From an uncultured Acidimicrobiaceae bacterium (GTDB lineage: Bacteria > Actinomycetota > Acidimicrobiia > Acidimicrobiales > RAAP-2), in NCBI GenBank assembly GCA_963804305.1, contig CAWDPR010000004.1, positions 121,429-185,428 of the forward strand: DNA of 64,000 bases. The letters run 5' to 3'. The notes beneath the pieces were generated by a model that saw only the letters and a list, made by a program, of their open reading frames with translations, ran no database searches and was not told where the DNA came from. The position numbers were made by a program, and so were the translations under genes. This document shows positions 1 to 64,000 of this stretch, in pieces. How positions within the stretch are numbered: the first letter of the stretch is position 1; the number at the start of each line of letters is the position of its first letter.

Positions 1-1
1 C

Positions 2-2887
2 GCGACCGACGGACATGGCAACTTGCTCTACTCATGGAGCGGAACGGGACAGACCGGCCAAGGAGCAAGTGACTGTCCGTTCCTCCCCGCCATGGCGACG
101 ACTGCCGGCTACGACGGCTTCGACTACGCAGGTCCGAATACCTCGTTCAGCAATTTCTCGAGTGCCGATGACTACCACTCGGGCAACGTCAACTTCCCCG
201 CCGGTTTAGCGGACGGTTCGAGCACGTACTTCAGTCTCGAGAACATTCTCTGCGCGTCCGGCCTCTCGTTCCCGGCCAGTTTCAATGTCACGAAGACCAC
301 GACGTCGCTGGGCGTGACCGCCGGATCGACGACGCCGATCGACTACACCCTGTCCGCACAGAACCTCGGTGCGGTCGTCGGCAACGTGACCGTGACCGAT
401 GCAGCCCCGGCGGGGACGTCGTACGTCGCGGACTCTGCGCAGTGTTCTGCCGTCGTCGCACCCGAAACGTGCACCGTCGCAGACAATGGCGGAACGCTCA
501 CGTGGACGCTGACCAACGTGCCCGGTGGTGCGTCGGCGACGCTCACGTTCTCCGTCACCGTTCCCATTGGCTATGCCAGTCCAACCGTCGGCAACACCGC
601 GTCGTGGAGCGGACCCGGTTGCGCGACGTCGGCGTGTTCGACGAACTCCGTCTCGACGCCGGTGACGCCGGCATCATTCACCTTGACCTACAACGCTGAG
701 ACTGGTGGATCGGTCAATGGCAACACACTCCAAACGGTCGACTACGGACTTAACGGCACGGCGGTGACCGCGGTCGCTTCACCGGGCTATTACTTCACGG
801 GTTGGAGCGACTCGGACGCCAATGCGGGACGCACCGACGACGACATCACCTCGAACCTGACGGTCACCGCGGACTTCGCTCCCCTTACGAGCAGCGTCAG
901 TACTTGGGTGTGGGCCAACGGCGGACCGGTGACCGGCGACCTGCTCGCTGGCGTCGTCGTCTCGGACTCCGCGTCCATCTCGGTCAATCAGAGCTCCATG
1001 CCGGGCGGGACCGTGACCTTCACGTTGTACTCCGGTGGCTGGTGCAATCTGAGCACGGGGGTCGCCAGTGGGGGCACGGCGACCGCCGACTCACCGATAA
1101 CCGTCCCGGTCAGTGGCGGCAGCGCCACCTCAGGCAACTTCGCACCGCTCAGCCCGGGTCGCTACTACTTCGTCGCTACCTACAGCGGCGACGGGAACTA
1201 TCCAGCCGCCACCGGCCCGTGTGAGCCGATCCGCGTGTGTCCCGCACCCGAGAGTTCGACGAGCACCACCGTGAATGCCAACGGTTCGCCCATCGGAACT
1301 GGACCAATTAAGACCGAGGACTCGATCACCGATACAGCGAACGTCACTGGCAACGAAGAGGCCACCGCGACAGGAATGGTGACCTTCACCCTGTATTCGG
1401 GAGGATCGTGCGACCAGGGTGTCGGATCGGGCGGGACCCAGGTGGGCTCCCCCTTCACGGCTTCGTTGGACATGAATGGCAGCGCGACGTCGTCAACCTT
1501 CAAGTGGCTCGCACCTGGCACCTACTACTTCGAAGCCACGTACCTCGGCGACGGAATCGACCCGCCGTCGAACGGACCCTGCGAGCCGTTCATCGTCGTC
1601 CCCTGTCCTGAGGCCGTGGTCACGACGACTGTCTGGTCCGGCGCCAATGTCGTGACCACACCGCTCGCCCAACCGGCCACCGTCACCGACGAAGTGAACG
1701 TGGCCGGCAACCAGAGTGAAACACCGACCGGGAACGTCACGTTCACGCTCTACGCAGGTGGGTCCTGCAACAACGGGCAGATCGCCTCCAATGGGACGCA
1801 GGTCGGCACGTCATCGACTGGGCCAATCGATGGGAACGGCGACGCCACCTCCCCTACTTTCAGTGGTCTCAACGCGGGCAACTACTACTTCGTCGTGAGC
1901 TACGCGGGCGATGGTGTCTATCCGTCCTCGACCGGTAATTGTGAGCCCTTCACTGTCTGTCCGCCACCACAAAGCTGGACGACGACCGTGGTGAACTCGA
2001 ATGGTGCGCCCATCGTCGCGACGACGCTCGGCATCGGCGCCTCGGTCTCTGATACCGCGACCGTCACCGACACGGGCAACAACAATCCGACCGGTTCGGT
2101 CGAGTTCACCTTGTACGTGGGCGGGACTTGCAACGGACAAGGACCTGGGTCGGGCGGCACCGTGGTGGGAACGGATACTGAACCGCTCGATGCGAGCGGC
2201 TCCGCGACGTCGATCACCTTCGGACCTCTCTCCGCGCCCGGTTCGTACTATTTCGTCGGGGTGTACAGCGGAAGCGGGGCCGCGTCCTATCCGGGATCGA
2301 CGGGGAACTGCGAACCGTTCTCCGTCAGTTCACAGTCAACGACCACGACCTCGACGACTTCCTCCTCATCCACGACGTCCTCCATTCCCTTCACCACGAC
2401 GTCGATGCCGACGACACCAACGACCGTGAATGGATCGACCACGACCACCTCGTCGACACCGACGTCGACGACTTCAACGAGTACGCCCGCCTCGACGACC
2501 TCCACCAGTTCACCCACGTCGACAACCTCCACGACATCCTCGACGTCATCGACGACCACCACATCTACGATGCCGGTGACCTCGACGACGATGCCAACGA
2601 CGCCGTCGGGCACGACGTCCACGACAACGAGTTCGACCACAACGTCGACATCGACGACCACCAGTTCCGTGCCGACGATTTCGTCGACTACGACGTTCAT
2701 CAGTGGCCCTCCGACGACGCCTCCGCACATCCCTCCGGCGACGATTCCATCCGGGGCCCCGGGTACCGGTCTCGGAGGTTCGGCAACCTCTTCGATCAAC
2801 GGTGGCGCACTCATCGTGAGCATCTTGTCCCTCTTCTTTGGCATCGCCGGTCTCGGCCTCGTGCTGCGACGTCGTCGTCGCGCGTAG
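2..2887 (+). CDS. Cell-surface protein, probably 5'-partial at the window edge. Contains a DUF11-like domain, an InlB-B/Listeria-Bacteroides-type repeat, four tandem Ig-like modules, a Ser/Thr-rich stalk and a C-terminal sorting signal.
   Basis: The frame is open back to base 2 and no signal peptide follows the first start (TTG at 23). FTLTYNAETGG...GYYFTGWSD resembles the Listeria-Bacteroides repeat. There are four ~120-aa repeats, each with TFTLY.GG.C ... G.CEP. The C-terminus is APGTG + spacer + hydrophobic helix + RRRRRA. A sortase gene follows 13 bp downstream. Confidence 0.8.
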   Translation, partial: ATDGHGNLLYSWSGTGQTGQGASDCPFLPAMATTAGYDGFDYAGPNTSFSNFSSADDYHSGNVNFPAGLADGSSTYFSLENILCASGLSFPASFNVTKTTTSLGVTAGSTTPIDYTLSAQNLGAVVGNVTVTDAAPAGTSYVADSAQCSAVVAPETCTVADNGGTLTWTLTNVPGGASATLTFSVTVPIGYASPTVGNTASWSGPGCATSACSTNSVSTPVTPASFTLTYNAETGGSVNGNTLQTVDYGLNGTAVTAVASPGYYFTGWSDSDANAGRTDDDITSNLTVTADFAPLTSSVSTWVWANGGPVTGDLLAGVVVSDSASISVNQSSMPGGTVTFTLYSGGWCNLSTGVASGGTATADSPITVPVSGGSATSGNFAPLSPGRYYFVATYSGDGNYPAATGPCEPIRVCPAPESSTSTTVNANGSPIGTGPIKTEDSITDTANVTGNEEATATGMVTFTLYSGGSCDQGVGSGGTQVGSPFTASLDMNGSATSSTFKWLAPGTYYFEATYLGDGIDPPSNGPCEPFIVVPCPEAVVTTTVWSGANVVTTPLAQPATVTDEVNVAGNQSETPTGNVTFTLYAGGSCNNGQIASNGTQVGTSSTGPIDGNGDATSPTFSGLNAGNYYFVVSYAGDGVYPSSTGNCEPFTVCPPPQSWTTTVVNSNGAPIVATTLGIGASVSDTATVTDTGNNNPTGSVEFTLYVGGTCNGQGPGSGGTVVGTDTEPLDASGSATSITFGPLSAPGSYYFVGVYSGSGAASYPGSTGNCEPFSVSSQSTTTTSTTSSSSTTSSIPFTTTSMPTTPTTVNGSTTTTSSTPTSTTSTSTPASTTSTSSPTSTTSTTSSTSSTTTTSTMPVTSTTMPTTPSGTTSTTTSSTTTSTSTTTSSVPTISSTTTFISGPPTTPPHIPPATIPSGAPGTGLGGSATSSINGGALIVSILSLFFGIAGLGLVLRRRRRA
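892..2335 (+). repeat. Four tandem ~360-bp (120-aa) coding repeats inside the surface-protein gene
   Basis: Repeat boundaries are at about 892, 1255, 1615, 1975 and 2335. Each unit ends in G(P/N)CEP(I/F).V and carries V(T/E)FTLY.GG.C plus YYF...Y.G(D/S)G. Confidence 0.8.
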
Positions 2888-2899
2888 GACGAGAGGGAA

Positions 2900-3742
2900 T
2901 TGGAGCCAGGCTCCGCTACATTGAGCGAGATGACCTCAACCAAGAGGCGGTCATCACTGGTGTGGTGGACGGTGGCATCACTCGTGCTCATCGCGGCGGG
3001 AATCGTCGGGATCATCTTCGTGCCACGAAACGCACCAGTCGGGCCGACGATCATTAGGCCGATCGGCGAGATCACGCTCCCCAAATCGGGGATCGTGATC
3101 CCCGCACACACCTCAACGCCGTCGACGACGACGACCACCGCGACATCGTCCCTCGGCACCACCGATTCTCCTGGCCCTGATCGCTTCTCTCTGACCGCCT
3201 TTAGTGTCGGGTCCACGAATCGGGACGCCGACTCCACGCCAATCCGTTCACGTCGTCATAGTCAATCGCCGACCTACGTTGCCAAACCCGTAGCTCGCTC
3301 GGTGCCGGTGCACCTGGAAATATCGAAGATCGGCGTGTCGGTAGGCCTGTCGGTCCTCGGACTGAACAGCAAAGGAACGGTTGACGTCCCGACCAACTTT
3401 CAAGTCCCAGGCTGGTACAAGGGCGGTCGGTCACCGGGCCAACGAGGTTCGGCGGTGATACTCGGTCACGTCGACAGTTTGAATGGGCCGGCCGTCTTCT
3501 ACAAACTCGACAAACTGGGCTTGGGAAACCGCGTGGACGTGACGCTGCGAAATGGGAAGAAGTTGGTGTTCGCGGTTATCGGCGTGCGCATGTACGAGAA
3601 GACCAATTTTCCGGACAAGCTCGTCTATGGCAACCGTGACTACCCGGCGCTTCAGCTCGTCACGTGCGGGGGCATATTCGACCCGAGCACCGGTCACTAC
3701 CTTTCGAACATCGTCGTCTTCACGGCAATGATCAAGTCATAG
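2900..3742 (+). CDS. Sortase family transpeptidase (class E/F-like), membrane anchored
   Basis: N-terminal TM helix (VWWTVASLVLIAAGIVGIIF). Catalytic His context is AVILGHVDS and catalytic Cys context is LQLVTCGG. An alternative ATG start lies at 2930. Confidence 0.85.
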   Translation: MEPGSATLSEMTSTKRRSSLVWWTVASLVLIAAGIVGIIFVPRNAPVGPTIIRPIGEITLPKSGIVIPAHTSTPSTTTTTATSSLGTTDSPGPDRFSLTAFSVGSTNRDADSTPIRSRRHSQSPTYVAKPVARSVPVHLEISKIGVSVGLSVLGLNSKGTVDVPTNFQVPGWYKGGRSPGQRGSAVILGHVDSLNGPAVFYKLDKLGLGNRVDVTLRNGKKLVFAVIGVRMYEKTNFPDKLVYGNRDYPALQLVTCGGIFDPSTGHYLSNIVVFTAMIKS

Positions 3743-4330
3743 GCGTTTACGCCGCGCACGATCATTCCACTTCCCAAAATTTGGCCACATTTCTGTCGCA
3801 CCATCAATGCGCAGTCAAAGTCTGAGCAAAATAGAAACAAGTCGCTCGATTTCGCAAATCTGAATGCAACACTCGTCATGCCTCGCATTCACGCGAGGGC
3901 ACTTCTCAGAACTCTCTGAGGTGGACCACCAGCATGCCCTTGCGTGATGGTCCACGTCCCTGAACGATTTTGGAGCGCCTGGAACCACCGTGCCGTCTTT
4001 GTGAAACGGGAGCTGACTCTCCTGATCAGGCCGGGCAATTCTTCGAAAGAACCTCGAGAAGCTGCGCGGCGCACGTGACGCGGACATCGACATGTGTGCA
4101 GACGATGTACGACGTGCGCACCATGTCGCAACATGTCGAGACCGTGATCGTGCAGCTCGAGAATCTCAAACACACGAACGGATCCGTTGAAGCGACTCGT
4201 TGGCGAACATCGACCTTCTGGGGCGTGTCGAACATGAAGCGATGTGTCATAGATCTCCAGGTCCGCTGAGTTGAGCGGATGTTGAGGCGTCGTAGAGAGC
4301 ATCTTGGAATGAGTTTCCGACAATTGCTAC

Positions 4331-5602
4331 ATGCTGAATTTCACGCAGGGGCAAAAAAATCCGGCGGAGCCTTCGCGCCCACGTCAACGTGCGCCGCGAC
4401 GCTTCGTCGTCGTGGGTTCACTTGGGTTCCTCATCGTTGGCGTCGCGTTCAGTACGACCGCGCTGCCGGTGATGGCGAGCACGACGTCACCGGTCACCAC
4501 GATCGCCACAGCGGGTACGACGACCACGACGATCGCCCACATCCACTCGCACGACAACCCCAAGACGCACGCCTCGACACGCCACCACACGGTCGTGACG
4601 ACGCCGCGCAAGCCCGTCATGGTGGCGCACGTCGCACGCACGTCTCGAACCGGTTCGTCACGTACGAGTCCGTCGTCCACCTCGGTGACGACCACGGTCC
4701 CAACGCGGTCGACGGCGCAGCAGTCGTCGACTACGACTATCCCTGTCACGACGTCGACAGTGCCAGCGGTCACCACAACGGTCCCTCCCACGACGACGAC
4801 CACGACGCCGAAGAGCCCGCCAGCGCCGAAGGTGCCCAGCTCAATCGCCAACCCATCCGCCAACATCGCGCCGAATCCAAACTTCCTCCAGACGGGCCAC
4901 TGCACGTTCGCGAACGGCGTGTGGGGATGTGACAATCCCTGTGTCGTGGGAACGGCCACCGCCCTCTCCTGGCCCGGATTCACGAGCGCGGCGGCGTGCA
5001 CCAACTATGTGCTCCAGGCGATCAACAACGCTCGCGCTGTCGAAGGTGTTCGTCCGATGACTCTTCCGAGTAACTGGTTCAGCCTCACCACGGCACAACA
5101 GCTCTTCGTCGTTGCCGACCTCGAGCGCACGGCCCGCGGGCTCCCCGCGTACGTGGGCATCAACGGCGCGCTCTCCGCAAACGCACAACACGCCGCAGCC
5201 ACCAACAACGACCCTTCGGAGGCCGCCGGCTTCGCCATGGGCAATGACGCTCAAGGTTCGCCTGGGTTCGGAGGTGCCTGGTCCGGAGGCTTTACCGTGC
5301 TCGCGGCCGACTACGTCTGGATGTACGACGACGGATGGGCTGGCAGCGTCGCGGCGACCTCGAACGTCGCCTGCACGTCGGCGCACGCTGCCGGATGTTG
5401 GGCCCACCGCGACGAACTACTCGGATCCGATCCCGGCTACAACCCCGGCGTCGGCCTCGGTTGCACCACCTGTGAGATGGGAACGGGCTTCGCGATGGTC
5501 AGCGGTCACGCTTCCTACGCCGACCTCATCGAACTTCCCCAAGGCGCGTTGCCCCCGATGACCTTCACGTGGAACAACAACGTACTTCCCTACCTGAGCT
5601 GA
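4331..5602 (+). CDS. Secreted/anchored Thr-rich protein with a Cys-containing C-terminal domain (possibly CAP/SCP-like)
   Basis: N-terminal TM/signal (FVVVGSLGFLIVGVAFSTTALPVMA) and a long T/S/P-rich linker. The C-terminal ~240 aa contain several Cys and a GCWAHRDELLG motif. The family assignment is tentative. Confidence 0.6.
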   Translation: MLNFTQGQKNPAEPSRPRQRAPRRFVVVGSLGFLIVGVAFSTTALPVMASTTSPVTTIATAGTTTTTIAHIHSHDNPKTHASTRHHTVVTTPRKPVMVAHVARTSRTGSSRTSPSSTSVTTTVPTRSTAQQSSTTTIPVTTSTVPAVTTTVPPTTTTTTPKSPPAPKVPSSIANPSANIAPNPNFLQTGHCTFANGVWGCDNPCVVGTATALSWPGFTSAAACTNYVLQAINNARAVEGVRPMTLPSNWFSLTTAQQLFVVADLERTARGLPAYVGINGALSANAQHAAATNNDPSEAAGFAMGNDAQGSPGFGGAWSGGFTVLAADYVWMYDDGWAGSVAATSNVACTSAHAAGCWAHRDELLGSDPGYNPGVGLGCTTCEMGTGFAMVSGHASYADLIELPQGALPPMTFTWNNNVLPYLS

Positions 5603-5636
5603 ATCGTCCACTTCGAATCGACCGGACCCGTTGGGA

Positions 5637-8309
5637 TCAGTCGGCGGAAGCTCCGCTCGGCGTGGGCGTCGGCGGCGTGTGATGTGGCGCCTCGGGCGAG
5701 TTCGGCCGCAGGTGGAAGTACAGCATGAAGGCCAGCGAACCTAGGGCGAAGGCCGCGAAGGCCGCGAGGAGCGGCACGATCGCGATGTGGTGCAGTTCGC
5801 TCTGACTCCCGCTTCCCGGAGAGAGCAGTACCGCGACGAAGCCGATCAGTCCGATCGTCGTGATCAACATCCACGCCCACTTATTCCATTGGCGTACGTG
5901 ACGTCCAGGGAGGAACGGCAGTGGGAACATGCCAAAGGCGAGACTGGCGAATCCTCCGAGGAATGTCACGTTCAACGCCGGATCCAAGATGAGCCAGAAC
6001 GGTGAAGGCGAATGCGCCGTCGCGGCGTGGAAGACCGGCACCGTCAAGAAGAAGGCGGCCGTGCTCACCGTCAGCACGCAGACCGCGGCGATGGCGTGCA
6101 GTCGTCCCCAGTCCTTCTCGTCGGTGTGCGGTCGAAGAACGAAGACCGCGATGAGGCCGTAGCAGTAACCCGGTGAGAGCCCGAGCGCTCGCGATGCGCT
6201 CACGCACACGACGGCGATGATCATTCCACCCACCAGCACGTGCATGTGGATCTTGCGCTTCTCGCGCAATCCACCAAAGATGATCGGGATCTGCGATGTG
6301 AGCGTCACGATGGCGACGCCGAGACACTGCCCGAGGAACAGCCACAGCGTGGTGCGGTTGAGTCCGAAACCCTTGTCGAGGAATGAGTTGATCAAACCGG
6401 CGAACAGGATGAAGCCGAGGAACAGCATCGTGCCGATCGTCAGGCGACGCGCGAATGACTTCTCGGCCTCGCGGTTGATGAACAGTTTGGGGAATCGCTT
6501 ACGGGCCCTCGCCTGGATGCGCTCTCGGTTCTCGGCGTACGTCGTGTCGAGCCACTCGCTGGGGAACCCGGCGCCGATCAGTCGGCTGACGAGCAGGACC
6601 GCGATGCTGATGCCACCAGAACTGACCAGGTTGCCTTTGATCTGACTCGGGCCAGGCATGGCAACGCTGAATTCCGACAAGTGGTTCTTGGTGACGGTCA
6701 CGTCGAACGGTGTCGACAGCAGATAAGGATGCGAAGTCGTGCACGACAACTCCAAATGGTGGCGTCCGACCGTCGCGTCACCAGGGATGACCAGATGATT
6801 CACGTTGAATCCTGCGCCGGTTTGCGCCACCTCATCGATCAACTTGCTGTCGAAGAACACGTAGACGGGCCGACAAGTGCTCGTGAACGTGCTGTCGCGC
6901 AACGTGATCGCGATCCCCGGTGGTCCGGTCGCCGGCGTCGATTGCAACGCGGACGAGATTCGCAGTGCTGCGCTCGCCTGCGCCGTGGCGCTGCCGTGGT
7001 TGCTCACCGTCTGACCGGTGAACGTGGTCCCCGTCGACGTGCCGTCGGAGCCCGTCGCGGTCACCGACGCTGAGTAGCTACCGGATTTTGCGTAGATGTG
7101 CGACGTCCTCGGGGACTTCGTCGTGGCACTCGTACCATCACCAAATTTCCAGCGATAGCTCGTGATCGTGCCGCCCGACACGGACGATCCGGAGGCATCG
7201 AATTGCGTAGGCTTCCCCGCGGAGGCGGGGACGACACTCAGATGAGCGATCGGGGCCTGTCCGGGCGCGATCGCGATGCCAAAACTCGGTGCACCCACCT
7301 GGACCGCTGCCTCGGGCTGCGGCGGGGTGGTGGCGAGGTTGATCGGCGTGACGGTATTCGTGGCGTTGGCCACGTAGGCCGTCTTGCCGTCAGGCGCAAT
7401 CGCGATGCCGTCGGGCTGGCTCAGACTCCCCACCGACAGCGATGCAGATGCGCTGGCCGGTGACGTGGTCAGGTCGATAGGCGTCACGGTGTTGTCGTTA
7501 TTGGCGGTCAGCGCCATCTTCCCGTCAGGCGTGACGGCGACGCCCAGCGGACCGCCGGGCACGCTGATTGATCCCTTCAGCGACGGAGGGCTTGACGCCA
7601 AATTGATGACCGAGACGATCGAGCCGTTGGCGACGTACGCGGTCGATCCGTCAGGTGCGATGGCGATGGCTTGGGGCGCGGCGCTCACGGGTATGGTCGT
7701 CACGCCGCGCGACGCGGTGTTGATCACGCTCACCGACGTCGCCTCAGAGTTCGACACGCACACGAAGGCGCCGTTAGGGCTCACCGCGATGCTCCAGGGT
7801 CCACTGCCGACGGTGATCGGGGCGCCGGCTTTTGAACTACGAAGGTCGATCGGTGTGACGGTATTGCTGTTGAAATTCGTGACGTACGCCGTGTCACCAC
7901 TCGGTGTGATCGCGATGGCCGCCGGGCCACTGCCCACTTTGATGGGAGTTTCAAATGTGGGAGGACTGGTGCGCAGGTTGATGGGTCGTACCGTGTTGCC
8001 ATCGGAGTTCGTCACGTAAGCGGTCGAGCCATCGGGTGAGATGGCGATGCCGAGGGGTCCATTCAGAGGAGGGTTTGAAGCGTGCAAGACCGTGGCGTGT
8101 GAAGTGGACGCTTCGATCACGGTGACCGTATTCAGGTTGAGATTCGTCACGTAGACGGTCCCGGAGGCGGCGCCTTGGGGAGCCGCGGACGCCGCAGATG
8201 AACTAAGGAAGAACGCCAATGCCGGCGTGAGTAGCATGCACGCCAGTGCCGCCGAAACACGCACGCCCGTCCGGCGACGGCGTTCGTCGGTGTCGGGCGT
8301 ATTTCTCAC
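5637..8309 (-). CDS. Multidomain envelope protein: signal peptide, ~7 YVTN-type beta-propeller repeats, PKD domain, Ig-like domain and a C-terminal polytopic membrane domain
   Basis: Repeated ...DG(S/K)TAYV(T/A)N..(S/N)NTVTPI(D/N)L... units. PKD signature is YRWKFGDGTSATT...HIYAKSGSYSASVTATGSDG. The last ~330 aa hold about 7 hydrophobic helices. Confidence 0.8.
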   Translation of the reverse strand: MRNTPDTDERRRRTGVRVSAALACMLLTPALAFFLSSSAASAAPQGAASGTVYVTNLNLNTVTVIEASTSHATVLHASNPPLNGPLGIAISPDGSTAYVTNSDGNTVRPINLRTSPPTFETPIKVGSGPAAIAITPSGDTAYVTNFNSNTVTPIDLRSSKAGAPITVGSGPWSIAVSPNGAFVCVSNSEATSVSVINTASRGVTTIPVSAAPQAIAIAPDGSTAYVANGSIVSVINLASSPPSLKGSISVPGGPLGVAVTPDGKMALTANNDNTVTPIDLTTSPASASASLSVGSLSQPDGIAIAPDGKTAYVANATNTVTPINLATTPPQPEAAVQVGAPSFGIAIAPGQAPIAHLSVVPASAGKPTQFDASGSSVSGGTITSYRWKFGDGTSATTKSPRTSHIYAKSGSYSASVTATGSDGTSTGTTFTGQTVSNHGSATAQASAALRISSALQSTPATGPPGIAITLRDSTFTSTCRPVYVFFDSKLIDEVAQTGAGFNVNHLVIPGDATVGRHHLELSCTTSHPYLLSTPFDVTVTKNHLSEFSVAMPGPSQIKGNLVSSGGISIAVLLVSRLIGAGFPSEWLDTTYAENRERIQARARKRFPKLFINREAEKSFARRLTIGTMLFLGFILFAGLINSFLDKGFGLNRTTLWLFLGQCLGVAIVTLTSQIPIIFGGLREKRKIHMHVLVGGMIIAVVCVSASRALGLSPGYCYGLIAVFVLRPHTDEKDWGRLHAIAAVCVLTVSTAAFFLTVPVFHAATAHSPSPFWLILDPALNVTFLGGFASLAFGMFPLPFLPGRHVRQWNKWAWMLITTIGLIGFVAVLLSPGSGSQSELHHIAIVPLLAAFAAFALGSLAFMLYFHLRPNSPEAPHHTPPTPTPSGASAD

Positions 8310-8317
8310 GGTGAAAG

Positions 8318-9262
8318 TCAGGTCGCCTTGAGGACCGCGACGACTCGTCGATTCTGAGCACGACCGGCGGCCGTGGCATTCGTCGAAACGACAACGACGC
8401 TGTAGCTCGGAACGATGGTAATGACGACACCGAGGTCACCGAGTGCGGTCAAGTCGGCGGTCAACTTGGCTTCCACCGCTTTGGCGCGATTCAAGTTGAG
8501 CGTCGTGTTGAACGCGGGCGTAAACACATTGTCGGTGTAGCCCGTCAAATTGACGGAGGTGAAGCGATTCTTCTTGATGGTCAATGCCATCGCCTGCACT
8601 TCCGCCTTCAACTTGGTCGAAAGCGAGAATGAACCTTCAGCGAAAGGAGCGATCGTCACGTTTTGATCCGCGGGCGGTTTGGGTGGCTGCGGCGGTTTCG
8701 ACACGATGTGGACCGGAGGAAGTGTCGTCGTCGTGGTGGTGGTAGTCGTCGTCGTGGTCGTGGTGGTAGTGGTCGTCGAGGTCGTCGTTGGTGGCGGAGG
8801 TGGGGGTGGAGGAGGTGGGGGCAACGTCGTTGTTGTTGTCGTCGTTGTTGTTGTTGTCGTCGTCGTTGTGGTTGTCGTGGTAGTGGTGGTCGTCGTTGTC
8901 GTCGTGGTGGTCGTCGGTGGCGGGCACCAGTTCCACCACCAGAAGGGAGGTCCTGGGGGTCCCTGGTCTCCGTGATCATGTGCGCTCATCACGTCGGGAT
9001 CCCATGGATCACACCGGTCTCGTGTTTGTGTCCCCGTGACGTGTACCGGGGTACGGGTCGTTGCATTGGAGGCGAGGGCCGGCGGGATCACGACGCTGAG
9101 GACGACGGCGGCGACCACGAGGATCACGAGGCGCGCCCGTTGGAGGGCGCGAAGTACCGTGCTCACACAGAATCTCAATGTCGTCGCGAATCGACCTTGC
9201 ATTACGCCTATCCCTAAGGAGGCGACGCGCTTCCTCCGCCCGCTGCCCAAGCTAAAAAACAA
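8318..9262 (-). CDS. OmpA/MotB-like peptidoglycan-binding protein with homopolymeric Thr and Pro tracts
   Basis: The C-terminus LTGYTDNV...LNLNRAKAV...GRAQNRRVVAVL matches the OmpA_C-like signature. Signal-anchor is RARLVILVVAAVVLSVVIPPALA. The true start may be an internal Met (about 9202). It ends 8 bp before the next gene's start. Confidence 0.75.
   Translation of the reverse strand: MFFSLGSGRRKRVASLGIGVMQGRFATTLRFCVSTVLRALQRARLVILVVAAVVLSVVIPPALASNATTRTPVHVTGTQTRDRCDPWDPDVMSAHDHGDQGPPGPPFWWWNWCPPPTTTTTTTTTTTTTTTTTTTTTTTTTTTTTTLPPPPPPPPPPPTTTSTTTTTTTTTTTTTTTTTTLPPVHIVSKPPQPPKPPADQNVTIAPFAEGSFSLSTKLKAEVQAMALTIKKNRFTSVNLTGYTDNVFTPAFNTTLNLNRAKAVEAKLTADLTALGDLGVVITIVPSYSVVVVSTNATAAGRAQNRRVVAVLKAT
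8720..8920 (-). repeat. Low-complexity codon repeats encoding T(27)-L-P(11)-T3-S-T(18)
   Basis: Runs of ACC/ACG/ACA and CCN codons are read directly from the sequence. They also create artefactual poly-V/poly-G ORFs on the opposite strand. Confidence 0.9.
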
Positions 9263-9534
9263 ATTTTGGTCAATATATCAACAACATCAGCACTTAGCGA
9301 AAGGAGTTCTCTCAGTTTTGTATCTCGGGTATGGAACTCGCGAGCCGGCGTAATACCTTATGAGGGTATTGATGTTGATGGAAACAGCACGTTTACCGGT
9401 TATCAAGCTCCCTGTGGAGCATCAACGAGACCACGCGCCAAGTCCGACGTCAATGATGGTCCGCACGACGCTCGACACCACCGCCATCCACGCAGTCGGT
9501 TGAACCAACTCATCGGGGTCGCGGCGCTGGACGC

Positions 9535-9936
9535 TCAGTGCGCGTGGCGTTGGGCTCGGAAGCGAGCTCGAAGGATCATGCGAAGCGTGATGAAGACGAC
9601 GACGATGACGAGATTGGCATTGACCGCTGGTATCCATCGGACCTTCTCATCCTTGACGACGTAGACCCCCACGGGCATGACCATTCCACCAAAACCGCCG
9701 CCCGACCCACTAGACGATTCAGCGCCATCATCTTCGTCCGTCGTGTCGGCATTGGCCTCGGGCACCTTTTCCTCGCCGGCACTGCTGGAACCGGCACTGC
9801 CCTCGCCGGCGCCCCCACCGCCAGTGACGAGCGCAACGGGAATCACCATCGACCCGTCCTTCTCGTACGCGCTACCAAAGGCCCGCGAGACCGAGAGATT
9901 CTGAGCCACTCTGTTCAATAGATCCTGTACGTCCAT
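9535..9936 (-). CDS. GerW/YtfJ-family protein with an added C-terminal TM helix
   Basis: The pattern FG.AYEKDG..VIPVALV.GGGGAGEG...(acidic/Gly linker)...GGGFGG...PVGVYVV.DEKV resembles YtfJ/GerW. Confidence 0.55.
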   Translation of the reverse strand: MDVQDLLNRVAQNLSVSRAFGSAYEKDGSMVIPVALVTGGGGAGEGSAGSSSAGEEKVPEANADTTDEDDGAESSSGSGGGFGGMVMPVGVYVVKDEKVRWIPAVNANLVIVVVFITLRMILRARFRAQRHAH

Positions 9937-10000
9937 GGTGCTCCATTCACTAGATGACCATTGGCCACCACACGACTGTACGGTGCGAAGCGAAGGACGT

Positions 10001-10474
10001 CTATTTGTCGAGTTCAGCGAGGACTTCGCCGATGATCTTGGTCATCTTGTGCGCCGGGAGCGGCTCGCCGCCCTCGGCCTCCGCCACTTCGCCAGAAAAG
10101 GCCGCGACCGACGGGTTGCCCCCGATCAGCACGTGGCGCAGTGCCTCGCCGCTCGCCTCAGAGTCGGTGACCTCATCGAGTGCCGCCGCGACATCGTGTT
10201 GTGGCGAGTCCGCCACGACGTGGACGACGTGCATCGCCTCCTCACGCCCCGATGCGGTCGACACCGATGGTGCACGGTCAGGATTCTGTTGCGCGTCCCA
10301 TTCGGCGAGCGCTTCGTTGTAACCACCCTCACCGGGGTGAAGGACACGAGAGGTTGGCACCTCTTCGCCACCGGCGACGTCGGTGCTCGCCACGGCGGCA
10401 TCCGCATCTTCGTGATGTCGTGTCTCGCGGACCGGGACGATCAGGCTTCCATCTGGGTTTCGTACGATTTCCAT
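10001..10474 (-). CDS. Hypothetical acidic protein
   Basis: Strong SD (AGAGGAG) lies 6 nt upstream of the ATG and codon usage looks coding. No family was recognised. Confidence 0.5.
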   Translation of the reverse strand: MEIVRNPDGSLIVPVRETRHHEDADAAVASTDVAGGEEVPTSRVLHPGEGGYNEALAEWDAQQNPDRAPSVSTASGREEAMHVVHVVADSPQHDVAAALDEVTDSEASGEALRHVLIGGNPSVAAFSGEVAEAEGGEPLPAHKMTKIIGEVLAELDK

Positions 10475-10660
10475 AGCAACTCCTCTTGAAGCACGGTGAC
10501 ACTCACCACCAACCTAAAGGGCTCGCGTCGAGGAGCAAACAACGTCGCGTTAACGGACCACGGTCAGCATCGTCGTACGCTGGAAAACGGGATTCAGGGT
10601 CCGTGGTCCGACGGACACGATCGAGGGCGGCGAAGAGAGCAACGTGTGAAACTAACGGTG

Positions 10661-11098
10661 ATGTTCGATCGGACCGTTGGTCGTCCGCTCTATCGACTCC
10701 ATGTACGGCTCTACCGACTCACTCGCGGAGTCATAGGACATCGAAGTCCGGTGGGGCCGATGCTGGTCATGACGGTGAAGGGACGCAAGACGGGGGCATC
10801 TCGCTCCGTCACGTTGCTCTACTACGAGACACGAGGCACGTACTATGTCGTGGGCTCGAACGGAGGTCGACCGCACCAACCCACGTGGCTTCTGAATGTT
10901 CGAGCGAACCCGATGGTGCACGTCCAGGTCGGCGCCGCTCGATTCGACGCGAACGCTCGTGAGTTAGCCCCGGAAGAACGTGCCAGCGTGTGGCCCGAAC
11001 TCACGGACTTCTACCCCGGATGGGCGCACTACGAGACACTGACCACACGCCCCATCTCGGTGATTGCTCTTGAGCCATTGCCCACCACCCCGCCCTAG
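10661..11098 (+). CDS. Deazaflavin (F420)-dependent nitroreductase family protein (DDN-like)
   Basis: MLVMTVKGRKTGASRSVTLLYYETRGTYYVVGSNGGRPHQPTWLLNVRANP is typical of the family. The start was chosen at the internal ATG 10661; the ORF extends up to 10496. Confidence 0.8.
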   Translation: MFDRTVGRPLYRLHVRLYRLTRGVIGHRSPVGPMLVMTVKGRKTGASRSVTLLYYETRGTYYVVGSNGGRPHQPTWLLNVRANPMVHVQVGAARFDANARELAPEERASVWPELTDFYPGWAHYETLTTRPISVIALEPLPTTPP

Positions 11099-11261
11099 TG
11101 CGGGCACACAGTTCCGAAGTGATCATTCCCTCTGCCAGTGAGAGGCTGTGGAAGCAACCGCTCGGTGACGATAACGTCGACGCAAAGCTCAATTGACCGG
11201 CTTCAGCGCGTCCGTGTGAGTTCATCGATCGAGCGTGCGACTGCACACGAAAGGACACACC

Positions 11262-12137
11262 ATGGCAACCACTGACTTGGGCGGCACGTTCACGATGGCC
11301 GAAGGAGTCACGGTCACCCGGATGGGCTACGGCGCCATGCAACTCGCCGGGCCCGGCGTCTTTGGGCCGCCGAAGGACCGCGATGAGGCGATCGCGGTGC
11401 TTCGAGAGGTCGTCGAACTCGGTATCACGCACATCGACACCAGCGACTTCTACGGTCCGTTCGTCACGAACGAACTGATTCGCGAGGCCCTGTCGCCGTA
11501 TCCAGAAGACCTCGTCATCGTGACCAAGGTCGGCGCCCGTCGAGATGACGCCGGGAACTGGCACCACGCCCGCACACCCGACGAGATTCGTAGCGCGGTG
11601 CACGACAACCTCGATCACCTCGGACTCGACGTCCTCGACGTCGTGAACCTCCGCTTCGGCGGATTCGCCCAAGCGGAGCCCGAGTCACTCGAAGAGCAAT
11701 TCGTGGCGCTCGCGGAGATGCAACAGCTTGGACTCATCCGCCACCTCGGGGTGAGCACGGTCAACGCGGAACAGATCGCCGAAGCGCAGTCGATCGCCCC
11801 CGTCGTGTGCGTCCAGAACTTCTACAACCTCGCCCATCGAACCGACGACGAGTTGATCGCTTCCCTTCACGCGCAGGGCATCGGCTACGTGCCGTACTTC
11901 CCACTCGGCGGTTTCACGCCGCTGCAGTCCGAAGCCCTCCACGAGGTGGCCGCTCGGATCGGCGAACCATCGATGACGGTGGCGATTGCCTGGCTACTGC
12001 AACGTTCACCCAACATCCTCTTGATCCCCGGCACGTCGACGCGCATCCATCTCCGCGAGAACGTCGCCGGCGCGACGTTGACGCTCTCCGAGGATGACGT
12101 GGCCCTCCTCGACTCCATCACCCCCGCTGGGGACTAA
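11262..12137 (+). CDS. Aldo/keto reductase
   Basis: GYGAMQLAGPGVFG...ITHIDTSDFYGP...LGVS are AKR motifs. SD GAAAGGA lies 6 nt before ATG 11262. Confidence 0.85.
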   Translation: MATTDLGGTFTMAEGVTVTRMGYGAMQLAGPGVFGPPKDRDEAIAVLREVVELGITHIDTSDFYGPFVTNELIREALSPYPEDLVIVTKVGARRDDAGNWHHARTPDEIRSAVHDNLDHLGLDVLDVVNLRFGGFAQAEPESLEEQFVALAEMQQLGLIRHLGVSTVNAEQIAEAQSIAPVVCVQNFYNLAHRTDDELIASLHAQGIGYVPYFPLGGFTPLQSEALHEVAARIGEPSMTVAIAWLLQRSPNILLIPGTSTRIHLRENVAGATLTLSEDDVALLDSITPAGD

Positions 12138-12148
12138 GGACCCGCAAC

Positions 12149-13084
12149 CTACGCGAGAAGTTTCGCGTAGTACGAATCACCATCGAGATCTTCAAGGAGC
12201 CCGGGGTGACTGGGGGTCCAATTCAGCAGCTCGCGCGTCAACCGGTTCGACGCCGGGCTATCGAGCGCGAGGAGCGACGCGAGCCACGTGAAGTGCGCCG
12301 CGGCGTCCTCGGGAGCGATTGAGACCACCGGCACGTCGAGGTGGCGGCCGATGACCTCGGCGACGTCTCGAATCGCCACCCCTTCCTCACCCGTCGCGTG
12401 CAAGGTCGTTCCCGCCGGGGCATTCTCCAGGGCCAGTCGGAAGAGTTTCGCGGCGTCGAATCGGTGGATCGCGGGCCATCGGTTCTCGCCGTTGCCGATG
12501 TAGCCTGAGACGCCCGTGGCTCGAGCCACCGCGACGATGGTCGCCATGAAACCGTTGTCACCATCGCCGTGAACGGTCGGAGCCAGACGCATGATCGACG
12601 ACCGAACTCCGCGCGACGAAAGCCCGAGCGTGATCTCGGCATTTACGTGGCGGGGCGACGGGCTCGTCACCCCGTGCGTGACGGATGTATCGATACCGTG
12701 ACCGTCCCCTTCAGTCGCCACCTGACCGGGCGTCAGCCCGAGCACACCCGAGGCGATCACGAACGGGCGGTCCGAACCGGCTAGGGCGTCGCCGAAGGCT
12801 TCGATGGCGCGTCGATCGGCGTCGGTCGCACCCTGGAAGTCACCCGAGAAGGCGAGATCGTGCTTGAAGGCGAGATGGATCACACCGTCAGACGCCAGGG
12901 CTCCTTCGCGCAGCGTGTCGAGGTCGTCGACCGAACCGCGCAACACTTCGGCGCCCGCGGCGGCGACGGTCGCGGCCGCATCATCGGAGCGGGCGAGGCC
13001 GACGATTTGATGTCCCGCGGCGAGTAGTTCCGGCATCACGGCTCGTCCGATCCATCCCGATGCCCCTGTCACAAATACTTTCAT
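12149..13084 (-). CDS. NAD(P)H-binding SDR / NmrA-like oxidoreductase
   Basis: The N-terminus MKVFVTGASGWIGRAV is a Rossmann GxxGxxG motif. It is divergent from a TetR gene. Confidence 0.8.
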   Translation of the reverse strand: MKVFVTGASGWIGRAVMPELLAAGHQIVGLARSDDAAATVAAAGAEVLRGSVDDLDTLREGALASDGVIHLAFKHDLAFSGDFQGATDADRRAIEAFGDALAGSDRPFVIASGVLGLTPGQVATEGDGHGIDTSVTHGVTSPSPRHVNAEITLGLSSRGVRSSIMRLAPTVHGDGDNGFMATIVAVARATGVSGYIGNGENRWPAIHRFDAAKLFRLALENAPAGTTLHATGEEGVAIRDVAEVIGRHLDVPVVSIAPEDAAAHFTWLASLLALDSPASNRLTRELLNWTPSHPGLLEDLDGDSYYAKLLA

Positions 13085-13129
13085 GGCTCTCTCCTTCACG
13101 TACGAGGTCGCCCCGCGACTGCACCACTC

Positions 13130-13180
13130 TGATGTCAGTTTCTGTCATCACTATAGCGATGATGTCAGTGACTGTCAACA
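13130..13180. promoter_or_regulatory. Two tandem 21-bp imperfect palindromes (candidate TetR operators)
   Basis: TGATGTCAG-ttt-CTGTCATCA lies at 13130-13150 and TGATGTCAG-tga-CTGTCAACA at 13160-13180, 30 bp centre to centre. Both sit in the SDR/TetR divergent region. Confidence 0.5.
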
Positions 13181-13764
13181 CGAACTACGATGACGTGGTG
13201 ACGAGATGGCAGCCGGACAGTCGTGGACGACTCGGGCTCGCGGCGCTCGATCTCTTCAGCGAACAGGGTTTTGATGAGACCACGGTGGCGCAGATCGCGC
13301 AACGCGCCGGTCTGACCGAACGGACGTTCTTTCGCCTCTTCACGGACAAGCGTGATGTGCTGTTCAGTGGCGCAGAGGCCCTGCAAGACCTCCTCGTCGA
13401 TGCAGTCAGGAATGCCCCCGCGACCGCTTCGCCCATCGAGGCGGCGTTGTTGGCCCTCGACGGTGCCGCTGCGCTTCTCGACGAACGCCGGGAGTTCGCG
13501 CGACGGCGCCACGCCATCATCGCCGCGAGTGGCGAATTGCGAGAGCGTGAACTGATCAAGCTCGCGTCGCTCTCAGCGGCGATTGCCGCGGCGTTGCGCG
13601 AGAAAGGGGTCCTCGAGCCCACCGCCAGCCTCACGGGCGAGGTGGCGATCACCGTCTTCAAGGTCGGCTTCGAGCGCTGGGTCGTCCAGAAGGGGCGACG
13701 ATCGCTCACCGAGTTGATGCGAGACTCCTACCAGGATCTCCAGGCCGTGACCGCTTTGAACTAG
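13159..13764 (+). CDS. TetR/AcrR family transcriptional regulator
   Basis: The HTH is LAALDLFSEQGFDETTVAQIAQRAGLTERTFFRLF. The start is uncertain, with in-frame ATGs at 13132, 13159 and 13162. Confidence 0.8.
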   Translation: MMSVTVNTNYDDVVTRWQPDSRGRLGLAALDLFSEQGFDETTVAQIAQRAGLTERTFFRLFTDKRDVLFSGAEALQDLLVDAVRNAPATASPIEAALLALDGAAALLDERREFARRRHAIIAASGELRERELIKLASLSAAIAAALREKGVLEPTASLTGEVAITVFKVGFERWVVQKGRRSLTELMRDSYQDLQAVTALN

Positions 13765-14048
13765 AGCGCGATACCGAGACTGATCGTCACGACGTCACCG
13801 ACGCTGATGCCTTCGGCGGTGCGTACCGACGCTTTGAGCGGCACGACGTACGCGCCGTCCTTCGCGAATAACGACGTCGTGAACCGCGTCGTCCCGATTC
13901 GCGCATCGACGGGAATCATGCCCCAGCCATAGGTGACCAGCGCAGCGGTGGACTCGATCTCGGCGCTTTCCTCCTCCGGTACCGCGACGAAATAAAACGG
14001 AGAAGGTCCGCGCCACTCGAAGACGTCACCGCTGAACTCGAATTCCAC
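13761..14048 (-). CDS. DUF1905 domain protein
   Basis: W.GPSPFYFVAVPEE...YGWGMIPV.ARIG...FTTSLF.KDG.YVVPLK resembles DUF1905/YdeI-N. Confidence 0.65.
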   Translation of the reverse strand: MEFEFSGDVFEWRGPSPFYFVAVPEEESAEIESTAALVTYGWGMIPVDARIGTTRFTTSLFAKDGAYVVPLKASVRTAEGISVGDVVTISLGIAL

Positions 14049-14098
14049 GACGTCAATTTATGTGATGGCACTGACGTGAACGTCGACGCTGCGTTGCG

Positions 14099-15010
14099 CT
14101 AGTGCGCGAGCCCTTGTTTCGAGTCGGCGCTTTCGACACCGGGGCTGAGACAGACCTTTTGGGGCACTTGTTTGGTGAGACTGCAGATGTCGGCCGTGAG
14201 CTGGTTTGAGGTCGCGAGTATCGACTGCGTCACGGCATTACTGTGATCACTCAAGTTGCTGGCGATCTTCGCGGCCTTCAGTCCGGCCAACAGCGCCGGG
14301 CTGAAACTCGAACCGACCTGCAGGAATCGGTTGCCAAAGTCGACGAAGGGGATGGAACCGGCCGTTATCCCCGGCACGAACTTGGGTGTGTCGTATTTGT
14401 TGACGAGGGTTGTCTGTGATTTCGAAAGCGACATGAGCGGCTGATGATTCACATTTTCGAGCTCGACCGCGGTGAAGTTCACGTAGGGCGACGTGAACAC
14501 GGCGCCAAGGAAATCCAGCGTCGCGGTCTTGGGGTAGATATCGCTCGAGGAGGAGGCGATCGTACTCAAGCCTTGAAACGTCCCGAATCGCAAGAGGGCG
14601 ATGGCGAGCGACCATCGTTCAGCGGCGCAATAGGGGCAGAACTCCGCGCCCGCGTAGAAGACCTCGGGCTTGGCGTTCGTGCGCAAGACCAACTGACCCT
14701 TCACGTGCACGGGAGGTGCGATCGATGAAGCACCAATGGCGTTGAATTCGCTCGCCGGGATGCTCGAGATGTCGTGAAGGATGACGGCGGAGGCGGGGGT
14801 CGGCGACGTGCTAGCGGCGCCCGAAGGAGCGGCGGCCATCACGGTCGCGCCCCCCACGAGGAACAGCACGAGGGCCAACCTCGCCGGTACCAAGGATCGG
14901 TGCAGCGGTCGACCCGGTGAACTCACCGCCGGGGCGACCGGACGTCGCCACGCGCGAGGACTCTTCACGAATTCAAGTGTGTCACAAGCGGACAGGCCAT
15001 TGAGTGGCAC
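14099..15010 (-). CDS. DUF929 family secreted/anchored protein with a CPYC (thioredoxin-like CxxC) motif
   Basis: TM/signal is [21 protein letters not shown]. The motif is [25 protein letters not shown]. The start is uncertain. Confidence 0.65.
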
Positions 15011-15120
15011 TACGCACGTCCGATGCCGACAGCGACGTCTGTAACGAAAATCATCGTCGTCAGTACCATTATGAAGACGTTCTTGAAAGACGAATGAGTG
15101 CCGCGACAGAAGGAGTTTGC

Positions 15121-15594
15121 ATGAGTAAGACCTACGAGAAGAACCAGTCCGCGATCGAAAAACTGAGTCCGCACCAGTTCGAGGTCACCCAACACAGCGC
15201 CACCGAGCCGGCATTTCGCAACGAGTTCTGGGACCACAAGGAAGCGGGTCTCTACGTCGACATCGTCTCGGGCGAGCCGCTGTTCACCTCAACGAAGAAG
15301 TTCGACAGCGGATGCGGTTGGCCCAGTTTCACGACGCCGATCGTGAAGGAGAACGTGGTCGAGATCGTCGACCGGAGCCACGGCATGGTGCGCACTGAAG
15401 TTCGTTCCAGCCACGGCGACAGCCACCTCGGTCACGTGTTCAACGATGGCCCCAAGGACGAAGGCGGTCTGCGCTACTGCATCAACTCCGCGGCCCTCCG
15501 ATTCATCCCTTACGCTGACCTCGAAGCCGAGGGGTACGGCGAGTACCGCAGTCTCATCGACGGGACCGCATCGACCGAGGAGGTCGCGCAATGA
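15121..15594 (+). CDS. msrB: Peptide-methionine (R)-S-oxide reductase
   Basis: [25 protein letters not shown] ... [10 protein letters not shown]...RYCINS. SD GAAGGAG lies 6 nt before the ATG. Confidence 0.92.
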
Positions 15595-16112
15595 CCGAGA
15601 ACACCGAGACCGCCATTCTCGCCGGAGGTTGCTTCTGGGGGATGCAGGACCTCATCAGGAAGCGACCGGGCGTCGTCGCCACTCGCGTGGGCTATTCGGG
15701 GGGTGACGTGGCCAACGCCACATATCGCCATCACGGTACCCACGCCGAGGCGATCGAGATCGTGTTCGATCCGTCCGTGACGTCGTACCGCGACATCCTC
15801 GCCTTCTTCTTCCAGATCCACGACCCCACGACGAAGGATCGCCAAGGCAACGATCGCGGCACGAGCTATCGCTCCGCCATCTACTTCACCAGTGAGCAGC
15901 AACACCAGACCGCGCTTGACGTGATCGCCGACGTCGAGGCGTCGGGGCTCTGGCCGGGCAAGGTCGTCACGGAAGTGGAGCCGGCCGGACCCTTCTGGGA
16001 GGCCGAACCCGAGCATCAGGATTACCTCTTGCACTATCCCAACGGTTATACCTGTCACTTCCCCCGGCCCAATTGGGTTCTCCCCCACCGCAGCGACAAA
16101 GTCGAGGCGTAG
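15591..16112 (+). CDS. msrA: Peptide-methionine (S)-S-oxide reductase
   Basis: [13 protein letters not shown] ... GYSGG...NATY ... [11 protein letters not shown]. It shares an ATGA overlap with msrB. Confidence 0.92.
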
Positions 16113-16127
16113 CCAAGCACCAGGTCG

Positions 16128-17018
16128 TTGACGTCACGAGCGGCCTCCGGTCGTGACGTCAACGACGCGGCACCGGGCCAGTACGGTTGGCCCGTGCGTC
16201 GATTCAGCCAAGTGGACGTGTTCACCAACGAATTCCTCATGGGCAACCCGGTCGCGGTCGTGCATGATGCAGATGACGTCAACGCCGACGACATGGCCGC
16301 GATGGCGCGGTGGACCAATCTCTCTGAGACCACGTTCCTCCTCACGCCGAGCGACCCCAGCGCCGACTACGCGCTGCGGATCTTCACACCCACCACCGAA
16401 CTCCCCTTCGCCGGACATCCCACCCTCGGGACGGCTCGGGCGTGGCTCGAAGCAGGCGGCGTGCCGCGACGTGCCAACGAGCTCGTCCAGGAGTGCGGCG
16501 CCGGACTGATACGGCTACGCCAGCGCGGATCGACGTTGGCCTTCGCCGCACCTCCCCTGCTGCGCACGGGCGCGGTCGATCCCTCTGATGTTCGCGACAT
16601 AGCACGTGCGCTACAGATCTCGACGAGTGACATCGTCGAAGCGCAATGGGTCGACAACGGTCCCGGTTGGGTCGCGGTCATGCTGCGCGACGCCGATGCC
16701 GTGCTCGCACTCGAGGTCGATCGCGAGAGGATCGGTCACTGGCGCATTGGCGCGATAGGTGGCTATCCACGCGGCTCAGAGTGCGACTATGAACTTCGCG
16801 CCTTCATGGCCGGTGGCGTCGAGGACCCCGTGACGGGCAGTCTCAATGCGTCCGTAGCCCAGTGGCTCCTTGGTGCCGGCGTGGTCACGTCGGGCTACAC
16901 GGTATCCCAAGGCACGCGACTGCAGCGACGCGGACGTATCACCATCGAGCAGGAAGATGCTGACATCTGGGTCGCCGGCGAGACCGTGCTTGGCATCAGC
17001 GGCGCCGTCGCGCTCTAG
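16128..17018 (+). CDS. PhzF family isomerase-like protein
   Basis: RRFSQVDVFT...GNPVAVV...SETTFL...IFTP..ELPFAGHPTLG. A GTG at 16194 is an equally plausible start. Confidence 0.8.
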   Translation: MTSRAASGRDVNDAAPGQYGWPVRRFSQVDVFTNEFLMGNPVAVVHDADDVNADDMAAMARWTNLSETTFLLTPSDPSADYALRIFTPTTELPFAGHPTLGTARAWLEAGGVPRRANELVQECGAGLIRLRQRGSTLAFAAPPLLRTGAVDPSDVRDIARALQISTSDIVEAQWVDNGPGWVAVMLRDADAVLALEVDRERIGHWRIGAIGGYPRGSECDYELRAFMAGGVEDPVTGSLNASVAQWLLGAGVVTSGYTVSQGTRLQRRGRITIEQEDADIWVAGETVLGISGAVAL

Positions 17019-17071
17019 AACCTCGAGCCGGTCAACGGTTGGCTCATTCCGAAACCGTGAGAGGGATCGCG

Positions 17072-17839
17072 CTAGACCGCCGTGAGTCCTCCGTCGACGA
17101 CGAGCGTGGTGCCGGTCACGTAGTCGGCAGCCGAGCTGACGAGAAAGATCAAGGCGGCGGCGAGTTCGTCGGGCACGCCCGCACGGCCTGAGGGGATCCG
17201 GTCGAACCAACTCTCGATGTAGCCTTCGGGGAACTGGTCAGTCATCTCGGAAGGGAAGAACCCGGGCGCCAAGGCGTTCACTCGAATCCCCTTGCGGCCG
17301 GTCCACTGGACCGCGAGATCGCGGGTGAGACCTATGAGCCCCGCCTTGCTCGAGGAGTACGCCGCCTGGGGAAGTCCGCCGCTCGCCAGCGCCACGACGC
17401 TCGACACGTTCACGATCGAACTGCCCGGTTGCATGACGCGCCCGCAGGCTTGGGCCATCCAGTAACTCCCGTTGAGGTTGATATCGATCACCTCACGGAA
17501 CTGTTCGGGTGTTTCACGGGTGGCGGGAACGGCGGTGCCAATGCCGGCGTTGTTGACGAGGATGTCCACGTGATCGAACGCCCTCATTGCCGCGTCGACG
17601 ACGACCTGGGCGTCCTCGGGTCGGGCAACATCGGCGGTCACCACGAGGGCGCGCTTACCGAGACCCTCCACCATGGCCCGAGTCTCATCCAGGCGATTCG
17701 TCCGTCGACCGGTGAGCACGACGTCCGCGCCCGCCTCCGCGAGAGCCCGAACGAACGCGACACCGAGTCCTGATGAAGCACCGGTGACGATGGCCACCTT
17801 CCCGTCGAGGTGGAACCGGTCCAGGATGGATGTGGTCAT
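17072..17839 (-). CDS. SDR family oxidoreductase (FabG-like)
   Basis: KVAIVTGASSGLG ... NNAG ... YSSSK. The start at ATG 17839 has SD GGAAG; the longer ORF up to 18457 is an upstream extension. Confidence 0.88.
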   Translation of the reverse strand: MTTSILDRFHLDGKVAIVTGASSGLGVAFVRALAEAGADVVLTGRRTNRLDETRAMVEGLGKRALVVTADVARPEDAQVVVDAAMRAFDHVDILVNNAGIGTAVPATRETPEQFREVIDINLNGSYWMAQACGRVMQPGSSIVNVSSVVALASGGLPQAAYSSSKAGLIGLTRDLAVQWTGRKGIRVNALAPGFFPSEMTDQFPEGYIESWFDRIPSGRAGVPDELAAALIFLVSSAADYVTGTTLVVDGGLTAV

Positions 17840-17943
17840 GATCACTTCCTTTCGAAGATCACCTTCGGCACAAAGGTGGATACAACTCCTATCACGAGTG
17901 GGCGGGGCGCACGTACTCCCGCTGCGTAACCGCACGCCGGAGG

Positions 17944-19566
17944 TCAACCGGCGACGATACGCACCTCGTAGGTTGGCGAACGATAGCTGCGTCCGTAGCC
18001 GGTGTAGGTCGCGTACATCGGCACCGTGCCGACCGGTGGGTCGGGCACGGTCAGGGCGCATTCGCCGAAGGGATTGGGTCGACAGGCCACGACGCGACTC
18101 CCGAGGTGTAGTGCGACGAGGGCCGTGGGGTAGATGCCCTCGGCGTTCGCAATGACACCGGTGATCTGCACGCGGACCGGCGCCGGCACCACGGCAGTGG
18201 GCGCTGTCGCGAGCAACGTCCACGCTCCCACCGAGATGACGAATTCGGGGTCCGTCGGGGCCGAGTACCCGAAACGATTGAAGGCCTGCGTCGTGACCCA
18301 GTAGATCTGATGATTCGCGAGACCCCTGATGATGCAGTTGGGTTCGAAGTAGACCTTGGCGCCGCAGTAGCGGGTCGTGACGCCGTTGGTGATGGCGACG
18401 CGGTAGCCAAGAACCGGCGCCGCACCACTGCTCTTGGGCGGGTGCATGTAGGTCCACACTTCGCCGTTATGGATGTTGCCCGACACCTGCTGGGGAGGGG
18501 AAGGGGCCGTCGCGCGACAGTTGGCGTCGCTTCGAGAAAGTGCGATGTCGCCCGCGGCATCGACGGCGACGTAGCGTCCCGCGCCGTAGGCGATCGACGT
18601 CCACGTGGACGGGCCAGGCGTCGATACAGCGCTCTGGGTCCACTGTTCGCCAACGCCTGATGAGATGATCGACGCGGTGGTGTCGGTTGGTTGAGCGGCG
18701 AGCGACGCTTGACCAGCGGCGACGAACGACGCGCATCCGTACGCCGCCGCGTCGACGTTCTGAGCCGGTGCGTATCGGTGGAGGGACCAGACGTAGCCGT
18801 ACACCGACGTCGCCACGTACCCGGCGCCCGTCGCCGATCCGAAAGCGATGAAGTTCCCGTCCCCGTAGGTGACGGCACTGAAGTGCAGACCGCCGGGAGG
18901 TGGCGGCTCGGCTCCGGTCAAGGGTTGTCGGATCAGACTCCAGCGCAATCCATCCAAGGACATCATCACGTCGCCCTCACTTGCGTCGACGGCGACGAAT
19001 CGTCCGTCGCCGTACGTGATGGAGGTGAAGTCATCCTGAGGTCGCCAGAACCGACGGACCCACGAGATCCCGTCGACTGAGGTGGCGACCGTGCCGACGG
19101 CGCTGACCGCGACGAAGAGACCGTGACCGTAGGCGACGCCCGACCACTCACCGCTCAGGCTCGGATGACCGGCCTGTTGGGGCGTCCCGGGAGGGCCCGA
19201 TCGTGTCGACCACTGGACACCATTGTCGGACACCATCTCGCTCGGGTCGACGTTCGCGGAGGACAACGCCACGAAGCGGCCGGCACCGTAGGCGGCACTG
19301 TGCCACGAACCCACTGGCACCGAGTGCTCGTTCCACGTAGAACCGTTCGATGAGGTGTCCAGTTGTCCGCTCGGAGCGAAGGCGAGCCACTCACCGTGCA
19401 GAAAGGCCACCGAGGACCAGCCGCCGGCGGGCGCCGATGACTGCGCCACTGTCCACGTCGACAGGGCCGAGGCCGGAGTCGTGGCGACAGGAAGTACCGT
19501 GGCGATGACGCCAGCGAGAAGCAAGGACGCGCCGACCAGTGACGACTTGTTCGATGATCGAATCAT
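17944..19566 (-). CDS. Secreted 7-bladed Asp-box (BNR-like) beta-propeller protein with FN3 and Ig-like C-terminal domains
   Basis: Signal peptide is present. Seven (W/F)(S/T).(A/I).YG.G.FVA(V/L) blades are interleaved with S.(D/N)G..W Asp-box-like motifs. The FN3-like segment is PSPPQQVSG...VLGYRVAITNG. Confidence 0.65.
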   Translation of the reverse strand: MIRSSNKSSLVGASLLLAGVIATVLPVATTPASALSTWTVAQSSAPAGGWSSVAFLHGEWLAFAPSGQLDTSSNGSTWNEHSVPVGSWHSAAYGAGRFVALSSANVDPSEMVSDNGVQWSTRSGPPGTPQQAGHPSLSGEWSGVAYGHGLFVAVSAVGTVATSVDGISWVRRFWRPQDDFTSITYGDGRFVAVDASEGDVMMSLDGLRWSLIRQPLTGAEPPPPGGLHFSAVTYGDGNFIAFGSATGAGYVATSVYGYVWSLHRYAPAQNVDAAAYGCASFVAAGQASLAAQPTDTTASIISSGVGEQWTQSAVSTPGPSTWTSIAYGAGRYVAVDAAGDIALSRSDANCRATAPSPPQQVSGNIHNGEVWTYMHPPKSSGAAPVLGYRVAITNGVTTRYCGAKVYFEPNCIIRGLANHQIYWVTTQAFNRFGYSAPTDPEFVISVGAWTLLATAPTAVVPAPVRVQITGVIANAEGIYPTALVALHLGSRVVACRPNPFGECALTVPDPPVGTVPMYATYTGYGRSYRSPTYEVRIVAG

Positions 19567-19762
19567 GTGCCCTCCAAAGACCCGAAACACCATTCTCGCG
19601 ACCGGAGTGCACAGAGCTGTCTATGTGGCCTCAAGGTTTACCCAATTCACTGCCGGACCAACCGTCCAGCGTCGATCGTGCCGGGGCCGCTGTGAGGATC
19701 TGCGGTAGGTTGACGACCTTGCGATTGCGCGACGGTTGTGGGGAGCTTGAAAGGAGACGGCG

Positions 19763-20026
19763 ATGATCGTCGCCCTCGTCATTCTCGCCCTCATTGCACT
19801 CGCGATCTACTGGCTCACGCGGACGTCTGAGGCGACGCGATCGGGGGGCACCTCACTCCGGCGGACCGCGGCGAGTCACATCAACGCCAACGGCAGACCC
19901 AAGCGCGGCTACGCGACCATGGACGAAGCCCGCGACGCAGCGAAGAAACAGTCGGCAGCGACGAACCAGTCCATGAGCGCCTACAAGTGCGGTACCTGCA
20001 AGCTCTTCCACATCGGCCATGCGTAA
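19763..20026 (+). CDS. Small membrane-anchored protein with C-terminal YKCGTCKLFHIGH motif
   Basis: Strong SD (AAAGGAG) lies 6 nt before the ATG, and there is an N-terminal TM helix. No family was recognised. Confidence 0.55.
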   Translation: MIVALVILALIALAIYWLTRTSEATRSGGTSLRRTAASHINANGRPKRGYATMDEARDAAKKQSAATNQSMSAYKCGTCKLFHIGHA

Positions 20027-20211
20027 GAGATCATTGGATCGACAAACAATCTGTCGTCAAGCGTCGAATTGCAGGAAGAGACGGTTGGCGTCAGGCACGG
20101 CGCCCGGTCGATATCAAATCCTCGCGGCGATCAACGAAGTGCAGACCGACAACACCGCCGCAAAGTCGTACGTGCCGCCGTCGCGACGAAGTGTCATGAT
20201 GCTGACGTCGA

Positions 20212-21705
20212 CTATCCCAGCCTCGTGAGCACATTGCGCGTGACCTGTTCGATCTGAGGATCGCGCTGCGCGAGGCCGTGTGCCCAATCGGTCGAACCTG
20301 ACGTCACCACCGTGGCGCCCGCGTCATTGCGGTAGGCGCCCAAGACGGCGTGGCCGTGACGGATGCGCTCCATCGCCGCAGGGTCGCGCGTCCCAAAGAC
20401 CCGAGACGCGATGTACTCCAACTCGCTCGGTTCGCCGGGCGCCGGTGGGCGAGGCGCGGTCTCGCGAGTGAAATGTTGCGTCGGGCACGTGCCGAGAATC
20501 TCGAATGTCGCCGGCGTGAGGTCCTCGCCCGTCGGATACGGGAGTCCGTCTCGATAGGTGAACGCGCAGCCGTCGCACTCGTAGCCGACGACGGTCGCGG
20601 AGTTCCCGAGCACGTCCCCATAACCCAGTCCCGTACCGTCAAAGATCCAATGGCCCGCTCGGTGCACGGTGTAGCCGCCTAGACCGGCCGTCACGTTGCG
20701 ACCGATGCGGTGATAGCCGCCGCGCGTGAAGGTCACGCCCGTCATGGTGTTCTCGGGTCGACCCACGAGCACGTCGGACCAGAAGGTCGTCACCTCAGTT
20801 TCGCGCGGCGTCCCCATAAGGGGGTCACTCTTGAAGAACCCCTTGTAGCCCACCATCACGTCGCGGTCATCGCCCTCGATCCGCACCTGCCACAGCGAGG
20901 TGTTCCCCGAGAAGAAGGCCGCGTTGCCGCCTCGCGCGATGAACCCTTCCACGGTGTCGCGCATTGCCTTGGACCAATACTCGTCGTGACCGACGGACAA
21001 GTAGAGGCTCGCCCCGTCGAGAACCTCGGGATGCTCCTCCAAGTCGGCGTTCGTACAGACACCGATCTCGAACCCTTCGCGCTCGGCCCACGCAATGAAG
21101 GGCTGCTCCCAGTCGGGCCATCCAGCAGACCCCGCGTAGCTCGACAGGTGGTTCAGCTGGATGTAGCCCACGTGAGCGGCGTTCTGGGGATCAGGTTCGC
21201 CAGTCCCGGTCACCCGCCGACCCTTCCCCAGGGGCTTGTGCAGATAGCCCGGCGACATGGGACGCCGCATGGACACGTGCGTACCGCCGGTGTAGAGGTT
21301 CGTACCCCCGAAGTCGTTGTAGGCGTTCCACGTGTTCGTCGCCAGGGCGAGGACGATCCGCTCCTTGGACGTGGGTCGAACGACGAAGAAGGCGTACTCT
21401 CGGCGCACCTTGTCGCCGACGTCAATCTCCATCACGACCTCGTAGTAGCCCGAGCGCCAGGACGTGGCGACGTCGAGTTCCGTCGCCACCGGCCACCGGC
21501 AACCCGACGAGGAGGCGTCCGCCGGTACCGGGTGCTCGCCAGTTGGAACCGAAGGCGCACGGTAGACGACGTCGCGATGTCGGCCGACCCGCGCGACCTC
21601 GACGCGTACCGGACGTGATCCTGACGACGACATGTGGAGCCCGACCTTCTCCCCCGGAACGACCGATTGCGGCCAGCAGTACCCGGTGATCGTCTCTCGC
21701 GCCAT
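20212..21705 (-). CDS. N,N-dimethylformamidase beta-subunit-like family protein
   Basis: LALATNTWNAYNDFGGTNLY and HDEYWS motifs are typical of this family. The start was chosen at MARETITGYCWPQS. Confidence 0.7.
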   Translation of the reverse strand: MARETITGYCWPQSVVPGEKVGLHMSSSGSRPVRVEVARVGRHRDVVYRAPSVPTGEHPVPADASSSGCRWPVATELDVATSWRSGYYEVVMEIDVGDKVRREYAFFVVRPTSKERIVLALATNTWNAYNDFGGTNLYTGGTHVSMRRPMSPGYLHKPLGKGRRVTGTGEPDPQNAAHVGYIQLNHLSSYAGSAGWPDWEQPFIAWAEREGFEIGVCTNADLEEHPEVLDGASLYLSVGHDEYWSKAMRDTVEGFIARGGNAAFFSGNTSLWQVRIEGDDRDVMVGYKGFFKSDPLMGTPRETEVTTFWSDVLVGRPENTMTGVTFTRGGYHRIGRNVTAGLGGYTVHRAGHWIFDGTGLGYGDVLGNSATVVGYECDGCAFTYRDGLPYPTGEDLTPATFEILGTCPTQHFTRETAPRPPAPGEPSELEYIASRVFGTRDPAAMERIRHGHAVLGAYRNDAGATVVTSGSTDWAHGLAQRDPQIEQVTRNVLTRLG

Positions 21706-21781
21706 GGTTCGACTGTACCGACACCGCGAGGCGGCCACCAGCAACGGACGAACGGCTGCGATGACGCGAGCCCGACGTCGC

Positions 21782-22288
21782 TCAGGCGGTCTGCTGCTCG
21801 AACGCGGCGATCACCAGCAGCCAGGCCGCCGTGATCATGTAACAGGTATTGGTGACGATGGCGATGGCCACGATGTAAAGACCGAAGGGATGCCCGAGGA
21901 GATAGAGGGTCGCGCCGACCATCTCGGTTAGGTGGACGAGCGTGCCGCCAACGATCCGGGTGAACCTTAGGCCGTAGCCCTTGGCGATGGCCATCGCGTA
22001 GCCCCGACCAAAGACGGCGAGCGAGATGCTGGCCACCACCAACAGTTCGGCACCAATGGCTTCATGACTCTGCGAGGCCATGAGGACGAGGGCGCAGCGC
22101 ATGAAGACGAGCGCCAAGCCGCTGAGGGTGTTGATGGCTCGGTAGCGATGCGTCGGGTCGATGGCGATCACTCTGAGATTGAGCGACATGGCCACGAAGA
22201 CCAGGCCGGTCAGTGTGACCGCACCAGTCCCCACCAAGAGGAAGAAGTCCGTCCATTGGCCCAGGTGCACGACATTCGCCGCAATCAT
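21782..22288 (-). CDS. Hypothetical integral membrane protein (5 TM)
   Basis: Hydrophobic helices run throughout. No family was recognised. Confidence 0.5.
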   Translation of the reverse strand: MIAANVVHLGQWTDFFLLVGTGAVTLTGLVFVAMSLNLRVIAIDPTHRYRAINTLSGLALVFMRCALVLMASQSHEAIGAELLVVASISLAVFGRGYAMAIAKGYGLRFTRIVGGTLVHLTEMVGATLYLLGHPFGLYIVAIAIVTNTCYMITAAWLLVIAAFEQQTA

Positions 22289-22409
22289 GGCAAATTGTAA
22301 CTTGTGGACGGTTGGAACTCGCGCGTCGCACGCGCACGAGTCACCACGTCGCTCGCTTCAAGTGCGCTCGGGCGTTGCGACACTCAACAACAGAGGAGAT
22401 ACCGGCGCC

Positions 22410-22646
22410 CTACCCCTCGGGGAGTTGCCCAAAATCACTCTTGGCTTTGCGGTACCAGCCCATGCCCTTGATGGGGTTCTTCCAACGACCCTTCATATCT
22501 TTCGCGGCATGTTCGTGTTCGGCGTCGCCCTTGGCCACCATCTCCTTCAAGTGTCGATCTTGTGCCTTGATCACCTCGTCGGCGCTGTCCCCGCGATGAG
22601 GTAGGTCGCACGGGCCCCCAAGCTGTTTGCACGTCATGGTCTTCAC
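22410..22646 (-). CDS. DUF1059 domain protein
   Basis: MKTMTCKQLGGPCD...H..M is the characteristic N-terminus. Confidence 0.65.
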   Translation of the reverse strand: MKTMTCKQLGGPCDLPHRGDSADEVIKAQDRHLKEMVAKGDAEHEHAAKDMKGRWKNPIKGMGWYRKAKSDFGQLPEG

Positions 22647-22785
22647 GGTGCTGACTTCCTTTCACGTCGTCGATGAGGTCGACGCCTTGCTATCAACGTA
22701 CTCATTCGTGACGCCTACAACGGGGGCTCGAATCGCCGTCGACTCACTGCAGCGTCCACGTTGACCGCAGGAGAATGCCCGTCGG

Positions 22786-23334
22786 TCAGAAGATGAACGG
22801 CAGGAGCATCTTGGTTCTGCGCTTGTAGGCCGGATAGGCGTCGGGGAACTGCTCGCTCAGGTAGCGCTCCTCGACCGTTGCGCTGTAGATGAAGTAGACG
22901 CCGGCGAGCACCACGGCCAGCAGGCCCGACCAACTCAACGCGACCGCCGTGCCGACGCCCGCCAGCAAGATGCCCGTGTAGATGGGGTGTCGGACGAAGT
23001 GGTACGGACCGCTCGTCACCAGTTCTGGTTCGTCCTTCTGGGACATGGGTACGCCCCAGTTACGTCCGATGTGGAGCCGGGCCCAAATCGCGAAGGACAA
23101 GCCGAGGACGAAGAGGGCGAGACCAAGACCGCCTCGCAAGGGGTCGGCGTTGGCGCCGTTGTGACGAAAGGCTCCCGTTCGAATCAGGACGATCACGGCG
23201 ATGAGGATGACTCCCCTGATCCGCAGTTCGCGCGACCAGGGGACGCGGCTCCTCTTCGTGGAGAAGGCGGCGATGAGCCAGTAGAGCCAAAACGCCGCCC
23301 AACCGATGGCGAAGATGAGTTCAACCGCGTGCAT
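22786..23334 (-). CDS. Isoprenylcysteine carboxyl methyltransferase (ICMT)-family membrane methyltransferase
   Basis: LVTSGPYHFVRHPIYTG...E..L motif plus multiple TM helices. Confidence 0.75.
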   Translation of the reverse strand: MHAVELIFAIGWAAFWLYWLIAAFSTKRSRVPWSRELRIRGVILIAVIVLIRTGAFRHNGANADPLRGGLGLALFVLGLSFAIWARLHIGRNWGVPMSQKDEPELVTSGPYHFVRHPIYTGILLAGVGTAVALSWSGLLAVVLAGVYFIYSATVEERYLSEQFPDAYPAYKRRTKMLLPFIF

Positions 23335-23449
23335 TTACCAATACTCCCACCGAGGAGCAGCGAACTTCGACCCTCGCGTCGCGACGGACGCCGCGGCGTC
23401 TCGAATGAGGGGAACCCACGGCCAACGATCTGGCGGTCGGGTCGATGAC

Positions 23450-23872
23450 TCAGTCGTCCGCGTAGCGAGCAACGGTGAAGGCGATGGTCGTGGGGACGCT
23501 CAGCGTGAAGACCACCAGCATGCAGGTCACGATGAGTAGCGAGGCCCCCCGCGTGTGATCGCGCACGAACGCGAATTCGATCATCGCCGCGGTCACCAGA
23601 TCGGCGAAGATGGCCCACTTGAAGACCTTGAGGAACGTCGTGCGGGAAAAGTTCTTCAGGCTCGCGAGGAGTACTCCCGCGGCGAGAAGCAATAAGGCGC
23701 CCGCCACGAGCAACGCCGCGGCGGCGCCGAGGGGTGCCTTGCGCGGTGCGTACGACGCCATGAGGATCCCCCCGATGATCACCATGGCGAGCGCGCCGGT
23801 ACTGAGCCAGCCAATCGGTGGGAAGGAACGCTCCGCGCTCGCGAGCGCCGGCGCCGTCTCGTCGACACTCAT
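23450..23872 (-). CDS. Hypothetical membrane protein (4 TM)
   Basis: Its ATG overlaps the upstream stop (ATGA at 23869-23872). The longer ORF to 24514 is an out-of-context extension. Confidence 0.55.
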   Translation of the reverse strand: MSVDETAPALASAERSFPPIGWLSTGALAMVIIGGILMASYAPRKAPLGAAAALLVAGALLLLAAGVLLASLKNFSRTTFLKVFKWAIFADLVTAAMIEFAFVRDHTRGASLLIVTCMLVVFTLSVPTTIAFTVARYADD

Positions 23873-24477
23873 TGGGTCGCCACCCGGGTCATGATGACCA
23901 ACGTCGCGACTTGCATCAGACCGGTGATCCCCGCGGTGTAGATGAATCGCTTCATGAGTCGCCCGATGAGTTCGCCGTTGGGCACCGGTTTGTTCATCTC
24001 GAACAGGACGGCGATATTCGCCGGCTCCAGGATGCCCAGTGCGATCACCGCCATCACGCCGACGACGCAGAACGAGGCGATGAGCCACGGGTGATTCGGA
24101 CTCTTCGCGTAGAGGTTCCCCATCTTGCGCGCGATCTGGAAACCGGTCGCCAGGGTCATCATGACCACGGTGGGCATGATGATGACCATCTTGGGCATGA
24201 ATCTCGCCGAGAATTCGGCACGGGCGGGAATGGAGAGCCGGCCCAGTATCGGACCGAGCACGAGGCCGACGAAGAGGTCGATCCCGGTCCACAGTCCGCC
24301 ACCGGCTACGTGACAAAAGACCAACGCCCACTGCCAGTTCCCGGCGATGGACACCGTCACGAAGATCACCGCCGCCGCCGCGATCGGCAGACCCTTCAAC
24401 GGGACGATCTGGATCTTGGCCCGATCGTGGGGTGGTCCCGCCGACCGCGGTGCGACGTCGTTGACGGTATCGGTCAT
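23869..24477 (-). CDS. Hypothetical membrane protein (~6 TM)
   Basis: Hydrophobic profile. It is translationally coupled to the following gene and lies downstream of the ArsR regulator on the same strand. Confidence 0.55.
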   Translation of the reverse strand: MTDTVNDVAPRSAGPPHDRAKIQIVPLKGLPIAAAAVIFVTVSIAGNWQWALVFCHVAGGGLWTGIDLFVGLVLGPILGRLSIPARAEFSARFMPKMVIIMPTVVMMTLATGFQIARKMGNLYAKSPNHPWLIASFCVVGVMAVIALGILEPANIAVLFEMNKPVPNGELIGRLMKRFIYTAGITGLMQVATLVIMTRVATQ

Positions 24478-24614
24478 GATCGCCCCCGAGCAACTGGTAC
24501 CTGAACGTTGCCAATGTATCCGATGGTCTGTCCCACCGCTACTACTCGTGGCCGTTCACGCGGGGATCCACACGACGCCGCCACCTTGATCGTCGCTTCG
24601 TGCGCGGCGGGTGG

Positions 24615-24944
24615 TTACGAGTCCTCGAGTTCCTCGAGGAGGGCGCGCGTATCGATGAGTGAGGACGTCAAGATCTTGCGCGCGACGTCGAGGAGTTCAA
24701 AGATCATGGGATTGGCGACCGAGTACACGACGCTCGTGCCGACTTTTCGGGTCTGAACCAGGTTGGCCCGGCGCAAGACCGCCAACTGCTGAGAGAGATG
24801 CGACGCCTCGAGGCCAACCTCGGGCACGAGGTCGCCCACCGAGCGCTCGCCCTCTCGCAACACCTCGAGGACTCGAATGCGAGCCGGGTGACCGAGGGTC
24901 TTGAAGAGCTCGGCTTTGATCTGATAAATGGGCGTGTTGGTCAT
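24615..24944 (-). CDS. ArsR/SmtB family transcriptional regulator lacking the CxC metal-site motif
   Basis: LFKTLGHPARIRVLEVL..GERSVGDL is a winged HTH, with ERSVGDL where metal sensors carry ELCVCDL. SD GAGAGG lies 8 nt before ATG 24944; an alternative start is 24959. Confidence 0.85.
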   Translation of the reverse strand: MTNTPIYQIKAELFKTLGHPARIRVLEVLREGERSVGDLVPEVGLEASHLSQQLAVLRRANLVQTRKVGTSVVYSVANPMIFELLDVARKILTSSLIDTRALLEELEDS

Positions 24945-24962
24945 TGACGTGCCTCTCATGGT

Positions 24963-26303
24963 CTACAGGTCATTGCCCGCGTAGGACAGGTTGAAACTCT
25001 TGTTCACGAGCGGGAAGTCGGGGACGATCGTGTCGGCGAGCGACACCGCGAGCGCGGGCCAATTGAAGAAGGACGGATCCACGACTTTGACGCGCGTCAC
25101 CACGCCGTCTTCGACCTCGACGCGATGGACAATCGCCCCGCGCCAACCTTCGACGATCCCCGATCCCGAGCCAGAACGGGCCGACACGCAACCTTCGATC
25201 GATTCGTCAAGATTGCCCGGTCGAGTGCAGAAGTCGCGCAGGAGGCGCAGCGACGTGGCGACCTCGTCGACGCGCACGTCGAAACGCGCATTGACGTCCC
25301 CTTCGCTGGACGTCGAGGGAGCGAAGCCCGCCATCTCGACGTTCGCGGGATGCGCCACTCGAGCGTCGTAGTTCGAACCCGACGCGCGCGCGGCCACGCC
25401 GAGCACGCCCATCTCCTCGGCGTCACCGGCGCGGAGTACTCCGGTCCCGAGGAATCGGTCCATCACGGTGCCTTGGCCCCGAGCGAGAGCCACGAGTTCG
25501 TCGAACTGGACCGCGATGGCGTCGAGTTCACGTGCGTCGGGCATCACGATCACCTGGGCACCTCCGACCTTCACTCCTCCGCGTAACAGGCGATGCCCGC
25601 TCACCGCGCGATTGAGTCGCAGAAGTCGCTCGCGAAGTGTGAGTGCCCTCGCCTGGGCCAATCCGAAGCCCACATCATTGCAGAGCGATCCGATGTCCGC
25701 GACGTGGTTGTAGAGGCGTTCTAACTCCACGAGCACGACGCGCAACTCCTCGGTCCTCGCCGACACCGTGACGTCGAGCGCCTCTTCCAGTGCGCGCGCG
25801 AAGGCCAAGGAGTGGCCCACGGCGCTGTCGCCGGATATCTTTTCCGCGAGCTCGACCCCCCATTGGAGGTCACGACCTTCAAAAAGGCGCTCGATCCCCT
25901 TGTGCACGAACCACAATCGCGCCTTCATCTTCAAGATCGTCTCGCCGACCACCGAAAAGCGGAAGTGGCCCGGTTCGATGAGACCGGCGTGGACGGGTCC
26001 GACGGGGATCTCGTAGACACCGAGACCCTGTACTTCGACGAACGGGTACGACGCGGTGTCCTCGCTCATCGACATGGACGTCGGTGCATCGCGTCGCATG
26101 GGGTGCCAATCATCGGGCCAGTGTTGGTGCAGGACGAGGCGATGAGGTGACGGATGTCCGATCGGCTCGACCCCGAAGACGTCGCGCATCTCTCGTTCGA
26201 AGCGGCCGGCGGGGAACGAAAGCGTCGCCAGCGAAGGCACGCGCGGCCGCTCCGCGTCAGTGGTCGCGACGAGTTCGATACGTCGGTCGGGAGGTCCCGT
26301 CAC
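24963..26303 (-). CDS. NuoC-NuoD/HycE-like 'large subunit' of an Ehr-type complex. It has no [NiFe] Cys ligands, and its N-terminal NuoC-like part is interrupted by a frame disruption (see finding at 26365-26380).
   Basis: IPVGPVHAGLIEPGHFRF ... FVHKGIERL. The L1 position reads KISGDSAVGH (25812-25841) instead of CGxCxxxH. The C-terminus reads SFNLSYAGNDL instead of DPCxxCxDR. The upstream 26304-26484 region encodes the missing NuoC-like N-terminus in another frame. Confidence 0.85.
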   Translation of the reverse strand: MTGPPDRRIELVATTDAERPRVPSLATLSFPAGRFEREMRDVFGVEPIGHPSPHRLVLHQHWPDDWHPMRRDAPTSMSMSEDTASYPFVEVQGLGVYEIPVGPVHAGLIEPGHFRFSVVGETILKMKARLWFVHKGIERLFEGRDLQWGVELAEKISGDSAVGHSLAFARALEEALDVTVSARTEELRVVLVELERLYNHVADIGSLCNDVGFGLAQARALTLRERLLRLNRAVSGHRLLRGGVKVGGAQVIVMPDARELDAIAVQFDELVALARGQGTVMDRFLGTGVLRAGDAEEMGVLGVAARASGSNYDARVAHPANVEMAGFAPSTSSEGDVNARFDVRVDEVATSLRLLRDFCTRPGNLDESIEGCVSARSGSGSGIVEGWRGAIVHRVEVEDGVVTRVKVVDPSFFNWPALAVSLADTIVPDFPLVNKSFNLSYAGNDL

Positions 26304-26480
26304 GAAGAGATAGACGACTCGGATCGTCGCACCGTCGTCGACCGCACTGATCAGGGCGAGGCGGTAGCCACGGGTCGAGCAACGTCGAGGCCAGCACCTT
26401 GAGTTCGGACTCGGCGACCGGTACCACCGCTCGCAAGCGACCGGGGCGCGCGAGTAGTTCCGTGACGGTGTCGATGGCGC

Positions 26481-27935
26481 TCACAGTGCCACCACGTGCG
26501 CCGCCGCGTGCAACAGCGAGCCGAGCGGCCACACCGAGACGCCGATGAAGGCGCACGCCACCAGTGCGCCGATCAAGGGCACCGCGACCAACGCGGGGGT
26601 CATGGCCGGGGTCTCGTCCCCATTGGGACCGAAGAGCATCGCTCGACCGTGCGACATCATCGCTCCGAAGATCACGGCCATGCAGACGAGTGACAGCCCG
26701 GCCGCCCAGCCGAGACCGACGCGAAATTCAGCGCGCAGCATGTTGAGCTCGCTCACGAAGAGACTGAACGGCGGCAGGCCTAACAACGCCACCAGGCCAA
26801 AGGCGAAGATGCCCCCCACGACGGGACGGCGACTGAGCAAGGCGCGAATGTCCTTGATCTCGCTCGAACCCTCGCCCAACACGATCTCTCCCGACGCGAG
26901 AAAGAGCACGCCCTTGGCAATGCCGTGGCCGAGGATGTGCAGGAGGACGGCGGCGATCGCCAACGTCGAGCCGGCGGCCGCTCCGAGCGCGATCAGTCCC
27001 ATGTGTTCGACGCTGCTGTAGGCGAGCATCCGTTTGTAGTCGCGCTGACTCAGCAGGAGCGAAGAGGCGACGACGAGTGAGAGCAGCGCGACGATGACCA
27101 GGAGTGTTCGGGCGAACTCCGGTCCGAGCGCACCATCGGCGATCACCTTGAAACGCAGGATCGCGTAGAAGGCGACGGTGAGCAGGACCCCGGACATCAG
27201 CGCCGAGACGGGAGCGGGCGCCTGACTGTGCGCGTCGGGCAGCCAACTGTGCATTGGTGCCAGGCCGACCTTGGTCCCGAAACCCAGCACGATCAACGCG
27301 AAGGCGAGACGCATGACGCCCGGGTCGAGTCGATGTGATTGGGCCACCAGTGACGTCCAGTCCAATGCCGCGCTCCCGTGACCCGTGGCGTGCAACGCCG
27401 CCAGGTACACGAGGACGGTCCCGAGGAACGCGAGCGCGATGCCCACCGAGCAGATGACGATGTACTTCCACGACGCTTCCAATGACCCGCGCGTACTGCG
27501 GTGTCCGACGAGGAATGTCGTCACGACGGTGGTCGCCTCGATGGCCACCCACATGACGCCCAGGTTCGCGGCGAGCACCGCGAGCAGCATGGTCGCGAGG
27601 AAACCCTGTATCAACACCGCGTAGAGCGACGCGTGTCGACGGGTGCAACGCCTCGCCGCAATCTCGGCCTCGAGGTAGCGCACGCCCTGCAAGGTCGCGA
27701 GGAGGGCGATGGCGCCGATCACGATGACCATGAACGCACTGAGGGCATCGGCGCGCAGGAGGCCAGTGTCGGTGACGGCGGCGTGTGCGTGAACCACGTG
27801 GATGGCGAGGACGATGCCGGCCACCACCACGAGCAACGCCGACACGGCGCCAGCCCATCCGATCGACGTTCGCCACGGCGTCAACGAAGAAATCGCGGCG
27901 CACAGTACCGGTACGAGGAGAATGAACCACAACAT
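26481..27935 (-). CDS. NuoN/NuoM/HyfF-like proton-translocating antiporter-type subunit
   Basis: About 14 TM helices with WLPDAHSQAPAPVSALMSGVL and MLAYSSVEHMG motifs. The start MLWFILL overlaps the upstream stop (TGATG). Confidence 0.88.
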   Translation of the reverse strand: MLWFILLVPVLCAAISSLTPWRTSIGWAGAVSALLVVVAGIVLAIHVVHAHAAVTDTGLLRADALSAFMVIVIGAIALLATLQGVRYLEAEIAARRCTRRHASLYAVLIQGFLATMLLAVLAANLGVMWVAIEATTVVTTFLVGHRSTRGSLEASWKYIVICSVGIALAFLGTVLVYLAALHATGHGSAALDWTSLVAQSHRLDPGVMRLAFALIVLGFGTKVGLAPMHSWLPDAHSQAPAPVSALMSGVLLTVAFYAILRFKVIADGALGPEFARTLLVIVALLSLVVASSLLLSQRDYKRMLAYSSVEHMGLIALGAAAGSTLAIAAVLLHILGHGIAKGVLFLASGEIVLGEGSSEIKDIRALLSRRPVVGGIFAFGLVALLGLPPFSLFVSELNMLRAEFRVGLGWAAGLSLVCMAVIFGAMMSHGRAMLFGPNGDETPAMTPALVAVPLIGALVACAFIGVSVWPLGSLLHAAAHVVAL

Positions 27936-28594
27936 CAGTCGTGCAGCTCCGAAAGTTGATCGAGGTCGAGTGAACCCAGACGAAGCCGCATCTGCGTGGC
28001 GAGCACCTGGAGGACCACGACGATCAGCAGCACGTCGAGCGACGCCCCCAGCTCCACGATGAGCGGGACCCCCGCGGTCGCGAGGAACGCCACGAGCGCG
28101 ATGCCGTTGTCGACGAGAAGCAGGCCCACGATCTGGGACACCGCCTTTCGCCGCGTCGCCAGGGCGAAGAAGCCGATCAGCATCGCCGCCATCCCGTAGG
28201 GGATGAACGGGCCGGTCGAGCTCGACGCCAACGCCGTCACCGATCGCGACGCGGCGACGGCGAGGAAGATCAAGACGCCGGCCGCCACCAAGGAGGCGGG
28301 CACGTTCACGAGCGGTTGCGTCTCGCGACTCGAGGCGTCGTGACGCACCACTCTCGTGATCAACGTCGGCACGACCACGCCCTTGGCGACGAGTACCAAC
28401 ACCGCGACCACGATCAGACCGCTGTCGTGTCCGTGCACCCCGAGCGTGAGCGCCACGAGCGCGAGGGCGATGCCCTGTACGGCGAGCGCACGAACGATGG
28501 CGAGCAGAGACCGGCGCCAAAGCGTGACGACGGCGCACAGCACGACGACGGCGCAGCCGAGCCCGAGGGCGCTGATGAACGTGGAGTGGTTCAC
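27935..28594 (-). CDS. HyfE/HycP-like small membrane subunit (NuoK-related)
   Basis: A 219-aa polytopic protein. GTG start 28594 overlaps the upstream stop (GTGA). Its position matches hyfE/hycP in hyf-type operons. Confidence 0.75.
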   Translation of the reverse strand: MNHSTFISALGLGCAVVVLCAVVTLWRRSLLAIVRALAVQGIALALVALTLGVHGHDSGLIVVAVLVLVAKGVVVPTLITRVVRHDASSRETQPLVNVPASLVAAGVLIFLAVAASRSVTALASSSTGPFIPYGMAAMLIGFFALATRRKAVSQIVGLLLVDNGIALVAFLATAGVPLIVELGASLDVLLIVVVLQVLATQMRLRLGSLDLDQLSELHD

Positions 28595-29550
28595 TTGGCC
28601 ACCACACCGCTCACGACACCGAGCAGGGCCAGGACGAAGGCACCGGCCAAGAGTTCGGGGAGCCGGAACAGTCGAACCTTGGCGATGAAGACTTCGACGA
28701 AGGCGATGGCGCTCGCGACGAAGGCGAGTTTGGCGCACAGCACGACGGTCGAGAGGACGAGAGCCGCGCTCGAGTTCGACGTCGCGATGCCCCATGGCAG
28801 TATCAGATTGACGAACACGCCCAGCAAGAGGGCCAGGCGCATCGCTTCGCCGAGCGTCACGAGGGCGAGGTCGGGCCCCGAGTATTCGAGGACCATCGCT
28901 TCGTGGATCATCGTGAGCTCGAGGTGCGACGCGGGGTTGTCCACCGGGAGCCGTCCACTCTCGGCGATGATCACGATGAGGAGTGCCGCGACCGCGAAGA
29001 GGCGCGCTGGCGAGATGATCACGCCGGGGTGGGCCAGTGTCGCGCGGATGATCACCGGGAAGTTCGACGAGTGCGCCGAGATCGAAAGGGCGAGGATTGT
29101 CACCAGCAGCGCCGGTTCGGCCAGCGCGCCGATCGTCACCGCCCGGCTCGAACCCATGCCGCCGAAGGCGGTGCCGGTGTCGAGCCCCGCGAGCGCGAGA
29201 AGTGTGGAACCGAGCAGCAGGAGGTAGACCACGACGAAGAGGTCCGACCCGGTAGCGAACGCGGGCCGCGAAGCGACGAGCGGCGTCATGACCGACGCCA
29301 CGGTGACGGTCGCGACGAGCACCACCGGAGCGAGAGGAAAGATCCACGACACGAACTGTGGACGTAGTCGCTCTTTTCGCATGAGCTTGCGGAGGTCGCG
29401 CAGTGGCTGAAGGATCGGCGCGCCGACGCGACCTTCGATGATGGCGCGGACCTTGCGCATGAGACCGAGCAGGACGAGACCGCCCGCCGCGACGATCACC
29501 ACTTGCAGGGCCGCGACCCCCGCGAGACCAACGTCGTGCAAGAGCCTCAT
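28591..29550 (-). CDS. NuoH/HycD-like membrane subunit
   Basis: RVGAPILQPLRDL.KL..KE and E.E....EY motifs of the NuoH/HycD family. ATG 29550 overlaps the upstream stop (ATGA). Confidence 0.85.
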   Translation of the reverse strand: MRLLHDVGLAGVAALQVVIVAAGGLVLLGLMRKVRAIIEGRVGAPILQPLRDLRKLMRKERLRPQFVSWIFPLAPVVLVATVTVASVMTPLVASRPAFATGSDLFVVVYLLLLGSTLLALAGLDTGTAFGGMGSSRAVTIGALAEPALLVTILALSISAHSSNFPVIIRATLAHPGVIISPARLFAVAALLIVIIAESGRLPVDNPASHLELTMIHEAMVLEYSGPDLALVTLGEAMRLALLLGVFVNLILPWGIATSNSSAALVLSTVVLCAKLAFVASAIAFVEVFIAKVRLFRLPELLAGAFVLALLGVVSGVVAK

Positions 29551-31568
29551 CCGATCACCGCGATGACGACCAGGGTGACGACGAGTGCGAACAGGCCGTA
29601 CGCCAGGTATCGGTGCACGCTGCCCGGTTGGAGGCGACGGGCGAACTGACCCCAACGGCGGACCGCTCGGATCACCGGGTCGTAGAGCGCGTGCTCCACC
29701 CGGTCATCGACGTGGCTCCGATAGGACATCGCCTCGACGACGAAGCGAGACTCGGCGGCGTGGCTGACGTCGAGGTCGTGCACCGGACGCAGCACGTCGT
29801 CAAAGACGCGTTGCACCGGTTCGGCGAACGAGGTCGCGGTGTACTGCATCCTCGCGGTCACCAATTCACGACCACTTCCCCACGCCTCGGTGACTCGGAC
29901 GCCGCGACGACGCGCCAGTACTCCTCGTAGTGTCACGACCAGGACGATGGCGAGTACCAGGCACGCCGCCAACACGGTGGGCGCGAGCACGGCGTGGACG
30001 TGCACCAACTGGAGCTGGAGACCGTGGGTCACCGGCGCGGAACCAACGCGTGGCAATGACGTTCGCACGGCGCGTTCGACTGCGGGCAGGATCGTCATCG
30101 GCGCAACGCCCCCCACGACACACATCAGGACGAGTAGGCCCAGTCCGGTGCGCATGCTCGGCGCGACCTCGCGGGCGTCGTCCGCTCCGTCAGATCGCGG
30201 ACGTCCCAAGAAGCCGATCCCCGCCGCCTTCACGAACGCGACAATCGTGAGCCCGGCCGTCAGGGCGAGCGCGGCGATCGCGACGGGAATGGCGATGTCA
30301 CCGACGGTGCTGCCCAGGGCGACTCCGTGCAGGAGACTCTGGAACAGGAGCCACTCCCCGACAAAACCATTCAGCGGCGGCAACGCGCAGATCGATGCCG
30401 CCGCAACGAGGAAGAGGGCGCCCGTCTGGGGCATACGCCGCAGGAGGCCCCCGAGCTCATTGAGGTCGCGCGTCCCCGTCGCCGCTTGCACCGAACCGGC
30501 CGCGAGGAAGAGCGCGCCCTTGAAGAGTGCGTGATTGATGAGGATGAAGAGCGCCGCCACGAGACTCAACGCCCCGAGACGTCCGTGACCGGTCGCCGTG
30601 AACAGCCCCGAGGCCCCGAGCGCGAGGAGGACGAGGCCGATGTTGTCGGTCGTGGAGTACGCCAGCAGTCGTTTGAGATCCGTGCTGTTCGCCGCGTACA
30701 GGGAGCCGTAGAGTGCCGACACGGCACCGAGCGTGAGGACGACCAGCCACCACCACACGGGTCCGCCACCCAACAAGACATTGCCGAACAGGACGATGCC
30801 GTAAACCCCGAGTGCGACCATCGCTCCGGACATCAGCGCCGACACGGGACTCGGCGCTTCGGGGTGTGCTCTCGGCAGCCAGACGTGGAACGGGACGACC
30901 CCCGCCTTCGAGCCGAACCCGACGAGCGCGAGCAGGAAGATCACTGCGCGCGAACCTGGCGAGAGTCCTCGCGTGTGCGCCTCGAGGGCCGCGAAGGTCT
31001 GAGAGCCGGAGTGGTTCGCGAGCACGAGGAACGCCGCCAGGATGAAGGCCGCACCGACGTGCGTGATGACGCCGTACCAGACGCCCGCGCTGCGAGCTGC
31101 CTCTCGGCGAGCCTGATCGGTGAGCACGAGGATGAGCGAAGTGAGCGCCATCAACTCCCAAAGGAACATGAAGGTCGCGACGCTGGCGGCCGCGGGAACG
31201 AGGAGCAGCGCCGTCACGAACATCGCGTAGCCGCTCGCCGTCAATCGTGCGGACATCGCGTGACGCGAATAGCCGACCCAATAGAGCGTCGCCGGCATCG
31301 CTACCAGCGCCACGAGTACGACGAAGAGAGCGCCCAGGGGACTGAGCGCCAACGTGGCGCCAGTCAACGGGAGCACCTCAATCGAATGCCACGACGCGTC
31401 GTGTCCGGTCGTCAGCACACCGATCGCCGCTGACAACTCGATCGCGCACGCAGCGATGACGAGTGACGCCGTCACGGGCACTCGCCAGCGCGGTGCGAGC
31501 GCCGCACCTGCCGCGGCCGCAGCGAGCCCCACGAGGGTCCCCGCTACCAAGAGGAGTCCCGTGGTCAA
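29547..31568 (-). CDS. NuoL/HyfB-like proton-translocating antiporter-type subunit
   Basis: A 673-aa protein with about 16 TM helices and WLPRAHPEAPSPVSALMSGAMV and LLAYSTTDNIG motifs. The TTG start overlaps the nuoB-like stop (TTGA). Confidence 0.88.
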   Translation of the reverse strand: MTTGLLLVAGTLVGLAAAAAGAALAPRWRVPVTASLVIAACAIELSAAIGVLTTGHDASWHSIEVLPLTGATLALSPLGALFVVLVALVAMPATLYWVGYSRHAMSARLTASGYAMFVTALLLVPAAASVATFMFLWELMALTSLILVLTDQARREAARSAGVWYGVITHVGAAFILAAFLVLANHSGSQTFAALEAHTRGLSPGSRAVIFLLALVGFGSKAGVVPFHVWLPRAHPEAPSPVSALMSGAMVALGVYGIVLFGNVLLGGGPVWWWLVVLTLGAVSALYGSLYAANSTDLKRLLAYSTTDNIGLVLLALGASGLFTATGHGRLGALSLVAALFILINHALFKGALFLAAGSVQAATGTRDLNELGGLLRRMPQTGALFLVAAASICALPPLNGFVGEWLLFQSLLHGVALGSTVGDIAIPVAIAALALTAGLTIVAFVKAAGIGFLGRPRSDGADDAREVAPSMRTGLGLLVLMCVVGGVAPMTILPAVERAVRTSLPRVGSAPVTHGLQLQLVHVHAVLAPTVLAACLVLAIVLVVTLRGVLARRRGVRVTEAWGSGRELVTARMQYTATSFAEPVQRVFDDVLRPVHDLDVSHAAESRFVVEAMSYRSHVDDRVEHALYDPVIRAVRRWGQFARRLQPGSVHRYLAYGLFALVVTLVVIAVIG

Positions 31569-32053
31569 CGGCGGGTCAATCCGCGAAGTGCTTCGATGAT
31601 GATCGTGGGGTCGGGTGGACAGCCCGGGATGGTGACGTCGACGTCGATGACCTCATCGACGGATCCGATCACCCCGTAACCGCCCCGAAAGACGCCGCAG
31701 TCGCGGGCGCAGTCGCCGAGCGCGATGACGACGCGGGGATGAGGCATCGCTTCGAGCGTCTTTCGCAACGGCCCGACCATGTTGTGCGTGACGGGTCCGG
31801 TCACCACGAGCCCGTCAGCGTGACGTGGTGACGCGACGAGCCGAGTGCCGAATCGCTCCGCGTCGTAGACCGGCCCGAAGGCCGAAGTGATCTCCAGTTC
31901 GCATCCGTTGCACGATCCGGCGTCGACGTGACGCAGTTGCAACGAACCCACGAACGCACTCGGTCCCGCGACCGCGCCAAGGTCGACGCTCAGTGGTTCG
32001 GTGACTCGGCGGGCACCGCGCACGGCCCGCCAGGCACTCGCGAAGGAGATCAC
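31565..32053 (-). CDS. NuoB/HycG-like small subunit with a conserved 4Fe-4S (N2-type) Cys set
   Basis: Cys contexts are GSCNGCE, ALGDCA and IPGCPP. It has a GTG start and is the first gene of the operon. Confidence 0.88.
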   Translation of the reverse strand: MISFASAWRAVRGARRVTEPLSVDLGAVAGPSAFVGSLQLRHVDAGSCNGCELEITSAFGPVYDAERFGTRLVASPRHADGLVVTGPVTHNMVGPLRKTLEAMPHPRVVIALGDCARDCGVFRGGYGVIGSVDEVIDVDVTIPGCPPDPTIIIEALRGLTRR

Positions 32054-32091
32054 CGACTGTGGGCGATCATCGGCGTATACCTGTCAATATC

Positions 32092-32101
32092 ATAATATTA
32101 T
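32092..32101. promoter_or_regulatory. Perfect AT-only palindrome ATAATATTAT within an AT-rich putative promoter of the Ehr-type operon
   Basis: It sits in the stretch TATACCTGTCAATATCATAATATTATCATTATGTCATACT (32076-32115), 40-60 bp upstream of the nuoB-like start. This is the only strongly AT-rich block for several kb. Confidence 0.4.
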
Positions 32102-32172
32102 CATTATGTCATACTCACGGGTTCCGGTGTCCGACTCGTGCGGTAGCAATCCATAGACGGGTATGCAGGTCG

Positions 32173-32583
32173 TTAGATGACGCCGGCGCCGAAACGGCGG
32201 CCGCTGATTCGTTCAATCTTGATCTTCACCACGGCACCGGCGATATCGGTGACCCCCGACCGAGCACCCAGCACGCTGAGAAGCTGATCGACCACCGCTG
32301 GCTCAGTGGTAGCAGAGGCGATTCCCTGCACCAAAACGCTCCAACCGGAATGGCCGTCGGGCTGATACGAATCGACCTCGAAGGCCACAACGTGATTCGA
32401 TGTCGCGGCCCGCAACTTCGTTCCAGGGCTCGTCTGGAACACGACAAAGCCATCAACCACCGCGAAGTTGACGGGCAGGATAACGGGCAGCGACCCGACG
32501 GTAATGCCGACGCGTCCGACCGGTTCGTTGGCGAGAAGCGTCAAGCATTCTGATTCATCCAACTCGGCCAGTGGTTCAGACAT
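32173..32583 (-). CDS. Pyridoxamine 5'-phosphate oxidase family (possibly F420/FMN-binding) protein
   Basis: L.ESEC..LL....VGR.G......P.ILPVNF.VVDG.VVF.T..G.KL. Confidence 0.75.
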   Translation of the reverse strand: MSEPLAELDESECLTLLANEPVGRVGITVGSLPVILPVNFAVVDGFVVFQTSPGTKLRAATSNHVVAFEVDSYQPDGHSGWSVLVQGIASATTEPAVVDQLLSVLGARSGVTDIAGAVVKIKIERISGRRFGAGVI

Positions 32584-32700
32584 CGAAAGACCTTTGTCGA
32601 AATCTCGATTTCGCCGCTAGGGCCAAAGGTCCCATTTGACGTGCTCGAAGCCTCGTCACTCACCTTTGCAGGTCGGGGATGGTCGAGGCAGTTCGATCGA

Positions 32701-33312
32701 TTAGTGCGGTATGGCCACGACCTTGGGCACGCCGACCCTATCGTCCAGCGCCCCGCCGCACGTCCGGACCAGCAACACCGCACATCCCACGTTGGAGATC
32801 GTCTCGGCGGAGAAGAGCACGTGCAATACCCCCACAATGCTGAGCAGCGCGGCAAGACTTCCGAGCACCTGCACCCAGAGCACGGCCCGAGCCCAGGAGA
32901 CGTCGGCTAATTGACGAAAAAGCCAATACGCAGCGACACTCATGAACACGACGAGCACGGCACCAAAGCCGTAGTGGATGTATTTCAACACCGCGTCCAG
33001 TGAGTAAAAGTAAGTACTCACCAGCACGAAGAACGTGACGGCGCTGTAGGTCAAGAGCAGTTTGCGTACCTTCTCGGAGCGAACGCCACCGCCGCCGCAC
33101 GCTCGTGCGGCACGCATGTTCGCGCACGCGAGCACTACCCAAGCGATGGTATAGAGCACAGCCGTCTTTACGTGGACGCCGTACTCGCTGATGCCGCCTT
33201 CATGTCGAGCGAGCACGTATCCCGGATGAAGCGCGACGCTCACCCCCATGAAGAAGAGAAACGCAACTTCTCCAAATACGACCCATTGCACTGCACGCAG
33301 CCTGCTATTCAC
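32701..33312 (-). CDS. Hypothetical integral membrane protein (6 TM; possibly DUF998-like)
   Basis: Hydrophobic profile, with visibly lower G+C than the neighbours. Confidence 0.5.
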   Translation of the reverse strand: MNSRLRAVQWVVFGEVAFLFFMGVSVALHPGYVLARHEGGISEYGVHVKTAVLYTIAWVVLACANMRAARACGGGGVRSEKVRKLLLTYSAVTFFVLVSTYFYSLDAVLKYIHYGFGAVLVVFMSVAAYWLFRQLADVSWARAVLWVQVLGSLAALLSIVGVLHVLFSAETISNVGCAVLLVRTCGGALDDRVGVPKVVAIPH

Positions 33313-33419
33313 ATTTGCTCATCAGCTACCTCAACGCTAACGGCTGTCACGCTGACTCACGCAAGGTCCTCGAAGTCGTCATCCGGCTGTTACACGCCCT
33401 CGACTAGGAACTTCAATCG

Positions 33420-33767
33420 TCAGAGTGCCAGATGGAGGCGCAGCGCCTCGTCGAGTGCGGCCATTAATCCTTGAGGGACTTCTCCGATTGTGGATCCAAG
33501 TCGTTCAACGGATATGGAACGGACCTGTTCTGCCTGAGCCTTGGAGTCGTGCGCCAGTCCGGTCGCGTTCGCTGGAAGAATTACTTGGAAGGGATAGACC
33601 CGAGAGATGTTCGAGGTCATTGGCACAACGGTGATGACGCCGTGGCCAGTTCGCTCCGCAGCAACGTTCGCACCGTCGTTGCTGACAATGACTGCGGGCC
33701 GTCGTTTGTTGGCCTCTCCGCTCTTCGCAGGCTCAAGATCGACGAGGTGAATCTCCCCTCGGTGCAC
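33420..33767 (-). CDS. Type II toxin, PemK/MazF family endoribonuclease
   Basis: RGEIHLVDLEP..G.E..KRRPAVIVSND ... VVPMTSN... matches the MazF/PemK signature. GTG start 33767 overlaps the antitoxin stop (TAGTG). Confidence 0.85.
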   Translation of the reverse strand: MHRGEIHLVDLEPAKSGEANKRRPAVIVSNDGANVAAERTGHGVITVVPMTSNISRVYPFQVILPANATGLAHDSKAQAEQVRSISVERLGSTIGEVPQGLMAALDEALRLHLAL

Positions 33768-33982
33768 TACTTCAAACCATCTGATGCAGTCGTATCCCAA
33801 AGTTGTTGGTCGTCGTCTCGCCACTCGGCCCAAGCACTTTCGTACGCGCTAGCTAAGCCCGTCGCTCTGAGCAGTCGGACAGCCCTATGAAGTGCGGCCG
33901 AGCGAGATGGCAGCCCTTTCTCGCTGGCGTACGCGTCGAGGAAGTTAACGTCCTCTTCCGGCAAACTCATACTTACTTTCAT
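33767..33982 (-). CDS. Type II antitoxin, ribbon-helix-helix (CopG/MazE-like)
   Basis: MKVSMSLPEEDVNFLDAYA.EKGLPSRSAALHRAVRLL is an RHH fold motif. It lies immediately upstream of the toxin. Confidence 0.8.
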   Translation of the reverse strand: MKVSMSLPEEDVNFLDAYASEKGLPSRSAALHRAVRLLRATGLASAYESAWAEWRDDDQQLWDTTASDGLK

Positions 33983-33987
33983 ACTTT

Positions 33988-34005
33988 GATACTACCGAGA
34001 GTATC
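33988..34005. promoter_or_regulatory. Inverted repeat GATACT-N6-AGTATC upstream of the antitoxin (candidate autoregulatory operator)
   Basis: Perfect 6-bp arms. Further AGTAT(G) copies overlap the first codons of the antitoxin. Confidence 0.4.
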
Positions 34006-34086
34006 CGTCTGGGGGGCCTAGTCGAAGAGTGGTGTGATCCCGTTTCCGGTTGATTGCGCTGCGAGATTCTCTCAGGAAAGAACGAA

Positions 34087-34107
34087 GGCCCAGGGTTCCC
34101 CTGGGCC
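34087..34107 (-). terminator. Intrinsic terminator-like hairpin downstream of tRNA-fMet
   Basis: GGCCCAGGG-ttc-CCCTGGGCC is a perfect 9-bp stem. On the minus strand it is followed by TTCGTTCTTTCC. Confidence 0.6.
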
Positions 34108-34130
34108 ATCGACTTCGATTATGTACTGCT

Positions 34131-34207
<77 letters not shown>

Positions 34208-34296
34208 TTGCGTGAACAACTCTAGCGGTTCTTGATGCACCTCTCATCGTCGCCCACTATGACTGGCAACAAGCTCGTCAGGTCGAGTCAAACGAA

Positions 34297-37254
34297 TTAC
34301 GTCGCCTTGGATTTTTTCGAGGGAATTGACGTGGTCGTCGTAGTTGTCGACGACGTCGTCGTGCCCGACGTTCCTGAGAGCGCCGCCTGTGCGAGTTGCA
34401 ACTCGTGGTTCATCGCGTTCACCTTCGACTGGTACTCGCCCAAATGTCCGGCGCTGAGTGCAGTCTGCGCGGCGGTGTAGTCAGCCGCCGCCTGGGTCAG
34501 GTAGTAGGAGGCACTCTTTCCGGTCTGGGTGCCACCACCGGGATTCGTCGAGCCACCCGATCCGGTATTGATGCTCGCACCGAGGACGTCCGAGAGAGCG
34601 CCCGCGAGCGTGGGCTCAATCGCGACGTCCTGGTTGAAGACGGCGATGACGTAGCGCAACTGCGGCAATGGATTCGACGTACTCGTCACGTACAGCGGTC
34701 GGATGTACAGAACGCTCTGGTCGAGGGGCACCATCAAGTTGTTCCCCAACAAGACACTCGACCCGTGCTGGTCGAGCAGCGTGGTGATCTGGGCGGCCTT
34801 GCTGTTCTGTTGGATCTCCGAGTCGGCCTGCACCGGCCCGGTGACCGAGGTCCCTCGAGGGGTCACGTAGACATGCAGTTGTCCGTAGTCATCGGGGTCA
34901 CTCGTCGCGATCATGAACGCCGTGAGCCCCTGGACCGTCGTCGAGTTGCCCGCGGGCACGTAGGCGATCGTCTGGAGGAGTTGCTGATGGTTCGCGAAGG
35001 GCAAAGAGCCAACTTGGTAGACCGGGCTCATTGGCGAGAGCTCCGTCGAAACGACGTTGCCCGCGTTGTTGGTGACGGTCGTTCGCGCGAGCGACTGGCG
35101 CGGCGTACCCGAACCGGTGGTCGGCGAGATCTCCCAACGGTCAGAGCCGTTGTAGAAGGCGCTCGCGGTCGAGATGTGGTAGCGGCCAAGTATCGCCGCC
35201 TGCACCGAGAACAGATCGGTCGGGTAGCGAAGGTGGGTACGCACCGCTTCGGGCATCTGGCTGAGCGGGTGGAACATCGTGGGGAACGCGGCCCGGTACG
35301 CCTTCAAGATGGGGTCGTTCGGGTCGTTCGCGTAGAACGTCATCGCGCCGGTGTACGCGTTGATGACCACCTTGACCGAGTTGCGCGCGTAGTTGAAGCT
35401 GTAGGGAAGGCCGCCCTCGTTGACGTTCAGTCCAGAGGCGTTCTGGCTGTAGGGGTACTGGTCGGTCGTGGTGTAGCCGTCGAGCACGTACTGCACTTCG
35501 CCGTTGGCGATCACGGCATAGGGGTTGGAGTCGAACGTGAGGAACGGCGCCGCCTTCTGCGCCATCTGCTGGACGTCGCGCACGAACATCACTCGGCTCT
35601 TCGAGGTGATCTGGTTCGAGATGAGGAAGTTGAAGTCGCCGAGGCGAAGCGCAAGCGCCATGCGACTGAAGAGTCCACCGACCGCGACGCCGCCGGTGCT
35701 CGCGTAATGCGATTCGACGGGGGTGCCCGCGTTCGCGCCCGAGTTGATCTGATAGTCGAGCTCGGGCTGCTTCGTGTTGGCGACGACCCAGCCCGAATCA
35801 TGGATGCCGAAGTAGATGTCGGGTTGGGTGAGCACCGGCATGCCATTGGTCGACTGCGGGGGTACGTTCGACACCACGAAATTCGGGTTGCCGGTCGTGT
35901 AGTCGACGGCGTTCGCGGCCAGCACCGCGGCCCCGATGCCGTGCGTGTACTGCAGGTGCTGGTTCACCCAGCTCGGTGACGACAGGTTCGCAGAGTTCAA
36001 CTGTCGCGCACCGATGAGGACAGGGGTCAGCTTGCCGTTGACGAAGTAGCGGTCGACGCCCAGCGTGGTGAAGGTGTAGTACGAGCGGATGGACTGACGG
36101 CGTGTCACCGTCGTGAGCGCAATGGCCTGGGCCGGGTCCCAGAGGCGGATGTTGTCCAAGGTCGCGGCGTCGGCCCTGATCGTCTTGGCCGAGATGGTGG
36201 TCGCCCCGGCGAAGGTGCTGTAGGAGACCTTGTCGAGCCCGAAGGCCGACTTCGTCGCCTCGATATTGCGTTGGATGTAGGGAGCCTCGAGCGAGTCCTG
36301 GTTTGGGCTCACCTTGAGGGCCTGGAGGATCGTCGGGTAAAGCACGCCGATGACTAACGCCACGAAGAGCCACAGCCCGACCGCGACGGCGGGAAGCGAC
36401 CAACCTCGTAGCCGAACGTTCGAGAGGAGGATGAGCGCCGCGGCCACCGAGAGGAAGAACAAGATCGTGAGGGCCGGCATGCGCGCGTGCACGTCGGTGT
36501 AGCCCGCCCCCTGCACGTAGCCGTTGGTCGAATTGACCAGTTCCCACTTCGCGATGACGTAGCCCGCCGCCTTCATGAGCGCGATGCCGGCGCCGATGAC
36601 CGAGAGGTGGGCCTTCACCCGGGGCGCGACGCGCGGGGTGACCCTCGTCGCTCGAATCCCGCCGTTGAGGTAGTGGAATCCAGTCGTGACGACCAAGACC
36701 ACGATGAGCGAGACCAGTAACCAGGTCACCACGAAGGAGACGAAGGGCAGCGTGAAGATGTAAAAGCTCAGGTCCTTGTGGAAGAGGGGGTCCTTCACGT
36801 GGAACGGCTGACTGTTCGCCCACAAGAGGTACTTCTGCCACTGCCCGGTCGCGTTCAGGCCCGCGATGATGCCCATGACGAGGGCGATAGCGGCGTAAAT
36901 CCGCTTGGCGTAGGGACGGACCACGTTCTGGAACCGACGGACGATCTCGTCCTCGGGGTCAAAGGAGAGATCGCGAGCACCGAATCGGTCGGTGAGGAGC
37001 AGGTTGCCCCACATGATGAAGAAAAAGATGGCGCCGAAGGTGAGCCCGAGGCCGACCTTCACCATCAGCAACGTCGAGAAGACGTTGCTCAGGCCCACCG
37101 AGGAGAACCACATCTGATCGGTCCAGAGCACCGCCAGGTTGCGAAGTGAGAGGAAGCCGATCAGCAGGATGACGAAGATGAGTCCGAGCCAAAACCTGCG
37201 CGAGAACCGGCCCAGCCGACGCGGGCGCGAGGGGATGTCAGTCGGGCTACGCAC
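34297..37254 (-). CDS. UPF0182 family large membrane protein
   Basis: A 985-aa protein with an N-terminal polytopic region (LWTDQMWFSSVG motif) and a large extracytoplasmic domain. The C-terminus is S/T-rich. Confidence 0.85.
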   Translation of the reverse strand: MRSPTDIPSRPRRLGRFSRRFWLGLIFVILLIGFLSLRNLAVLWTDQMWFSSVGLSNVFSTLLMVKVGLGLTFGAIFFFIMWGNLLLTDRFGARDLSFDPEDEIVRRFQNVVRPYAKRIYAAIALVMGIIAGLNATGQWQKYLLWANSQPFHVKDPLFHKDLSFYIFTLPFVSFVVTWLLVSLIVVLVVTTGFHYLNGGIRATRVTPRVAPRVKAHLSVIGAGIALMKAAGYVIAKWELVNSTNGYVQGAGYTDVHARMPALTILFFLSVAAALILLSNVRLRGWSLPAVAVGLWLFVALVIGVLYPTILQALKVSPNQDSLEAPYIQRNIEATKSAFGLDKVSYSTFAGATTISAKTIRADAATLDNIRLWDPAQAIALTTVTRRQSIRSYYTFTTLGVDRYFVNGKLTPVLIGARQLNSANLSSPSWVNQHLQYTHGIGAAVLAANAVDYTTGNPNFVVSNVPPQSTNGMPVLTQPDIYFGIHDSGWVVANTKQPELDYQINSGANAGTPVESHYASTGGVAVGGLFSRMALALRLGDFNFLISNQITSKSRVMFVRDVQQMAQKAAPFLTFDSNPYAVIANGEVQYVLDGYTTTDQYPYSQNASGLNVNEGGLPYSFNYARNSVKVVINAYTGAMTFYANDPNDPILKAYRAAFPTMFHPLSQMPEAVRTHLRYPTDLFSVQAAILGRYHISTASAFYNGSDRWEISPTTGSGTPRQSLARTTVTNNAGNVVSTELSPMSPVYQVGSLPFANHQQLLQTIAYVPAGNSTTVQGLTAFMIATSDPDDYGQLHVYVTPRGTSVTGPVQADSEIQQNSKAAQITTLLDQHGSSVLLGNNLMVPLDQSVLYIRPLYVTSTSNPLPQLRYVIAVFNQDVAIEPTLAGALSDVLGASINTGSGGSTNPGGGTQTGKSASYYLTQAAADYTAAQTALSAGHLGEYQSKVNAMNHELQLAQAALSGTSGTTTSSTTTTTTSIPSKKSKAT

Positions 37255-37275
37255 GAGTTGAGCCTAGGCCGTTTT

Positions 37276-38898
37276 TCAAACGGGAATTACGGCGCACGCA
37301 CAACCGGCGTGCAGGGGCGGGTGGGCGGAGCCGCTCGGAAACGCCTGGCCCGCGAGCCGTTCGCCCGACGCCGCGTCAAGCGCGCAGGCGTCGCACGGTG
37401 CATCGTTCGGTGCGACGTAGAAGCGAACGTTCCGTCCCTGGGACGCGGCGAGCACACCGATCTCGAAGGCCCGGCGAGCGGCGTCGGTGCAGAGTCGTTC
37501 GACGCGGGCCCCGCGCCACTCCTTGTAGGCGGCGTTGGCGCGGTCCGGTCCGTCGCCGCTGCCGTCGGCGAGAATCCGCTTTCGCAGTGCGAGGACGATC
37601 GTCACGGCGAGGTCGGCCGCGCAGTCGCTGAGCTCGGTCGCATTGACCTGACCGCCCGGCACACCCGACTCATCCTTGGCGAACTGGACGCCGGCCGCCG
37701 CGGCGTCGGTGAGCGCGTCGATCGCGGCGCTGGCGTAGCGCGCACGCTGTTCGTGTTCGTCTTCGAGTTCGGTGGTGATCATGGCCTTCACGTCACGCAA
37801 TCGATCGAGCATCACGTTCTGATCGTCTTGGAGCGCCCGCTTGACCTTGCGCGTCAGCACCGCGAGGGACTCGTCGAGGGCTTCGTCACGGCGCTTGAAG
37901 AGTTCGCCGTTGGGCGTCTCGGGTTTCGACGCCGCGGGCGCCTTGCGAGGTGCCTGCGCCGTCGCGCCACGTTCTTCGAGCGTCGCCTTTCGCAGGCGCG
38001 CGAAGATCTCGTTCACCACGTCGGTGCCGGTCGCGTCCTCGTCGAGGACCGTCGCCATGGGCACTTCGGACGGTTGGGGGGCCTTGGTGGGACGCGGAGC
38101 CCTCGGCTTGGGTTCCGGCGGCGCCTCGGGTTCGAGCAGTTGCGGCTCGGCGACCGGGCGAAGTGGCGTGCCGGCGAGCAACTCCTCTTCGGTCGGCTCC
38201 GCCCCCGCGGGGCGAAGGCGTAGGGCTTCGAGCGCGGCGTTTCGCGCCACGTCATCGGAACTGTTGATGCCGATGAGCACCGACTCGACTTGGTCTTGGA
38301 TGGACGACACGAAGCCCGCCAACGAATCACGCGCCGCGCGCAGTTGATCGATCTGCATGTGCAGCGCCTTGCGCTTCACCGCGAGGTCGTTCAACACCGC
38401 CTTGCGTGCTTCGTACGCCTGCTCGAGGATCGCGCGACCTTGCTCGCGTCCTCCCTCGACGAGCGCCTCGCCGTTCACCTTCGCCGAGTCGACGAGTCGC
38501 TCGGCGGCCAGGCGGGCGTCGTGCTCGATAGTCGCCGCCGTGTTCTCCGCTTCAGTGATCAGCAGCGTCGCGCGCTCCTGAGCCTCGATCAAGTGGGTGG
38601 CGCCACGCTGCTGGCTCTCGGTGAAGACCTGAGCGCTTCGCTCCTGGGCCTCAGCGGTGACCCGGCCGGCCTCCTCGTGCGCCGAACGTAGGATCGCCGC
38701 GCTCTGAGCCCCTAAGGCACTCGCGAGCGTCGCTTCGTCGAAGGTCGGATTCGCCGCCCGTCGTTGGGCTTCGCTCAACTGGTCCTGGAGTTCTCTGATC
38801 CGGTTCTCGAGGTGTCCCATCTCGCGCGCGACCGCTTCGAGCTGGACGCGGACCTCGCTCGGGTCGTAGCCACCCTTGCGCAGGGTCGTAAAGGTCAT
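37276..38898 (-). CDS. DivIVA domain protein with a long coiled coil, a Pro-rich linker and a C-terminal Mu-F/SPP1-gp7-like Cys/His domain
   Basis: The N-terminus is MTFTTLRKGGYDPSEVRVQLEAVAREM (DivIVA). The C-terminus is APCDACALDAASGE...HPPLHAGCACAV. An alternative upstream start lies at 38955. Confidence 0.8.
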   Translation of the reverse strand: MTFTTLRKGGYDPSEVRVQLEAVAREMGHLENRIRELQDQLSEAQRRAANPTFDEATLASALGAQSAAILRSAHEEAGRVTAEAQERSAQVFTESQQRGATHLIEAQERATLLITEAENTAATIEHDARLAAERLVDSAKVNGEALVEGGREQGRAILEQAYEARKAVLNDLAVKRKALHMQIDQLRAARDSLAGFVSSIQDQVESVLIGINSSDDVARNAALEALRLRPAGAEPTEEELLAGTPLRPVAEPQLLEPEAPPEPKPRAPRPTKAPQPSEVPMATVLDEDATGTDVVNEIFARLRKATLEERGATAQAPRKAPAASKPETPNGELFKRRDEALDESLAVLTRKVKRALQDDQNVMLDRLRDVKAMITTELEDEHEQRARYASAAIDALTDAAAAGVQFAKDESGVPGGQVNATELSDCAADLAVTIVLALRKRILADGSGDGPDRANAAYKEWRGARVERLCTDAARRAFEIGVLAASQGRNVRFYVAPNDAPCDACALDAASGERLAGQAFPSGSAHPPLHAGCACAVIPV

Positions 38899-38992
38899 TC
38901 GGGCGATTTCGGCCGAGGTTTGGCGCGTGGTTGAAAGGATTCGGCGATCGTCCATTCCTTCAAGACTACGGCGTTGCCGTCGAAAAAATGGG

Positions 38993-40120
38993 TTAGTGAG
39001 GCGTGGTAATGGGCTGTAGCGGGGCGCCGCCGATCTTTCGCAGGTCCCGCAGTGCTTGGCGCAACGTCGTCACGCCGATGATGGTGAGACCAGGAGAGGC
39101 GGCCGACTTCGCGGTCGCCACCTCGACTTCGGGAACGAAGAAGTACTTGGCACCGGCACGCTGCACCGCGACCGTCTTCTCGGCGACACCCCCGACGTCG
39201 CCCACGTTGCCGTGGACGTCCATCGTGCCGGTGGCCGCGATCGGTTGGTCGCCAGAGATGGAGTGCCGACTGAGCTTGTCGATCAATGTCAGGGTCATGG
39301 CGAGTCCCGCCGACGGCCCGCCGATGTCCTTCGTATCGATCGAGACGTTGGCGGGCAGCGAGTAGGTGAAGCCATCTTCGAGGCCTATGCCGAGCCACGA
39401 CTTCGAGACACCCTTGACGCCGGCGCAACCCGATGCCACCATCCCACTCGGCGGCGCACCGGTCGTCAACGTGACGACCGTCGGCGCGCGGTAGCTGATG
39501 ATGCCCGTCGACGAGATCTTGGCTCGATCCACCGTGATGCGCGTTCTTGTGCCGGGCACCAGGTCGTGCACGGCTTGAACCAGACCGCACGAGGACCTGA
39601 TCGCCGTTCCGTTCACGGCGACGATCTCGTCGGCCACGTGCAGGCCAGCGCTTCGCGCCGGCGACGGCGCACTGACCGAGTTCACGATGACGCCCGTGGG
39701 CGTGCCCGGCGTCCGCCATCCCAGCGCGTTGAAGGCCGCCACCTCGGCCGCCTGCTTCGAGTCGCTCATCTCGAGGTAACCCTGGGCCGCGAGCTCATCG
39801 GTCGGGACGCCGGGATCGACCAGTTCGTTGCCGCTCACGAACTCCACGTGACTGGAGAAGTGCAGGGTCAGCCACTGCCAGGCGTTGAGCGACGTGAGAT
39901 AGACGTCGGTCAACATGATCTTGTCATGGTGCGTGGTCGTGGCGACACCTTCGACCTTCACCAGTGGCGCGACCGGGGTCGCGTCACCAGGCGTGAGCGC
40001 GTATTCGTTGATGTTCCAACTGTGCAGGGCCACGATGGCGACCAGGACGAGGAGGAGGGCAGAAAAGATGGACACTGGGGCCCGTCGGGACCTCGAGGGT
40101 GGTGAGATGGGTCCGTGCAA
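38993..40120 (-). CDS. PDZ domain-containing Lon-like (S16) serine protease, YlbL/SepM-type
   Basis: TM anchor, a PDZ domain (GVIVNSV...SPA..AGLHVADEIVAVNG), and Lon catalytic contexts GGPSAGLAMTL and AEKTVAVQRAGAKYFFVP. Confidence 0.85.
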   Translation of the reverse strand: MHGPISPPSRSRRAPVSIFSALLLVLVAIVALHSWNINEYALTPGDATPVAPLVKVEGVATTTHHDKIMLTDVYLTSLNAWQWLTLHFSSHVEFVSGNELVDPGVPTDELAAQGYLEMSDSKQAAEVAAFNALGWRTPGTPTGVIVNSVSAPSPARSAGLHVADEIVAVNGTAIRSSCGLVQAVHDLVPGTRTRITVDRAKISSTGIISYRAPTVVTLTTGAPPSGMVASGCAGVKGVSKSWLGIGLEDGFTYSLPANVSIDTKDIGGPSAGLAMTLTLIDKLSRHSISGDQPIAATGTMDVHGNVGDVGGVAEKTVAVQRAGAKYFFVPEVEVATAKSAASPGLTIIGVTTLRQALRDLRKIGGAPLQPITTPH

Positions 40121-40747
40121 AGTGATGAGCCAACGCTAGCGGAGAGTCCCGAGGAGTCACTATTGCGCGCGGGCTTCGCGATCGGCGATGACTACACCGA
40201 GATCCTCCGGTCCAACCTGACCAACGCCGCGCCGCGACGTCGGGTACTCGCCCTTCGCGGTATGGTCCGCCAAGGATTGGTCACCCCCGCGCAGTGGGTG
40301 TCGGCGATCGACGACCTCGACGTCGACGTCCGACGTGAAGCGCTCAACCAGGTGGCCTACGCCGCGTCGCTCGATGCGGCCGTCGTCGAAGCGATCGAGC
40401 GCCAGCTCGACGACGAGGACCCGTTGGTGGTCGACGGCGCGATTTTCGCGCTGGGAGAACATCTCTACGCCGGCGCCGTCGAGCGGCTGTGCGAGATCGC
40501 TACGTCGCATGACGACGCGCGTTGTCGTGAGTCAGCGATCGCCGCGCTGGGTGCGATCGGCGACGACCGGGCGCGCCGCGTCATCCTCGCCGCGCTCGAC
40601 GACAAGCCGCCCGTGCGACGACGCGCGATCGTGGCACTGTCGAACTTTGAGGGACCCGACATCGACGCCGCGCTCGAACGTGCCAGCGAGGACCGCGACT
40701 GGCAGGTCCGCGCTGCCGTCAACCAGCTGGGACGCGACGTCGACTAA
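40115..40747 (+). CDS. HEAT repeat protein
   Basis: Repeated D..VRR.A...L / D..VR.AA helical repeats. The start is a GTG. Confidence 0.7.
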   Translation: MQSDEPTLAESPEESLLRAGFAIGDDYTEILRSNLTNAAPRRRVLALRGMVRQGLVTPAQWVSAIDDLDVDVRREALNQVAYAASLDAAVVEAIERQLDDEDPLVVDGAIFALGEHLYAGAVERLCEIATSHDDARCRESAIAALGAIGDDRARRVILAALDDKPPVRRRAIVALSNFEGPDIDAALERASEDRDWQVRAAVNQLGRDVD

Positions 40748-41748
40748 CGATCGGCGTCGCGGTAGAGCGAATGCAGCGTCGACATCTCTTCGAGACAGAG
40801 CGCCAACCCTTGAATGACGGCGGTGTCGGGATGTTCCGCGATGTTCACCTCGACACCCGTGTTCGTCGCGATCAGTTCGGCGAGGTCCGTCAGCAGGGCA
40901 TTGCCGCCGGTCAAGGAGAGTCCCCGCGCGCTGACGTCCTGGGAGAGGTCCGGCGGCGCGTCACCGAGGCACTCTTGGATCATTCGCACCGTGGCGGTGA
41001 CGATGTCACTCGCGGCGTCGTTGACCAGGTCCGCGTCCACGTCGACCTCCACGAGGTCGCCTCGGTCGACCGTTCGCGCCAATATGACCTCGGACTTGCC
41101 GCGGGTTCGTCCGAGTGCCGAGGCGAGCGACAGTTTCAAGCCCTCAATGACCATCGGCGCGACGACGACACCGAGCTGGACCCGCAGCGACGTCGCGATG
41201 GCTCCGTCGAGGTCGTTGCCCCCCTGTCGTCGCGCGCTGCCGGTGACGATGCCGCCAAGAGAAATAATGGCCGCCTCCGACGCACCGGCGCCGAGCACGG
41301 TGACCGCCGAGCCCACGGGGTCCTGCACCGGGAGTCCCATGCCGATGGCCGCCGCGATTGGCGCTTCGATGAGCGTCGCTTCGCGGGCGCCCGCCTGGAT
41401 CGCTGCCTGGCGCAGGGCCCGGCGTTCGATGCTGGTGGCGAGTGACGGCACGCTCATGACCACGCGCGCCCGGCTCAGCTTCGAGACACCTGCGCGTTCG
41501 AAGAGTCCGTGGATCAGGCGAGCGGTGACGTCGAAGTCCACCGTCGCGCCCTGCGCCAACGGCCGAAAGACGACGACGTGGCGTGGCGTCCGTGCGACCA
41601 TGTCGAGCGCGCCGAAGCCGACCTCCATGACGTTGCCACTGTTGGTGTCGATCGCGACCATCGTCGGCTCATTGAAGACGATGCCGCGTTGGGAGGTCGC
41701 GAGGCGTGTGTTGGAGGTTCCAATGTCGAGCGCAACGTCCAAAGCCAT
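40744..41748 (-). CDS. MreB/Mbl-like actin-family ATPase
   Basis: ALDIGTSNTRL....GIVFNEPTMVAI ... L.GGNALL.DL..... No mreC or mreD is adjacent. Confidence 0.75.
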   Translation of the reverse strand: MALDVALDIGTSNTRLATSQRGIVFNEPTMVAIDTNSGNVMEVGFGALDMVARTPRHVVVFRPLAQGATVDFDVTARLIHGLFERAGVSKLSRARVVMSVPSLATSIERRALRQAAIQAGAREATLIEAPIAAAIGMGLPVQDPVGSAVTVLGAGASEAAIISLGGIVTGSARRQGGNDLDGAIATSLRVQLGVVVAPMVIEGLKLSLASALGRTRGKSEVILARTVDRGDLVEVDVDADLVNDAASDIVTATVRMIQECLGDAPPDLSQDVSARGLSLTGGNALLTDLAELIATNTGVEVNIAEHPDTAVIQGLALCLEEMSTLHSLYRDADR

Positions 41749-41784
41749 GGATTATGAGGCTAACCCGACCGTGGCGCAAGGCTT

Positions 41785-42879
41785 GTGGTTACTAGCCTTT
41801 ACTGGGTGGAGAGTGCGGGGACGAACTGGTGGCGCCGACGGCGTCTGAACGCGAAACCGCCTCCTCTGGGCGAACGTGAGTGGGTCCACCCCAGTGAACT
41901 ACCCAGTTTCGAAAAGCTGCGTACCCACCCCAATTGGCCGATCAAGTCTCCGGCCGCTCGTGTGGTCGTGGCCGTCATGGCCGCGTCACTCGTCGTGGGG
42001 TCGGCTGGGCTCTACCTGACCAGAACGACGAATCCGCCCTCCACGCCGCACGTGGCGAGCACGCTGTCACAGTTGCCAGCCGTGAGCCGGACCGCGGCCG
42101 ATCACACCATCGACCTCACCATCGCGACCCCAGGTCACGTCGTAGTCGTCGCCGCGATGGCCCTGCCGCACGACCTGGCGGTGACGACGACGCAGATCCC
42201 CGCCAACGCCATCATCACCGGTTCGACGCCGGGACACCTGAACTTCCACGTGAGCTGGGTCGGTCGCGACAAAGTGATGGGATTCTCCATCGTGCGTTTG
42301 GGCGTGCACATCCCCGCGCTCACGTTCGCGCCGTTGCCCTCGAGCAAGTGGGTCGTCGCGGTGTCGCCGATTCTCAAGAGTTCGACCGACGCTCCCCAGT
42401 TCGCCTGGGCCAACACCGTCCTCGGTGACCCCTCGATCGATGCGACCGGCGTCATCAGTTACCTGTCGACCAAGTCCGACGCGAACCTCGACAGTTTCAT
42501 CGACGCCATCGCCGTCAACCAAAGTGGACAGGTCGTGGCCGTCCTCTCGGTCGATCACCTCTGGTACTCCGCCCAGTTCGTCGCGCGCATCGCCTACATC
42601 GTCGCCACGGGGCGAGGTTGTCATGCGAGTCTGGGCATCGTGGGCGTCACCGCCCAGGGTGGCGGCGTGACGGTCACTCGCGTGATTCCCAAGAGCCCCG
42701 CGCAGTACCGATTGAAGCGCGGTGACGTCATCACGGCGCTCAACGGCAAGGACACGGGTACCTTCGACGCACTCGACACCGCGCTCTATTTGACGCCCGC
42801 GTACACGAAGGCGAACGTCACGTTCATCCGTGCGTCGAGCGTCCACCACGCCGACATGACCCTCGCCTGCGCACTCTAA
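41785..42879 (+). CDS. Membrane-anchored PDZ protein with a degenerate trypsin-like (S1C/HtrA-like) region
   Basis: TM helix and a C-terminal PDZ (GVTVTRVIPKSPAQYRLKRGDVITALNGKD). NQSGQ sits where GNSGG is expected, so the region is possibly non-catalytic. Confidence 0.6.
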   Translation: MVTSLYWVESAGTNWWRRRRLNAKPPPLGEREWVHPSELPSFEKLRTHPNWPIKSPAARVVVAVMAASLVVGSAGLYLTRTTNPPSTPHVASTLSQLPAVSRTAADHTIDLTIATPGHVVVVAAMALPHDLAVTTTQIPANAIITGSTPGHLNFHVSWVGRDKVMGFSIVRLGVHIPALTFAPLPSSKWVVAVSPILKSSTDAPQFAWANTVLGDPSIDATGVISYLSTKSDANLDSFIDAIAVNQSGQVVAVLSVDHLWYSAQFVARIAYIVATGRGCHASLGIVGVTAQGGGVTVTRVIPKSPAQYRLKRGDVITALNGKDTGTFDALDTALYLTPAYTKANVTFIRASSVHHADMTLACAL

Positions 42880-42889
42880 AGTCGTAGCG

Positions 42890-44011
42890 GTGAGCGACAA
42901 TCCCTTCGGCGGCATGTTCGGCGACATCTTCTCGATGCTCGGACAACAAGGACCCGACGCCTGGTACACGACGGCCTCACAGCTGGCGCTCAACATCGCG
43001 CGGGGCACCGATGACGACCCCAACCCGTTGCCGATCGAACGCCAACGTCTCGAGGAACTCGCGCCGCTGGTCGCGCGTCACGTTGACAGCCTGTTGGGCG
43101 TGGCGCGCGACGCGCAGGTGGTGACCGTCAATCGTTCGGCCCTGACCCTCGCCGCCCTTGAGCAGTGGCGTCCCCTGATGGAGCCAATGGTCGCCAGCAC
43201 CACGACCATCGCCGACAACATCGACCTCGGCGACAACGCGATGATGGCGCAGATGGCCGCCACGCTCGGGCCGCTGTTCACCGGGTTCCAGATGGGTTCG
43301 GTCGCCGGTCACTTCTCCGAGCGCGCCTGGTCCCTCGCGGCGCTCCCCTTGCCGCGACTCGACGCTCGGCGCCTGCTCGTCGTCAACAACCTCGCGAGTT
43401 TCGCCGAGGCGTGGTCGCTCGAACGTGACGAGGTCTACGTCTTCGCCCTCGCCCAAGAGTTCCTCGCCTCGCTCGTGCTCACCCAACCCGGTACCGGTGA
43501 CGCGTTGCGCGCGTTGCTCATCGACTCGGTCCACGAATCGACCAAAGCCCAGGGTGACCTCTTGACGAAGCTCCAGTCAATGATCAACCCCGACGACATC
43601 GCGGGCATCATGGAGAACCCTGAATCACTGCTCGACGGCATCGAAATGCCCGACGAGACCGATGCAACGCGAGCGATCAACGCCGCCGCCAGCGTGCTGC
43701 TGGCGTTCTTCGAGGCCGCGGCGCACGAGATCACCGAGGCGATCCTCGGCCCTCGTCCGACTCTCGTCGAGGCCTACGCGCGACACCGTCGCAGTGACGC
43801 GCGCGGCGAGGACGCGGCGGCGGCGCTCTTTGGCATCTCGACCCAGGGCGAACATCACGAACAGGCGGCCCGGTTCGTCGCGGCGATCAAGCAGGCGCAC
43901 ACGCTACGCGCGTTTGACGCGCTCTTGCGCGTTGACGGACTGCCGAGCGCCGCTGAACTCCTCGACGCCGACGCGTGGTTCGAGCGAGTGACCAACTCGC
44001 CGCTGGCCTAA
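42890..44011 (+). CDS. DUF2342 / putative zinc-dependent metalloprotease family protein
   Basis: N-terminal NPFGGMFGDIFSMLG and overall helical composition are typical of the actinobacterial DUF2342 family. HEITE occupies the HExxH position. Confidence 0.7.
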   Translation: MSDNPFGGMFGDIFSMLGQQGPDAWYTTASQLALNIARGTDDDPNPLPIERQRLEELAPLVARHVDSLLGVARDAQVVTVNRSALTLAALEQWRPLMEPMVASTTTIADNIDLGDNAMMAQMAATLGPLFTGFQMGSVAGHFSERAWSLAALPLPRLDARRLLVVNNLASFAEAWSLERDEVYVFALAQEFLASLVLTQPGTGDALRALLIDSVHESTKAQGDLLTKLQSMINPDDIAGIMENPESLLDGIEMPDETDATRAINAAASVLLAFFEAAAHEITEAILGPRPTLVEAYARHRRSDARGEDAAAALFGISTQGEHHEQAARFVAAIKQAHTLRAFDALLRVDGLPSAAELLDADAWFERVTNSPLA

Positions 44012-44286
44012 CTCTCTTCGTCGTAACCGAGGTTCCACTCGACGAGCAGGTTCTCACGTTCGGCGTCGCGATTGACGCGCTCGCGGTTGCGTCGGAACTG
44101 CGGGTCGTGCGGAGGCAGAAAGCGCAGTCGGGCGTCGACGCGGTCCACGAACGCCTGGATCTGTTCCTCGTCACCGAACACCATTCGGCACTCCCAGTGT
44201 GGTGCCACGGGGCCGAGGTAAATCACTTGGACGTGCCCGACCGGGTCGACGACCTCGGTGGACTCGATGGTGGGGACCTGGCTCAC
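44008..44286 (-). CDS. Hypothetical conserved small protein, divergent from whiB
   Basis: Coding-like composition. Its stop overlaps the convergent DUF2342 stop by 4 bp. Confidence 0.5.
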   Translation of the reverse strand: MSQVPTIESTEVVDPVGHVQVIYLGPVAPHWECRMVFGDEEQIQAFVDRVDARLRFLPPHDPQFRRNRERVNRDAERENLLVEWNLGYDEES

Positions 44287-44497
44287 AATGCTCCTTCGGA
44301 GTTCTTTCCTACTGCTGAACAGCCATTCTACAACCTCGGTTTTGAGCCCCTGGCGGGGCCATTCCTTAGAGCAGGCTGTTAGGAGCTTTAGAGGAGTATG
44401 GTAACCAGCGGCTCGTGAACAAAAGAGCCTGCCGTTATCGTTTTGTCACACAAACAGTCACTACTGTGACACCAGAGACCAACTTCGGGGGGTGAGC

Positions 44498-44749
44498 ATG
44501 AGTACAGAGTGGATGGCAGATGGTAAGTGCCGCGAATACCCAGCGGGGACGTTCTTCCCGCGCGACGGGGTCGGGGTCATCATCGCCCAACGCATCTGTG
44601 CCACGTGCCCGGTCGCCAGTCAGTGCTTGGAGTACGCCCTCGAGAACCACGTCGATCACGGGATCTGGGGTGGCTGCAGCGAGCGCGAACGACGTCGCAT
44701 CCTTCGCGAGCGCCGTCGCCGTCGCATCTTCAATTCCGACGCTTCGTAA
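44498..44749 (+). CDS. WhiB family Fe-S transcriptional regulator
   Basis: C-x(n)-C-x2-C-x5-C is present as GKCREYP...CATCPVASQC. It also has GIWGG followed by a basic tail. An alternative GTG start lies at 44492. Confidence 0.9.
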   Translation: MSTEWMADGKCREYPAGTFFPRDGVGVIIAQRICATCPVASQCLEYALENHVDHGIWGGCSERERRRILRERRRRRIFNSDAS

Positions 44750-44760
44750 CTTCACCTCGC

Positions 44761-45576
44761 GTGTTCGAGTGTGTCATCAACCTTTCCGAGGGGCGCGACG
44801 CGTCGCGAGTGGACGCCCTTGGGGCGACGGCCGGGCCGTCACTTCGCGACCTTCACGCCGATCGTTTCCATAACCGCAGCGTCTTCACACTCATCAACGC
44901 AGCCAACGAACTCACGCGTGACGTCCACGCTCTCGTGGGAGCGGCGTTCACGACCCTCGACCTCACGCGACACGAAGGTGTCCATCCCCGTTTCGGCGTC
45001 GTCGACGTCGTCCCGTTCGTCGCGCTGGCGCCAGGGGACGCCGAAGAAGCCGTGGCGCTTCGCGATGAAACCGCGTCGTGGATCGCCGACACCTTCAACG
45101 TCCCGGTCTTCCTCTACGGACCGGTCGACGGCGCACTACGAACGCTGCCCGAGCTGAGGAAGTCGGCGTTTCGGACCCTCGCACCCGACAAGGGCCCCCA
45201 GCGCGCGAGCGCCACGCTGGGCGCCAGCGCGCTCGGCGCGCGCGGGCTGCTCGTCGCCTGGAACCTGTGGTTGCGAGGCGTCACGCTCGACGAGGCACGA
45301 GGGATCGCCCGAGCGGTCCGGCGCCCTGAAGTTCGTGCCCTGGCCTTCGCGGTCGGCGACGAGGTCCAGGTCAGTTGCAATCTGATCGCGCCACTTGAGG
45401 TTGGGCCGTCGGTCGTCTTCGACCAGGTCGCCTCATTGCTGCGCGGCGCTGGCGCGATCGATCATGCCGAACTCGTCGGACTGGCACCATGGGCGCTCTT
45501 GAAAAGGGAGAGCCCCGAACGGTGGTCCCAGTTGGACCTCAGCCCTGAACGGACGATTGAGAGTCGGCTCGGCTGA
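44761..45576 (+). CDS. Glutamate formimidoyltransferase (FtcD N-terminal domain type)
   Basis: VFECVINLSEGRD...HNRSVFT...HEGVHPRFGVVDVVPFV. The start is GTG 44761; the longer ORF from 44527 overlaps whiB in another frame. Confidence 0.8.
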   Translation: MFECVINLSEGRDASRVDALGATAGPSLRDLHADRFHNRSVFTLINAANELTRDVHALVGAAFTTLDLTRHEGVHPRFGVVDVVPFVALAPGDAEEAVALRDETASWIADTFNVPVFLYGPVDGALRTLPELRKSAFRTLAPDKGPQRASATLGASALGARGLLVAWNLWLRGVTLDEARGIARAVRRPEVRALAFAVGDEVQVSCNLIAPLEVGPSVVFDQVASLLRGAGAIDHAELVGLAPWALLKRESPERWSQLDLSPERTIESRLG

Positions 45577-45577
45577 A

Positions 45578-45835
45578 CTAGCTGGCTTGGGCTCGGCGCT
45601 CGATGGCGCGGGCCCGTCGAAGTCGGCGGCGCTCGCGCTCGCTCATCCCACCCCAAATGCCGAATTTCTCGCCGTTATCGAGGGCGTACTCCAGGCAGTC
45701 CTCACGGGCGACACACCCTCGACACACTTCCTTCGCCTCGCGGGTCGACGCGCCACGTTCTGGGAAGAAAAGGTCGGGATCGACGCCCATGCAGTTCGCG
45801 CGGGCCTGCCAGCCTCGATCTTCCATGCCGCTCAT
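45578..45835 (-). CDS. WhiB family Fe-S transcriptional regulator (second paralog)
   Basis: ARANCMGVDPDLFFPERG...AKEVCRGCVAREDCLEYAL...GIWGGMSERERRRL. It is preceded by a 145-bp AT-rich leader. Confidence 0.9.
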   Translation of the reverse strand: MSGMEDRGWQARANCMGVDPDLFFPERGASTREAKEVCRGCVAREDCLEYALDNGEKFGIWGGMSERERRRLRRARAIERRAQAS

Positions 45836-45980
45836 CAGTTCCACGATTTCCACGTTGTATTCCTTCCCCTCAGCGGTGATCGCCACTGATGTAATTACAA
45901 CGGTGTCATTGTTATTGGAATCGTGACAAAAAGCAAATGGAAATATTGAAATTCCTGATGGCGCTGGTTTTGAGTGAGGT

Positions 45981-47975
45981 TCAACCGGCGCGGCGGTGAC
46001 GAACGAAATCGTCCAGCGCGTAACTGCCGAGTTCGTCGACATCGGTGTAGAACAGTCGCCCGCCGTTCACCTTGGCGATCTGTTCGACGAAGGGGAATTG
46101 GCTGCGTTCGATGTCGAGTGCGAAGGTGTTGATGGTGATGTTGGCCTTCGTGCAGCGAAGTACCTCCGCCATGGTCTTCTCGAGCGTCTCGTGGACCGGC
46201 GGCCAGGCGAAGAAGGGTTCACCGTTGGCGAGCAAGTGGGCGGTGGGCTCGCCGTCGGTCACGACCACGATCTGGCGCTCCCCCCGTTCGTTTCGCATCA
46301 GGTGGCGACTGAGGGCCAGCGCGTGCTGGAGGTTGGTGCCGTAGGCGTAGTCGATAGTGAGCGCCGGGATGTCCTCGATCTTCAGTTCCTGCGCCATCTC
46401 GCCAAAGCCCACGACCGCCACGAAATCACGCGGGAACTTCGAACGGATGAGCGAGGTCAGCGCGAGGACCATCTTCTTGGCCGGCACGAGGTTGCTGCGC
46501 ATCGCCATGGACAGCGACAGGTCAATGGCGAAGACCGTCGCCGAACGACGGGTCGACTCGAACTCCTCCACTTCGAAGTCGTCGACGTGCAACTTCACCG
46601 GTGTGCCGGGCCCCTGGCGCAGGACCGCATTACGCAAGGTCTTGGGAAGGTTCAACGCGAAGGGCTCGCCGGGCATCCACGGTTTGGAGGTCTCCTCACG
46701 GTCCCCACCTCGCGACACGGTCGCCACCCGATGCATGCCGATCGTCGGCGAGTCGCGCAACTGCGCGAAGAGGTCGCGAAGGGCCTGTTGACCGATCTGG
46801 CGCACGCCCTTGGGCGTCAGGTGCAACTGCTGTCCCTGACGGTCGACGAATCCCTGGTCCTTCAGACCCTGCAGGGCCTTTTGCAATCGAGCGACGTGGC
46901 GCGCCGCGTCGTCGCCAAGATTGCGCCGCACCGACTCGATGTCCACCTCTGGCAGTCCCTGCGCGGCGCTTGACTGACCGAGGAACTCCTCGAGCCCCTT
47001 CAACTGGCCCAGTTGTTCGGCGATGGAGGCGCTTTGGGCGAAGGGGCCGCCGTCGTCCCCGCGCATCCGATGGGCCCGGTTCCAGTCGATGTCGGGCGTC
47101 GCCATGCGCAAGTTCGAGACGAGTCGGTTCAATGAGAAGTTCAACTCCATGTTCTCCATCATCTGAGAGAACATGTTGCGCAGTTCGCCCTGCTGTTCGG
47201 GCGAGAGCGAATTGAACATCGCCTCGGCCGCGGCGGCACGCTCCGCCATCATCCGCACCACGTCATCGAGGTTCTCCGCGCCAGGAAAGAAGTCGCCGAA
47301 CTTCTCCATGAAGTCCTCGAAACTCGGGTCGAGGTCTTCGCCGCGCCGATCCTGCTCGATCATGGTCGACAGCGCATCCATCATGTCGCGCATCCGGGCG
47401 AGCTCTTCGGGGTCGGGCCGGCCCATCATCTCTTTGCTCTTCTCGAAGTACGTGTCGAGGACGTCGCGTTCGAGTTCCGCCATCAGTTCATCGAACTGCT
47501 CGCGCGCCTCGGTCGAGACGAATTCGTAGTTGCGATAGTTGCCGAGTCGATCACTCAGGCGGTCGCTCATCAGGTCCTGTTGCATCTTCTTCTGTTCGAC
47601 GAGGTCACGCGTCACGTCCTTTCGACGTTCGTCGTCACTCTCCTCGGCTTCAGCCAGCAAGGTGTCGAGTTCCGCGTTCTCGAGCGCCTCGATCTCGTCC
47701 AACCAATCGCGATAGCGCTGCATCTCGCCGTCGGGGTCGGCCTGCTGTTCGAGTTCGCGCCGCTTGGCGCGCGTCTGTTCGAGGAGGTCGCGCAGACCTT
47801 GGATGCGCTCGCCGTCGGCGGTAGTGAATCCCTCGCGCAGCAATCGGTCCATCGCCTCTTCGAGGTCGCCGTTCTCCATGAAGTCATCGGCGAGCATCCG
47901 CAACATCTCTTCGACGTCGAGGTCGTCGAAGTCGTCGTCCTCACCGAAGCGACGAAAACCGTAGCGAACCGCCAC
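45981..47975 (-). CDS. VWA domain protein (CoxE/MoxR-partner type)
   Basis: The C-terminal VWA has the MIDAS motif DLSLSM ... VVVTDGEPT. The N-terminal region is acidic and helical. The GTG start overlaps the stop of the AAA+ gene (TAGTG). Confidence 0.85.
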   Translation of the reverse strand: MAVRYGFRRFGEDDDFDDLDVEEMLRMLADDFMENGDLEEAMDRLLREGFTTADGERIQGLRDLLEQTRAKRRELEQQADPDGEMQRYRDWLDEIEALENAELDTLLAEAEESDDERRKDVTRDLVEQKKMQQDLMSDRLSDRLGNYRNYEFVSTEAREQFDELMAELERDVLDTYFEKSKEMMGRPDPEELARMRDMMDALSTMIEQDRRGEDLDPSFEDFMEKFGDFFPGAENLDDVVRMMAERAAAAEAMFNSLSPEQQGELRNMFSQMMENMELNFSLNRLVSNLRMATPDIDWNRAHRMRGDDGGPFAQSASIAEQLGQLKGLEEFLGQSSAAQGLPEVDIESVRRNLGDDAARHVARLQKALQGLKDQGFVDRQGQQLHLTPKGVRQIGQQALRDLFAQLRDSPTIGMHRVATVSRGGDREETSKPWMPGEPFALNLPKTLRNAVLRQGPGTPVKLHVDDFEVEEFESTRRSATVFAIDLSLSMAMRSNLVPAKKMVLALTSLIRSKFPRDFVAVVGFGEMAQELKIEDIPALTIDYAYGTNLQHALALSRHLMRNERGERQIVVVTDGEPTAHLLANGEPFFAWPPVHETLEKTMAEVLRCTKANITINTFALDIERSQFPFVEQIAKVNGGRLFYTDVDELGSYALDDFVRHRRAG

Positions 47976-49399
47976 TAACGGTTCCTCGAGCGGTAGAGCG
48001 CCCGCGCACCCGAAGCGTCCTTCGCCAGGCGTTTGGTCAGATAGAGCCCCTCAAGGACGAACTCGACCGCCGAGGCCAGCTCTCCATCGGTGGCCGACGG
48101 TCCGGCGATTCGCCGAGCGGGGGCGTCGAGCGCGGGCATGGCCGCCAACACCGCAATGTAGTCGCGATCAGGTAGATCATCGCCGGTGTGCACGAGCGCT
48201 TCGGTGTTGAACGCCTCGACGATCTCGGGTGCCTCCTCCAACAAGACGTGCTCGGCGAAGCATTGGCGCACCGAGAGCGACACCAGAGCCGCGATGACCT
48301 GGTCCGAATCACTGTCGTCCATCGTGTCGAACTCGAGTTTGCCCTGCGTGGACTGCACCAAGGCGCTGAGGTCGCTCACACGCGGCACGACCGACGCGTC
48401 GTGGGTACGCAGTGTTCGCCGAAGCGCGTTGGCGACGACGATCTCGTAGTTCGCGATCGAGAGTCGCACCGAGACGCCGGAACTCTGCGAGATGACGTGG
48501 CTCTTGCGGGCGACGTGGCTGACGCGCGCCACGATGTCGTCGATGAACCACGGCACCTTGATCGGCACGGGTGACGTCGGGAGCTTGGCCTCCTGGTGGA
48601 CGATCGCGATCTCGGTCGTCAGTTCGTAGGGGTAGTGCGTGCGGATCTGGGAACCGAAGCGGTCCTTCAGCGGCGTGATCAATCGCCCGCGGTTGGTGTA
48701 GTCCTCGGGGTTCGCCGTGGCGACGACCAGGACGTCGAGGTCGAGGCGCACGAGGTGGCCGCGGATCTGCACGTCGCGCTCTTCGAGAACGTTGAGGAGT
48801 CCGACCTGGATTCGCTCGGCCAGGTCGGGCAGCTCGTTCATGGCGAAGATGCCGCGGTTGGACTTGGGCACGAGCCCGTAGGAGAGCGCCTTGGGGTCGT
48901 CGAGGAACAGTCCGCCCGCCACCTTGATCGGGTCGACCTCACCGATGAGGTCGGCCATCGACGTGTCGGGCGACGCCAACTTCTCGGCGAAGCGCTGACT
49001 TCGATGGATCCACGTGACCGGCGTCTCCTCACCCTTCTGCGCCACCAGATCGATCGCGTAGGCCGAGATCGGGGCGAACGGGTCGTCGCGAACTTCCGAG
49101 CCCTGCACAATGGGTAGCCACTCGTCGAGGAGTTCGACGAGGGAGCGGATCATTCGCGTCTTCGCCTGTCCGCGCTCACCCAGCATGATGATGTCGTGTC
49201 CGGCCAAGAGCGCCGTCTCTAGTTGCGGCAGCACCGTGTCGTCGTAGCCGAGCACGTCGGAGGTCAACGCGACGCCGTCGCTCAATCGCTGCTCGAGGTT
49301 CGCACGAATCTCCTCGCGCACCGACCGCGGCACGTAACTCGACGCTCGAAGCGCTCCAAGCGTGGTGGGGAGATCAGTGGGGGCAAGAGGGGTGGGCAT
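47975..49399 (-). CDS. AAA+ ATPase, Mg-chelatase ChlI/MoxR-like
   Basis: Walker A-like LGERGQAKT, Walker B IFAMNELPDL, and sensor region VVATANPEDY..RG. Confidence 0.8.
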   Translation of the reverse strand: MPTPLAPTDLPTTLGALRASSYVPRSVREEIRANLEQRLSDGVALTSDVLGYDDTVLPQLETALLAGHDIIMLGERGQAKTRMIRSLVELLDEWLPIVQGSEVRDDPFAPISAYAIDLVAQKGEETPVTWIHRSQRFAEKLASPDTSMADLIGEVDPIKVAGGLFLDDPKALSYGLVPKSNRGIFAMNELPDLAERIQVGLLNVLEERDVQIRGHLVRLDLDVLVVATANPEDYTNRGRLITPLKDRFGSQIRTHYPYELTTEIAIVHQEAKLPTSPVPIKVPWFIDDIVARVSHVARKSHVISQSSGVSVRLSIANYEIVVANALRRTLRTHDASVVPRVSDLSALVQSTQGKLEFDTMDDSDSDQVIAALVSLSVRQCFAEHVLLEEAPEIVEAFNTEALVHTGDDLPDRDYIAVLAAMPALDAPARRIAGPSATDGELASAVEFVLEGLYLTKRLAKDASGARALYRSRNR

Positions 49400-49496
49400 G
49401 ACGCCACTTTACGGGTTGGCAAATGGCTTTCGTTCTCGCCCATTTGTCGCTTCTCGCACCGTGCGACGCGCACTGCGTTGGCACTTCGACCGGTGT

Positions 49497-50312
49497 TTAG
49501 CGCGTCGCGATGAAGGCGCCCACGTCCTTGGTGACCCTCAACACGCCACCGTGTTCGACCATGCCCGCTTCGATCACGTGACGAAGCGCCGATACCTGGT
49601 CCTCGGTGGCCTCCTCGCCCGGCGGCGTCGAGCAGATGTACGCGAGCACGTCATCGACGTCCGTGCAGTGCAGCTCGTCGTCGTAATGGTGCCACGCCAC
49701 CGCGTCAAAGAACGGGGCCAGCAGTTCGCGTCCGTTCTGCGCCCCGAACACCTCGTGGTGACGAAGGACCCGCGTGGGACCAAAGACCGACGCCTCGATA
49801 CGAAACAGTTCGCGAAGATGACCGGGGCCGACGGTCGACGCCATGAGCACGCCACCTCGACGGAGCACTCGCGCGATTTCGAACAACGCGAGTGCGGGAT
49901 CGGGTACGTGGTACAGCATCTGGTTCGCGATCACGACGTCGAACGACTCGTCGGCGAAGGGCAACGTTTGCGCGTCCGCCGCGAGTCCTGCGGCTGCGGG
50001 GATGGTCGCGCCAACCACCGGCAGCGTCTCGGCCACCATGCCCGCGGCGAGGTCGCTCAGCGTGAGCGAGAAGTCGTGATCACCCCTCGTCCATCCGCCA
50101 CTCCACAACAGTCCGGTGCCACACCCGACCTCGAGGACCGAACCACCGTGCGGTATCTCGATGAGGCCCTGCAGCCACACGGGCCACGCGACGCTCTGGA
50201 TCGCGTACTTCGCGTGCAGCTGCGTCCGAGCTCGCAGTTTCTCGCCATCGACGTACTGGACCGTGCGCAAGTACGCCTGATCTCGGTTGACGAACCGATC
50301 CGGTGACGTCAT
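49497..50312 (-). CDS. Class I SAM-dependent methyltransferase
   Basis: VLEVGCGTGLL is motif I, followed by FDVVIANQMLYHV. ATG 50312 overlaps the GNAT stop. Confidence 0.85.
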   Translation of the reverse strand: MTSPDRFVNRDQAYLRTVQYVDGEKLRARTQLHAKYAIQSVAWPVWLQGLIEIPHGGSVLEVGCGTGLLWSGGWTRGDHDFSLTLSDLAAGMVAETLPVVGATIPAAAGLAADAQTLPFADESFDVVIANQMLYHVPDPALALFEIARVLRRGGVLMASTVGPGHLRELFRIEASVFGPTRVLRHHEVFGAQNGRELLAPFFDAVAWHHYDDELHCTDVDDVLAYICSTPPGEEATEDQVSALRHVIEAGMVEHGGVLRVTKDVGAFIATR

Positions 50313-50809
50313 CAGTACTCGAGGTACATGATGGTCAGCCCGACCGGCCCCCGCGACGCCGAGTCGAACGCCCGCGGGACCGTGCCCACGACAGAGAAAC
50401 CCAGGTGTCGATACAGCTCGATCGCGTGTTCGTTGGTCGAGACCACGGCGTTGAACTGCATGGCGGCAAATCCCAACTCCTTCGTGCGCGCGATGGCGTA
50501 TTCGCACAGCGCACGCCCGACGCCGCGTCCGCGCGCGTCGCTCGCGACCATGAAGCTGGCCGTGGACACGTGTGCGCCGCGCCCGGCGCGATTCGGTCCG
50601 TACTTGGCCGTCCCCACGACAACCCCGTCGATCAGCGCCACGACGCTCTCGCCCGGCGGACCCTCGACCCAGAGCACCCTCGCCTCGTCCGAGGTCAGGT
50701 CGTCGGGGTAGGCGTAGGTCTCGCCTTGGGCGACGACGTCGCAAAAGATCGCGTAGACCGCCGGCCAGTCGGCGATGACGATGCGACGGATGGTGACGGA
50801 ATCGGTCAC
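50312..50809 (-). CDS. GNAT family N-acetyltransferase
   Basis: The acetyl-CoA motif region is ARGRGVGRALC. Confidence 0.85.
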   Translation of the reverse strand: MTDSVTIRRIVIADWPAVYAIFCDVVAQGETYAYPDDLTSDEARVLWVEGPPGESVVALIDGVVVGTAKYGPNRAGRGAHVSTASFMVASDARGRGVGRALCEYAIARTKELGFAAMQFNAVVSTNEHAIELYRHLGFSVVGTVPRAFDSASRGPVGLTIMYLEY

Positions 50810-50866
50810 CAGGTCATGCTCTCACAGACGCCCGCGCGCCGTTCCGTTGACCCGACGCGAGGTCGG

Positions 50867-52024
50867 TCAATCACACAAGACGTGGCGCACGACCGCAGCG
50901 CCCACCCGGTACGCCACGTGCGCGCTGCGCGGCGCGTCGAGCACGATCAGGTGGGCTCGCGCCCCGGGTGAGAGGTGCCCGATGTCGTCGCGTCGCAGGG
51001 CGAGCGCGCCACCTCGCGTCGCCGCCCACAACGCCTCGTCGACGGTCATGCCCATCTCGCGAACGGCGAGGGCGATCACGACGCCCATGTTCGTGACGTA
51101 CGACGTCCCCGGATTGCAGTCGGTGGCCAGTGCGACGGTGACGCCCGCGTCGAGGAAGCGCCGCGCCGACGGGTACGCGGACTTCGTGGAGAACTCCGCC
51201 CCGGGCAGGAGCGTGGCCACGGTCCGAGAGGCGCCGAGCACGTCAAGGTCAGCGTCGTTGACGTGCGAACAGTGGTCGACGCTCGCGGCGTCGAGTTCTA
51301 CGGCCAGCGCGACCCCGCCCGTGTCGCCGAGTTGGTTGCCGTGCACGCGCACGCCGAGTCCGGCGTCGCGTGCACGCAGCAGTATCGATCGCGCCTCGTC
51401 GACGCTGAACGCGCCCTCATCGCAGAACACGTCCGCCCAGCGCGCGAACGGGGCGCACGACGCGAGCATCGCACCCGCGACGAGCTCCACGTAGGCGTCG
51501 CGGTCGTGGGCGAACTCTCTCGGCACGACGTGCGCCCCGAGAAAGGTCACCTCGTCACTCTGCTCCTTCGCGAGCCGGACCAGTCGTGTCTCACCCTCGA
51601 GCGTCAACTCGTAGCCCGACTTGATCTCTATCGTGGTGACGCCACTGGCGCGAAGGGCGTCGACTCGCCGCCGTGTCGCTGCGCGCAGTTCGTCACTTGT
51701 CGCCGCTCGCGTCGCATCGACGGTTCGCACGATGCCACCACCGTCGTAACGCTCGCCGGCCATACGCGCCTCGAATTCGTCGGACCGCTCGCCCGCGAAG
51801 ACGAGGTGGGTGTGCGAGTCGACGTAGCCCGGCAGCACCGCACATCCCGATGCGTCGAGTCGTTCGTCGGCGTCGGGCGCGTCGGCGTTGGCCCCCACCC
51901 ACAGGACCTGATGTTCATCGAGCACCACGGCGGCGTCGAAGAGCCGACCCATTGGTGACTCGTCGCCCAACGTCTCGTCATTCGTCGTCAGTTCCGCGAT
52001 GTTGACAATCACGCGAGTGGTCAT
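50867..52024 (-). CDS. hutI: Imidazolonepropionase
   Basis: LPGYVDSHTHLVFAG.R..EF ... GGGI ... VHGNQL ... ATDCNPG. The start at MTTRVIV lies 1 bp after the hutU stop. Confidence 0.9.
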   Translation of the reverse strand: MTTRVIVNIAELTTNDETLGDESPMGRLFDAAVVLDEHQVLWVGANADAPDADERLDASGCAVLPGYVDSHTHLVFAGERSDEFEARMAGERYDGGGIVRTVDATRAATSDELRAATRRRVDALRASGVTTIEIKSGYELTLEGETRLVRLAKEQSDEVTFLGAHVVPREFAHDRDAYVELVAGAMLASCAPFARWADVFCDEGAFSVDEARSILLRARDAGLGVRVHGNQLGDTGGVALAVELDAASVDHCSHVNDADLDVLGASRTVATLLPGAEFSTKSAYPSARRFLDAGVTVALATDCNPGTSYVTNMGVVIALAVREMGMTVDEALWAATRGGALALRRDDIGHLSPGARAHLIVLDAPRSAHVAYRVGAAVVRHVLCD

Positions 52025-52025
52025 C

Positions 52026-53681
52026 TCAACCTTCGCGCATGGGAATGCGCACGCCTCGCTCCTCGGCGGTCGCTTCAGCGACCTCGTACCCCGCGTCGAC
52101 GTGGCGGATGACCCCCATACCGGGGTCGTTCGTGAGCACGCGCGCCAGCTTCTGTGCCGAGAGTTCCGTCCCGTCAGCGACGCAGACCTGTCCGGCGTGG
52201 ATCGAACGTCCGATCCCCACGCCGCCACCGTGGTGGATCGAGACCCACGTCGCCCCCGACGCCGTGTTCACGAGTGCGTTGAGCAACGGCCAGTCCGCAA
52301 TCGCGTCAGATCCGTCGAGCATCGACTCGGTCTCGCGATAGGGCGAGGCCACCGAACCGCTGTCGAGGTGATCGCGACCAATGACGATGGGTGCCGACAC
52401 CTCGCCGTTCGCCACCAGATCGTTGAAGGCGAGGCCGGCCTTGTCGCGTTCCCCGTAGCCGAGCCAGCAGATCCTCGCCGGCAGTCCCTGGAACGCGACG
52501 CGGTCCTGCGCCTTGGTGATCCAGCGACGCAGTGCGTCGTTCTCGGGGAAGAGGTCGAGCACGGCCTGGTCGGTGCGCGCGATGTCCTTGGGGTCCCCCG
52601 ACAGCGCCGCCCACCGGAACGGTCCCTTGCCCTCGCAAAAGAGCGGTCGCAGGTACTCGGGCACGAAACCGGGGAACTCGAAGGCCCGCTCGTAACCGCC
52701 GAGCTGCGCCTCGCCGCGGATGGAGTTGCCGTAGTCGAAGACCTCGGCGCCGGCGTCCTTGAACCCGACCATCGCCTCGACCTGCTTCGCCATTGACTGA
52801 CGCGCCCGGTCGGTGAACTCCTCGGGCTTCTTGTCGGCGTAGTCGTGCCAGTCAGCGAGGTCGATGCCCTCGGGCAGATAGCTGAGCGGGTCGTGGGCCG
52901 ACGTCTGGTCGGTGACGATGTCGACCTCGACGCCGCGCGCGAGTAACTCGGCGAAGATCGTCGCGGCGTTGCCCACGAGTCCGACGCTCAGGGCCACGCG
53001 GTCGCGTTTGGCCGCTTCGACTCGTGCGACGGCCTCGTCGATGTCCGCGGTCCATTCGTCGAGGTAGCGCTGGTCAACACGCCGTTGGAGTCGCGTCGGG
53101 TCGACGTCGACGCAGAGGCACACCCCGTCGTTCATCGTGACCGCCAGTGGTTGGGCGCCGCCCATGCCCCCGCACCCACCCGTAAGCGTCAGCGTGCCGG
53201 CCAACGTCCCGTTGAAGTGACGGTTCGCCACCGCCGAGAAGGTCTCGTAGGTCCCCTGCAGGATCCCCTGGGTGCCGATGTAGATCCACGAACCGGCCGT
53301 CATCTGGCCGTACATCGTGAGTCCGAGCGCCTCGAGTCGACGGAACTCGGGCCACGTCGCCCAGTCGCCGACCAGGTTGGAGTTCGCGATGAGCACGCGC
53401 GGGGCCCATTCGTGCGTCGAGAAGACGCCGACCGGTCGTCCCGACTGCACCAGCATCGTCTCGTCGCCCTTCAGCGTGCGCAGCGTGCGCACGAGGGCGT
53501 CGAAACTCCTCCAGTCGCGCGCGGCGCGACCCGTGCCGCCGTAGACGACGAGGTCGTCGGGCCGTTCGGCGACCTCGGGATCGAGGTTGTTCTGCAGCAT
53601 CCGCAGGGCGCCCTCCTGGCCCCAGCCGAGCGTGGACAGTGACGGGCCGCGGTCGGCTCGAACGGGACGTGCACCTTCCAT
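52026..53681 (-). CDS. hutU: Urocanate hydratase
   Basis: [13 protein letters not shown] ... [15 protein letters not shown] ... the protein matches urocanase motifs along its full 551 aa. Confidence 0.95.
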
Positions 53682-53690
53682 GTTGCTGTT

Positions 53691-55220
53691 CTACCTCAGT
53701 GTGACGAAACGATTGACGATATCGAGCAGTTCGCCGTTTCGCACGAGTTCAGCGACGGCCGCGATCTCGGGCGACAGCCAGCGATCATGGCCCGGTCCGC
53801 CCGAGACTGCGTTCACCCGGTCGCTCACCGCACCGGTCGCGGCCGAGGGTGTGAGCGGACGCCGCAGGGCGAGCGCGCGAGCGCCGGCGAGGAGTTCGAT
53901 CGCGAGCACGTCCGCGAAGGCGTCGAGCGACTTGCGCAACTTGCGCGCGGCGTGCCAGCCCATCGAAACGTGGTCCTCTTGCATACCCGAGGACGGGATC
54001 GAGTCGACGCTCGCCGGTGCCGCCAACCGCTTCATCTCCGAGACCAGGCCGGCCTGGGCGTACTGCGCGATCATGAGACCCGAGTCGACGCCGGCCTGAT
54101 CGGCGAGGAATGGGGGTAGTCCGTAGCTGCGGTTCTCGTCGAGCATCCGGTCGGTGCGACGTTCCGACATCGAGGCGACGTCGGCCAGCACGATCGCCAG
54201 GAAATCGAGGGCATACCCCACGGGCGCGCCGTGGAAGTTGCCGTTGGACGCCAAGGTCCCGTCGGCGAGGACCGAGGGATTGTCGATGGCCGAGGCCAGC
54301 TCGACGTCGGCCACGTGCGTCGCGTAGGCGAAGGTGTCGCGCGCGGCGCCGTGGACCTGGGGGGCGCAGCGCAGGGAGTAGGCGTCCTGGACCTGGGTCT
54401 CGTCGTCGAGGTGCGAGTTCACGATCACGGAGTCGGCCAGGAGTGCCGCGAGATTCGCCGCACTGACCCGTTGACCGACGTGTGGACGCAGCGCGTGAAT
54501 CTCGTCGAGGAACACCTGGTCGGTCCCGCGCAGCGCCTGGATCGATATCGCGGCGGCGACGTCCATAAGTTCCATCAACGCCGTGCCGTCGGCGAGGGCG
54601 AGGATCAGTTGACCGAGCATGCCGTCGGTGCCGTTGATCAGCGCCAGTCCTTCCTTCTCGGCGAGCACGACCGGTTCGAGGCCGTTGGCCTTGAGCGCGT
54701 CCTTCGCCAGGAGGCGTTGGCCGCCGCGGTCGCGCACGTCGCCCTCGCCCATAAGCGCCAGGGCCACGTGCGCCAGGGGCGCCAAGTCGCCCGAACAGCC
54801 GAGCGAGCCAAACTCGTGCACGATCGGGGTGATGCCGGCGTTGAGCAAGGCGCAGTACGCCTCGGCGGTGCTGCGCCGAACGCCCGAGACGCCGCTGCAG
54901 AGATTCGTGAGACGCGAGACCATCATCGCTCGGACCACTTCGGTTTCGACTTCGGGCCCGACGCCCGCGGCGTGGCTGCGGATCAACGATCGCTGCAGGT
55001 CGCGTCGCTCGTCGGGCGAAATGAACGTCGTCGCCAGCGAACCAAATCCGGTCGACAGCCCGTAGATGGGCGAACCGCCTTCGACGAGCGCATCGATCGC
55101 CGCGCGCTGTTCGTCGATGCGTGCGAGCACGTCCTCACCCAGGGCGATTGGCTCGAATCGCCGGGCGACCGCGACCAGCTCCTCGCGGGTCATTGGATCC
55201 ATGCTGATGACTACGGCCAT
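53691..55220 (-). CDS. hutH: Histidine ammonia-lyase
   Basis: GSLGCSGDLAPLAH is the MIO loop, with Cys-Ser-Gly at 54789-54797. The length (509 aa) and motifs are typical of HAL. Confidence 0.92.
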   Translation of the reverse strand: MAVVISMDPMTREELVAVARRFEPIALGEDVLARIDEQRAAIDALVEGGSPIYGLSTGFGSLATTFISPDERRDLQRSLIRSHAAGVGPEVETEVVRAMMVSRLTNLCSGVSGVRRSTAEAYCALLNAGITPIVHEFGSLGCSGDLAPLAHVALALMGEGDVRDRGGQRLLAKDALKANGLEPVVLAEKEGLALINGTDGMLGQLILALADGTALMELMDVAAAISIQALRGTDQVFLDEIHALRPHVGQRVSAANLAALLADSVIVNSHLDDETQVQDAYSLRCAPQVHGAARDTFAYATHVADVELASAIDNPSVLADGTLASNGNFHGAPVGYALDFLAIVLADVASMSERRTDRMLDENRSYGLPPFLADQAGVDSGLMIAQYAQAGLVSEMKRLAAPASVDSIPSSGMQEDHVSMGWHAARKLRKSLDAFADVLAIELLAGARALALRRPLTPSAATGAVSDRVNAVSGGPGHDRWLSPEIAAVAELVRNGELLDIVNRFVTLR

Positions 55221-56134
55221 TGGGCCCTCCTTCGCACGCCCGCGAGCGCCTCGAGTACCAACAGCGCCGCGAGGCGGACCGTTCGTTGGTCATCGGTGTC
55301 GCGTTCGACGTCGATCTCGGTGAAATCGATGGCGCAGACCGCGTGTTGCACGGCTACTTCGCGAACGAAGCGGCGCATCTCGTCGGCGCTCAGTCCTCCG
55401 GGTGCCGCGGCGGGACACGCCGGTACGACCGATCGATCCGCGGCGTCCATGTCGATGTCGACGTAGACCCGCCGGCCCCCGGAACCGGCCAGCGCCACGG
55501 CGCGCCTCGCCGCCTCCTCCACCGATTCGTGTCGAAGAACGTCACGCGAGATCACGGTGACGCCGGCGTCATGGGCGCGCTGCGCGTACACCGCCGAGTT
55601 GGAGAAATCGGCCAGCCCCACCTGGACCACGTGATGGCCGTCCAGACCGTCGTCGAGGAGTTGACGGACCGGTGATCCGTTCGAGACGCCGTCGCGCATG
55701 TCAAGGTGGGCGTCGAGTGTGACGAGCCCAAAGTTCGAATAGTCGCCTCGAGCGAGTGCGCGTAACGAATGCCAGGTGGCGGCGTTGTCACCACCCAAGA
55801 TGAGACGAAGCGCCACCTCGGGAGCCCAACGCTCCAGAGCTTGCGCCACCCGTTCGCCGCCGCCAACGCCATCGGGGTCGTCCACGTCGCCGTAGTCAAC
55901 GAGGGCGACGTGCTCAGCGATGTCGAGGGCGTCGGTGAACGACCACGTCGAGTAGCGCTCCAACGCTCGTCGCACGGCCTCGGGCGTACTCGTCCTCGAA
56001 CGCGGTGACACTGACGTGGCAAAGGTCGAGACACCCAAAAGTCCGACGTTGCGCTTCGCGTCGACTGGTTGGCTCGCGAGCACCGTGGCGGCCGAGAGCC
56101 AGTTGGGATCGTCGCTGTAGGCCACGGTGCCCAT
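55211..56134 (-). CDS. Arginase/ureohydrolase-family protein, probable formimidoylglutamase
   Basis: Metal-ligand motifs are LDAHLDMRD, GGDN and DIDMDAAD. It is the first gene of the hut cluster and overlaps hutH by 10 bp. Confidence 0.75.
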   Translation of the reverse strand: MGTVAYSDDPNWLSAATVLASQPVDAKRNVGLLGVSTFATSVSPRSRTSTPEAVRRALERYSTWSFTDALDIAEHVALVDYGDVDDPDGVGGGERVAQALERWAPEVALRLILGGDNAATWHSLRALARGDYSNFGLVTLDAHLDMRDGVSNGSPVRQLLDDGLDGHHVVQVGLADFSNSAVYAQRAHDAGVTVISRDVLRHESVEEAARRAVALAGSGGRRVYVDIDMDAADRSVVPACPAAAPGGLSADEMRRFVREVAVQHAVCAIDFTEIDVERDTDDQRTVRLAALLVLEALAGVRRRAQWP

Positions 56135-56204
56135 GTTACGCAGACACCCTGCGACAAGGACTTATGCGTTTAGACCCGCGACGATCGACCTTCGAGGGCG
56201 CCTC

Positions 56205-57740
56205 TCAGCGATCGACGACGCGCACGCCCTCGTCGTTGGTCTCCTCGGGACTCGGCGTGATGAAGGCCGGTACCGCGGTCGGTTCAAGTCCCTGGTGCAG
56301 GTCGTCGACGTAGACGGGCGACGGCACGGCGGTGTACTCACCTTCGGCCGTGCGTGACACGACGTTCGGGGTCTTGCGCTTGCCCGCGCCCTTGACCCCT
56401 TGGAGTTCCTTGCAGATCTTGTATGTGATCGGATACGCCACGAACGGGGAGAGGATCACGAGGAACCTCATCGCGATCAGCACCGTATTGAGCGAGACGT
56501 GGAAGAAGTTGGCCAGCACGTCGGTCGAACTCGCGATGAAGAGCATCCCGAGGAGCGACAGCAACGCGACCCCCGCCGCGGTGCGCTTGGGACGATTGCT
56601 CGGACGGTCCAGGAGATGATGGATCTCGTTGTCCTTCGTGAATCTGCGCTCGATCGCGGGCCACGCGAAGGCGATGTTGAAGATGATCCCCGGCAAGATC
56701 ACGGCCGGTATCAAGACCTCGAACGGAATCGTATAGCCCCAACTATGGAACGACCACGAGGGCCAGATGCGTAGCGCGCCGTCGAGGAAGCCCATGTACC
56801 AGTCCGGTTGCACGGCGTAGGAGATGCGCGCGGCGTCGTAGGGGCCGAACTGCCAGATCGGGTTGACCTGTGCGAACGCGCCGAGCAGTGCGGTCACACC
56901 GGCGACGATGAACAAGAAACCCGTCGTCTTGGCCATGAAGACCGGGAACATCGGTGAGCCGACGACATTCTTCTCGGTACGTCCCTCGCCCGGGAACTGG
57001 GTGTGCTTTTGGCGCACGAGCAAGAAGAGGTGGGCGCTGACCAGCCCGATGATAATGAGCGGCACGATCAAACAGTGCAGGATGAAGAACCGCGGAATGA
57101 TCGCCGTGCCGGGGAAGTTCCCCCCGAAGACCCAGAAGCCCAGGTACGAGCCCACCAGTGGGATCGACAAGATGATCGAGTAGGCGATGCGGATACCGGT
57201 ACCCGACACGAGGTCGTCGGGCAACGAGTAGCCGAGGAAGCCGTTCACGATGGCGAGGATCAACAGCGTCGTGCCGATCGTCCAGTTCAGTTCGCGCGGC
57301 TTGCGGAACGCGCCCGTGAAGAACACCCGCGCCATGTGCACGACGATCGCGCCCACGAAGATGTCACAGGCCCAGTGATGCATCTGGCGCATCAAGAGAC
57401 CGCCGCGCACGGCGAAGGAGAGGTTGACCGTGGAGGAGAAGGCCTGGGTCATCTTCTGCCCGTCAAGGGGCAGGTAACCACCGTGATACGTGACGATCGC
57501 CGAACTCGGGATGTAGTACAGCGTGAGGAAGACACCGGTCACGAGAAGGATGACGAAGGAGTACAGCGCGATCTCGCCGAGCATGAACGACCAGTGGTCG
57601 GGGAAGATCTTGTCCATGAACGTGCGCCCGCCGCGTGCCACGCCCAAGCGGTCGTCCAATTCGTCGAGAGTCTTGCCGACTCGGCCGTAGGGGCCGAGCG
57701 CCGCTCGCCGAGAGCGTTGGGTGTCGATGACGTCGCTCAC
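56205..57740 (-). CDS. qcrB: Cytochrome bc1 complex cytochrome b subunit
   Basis: FPDHWSFMLGEIALYSF ... HHWA ... long actinobacterial C-terminal extension. GTG start 57740 overlaps the qcrA stop (GTGA). Confidence 0.93.
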   Translation of the reverse strand: MSDVIDTQRSRRAALGPYGRVGKTLDELDDRLGVARGGRTFMDKIFPDHWSFMLGEIALYSFVILLVTGVFLTLYYIPSSAIVTYHGGYLPLDGQKMTQAFSSTVNLSFAVRGGLLMRQMHHWACDIFVGAIVVHMARVFFTGAFRKPRELNWTIGTTLLILAIVNGFLGYSLPDDLVSGTGIRIAYSIILSIPLVGSYLGFWVFGGNFPGTAIIPRFFILHCLIVPLIIIGLVSAHLFLLVRQKHTQFPGEGRTEKNVVGSPMFPVFMAKTTGFLFIVAGVTALLGAFAQVNPIWQFGPYDAARISYAVQPDWYMGFLDGALRIWPSWSFHSWGYTIPFEVLIPAVILPGIIFNIAFAWPAIERRFTKDNEIHHLLDRPSNRPKRTAAGVALLSLLGMLFIASSTDVLANFFHVSLNTVLIAMRFLVILSPFVAYPITYKICKELQGVKGAGKRKTPNVVSRTAEGEYTAVPSPVYVDDLHQGLEPTAVPAFITPSPEETNDEGVRVVDR

Positions 57741-58676
57741 GAGCGCTCCCAGAATCCAGGGCCGACTGGCTCGTGGTACCCGCTCTGGCTACGCAGGTAC
57801 CCCGACGAGTCGATGTAGAGCGGCAGTTGCGGCAACGGTCGAGGGGCGGGACCGAATTGGGGCACGGCACCGTTGGTCACGTTGAACATCGATTGGTGGC
57901 ACGGGCACACCAGGAGCTGGAGCTGCTGCTCGTAGAGGCCGACGGGGCATCCGAGGTGGGTGCAGACCTTGGAGTACGCGACGTACCCCTTGGGCGCCCA
58001 GGACTCGCGACCCTTCATCGTCGTGAATCCCTCGTTGGACACACGTATCAATACGGTTTGGTCCACGGCCTGGCCCCGATCGGTGTTCTGGGTGCCTTCG
58101 GGGAAGACCGTCGACGATCGATCCGATCGCGAGGTCGCCCTCCATGACGCGCCGTCCGCTCTGGTCGACGACGTAGGAGCCCTTCTTCCAGTCGGTGGTG
58201 TCGAGGGTCGTCTTGGGCAAGGGGCCGAGGCTGCGAAGGAGCGGGAAGAGGGCGACGAGCCCGAAGATGCCCAGACCGCCACCGAGCAGTCCGCCGAGCA
58301 TCTTTCGACGCTTGACGACGCCGCCACCGCGCTCGACGATGACCGCGGCAAACGCGTCGCGGTCGGCCTTGGAGTTCGCGAGCGTGTGGCGCTCTTCGAC
58401 GAACGGGCCGCGCGGCATGAGGTACTTGCCCCAGGCGACGAGTCCGACACCGACGAAGAAGAAGCCGCCGCCCATGGTGGCGCCGAGCTTCCAGGGCTGG
58501 GCGCTGATCCAGTAACAGGCGCCGAACCCGGCGAAGCAGAACGCGCCCAAGACAAAGCAGACCGCGATGACGCGCTCGACCAACTGCGGGTTGCGCGCCG
58601 CCGGCTGGAGATGCGGATCATCGGCCGCGAGACCCGAGAGGGACACGGGCGTACGAAGTTCGTGTTCTTCGCTCAA
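57737..58676 (-). pseudogene. qcrA: Rieske Fe-S subunit of the bc1 complex, interrupted by an apparent 1-nt insertion near 58109-58112
   Basis: The N-terminal 188 aa (TM helices, ...VMEGDLAIGSIV) are in one frame. The C-terminal part (TVFPEGTQ...CTHLGCP...CPCHQS) is in the frame offset by one. The TTG start at 58676 has SD AGGGGAG. Confidence 0.85.
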
Positions 58677-59570
58677 TCTCGCTCCCCTACCCAGAAGCCC
58701 ACCAGGGCCAACACGCCAACGCCGAGTGCCAGGCCGACGAATCCTTCCGCGACCGGACCGAGTCCACCAAGACCGAACCCACCGGGGTTGTCGCGGGTGT
58801 TGAATCTCCGTCGTCACGTACTTCACGATGTCGTTCACCTGGTAGTCGCTCAAGTTGCCGGTGAATCGCGGCATGTTCCCGGGACCGGTGCGGATCGCTT
58901 CGGCGACTTGGAACGCGGGAACGTGGCGCAGCGACGGTGAGAAGGTGCTGCTCGCGAGCGCGTCGCCGTCACCCTCGATCGTGTGACACGAGGCGCAGTT
59001 GAGCGCGAAGAGCGCGGCGCCATCAGACACCTTGGCGATCTTGAGATTGAGTTTGGGGATGTACGGGTAGCTCGGCGATAGGGAGTTCACCCACGCCGCG
59101 ATTGCGAGCGCCTGCTGCGGGTCGAGACGCGGAGTACGTCGCGCCGCTTCGACCGAACGCGGGTTGGTCGCGGGCATGCGGCCCGAGTCGACCCAGAAGT
59201 CGATGGTCGCCGGCCCGAGACCGACGAGGTCCGGGTAGGCCCCGCTCGTCCCGTTGGCCGGCACGCCGTTGGCCTCGGTCCCGTGACACGATGCGCAGTT
59301 CTGCTGGAAGAGCGCATCGCCCAGCGTGGCGAGCGCGGCAGAGGGCGCGCTGTAGGTGATCGCCGTGTCGCCGTAGGAGATGATGACGCCGTCACTGTTC
59401 TTCTTCACGACGTCAGAGTTCGGGGTTCCGGCGTTCTTGCGCGTCGTCTGATAGGGCGTCGTCTTGTTCGACGAAGCCTGCGCGCCGCCCACGAACAACA
59501 GCGCCGGAGCGACGGCGAAGAGGGTGACCACACCGAGTGCGCAGTAGCGCTTGAAGAGGGGGGACTTCAC
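58673..59570 (-). pseudogene. qcrC: Diheme cytochrome c subunit of the bc1 complex, interrupted by an apparent 1-nt insertion near 58790-58800
   Basis: Two CASCH heme motifs are in the main frame. The conserved C-terminal anchor DNPGGFGLGGLGPVAEGFVGLALGVGVLALVGFWVGERD* is in the adjacent frame and ends at 58673. Confidence 0.85.
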
Positions 59571-59577
59571 GGACGAC

Positions 59578-60174
59578 CTACTTCAGCAAGAAGAGGGCCG
59601 AGTAGAGCCCAATCCAGACGACATCGACGAAGTGCCAGTAGTAGCTCACCCCTTGGAACGTGGACAACTCACCCGGGTCGCCTTCGGTGCCGCGCATGCG
59701 AAAGAGAAGGAACGACATGGCGACGAGACCCAAGATGACGTGCAGTCCGTGCAGACCGGTGGTGATGAAGAAAACGGAACCGTAGGAATTCGTGTACCAG
59801 CGTGTGGCGAGGTGCGTCCACTCGTAGGCCTGGTTGGAGACGAACAACGCGCCCATGATGATCGTGATGATGATCCAGCGACGAGCCTCGGCGCGACGTC
59901 GATGTTCGATCAACCACACGGCGTACTGCATCGTGAATGAGGACGCGACGAGGATGATCGTGAAGATGCCCGATTGAAGGACGTCGAGGTGTGTGCCGAC
60001 GGGAGGCCACGCCGCCAGGTGGGCGCGGATAGTAAACAATGCGGCGAAGAGTCCCGAGAAGAACATCAACTCGCTGCCGAGCCAAATCATCACTCCGATG
60101 GCCAACATCGGGGGACGATCGTGAACAATCTTCTCTTGCTTCGCCAGGCTATTGGGGGAAATCGCCTGACTCAC
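59578..60174 (-). CDS. ctaE: Cytochrome c oxidase subunit III
   Basis: W..SE.M.F..LF ... GLHGLHV..G ... YWHFVDVVW. Confidence 0.93.
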   Translation of the reverse strand: MSQAISPNSLAKQEKIVHDRPPMLAIGVMIWLGSELMFFSGLFAALFTIRAHLAAWPPVGTHLDVLQSGIFTIILVASSFTMQYAVWLIEHRRRAEARRWIIITIIMGALFVSNQAYEWTHLATRWYTNSYGSVFFITTGLHGLHVILGLVAMSFLLFRMRGTEGDPGELSTFQGVSYYWHFVDVVWIGLYSALFLLK

Positions 60175-60229
60175 GGCTACATTTCTAGCGGAAATTCAGA
60201 CCCCGGTGCGTCAAGTGGGATGAAAAGGC

Positions 60230-62536
60230 TCAGCCGAGTGTCGGAGGAAACGTCTCAGAGGCGACGATGGCGAGGCGACGGGTCGGACGGGTCATGGCCA
60301 CGTAGAGGGTTCGCAGTCCTCGCGGCGTCACGAACGGGCAGCCCTTCGCGCCGCGACTCGCTATCTGGCAGGGTTCAACGACGACGACCGCGTCGAACTC
60401 GAGACCGTTGGCGCCTTCGGCGGCCAGGACGACGAGGTCAGCACCCAGTCCGCGAGAGTCCTGGTCCCTCGGGTCGATGGCGTCGAGACCCTTGGACCGG
60501 AGGATTGCGACGATCTCCTCGACGCGCTCGCCCGTGACGATCACCGCCACGCGGCCGGGCGTGACGGCATCTACTTCGCGTCGGGTCACTTCCACCAACG
60601 TGGCGGCGAACTCGCTCGCGCTCACGTGATCGATGGTCGGCGCGTGGCCGGCACGACGAACGGGGCGAGGTGGTTCGATCTCGGGAGCCGCAGCGAAGAG
60701 CGTGGGGGCGGCGAAGTCCAGGACCTCCTCGGGGGTGCGGTAACTCACCGTGAGGTCCACTCGGGTGGGGGTCCGGCGCGGTTCGAGGACCTCCAGCACC
60801 GCGTTCCACGACGCCGACGAGGAGGCGGTCGTCGCTTGGCCCATGTCCCCGACGATGGTCATTGAACCAGTCAGGTCTCGACGCTTCAGGACCCGAAGCT
60901 CCATGGGTGAGAGGTCTTGTGCTTCGTCGATGACGATGTGCCCGTAGGTCACGAACTCGGCCTCGTCGAGCTCGGTGCTCTGGGTGGGCGCGAGCCGCTG
61001 GGCCTCGCGAAGGGCCGCGGCGCGCACGTCACCGGCGTACGAGTCCAGGTCGATGCCATCGAGGATCCCCGATTCGGCGAGTTCACGGCCGGTCGGGGCC
61101 GGCGAATTGGTCCGAGGAGCACGCGAGCCTCGTCGATCAACGCCGCGTCGGCCTTGGTCCACTTCACTTCGTCGAGGGACGAGGATCGCCCCCGCTGCAA
61201 CAGTTCGATCTCCTCGTCGCTCAGGATTCCCTTGCCCGCGGCGCGTAGAAGTGCCGGCGCGCCGAAGAGGTCGTGGAGGAGTTCCTGTCCCGAGAGTCGG
61301 GGCCAGATCCGCTCGAGGACGTACTTGAACTGCGTCGTCGATCGAATGAGGTCGGCGAGTTCGCCCACGGCGTTGACCTCGTCGACGCCCTCGCGCACGA
61401 ATCGCTCGTAGTACTCGTTAGCGAGTCGGTTGGCCAACTCACGCCCGACGGCGGAGCGACGCTGGTTGTGGTTGCCCGGGCGTCGCCGCGCTCGCTCGAC
61501 GGTCTCGTGCGTGTACTTCGCTCGCAATACCACGATGGCGCGCCCCACGGGGATCTCGACGTCGTCCTTCAGCGGTCGCTCGCGGGTCCGAACGGCCCGG
61601 GCGAGGAAGCGGGCCATGCGCAGGTCGCCCTTCAGCTGGTCGACGGGCTCGGTGTCACGCCCTCGGATCTCGACGTTGGTCACCAGTCCCGAAATTGTTG
61701 AGAGTGTGACCCCGGACTCGCCGAGTGACGGCAAGACGTTCTCGATGTAGTTCAAGAAGAGCGGGTTCGGGCCTACGACGAGCACACCCTGACGCTCCAA
61801 GGTGGCGCGGTGGGTGAAGAGGAGGTAGGCCGCCCGGTGCAGAGCCACGGCCGTCTTGCCCGTGCCCGGTCCACCCTGTACGAGCAGCACGCCCGCGAGG
61901 GGGTTGCGGATGATCCGGTCCTGCTCTCCTTGGATGGTGGCGACGATGTCGCCCATTCGTCCGGTACGAGCGCGACCGAGCGCCGCGAGTAGCGCACCTG
62001 GGCCCGCCCAACGCCAATCCCCCATCGACGAGGCCTTCAGCGGTCGCGTCGCGGACTTCATCGTCGGGCAATGAGAGTTCGCCGTTCGCGTCGGCGAAGT
62101 ATTCGTCCTCGACGCCAGTGACCTCGTGGCCCTTGATCGCCACGTGACGACGACGCGAGAGTCCGAGTGGTTCGACACCCGTGGCGCGGTAGAACGCCTC
62201 GGCGACGGGTGCACGCCAGTCGATGACGAGCGGATTGAGTTGGTCATCGGAGACGGCCAATCGACCGACGTGGTAGTCGTCGCCCTGTCCGAACTCATTC
62301 GGTGCGTAGTCGATGCGACCGAAGAAAAGCGGCTGGTCGCCGATCGCGAGTTGGTCGAGACGATGTAACGCGGTGCCCATGACGACGTCGCGTTCGACGA
62401 GGTCGCCCGCGCCACGCATGTTCGCCACCGCCGCGCTGTCGCGCAGCGATCGGGCTTCGTCACGCATGTGATCGAGCGCCCGAAGGGCGAGATCGAGGAA
62501 AGCCTGTTCTTCCTTGATCTCACGTTCGTGCGCCAT
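60230..62536 (-). pseudogene. helD: HelD-type UvrD-like helicase (RNA polymerase recycling ATPase), split over three frames by two 1-nt indels
   Basis: The N-terminal domain is FFGRIDY...HVGRLAVSD...LVIDWRAPVAEAFY (62536 to about 62010). The Walker A segment LVQGGPGTGKT occupies the second frame (about 62010 to 61100). DEAQD and the C-terminal YVAMTRPTRRL are in the third (about 61100 to 60230). Confidence 0.85.
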
Positions 62537-62654
62537 TGCGTCCTCTCACACTCTCAAAATTGAGAAATTTCAAGTCTAGGGCACGACCGGGCGAACGGTT
62601 CAAAACCGACTTCCACGCACGTCACGTAGATTGAGAACGACACTAAGGAGAGGT

Positions 62655-63692
62655 GTGAACGAGCCAGTTTTCTTGCGGGCCTGCCGTGGCGAGAGTGTTG
62701 ACCACGTGCCGGTCTGGTTCATGCGCCAAGCCGGTCGATCGCTTCCCGAATACCGCGAACTTCGCGGCGATGGCTCCATTCTCGACGCCATCGCCGATCC
62801 CGAGCTCGCTTGTGAGATCACGCTCCAACCGGTTCGTCGCTACGGCGTCGACGCGGCGATCTTGTTCTCCGACATCGTCGTCCCCTTCCACTCAATCGGC
62901 TTCGGTGTCGAGATCGTGCCCGGTCGCGGTCCGGTCATCAAGGATCCGTTCACGAGCACCGCCGACCTCGAGCGCCTGCGCGACCTCGACGACGTTGACA
63001 TTGCGCACGTGACCCAGACCATCGATCTGGTCGTGAAGGAACTGGCGACCGCCAACACGCCGCTCATCGGCTTCGCCGGTGCGCCGTTCACGGTCGCCAG
63101 TTATCTCGTCGAAGGAGCGCCCACTCGCGACTTCGCCGTCATCAAGACGATGATGCATCGAGAACCGCTGCTCTTCGACCTCTTGCTCGACCGACTGTGC
63201 GAGATCACCATCACCTTCCTGCGCGCCCAAGTGGCCCACGGCGCGCGCGCCCTGCAACTCTTCGATTCGTGGGCCGGGTCGTTAACGCGCGATGAGTATC
63301 GACGATTCGCGCTTCCGGCGACGCAGCGCGTAATTGACGGCGTCGCCGACCTCGACGTGCCGACCATCCTTTTCGGCGTCGGCACCGGTGAACTCCTCGA
63401 CTTAATGTGCGGGGCCCAGAGCACCGTCATGGGGATCGACTGGCACGTCGACCTGGACGAGGGACGTCGCAGGGTCGGCAACCGCGTCGTCCAGGGCAAC
63501 CTCGATCCCGCGCGTTGCCTCGCAGGGAGCGACTTGGCGGTCGAAGCGGCCCGCGAGGTACTCGCCAAGGCCGGCAAGGATGCCGGCCACATCTTCAACC
63601 TCGGGCATGGCGTCTTGCCCCAAACCGATCCGAGCTGCCTCGAAGCCGTCGTGCGGGTCGTGCACGACGAGGGACGGGCGGGTGTGCGATGA
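62655..63692 (+). CDS. hemE: Uroporphyrinogen decarboxylase
   Basis: FLRACRGE.VDHVPVWFMRQAGR ... ILFSD ... FDSWAG. SD AAGGAGAGG precedes GTG 62655; the ORF opens at TTG 62631. Confidence 0.93.
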   Translation: MNEPVFLRACRGESVDHVPVWFMRQAGRSLPEYRELRGDGSILDAIADPELACEITLQPVRRYGVDAAILFSDIVVPFHSIGFGVEIVPGRGPVIKDPFTSTADLERLRDLDDVDIAHVTQTIDLVVKELATANTPLIGFAGAPFTVASYLVEGAPTRDFAVIKTMMHREPLLFDLLLDRLCEITITFLRAQVAHGARALQLFDSWAGSLTRDEYRRFALPATQRVIDGVADLDVPTILFGVGTGELLDLMCGAQSTVMGIDWHVDLDEGRRRVGNRVVQGNLDPARCLAGSDLAVEAAREVLAKAGKDAGHIFNLGHGVLPQTDPSCLEAVVRVVHDEGRAGVR

Positions 63693-64000
63693 AGACGGGA
63701 GTACTCGTCATGGCCTACGGCACGCCGACGACCCGCGACGACGTGGAGGCCTACTACACGAGGATTCGACACGGCCGACCTCCGACCCCGGAACTCCTCG
63801 CCGACCTCACCCGTCGCTATGACGCGATCGGTGGCACCTCTCCCCTCGCGAAGCGCACCGCCGACCAGGTGGCCGGGATATCGCGGGTGCTCGATCACGT
63901 GGCGCCGGGCGAATTCGACGTTCGCTTTGGATCGAAGTACGAGCCGCCCCTCCTCGAGACGGCGGCGGCGTCGTTTCGCGAGGAGGGGTTCAGCCACGTC
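63689..64000 (+). CDS. hemH: Ferrochelatase / coproporphyrin ferrochelatase, 3'-partial at the window edge
   Basis: MKTGVLVMAYGTP....V..YY..IR.GR.P....L..L..RY..IGG.SPL. The ATG overlaps the hemE stop (ATGA), and the frame is open to the window end. Confidence 0.85.
   Translation, partial: MKTGVLVMAYGTPTTRDDVEAYYTRIRHGRPPTPELLADLTRRYDAIGGTSPLAKRTADQVAGISRVLDHVAPGEFDVRFGSKYEPPLLETAAASFREEGFSHV

Follow-up and report, generated by a model that had tools for sequence, protein, structure and literature searches.

An Ehr-type six-gene operon related to Rv0081-Rv0087, with a large subunit lacking NiFe-binding cysteines, in an Acidimicrobiales-type bacterium

What might a membrane complex do that is built like a group-4 [NiFe] hydrogenase, yet whose catalytic subunit has none of the cysteines that hold the metals? 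The question is raised by an operon found in a 64,000-nt stretch of DNA (hereafter, the window) from an uncultured Acidimicrobiaceae bacterium. Complexes of this kind are known as Ehr, a name that was reportedly first used in Geobacter sulfurreducens (GSU0739-0745) and is said to have been generalised by Marreiros et al. 2013. The initial annotation of the window described Ehr as a family without an assigned function; this agrees with the description of M. tuberculosis Rv0081-87 as an EHR complex of undetermined function (PMC6728331) and with papers up to 2023 in which the function of Ehr is given as unknown (PMC10284858, PMC10432482). No cryo-EM or biochemical study of an Ehr complex came up in a literature search. 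The M. tuberculosis locus is often annotated as formate hydrogenlyase. Within the complex-I/hydrogenase superfamily, few members without an assigned reaction are as widespread as Ehr complexes, and in M. tuberculosis the locus forms part of a network that responds to hypoxia. The electron donor, acceptor and transported ion of Ehr complexes would inform the evolution of complex I from hydrogenases, and also how aerobic Actinomycetota hold membrane potential once oxygen is gone.

The operon consists of six genes on the minus strand (24963-32053), with an ArsR gene directly after them (Table 1). The encoded order is NuoB/HycG-like, HyfB-like, HyfC/NuoH-like, HyfE-like, HyfF-like and NuoC-NuoD/HycE-like, and in a Pfam scan the products matched PF01058, PF00361, PF00146, PF00420 (weakly), PF00361 and PF00329 plus PF00346/PF00374, respectively, which bears out the gene order and domain content proposed earlier. 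The five junctions that had been read as overlapping are all present: TTGA at 31565-31568, ATGA at 29547-29550, GTGA at 28591-28594, TGATG at 27935 and GTGA at 26481-26484. The start of the locus had been set at 23450, which is too far out, since the interval then includes two genes that are not conserved with the operon.

Table 1. Positions of the operon genes and adjoining features in the window.
Feature	Position	Strand	Basis
PF12900 (PNPOx/FDOR-like) flavoprotein gene	32173..32583	-	PF12900, 1.2e-25; possible accessory gene
AT-rich 30-bp near-palindrome TGACATAATGATAATATTATGATATTGACA	32082..32111	-	119-bp gap upstream of first gene; candidate operator/promoter
Small subunit, NuoB/HycG/MbhJ-like, 162 aa	31565..32053	-	PF01058, E=5e-29
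HyfB/HycC/NuoL-like antiporter-type subunit	29547..31568	-	PF00361, 5e-54
HyfC/HycD/NuoH-like subunit, 319 aa	28591..29550	-	PF00146, 3e-37; ATGA overlap with upstream gene
HyfE-like small membrane subunit, 219 aa, NuoK-like C-terminal half	27935..28594	-	NCBIfam, weak PF00420
HyfF/NuoN-like antiporter-type subunit, 484 aa	26481..27935	-	PF00361, 2.5e-53
Large subunit, NuoC-NuoD/HycE-like fusion without NiFe cysteines, 506 aa if intact	24963..26484	-	HycE homology
Rv0081-type ArsR/SmtB regulator without cysteines, 114 aa	24615..24959	-	PF01022

Both by sequence and by fold, the best match of the large subunit is E. coli HycE (7z0s_E, E=2.7e-52, TM 0.78). The AlphaFold2 monomer, in which pLDDT is <50 at residues 144-196 and 471-506 (the pocket segments), served for the fold search only. 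In the residue-by-residue alignment with HycE, CGICGFAH corresponds to SGDSAVGH and DPCYSC to NLSYAG, with Ser, Ser, Ser and Gly occupying the four HycE Cys positions; the protein has three cysteines in total, none of them within the L1 or L2 motif. Window positions 25812-25841 translate as KISGDSAVGH and positions 24966-24995 as FNLSYAGNDL, followed by TAG. The initial reading of both motifs, and of the second as the very end of a protein without a C-terminal maturation-protease extension, is thus confirmed. It had also named mis-registered NiFe cysteines as a finding that would overturn it; by the alignment the cysteines are truly absent, and the proposed loss of NiFe-binding capacity is supported. 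Of 80 related loci, ranging from Actinomycetota to archaea, 78 carry the replacement motifs, which are invariant among homologues of 62-80% identity, the conserved set being SGD[ST]xxxH ... NKSFN[LQ]SY[AS]GNDL-COOH. Loci L066 and L068 have CGVC...H and ELCYxCTDR present in register, which validates the alignment of the NiFe positions. Since the replacement motifs are nearly invariant across phyla, the site has been rebuilt and has not simply decayed. The hydrogenase-type EPGHFR loop, including its Glu, is conserved.

As judged from its sequence, the large subunit cannot be a [NiFe] hydrogenase. The source annotation ("Ni,Fe-hydrogenase III large subunit"), a weak PF00374 match and the position of HycE as the closest solved relative would suit a formate hydrogenlyase or some other true group-4 [NiFe] hydrogenase whose cysteines had been mis-registered; against the substituted Cys positions, the near-universal replacement motifs and the lack of any FDH, Hyp, HycI or HycF gene in the window, this reading has hardly any probability, and the alignments as good as refute it. 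The quinone ligands of complex I, His38 and Tyr87 of T. thermophilus Nqo4, align to Ile169 and Gly218, and because they are absent, quinone reduction in the manner of complex I is not supported. The operon co-encodes a NiFe-less, group-4/NuoD-like large subunit with NuoB-like, NuoH-like and Mrp/Nuo antiporter-like subunits, the composition of an Ehr-type complex, kin to complex I and group-4 hydrogenases, as had been proposed at the outset.

The large subunit was first described as a NuoC-NuoD/HycE-like fusion without mention of a break, but in the window a 1-nt insertion at 26374 interrupts its gene, with 26375-26484 in one frame and 24963-26373 in another. The GTG at 26484 opens a frame that ends at 26257, and the main 446-aa ORF (24963-26303) lies in the other frame; after deletion of one C, 506-aa homologues align right across the break. 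The gene as called by the depositor is a fragment of 368 aa (P0017) that begins at an internal Met. Neither P0017 nor the NuoH-like protein led to a contig by exact-sequence look-up. An intact 506-aa twin (P0121) was located through a 90% cluster listing, on a metagenome contig of the same species (L081) that is 99.76% identical to the window. At the insertion site this contig reads CTCGA-TCGTGGC and the window CTCGACCCGTGGC.

The likeliest cause of the frameshift is an assembly error, because the nearly identical contig is intact and because qcrC and qcrA in the window are frameshifted as well. Programmed frameshifting was rejected, since L081 encodes the protein in one frame. If the insertion were real, the operon would be a recently inactivated pseudogene cluster in this organism, and several observations are compatible with that: the insertion stands in the deposited sequence, from which the truncated call was made; the site is not a long homopolymer (T in L081, CC in the window); and the two assemblies differ by 42 genuine SNPs in 18 kb. 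Yet all other operon genes keep their frames and overlaps, the twin gene is intact, and the qcrC and qcrA frameshifts point to errors in the assembly consensus, so that we consider recent inactivation rather unlikely. Given the frameshift, the large-subunit copy in this particular genome could nevertheless be dead.

Which other genes belong to the system was analyzed by unbiased clustering of all ORFs flanking the related loci. The only conserved neighbour of the operon was ArsR (36 loci), and no conserved dehydrogenase, ferredoxin or maturation gene was found among these ORFs. Nor did a Pfam scan of the ~55 ORFs of the 64-kb window reveal a Hyp protein, HycI, molybdopterin formate dehydrogenase or 2x[4Fe-4S] protein, in line with the earlier statement that hyp, hycI, FDH and NuoI/HycF-like genes are missing from it. 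The ArsR gene, whose product has 109 aa if it begins at ATG 24944, starts 3-18 nt past the large-subunit stop codon; it lies downstream of the operon here and upstream in most relatives. The product had been described as an ArsR regulator without a CxC metal site, and it contains no cysteine at all; among solved structures it is closest to M. tuberculosis Rv0081 (6JMI, E=5e-32, residues 8-112). The two membrane ORFs that had been placed after ArsR are present and match no family, but, like the PEMT gene, they do not accompany the operon in any of the 80 other loci. The downstream genes considered as parts of the system (M202, M140 and PEMT) and a 203-aa membrane gene upstream have no homologues in the 80 related loci and were rejected. 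A conserved partnership with the PF12900/FDOR gene, which lies directly upstream of the operon on the same strand, was rejected as well: PF12900-like genes occur near only two or three other loci (L039, L008 and, weakly, L009), and in M. persicum serB/ctaD lie upstream.

The near-palindrome upstream of the first gene has 16-nt arms with 75% complementarity. It occurs once in the window, where chance would give 0 matches, and is conserved only in the same-species contig L081 and not in the upstream regions of the closest relatives. A consensus scan revealed no σ70-like promoter and no useful terminator. No DosR-box-like site was found near the operon; one match lies far off, and there are fewer matches than chance predicts. 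The operator of Rv0081 is said to have been defined by He et al. 2011. Rv0081 acts as a repressor of its own operon and binds to an inverted repeat (bioRxiv 10.1101/465575, PMC6177252).

About 40 complete loci have the order B-L-H-E-F-CD. A search within 10 kb of each B-first locus, that of the window included, found no ORF carrying two [4Fe-4S] motifs (CxxCxxCxxxCP), whereas several distant L-H-E-F-CD-B loci carry a 2x[4Fe-4S] ORF. In a crude NJ tree the B-first, ArsR-linked group, the window included, forms one clade, with members in Actinomycetota, Methylomirabilota/Rokubacteria, Chloroflexota and Acidobacteriota. By their gene content, the Actinomycetota-type loci are a group without any NuoI/HycF-like subunit. 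The mycobacterial loci (L013, L017, L018, L021 and L022) are arranged as ArsR-B-L-H-E-F-CD, and their large subunits are 54-57% identical. We conclude from these sequence comparisons that the locus is a further member of the already known Ehr family, of the M. tuberculosis Rv0081-Rv0087 type, and that the window adds no new kind of system.

The best solved relatives of the small subunit are MbhJ (3e-33) and HycG (2e-32), with CNGCE, GDCA and GCPP aligned, and the retention of GSCNGCE, GDCA and GCPP claimed initially is borne out by these alignments. The four cysteines concerned, C48, C51, C115 and C145, correspond to the ligands of one [4Fe-4S] cluster of the proximal type and are at least 95% conserved among 28 relatives. 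For the membrane subunits, the best NCBIfam names are HyfB (577 bits vs the 667 cut-off, residues 7-670), HyfF (387 bits vs 543) and HyfE ("hydrogenase 4 membrane subunit", 6.5e-21, 75 bits vs 136), all scores being below the equivalog cut-offs. The HyfB-like subunit, which matches HycC (7z0s_C) at 2e-68, has an ambiguous start: translation from TTG 31568 gives 673 aa and translation from GTG 31532 gives 661 aa, and the JGI call on the near-identical contig begins 12 codons further downstream than the TTG. We favour the TTG because the HyfB profile match opens at residue 7 of its translation. The NuoH-like gene was called identically and independently on L081.

Residues of the TM5 Glu, TM7 Lys and TM12 Glu type are at least 95% conserved in the membrane subunits; the same holds for E138, K221, H228, H235, K299, H346, K350 and E405 of the HyfB-like and for E133, K222, H229, K301, H333, H337, K341 and E396 of the HyfF-like subunit. 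The NuoH-like subunit contains a conserved acidic/His cluster (E145, E197, R200, D204, H209, E211, H216, E217, E222), and E181 and D187 of the HyfE-like subunit are conserved. The two large membrane subunits also show strong homology to MrpA and MrpD (7qru_A, 1e-42; 6z16_A, 4e-40). The complex might accordingly be a non-redox, Mrp-like cation/proton antiporter, with the NiFe-less cap playing a structural or regulatory role and the Fe-S cluster acting as a gating sensor of O2, NO or redox state instead of carrying catalytic electron flow. Such an antiporter would do without an electron-input subunit (NuoI, NuoEFG, FDH) or a conserved partner gene, neither of which was found, and without the quinone and NiFe ligands, both of which are absent, and it would be at home in the hypoxia-responsive network of M. 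tuberculosis. However, the four Fe-S ligands and the EPGHFR loop Glu are conserved, as in a redox-coupled site, and none of the other Mrp subunits (B, C, E, F, G) was recognised: no Pfam/NCBIfam match names the small membrane subunit MrpC, E, F or G, HyfE-like being the match instead. To our knowledge, moreover, every characterised relative with a NuoD/HycE-type cap is redox-driven (complex I, Mbh, MBS, FHL). An antiporter of this sort thus seems an unlikely alternative.

Taken whole, the reading that we consider probable, with appreciable doubt, is that of an Ehr complex of the Rv0082-Rv0087 type with an Rv0081-type ArsR repressor and an ion-translocation mechanism. Beyond the conservation of the cofactor and of residues, we infer the steps of this mechanism as follows. 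The complex would be a working ion-translocating module and not a relic. A NuoI-like subunit, through which electrons would usually enter, is lacking, which counts against the mechanism; the single Fe-S cluster may be reduced directly by a soluble low-potential carrier, such as ferredoxin or a flavoprotein like the adjacent FDOR. Changes of charge or protonation at the rebuilt pocket, which is predicted to sit at the interface of the large, small and NuoH-like subunits, would drive H+ or Na+ movement or be driven by it, and the ions would pass through the two antiporter-like subunits by analogy to complex I, Mbh and FHL. Menaquinone would be the obvious candidate acceptor. The ArsR protein is probably the repressor of the operon, with the upstream AT-rich palindrome as its binding site.

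A bolder version, which we hold to be quite improbable, would make the B-first, ArsR-linked, NuoI-less group a distinct minimal six-subunit redox-driven ion pump. Its single Fe-S cluster would likewise be reduced directly by a soluble carrier such as ferredoxin or an FDOR flavoprotein, and the former NiFe pocket, rebuilt from invariant oxygen donors (Ser217, Asp219, Ser/Thr220, Asn498, Ser500, Asn504 and Asp505, together with the retained Glu170 and His224), would bind a hard metal ion, menaquinone or another substrate, the pump sustaining membrane potential under hypoxia.

The comparison sharpens the target. Six subunits, a single predicted Fe-S cluster and the lack of a NuoI-like subunit characterise the actinobacterial type, whose pocket motif does not vary; across several phyla it comes with an Rv0081-type regulator of its own. 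Some of the genera that carry it, such as Streptomyces, Nonomuraea and Mycobacterium, have members that are in culture and amenable to genetics.

The parallel with M. tuberculosis Rv0081-Rv0087, drawn in the initial annotation, holds for the six subunit types, their identical order (as in the five mycobacterial loci above) and the Rv0081-like ArsR, and fails for the position of the ArsR gene, which lies 3′ of the six genes here and 5′ of them there. The large subunits of these mycobacterial loci likewise carry SGD[ST]xxxH and NKSFNLSYAGNDL, and Rv0081, like the ArsR of the window, has no cysteines or metal site. A PNPOx/FDOR-type gene adjoins the window locus as Rv0080, described as FDOR (PMC13284343), adjoins Rv0081, though orthology is not implied. 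The host here is an Acidimicrobiales-type bacterium and not Mycobacterium, and no DosR box was found near the operon. The Ehr complexes of Geobacter and of Marreiros et al. are alike in having a NiFe-cysteine-less large subunit related to group-4 hydrogenases, with NuoB-like, NuoH-like, HyfE-like and antiporter-like subunits alongside. In distant Ehr loci (37-43% identity) the order is L-H-E-F-CD-B, in several with a 2x[4Fe-4S] module between CD and B, while the group of the window has the small subunit first, no such module and a linked ArsR gene.

Among characterised systems, E. coli formate hydrogenlyase (Hyc, 7Z0S) supplies the nearest relatives of solved structure to the large, small and NuoL-like subunits, and HycE is a NuoC-NuoD fusion, as is the large subunit of the window. 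In contrast to Hyc/Hyf, the window has neither NiFe ligands nor a C-terminal maturation peptide, no HycF/HyfH, HycB or FdhF, and no hyp/hycI nearby. Complex I shares the homologous NuoB, NuoD and NuoH "adaptor" core and antiporter-like subunits, and its NuoD has no NiFe site either; however, where it has the quinone ligands Tyr87 and His38 (numbered as in T. thermophilus) the large subunit of the window has Gly and Ile, the small subunit of the window has the hydrogenase-type CxxC (GSCNGCE) and not the tandem cysteines of NuoB, and there are no NuoI or NuoEFG and just two antiporter-like subunits. The Mbh and MBS (Mbx) complexes of P. furiosus follow a common modular logic, and MbhJ is the best solved match of the small subunit. 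Both differ from the window in having a NuoI-like subunit (MbhN/MbsN) and Mrp-type small subunits, and MbsL is a distant match only to the large subunit (6u8y_L, E=2e-9). MBS nevertheless provides a precedent for a group-4 relative with different chemistry.

The strings of overlapping start and stop codons that the initial annotation had described at all five gene junctions of the energy-converting hydrogenase-related (Ehr) operon were found at the same coordinates, and four of the five overlaps were reproduced by an independent gene call on L081, a near-identical metagenome contig of the same species. In that call the HyfB-like gene starts 12 codons further downstream; the TTG start is favoured, because the translation from TTG matches the HyfB profile from residue 7 onwards. 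HyfB, HyfE and HyfF are NCBIfam names for the membrane subunits, with every score below the curated cut-off, and the large subunit fits no curated NCBIfam model (the top one, NuoD, scores 139 bits vs a cut-off of 360). The G+C content of the window is ca. 64%, and the closest relatives of its proteins come from Acidimicrobiales MAGs.

Features of the Ehr region and of other parts of the window, with profile matches
Feature	Position	Strand	Profile match
NuoB-like	31565-32053	minus	PF01058
HyfB-like (NCBIfam name)	29547-31568	minus	PF00361
NuoH-like	28591-29550	minus	PF00146
HyfE-like (NCBIfam name)	27935-28594	minus	PF00420, weak match
HyfF-like (NCBIfam name)	26481-27935	minus	PF00361
NuoC-NuoD/HycE-like large subunit	end at 24963	minus	PF00329 + PF00346 + short PF00374 match
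Membrane ORF	23869-24477
Membrane ORF	23450-23872
PEMT/ICMT gene	22786-23334
N,N-dimethylformamidase beta subunit-like gene	20212-21744	minus	PF20254 (E=1.6e-73)
AT-rich 30-bp near-palindrome	32082-32111
MazF/PemK-type toxin gene	33420-33833	minus	PF02452
100-aa ORF	8637-8939	minus
Histidine-utilisation set	44527-45576 and 52026-56134
qcrC and qcrA (cytochrome bc1)	57737-59570	minus
UvrD-type helicase ORF	60949-62523	minus

The initial annotation was largely correct but overlooked a frameshift in the large-subunit gene, which is not one continuous ORF: the frame opened by GTG at 26484 stops at 26257, and a 446-aa ORF (24963-26303) shares its frame with the preceding gene, not with the GTG frame. 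Deleting one C from GACCCGTGG gives an unbroken alignment with homologues of the large subunit, which are 505-506 aa long. The depositor's annotation has the gene as a fragment of 368 aa (P0017), whose 90% cluster holds a 506-aa protein (P0121) identical to the frame-corrected translation of the window. P0121 is encoded on L081 (JGI sample 3300044796), which is 99.756% identical to the window over 18,029 bp, so an almost identical population carries an intact copy of the gene. Between the two sequences there are 42 substitutions and two gaps of a single base each: one is an extra base at window position 26374, inside the large-subunit gene, and the other, at 24595, is intergenic. The qcrC and qcrA genes of the window are frameshifted as well: QcrC has its C-terminal membrane helix in a different reading frame (~58700-58790), and the QcrA_N (PF19297) and Rieske (PF00355) domains of QcrA lie in different frames with a junction near 58108, which suggests consensus errors in the assembly. 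An assembly error is also the most probable source of the extra base at 26374; a real strain-level pseudogene is the less likely alternative. In the UvrD-type ORF the Pfam match covers only ~45 residues, and the flanks are Ser/Arg/Thr-rich with an out-of-frame look, so that this ORF may hold more frameshifts.

In an alignment of the large subunit with E. coli HycE (7z0s_E, E=2.7e-52), SGDSAVGH stands opposite CGICGFAH and NLSYAG opposite DPCYSC, and thus the proposed loss of the NiFe cysteines from the L1 and C-terminal motifs holds. So does the proposed lack of a maturation-type extension: the protein stops at NDL, opposite CTDR of HycE and before the HycE C-terminal tail. Among 80 related loci from a species-representative genome collection, 78 carry motifs of the SGD[ST]xxxH and NKSFN[LQ]SY[AS]GNDL-stop types. 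Only L066 and L068 have CG(V)C...H and ELCYxCTDR, and since these cysteine motifs fall in register, they validate the alignment of the motif positions. Both replacement motifs and a hydrogenase-type loop, IPVGPxHAGxIEPGHFRF, are invariant in homologues of 62-80% identity; judged from these sequences, the former NiFe pocket has been rebuilt and is under strong purifying selection. The large subunit also lacks the quinone ligands of complex I (in the alignment Nqo4 His38 falls on Ile169 and Tyr87 on Gly218). L066 and L068, which come from Chloroflexota and Gemmatimonadales MAGs (~41% identity), retain all four NiFe cysteines, end exactly at CTDR and sit among cysteine-less Ehr lineages in a crude NJ tree. 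Their placement hints that the cysteines were lost more than once, or that Ehr has a very close sister group among the hydrogenases.

Conservation was scored as at least 95% among 28-44 relatives. At this level the small subunit retains all four Fe-S cysteines, as had been claimed (C48, C51, C115 and C145, aligning to MbhJ and HycG). Equally conserved are E138, K221, H228, H235, K299, H346, K350 and E405 of the HyfB-like subunit, E133, K222, H229, K301, H333, H337, K341 and E396 of the HyfF-like subunit, an acidic/His cluster from E197 to E222 of the NuoH-like subunit, and E181 and D187 of the HyfE-like subunit. In type, these residues correspond to the Glu/Lys/His chains known from complex I, in its antiporter-like and E-channel subunits; position by position, the mapping was checked against HycC only.

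The gene order small subunit-HyfB-NuoH-HyfE-HyfF-large subunit (B-L-H-E-F-CD) is common to ~40 complete loci, found in Acidimicrobiia, Streptomyces, Nonomuraea, Mycobacterium, Rokubacteria/Methylomirabilota, Chloroflexota and Acidobacteriota. In distant loci (37-43% identity; Nitrospirota, archaea, Acetobacterium and others) the order is L-H-E-F-CD-B, and in several of these CD and B are separated by a 2x[4Fe-4S] module. The Actinomycetota/Rokubacteria-type loci form one clade in the crude NJ tree, and none has an ORF with 2x[4Fe-4S] within 10 kb. Likewise, no Hyp protein, HycI, formate dehydrogenase or HycF-type protein was found anywhere in the window, as initially stated. At five of the distant Ehr loci (L052, L053, L057, L065 and L075) a 2x[4Fe-4S] (HycF/NuoI-like) module and the NuoB-like subunit apparently form one ORF of 262-354 aa.

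Clustering of flanking ORFs across all related loci revealed a single conserved neighbour, an ArsR-family gene present at 36 loci. Its usual place is immediately upstream in the same orientation, but some loci have it downstream or on both sides. In the window it begins 3-18 nt past the large-subunit stop codon. The encoded protein has no cysteines at all, which bears out the reported lack of a CxC metal site, and its best solved relative is M. tuberculosis Rv0081 (6JMI, E=5e-32). The two membrane ORFs and the PEMT/ICMT gene have counterparts at no other locus except L081. An AT-rich near-palindrome, unique in the window, lies between a PF12900 flavoprotein-type gene and the first Ehr gene and is kept only in L081. 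It is a plausible candidate for the ArsR operator, since Rv0081 is described as binding its own promoter at an inverted repeat (bioRxiv 10.1101/465575; PMC6177252). The toxin gene just upstream of the Ehr region lies in a 58% G+C patch (32000-34000), and a RadC gene is found near the same region on L081; a small mobile element or addiction module may have inserted here. L081 also carries the N,N-dimethylformamidase-like gene, which in the window lies ~1 kb past the PEMT gene.

Two further regions were noted. The histidine-utilisation set, unrelated to the Ehr locus, comprises urocanase, histidine ammonia-lyase and arginase-family (formimidoylglutamase-like) genes, with a formiminotransferase N-domain gene further upstream. 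The 100-aa ORF has a high third-position G+C and is extremely His/Asp/Asn-rich (HHDDNDDHHYHDNHNDDDNNNN...); it could encode a metal-binding peptide or be spurious.

As far as mechanism can be read from sequence, the locus provides one Fe-S cluster, intact ion-channel residues and a dedicated regulator, and the complex lacks NiFe ligands, complex-I-type quinone ligands and a NuoI-like subunit. It can effectively be excluded that the complex is a true hydrogenase or formate hydrogenlyase. The best explanation, which we favour with some reserve, is that the Ehr complex is functional and couples redox chemistry to ion translocation: the exposed Fe-S cluster would be reduced directly by a soluble carrier, and the rebuilt polar pocket would pass the charge change on to the membrane arm. 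We are less confident in any specific donor or acceptor. The main rival, a redox-gated Mrp-like antiporter, is considered unlikely.

The Ehr-type reading is supported, and the locus joins an already known family. Its name comes from Geobacter sulfurreducens GSU0739-0745, 'Ech-hydrogenase-related' as quoted in PMC8691401, and was, according to citing papers (including PMC6728331), widened by Marreiros et al. 2013 to 'energy-converting hydrogenase-related complexes'. Passages in papers of 2019-2023 (including PMC10284858 and PMC10432482) still call the function unknown. A full-text literature search turned up neither structural nor biochemical work on an Ehr complex; among PDB entries up to April 2026 HycE is the top structural match (26% identity), and no Ehr complex is solved there. 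Useful but incremental points are the lack of a NuoI-like subunit, the invariance of the replacement motifs and the linkage to ArsR across phyla. In M. tuberculosis, Rv0081-Rv0087 is explicitly termed an EHR complex, not a functional hydrogenase (PMC6728331). PF12900 genes occur near few other loci, and the one directly upstream of the operon in the window echoes Rv0080, which is described as an FDOR (PMC13284343).
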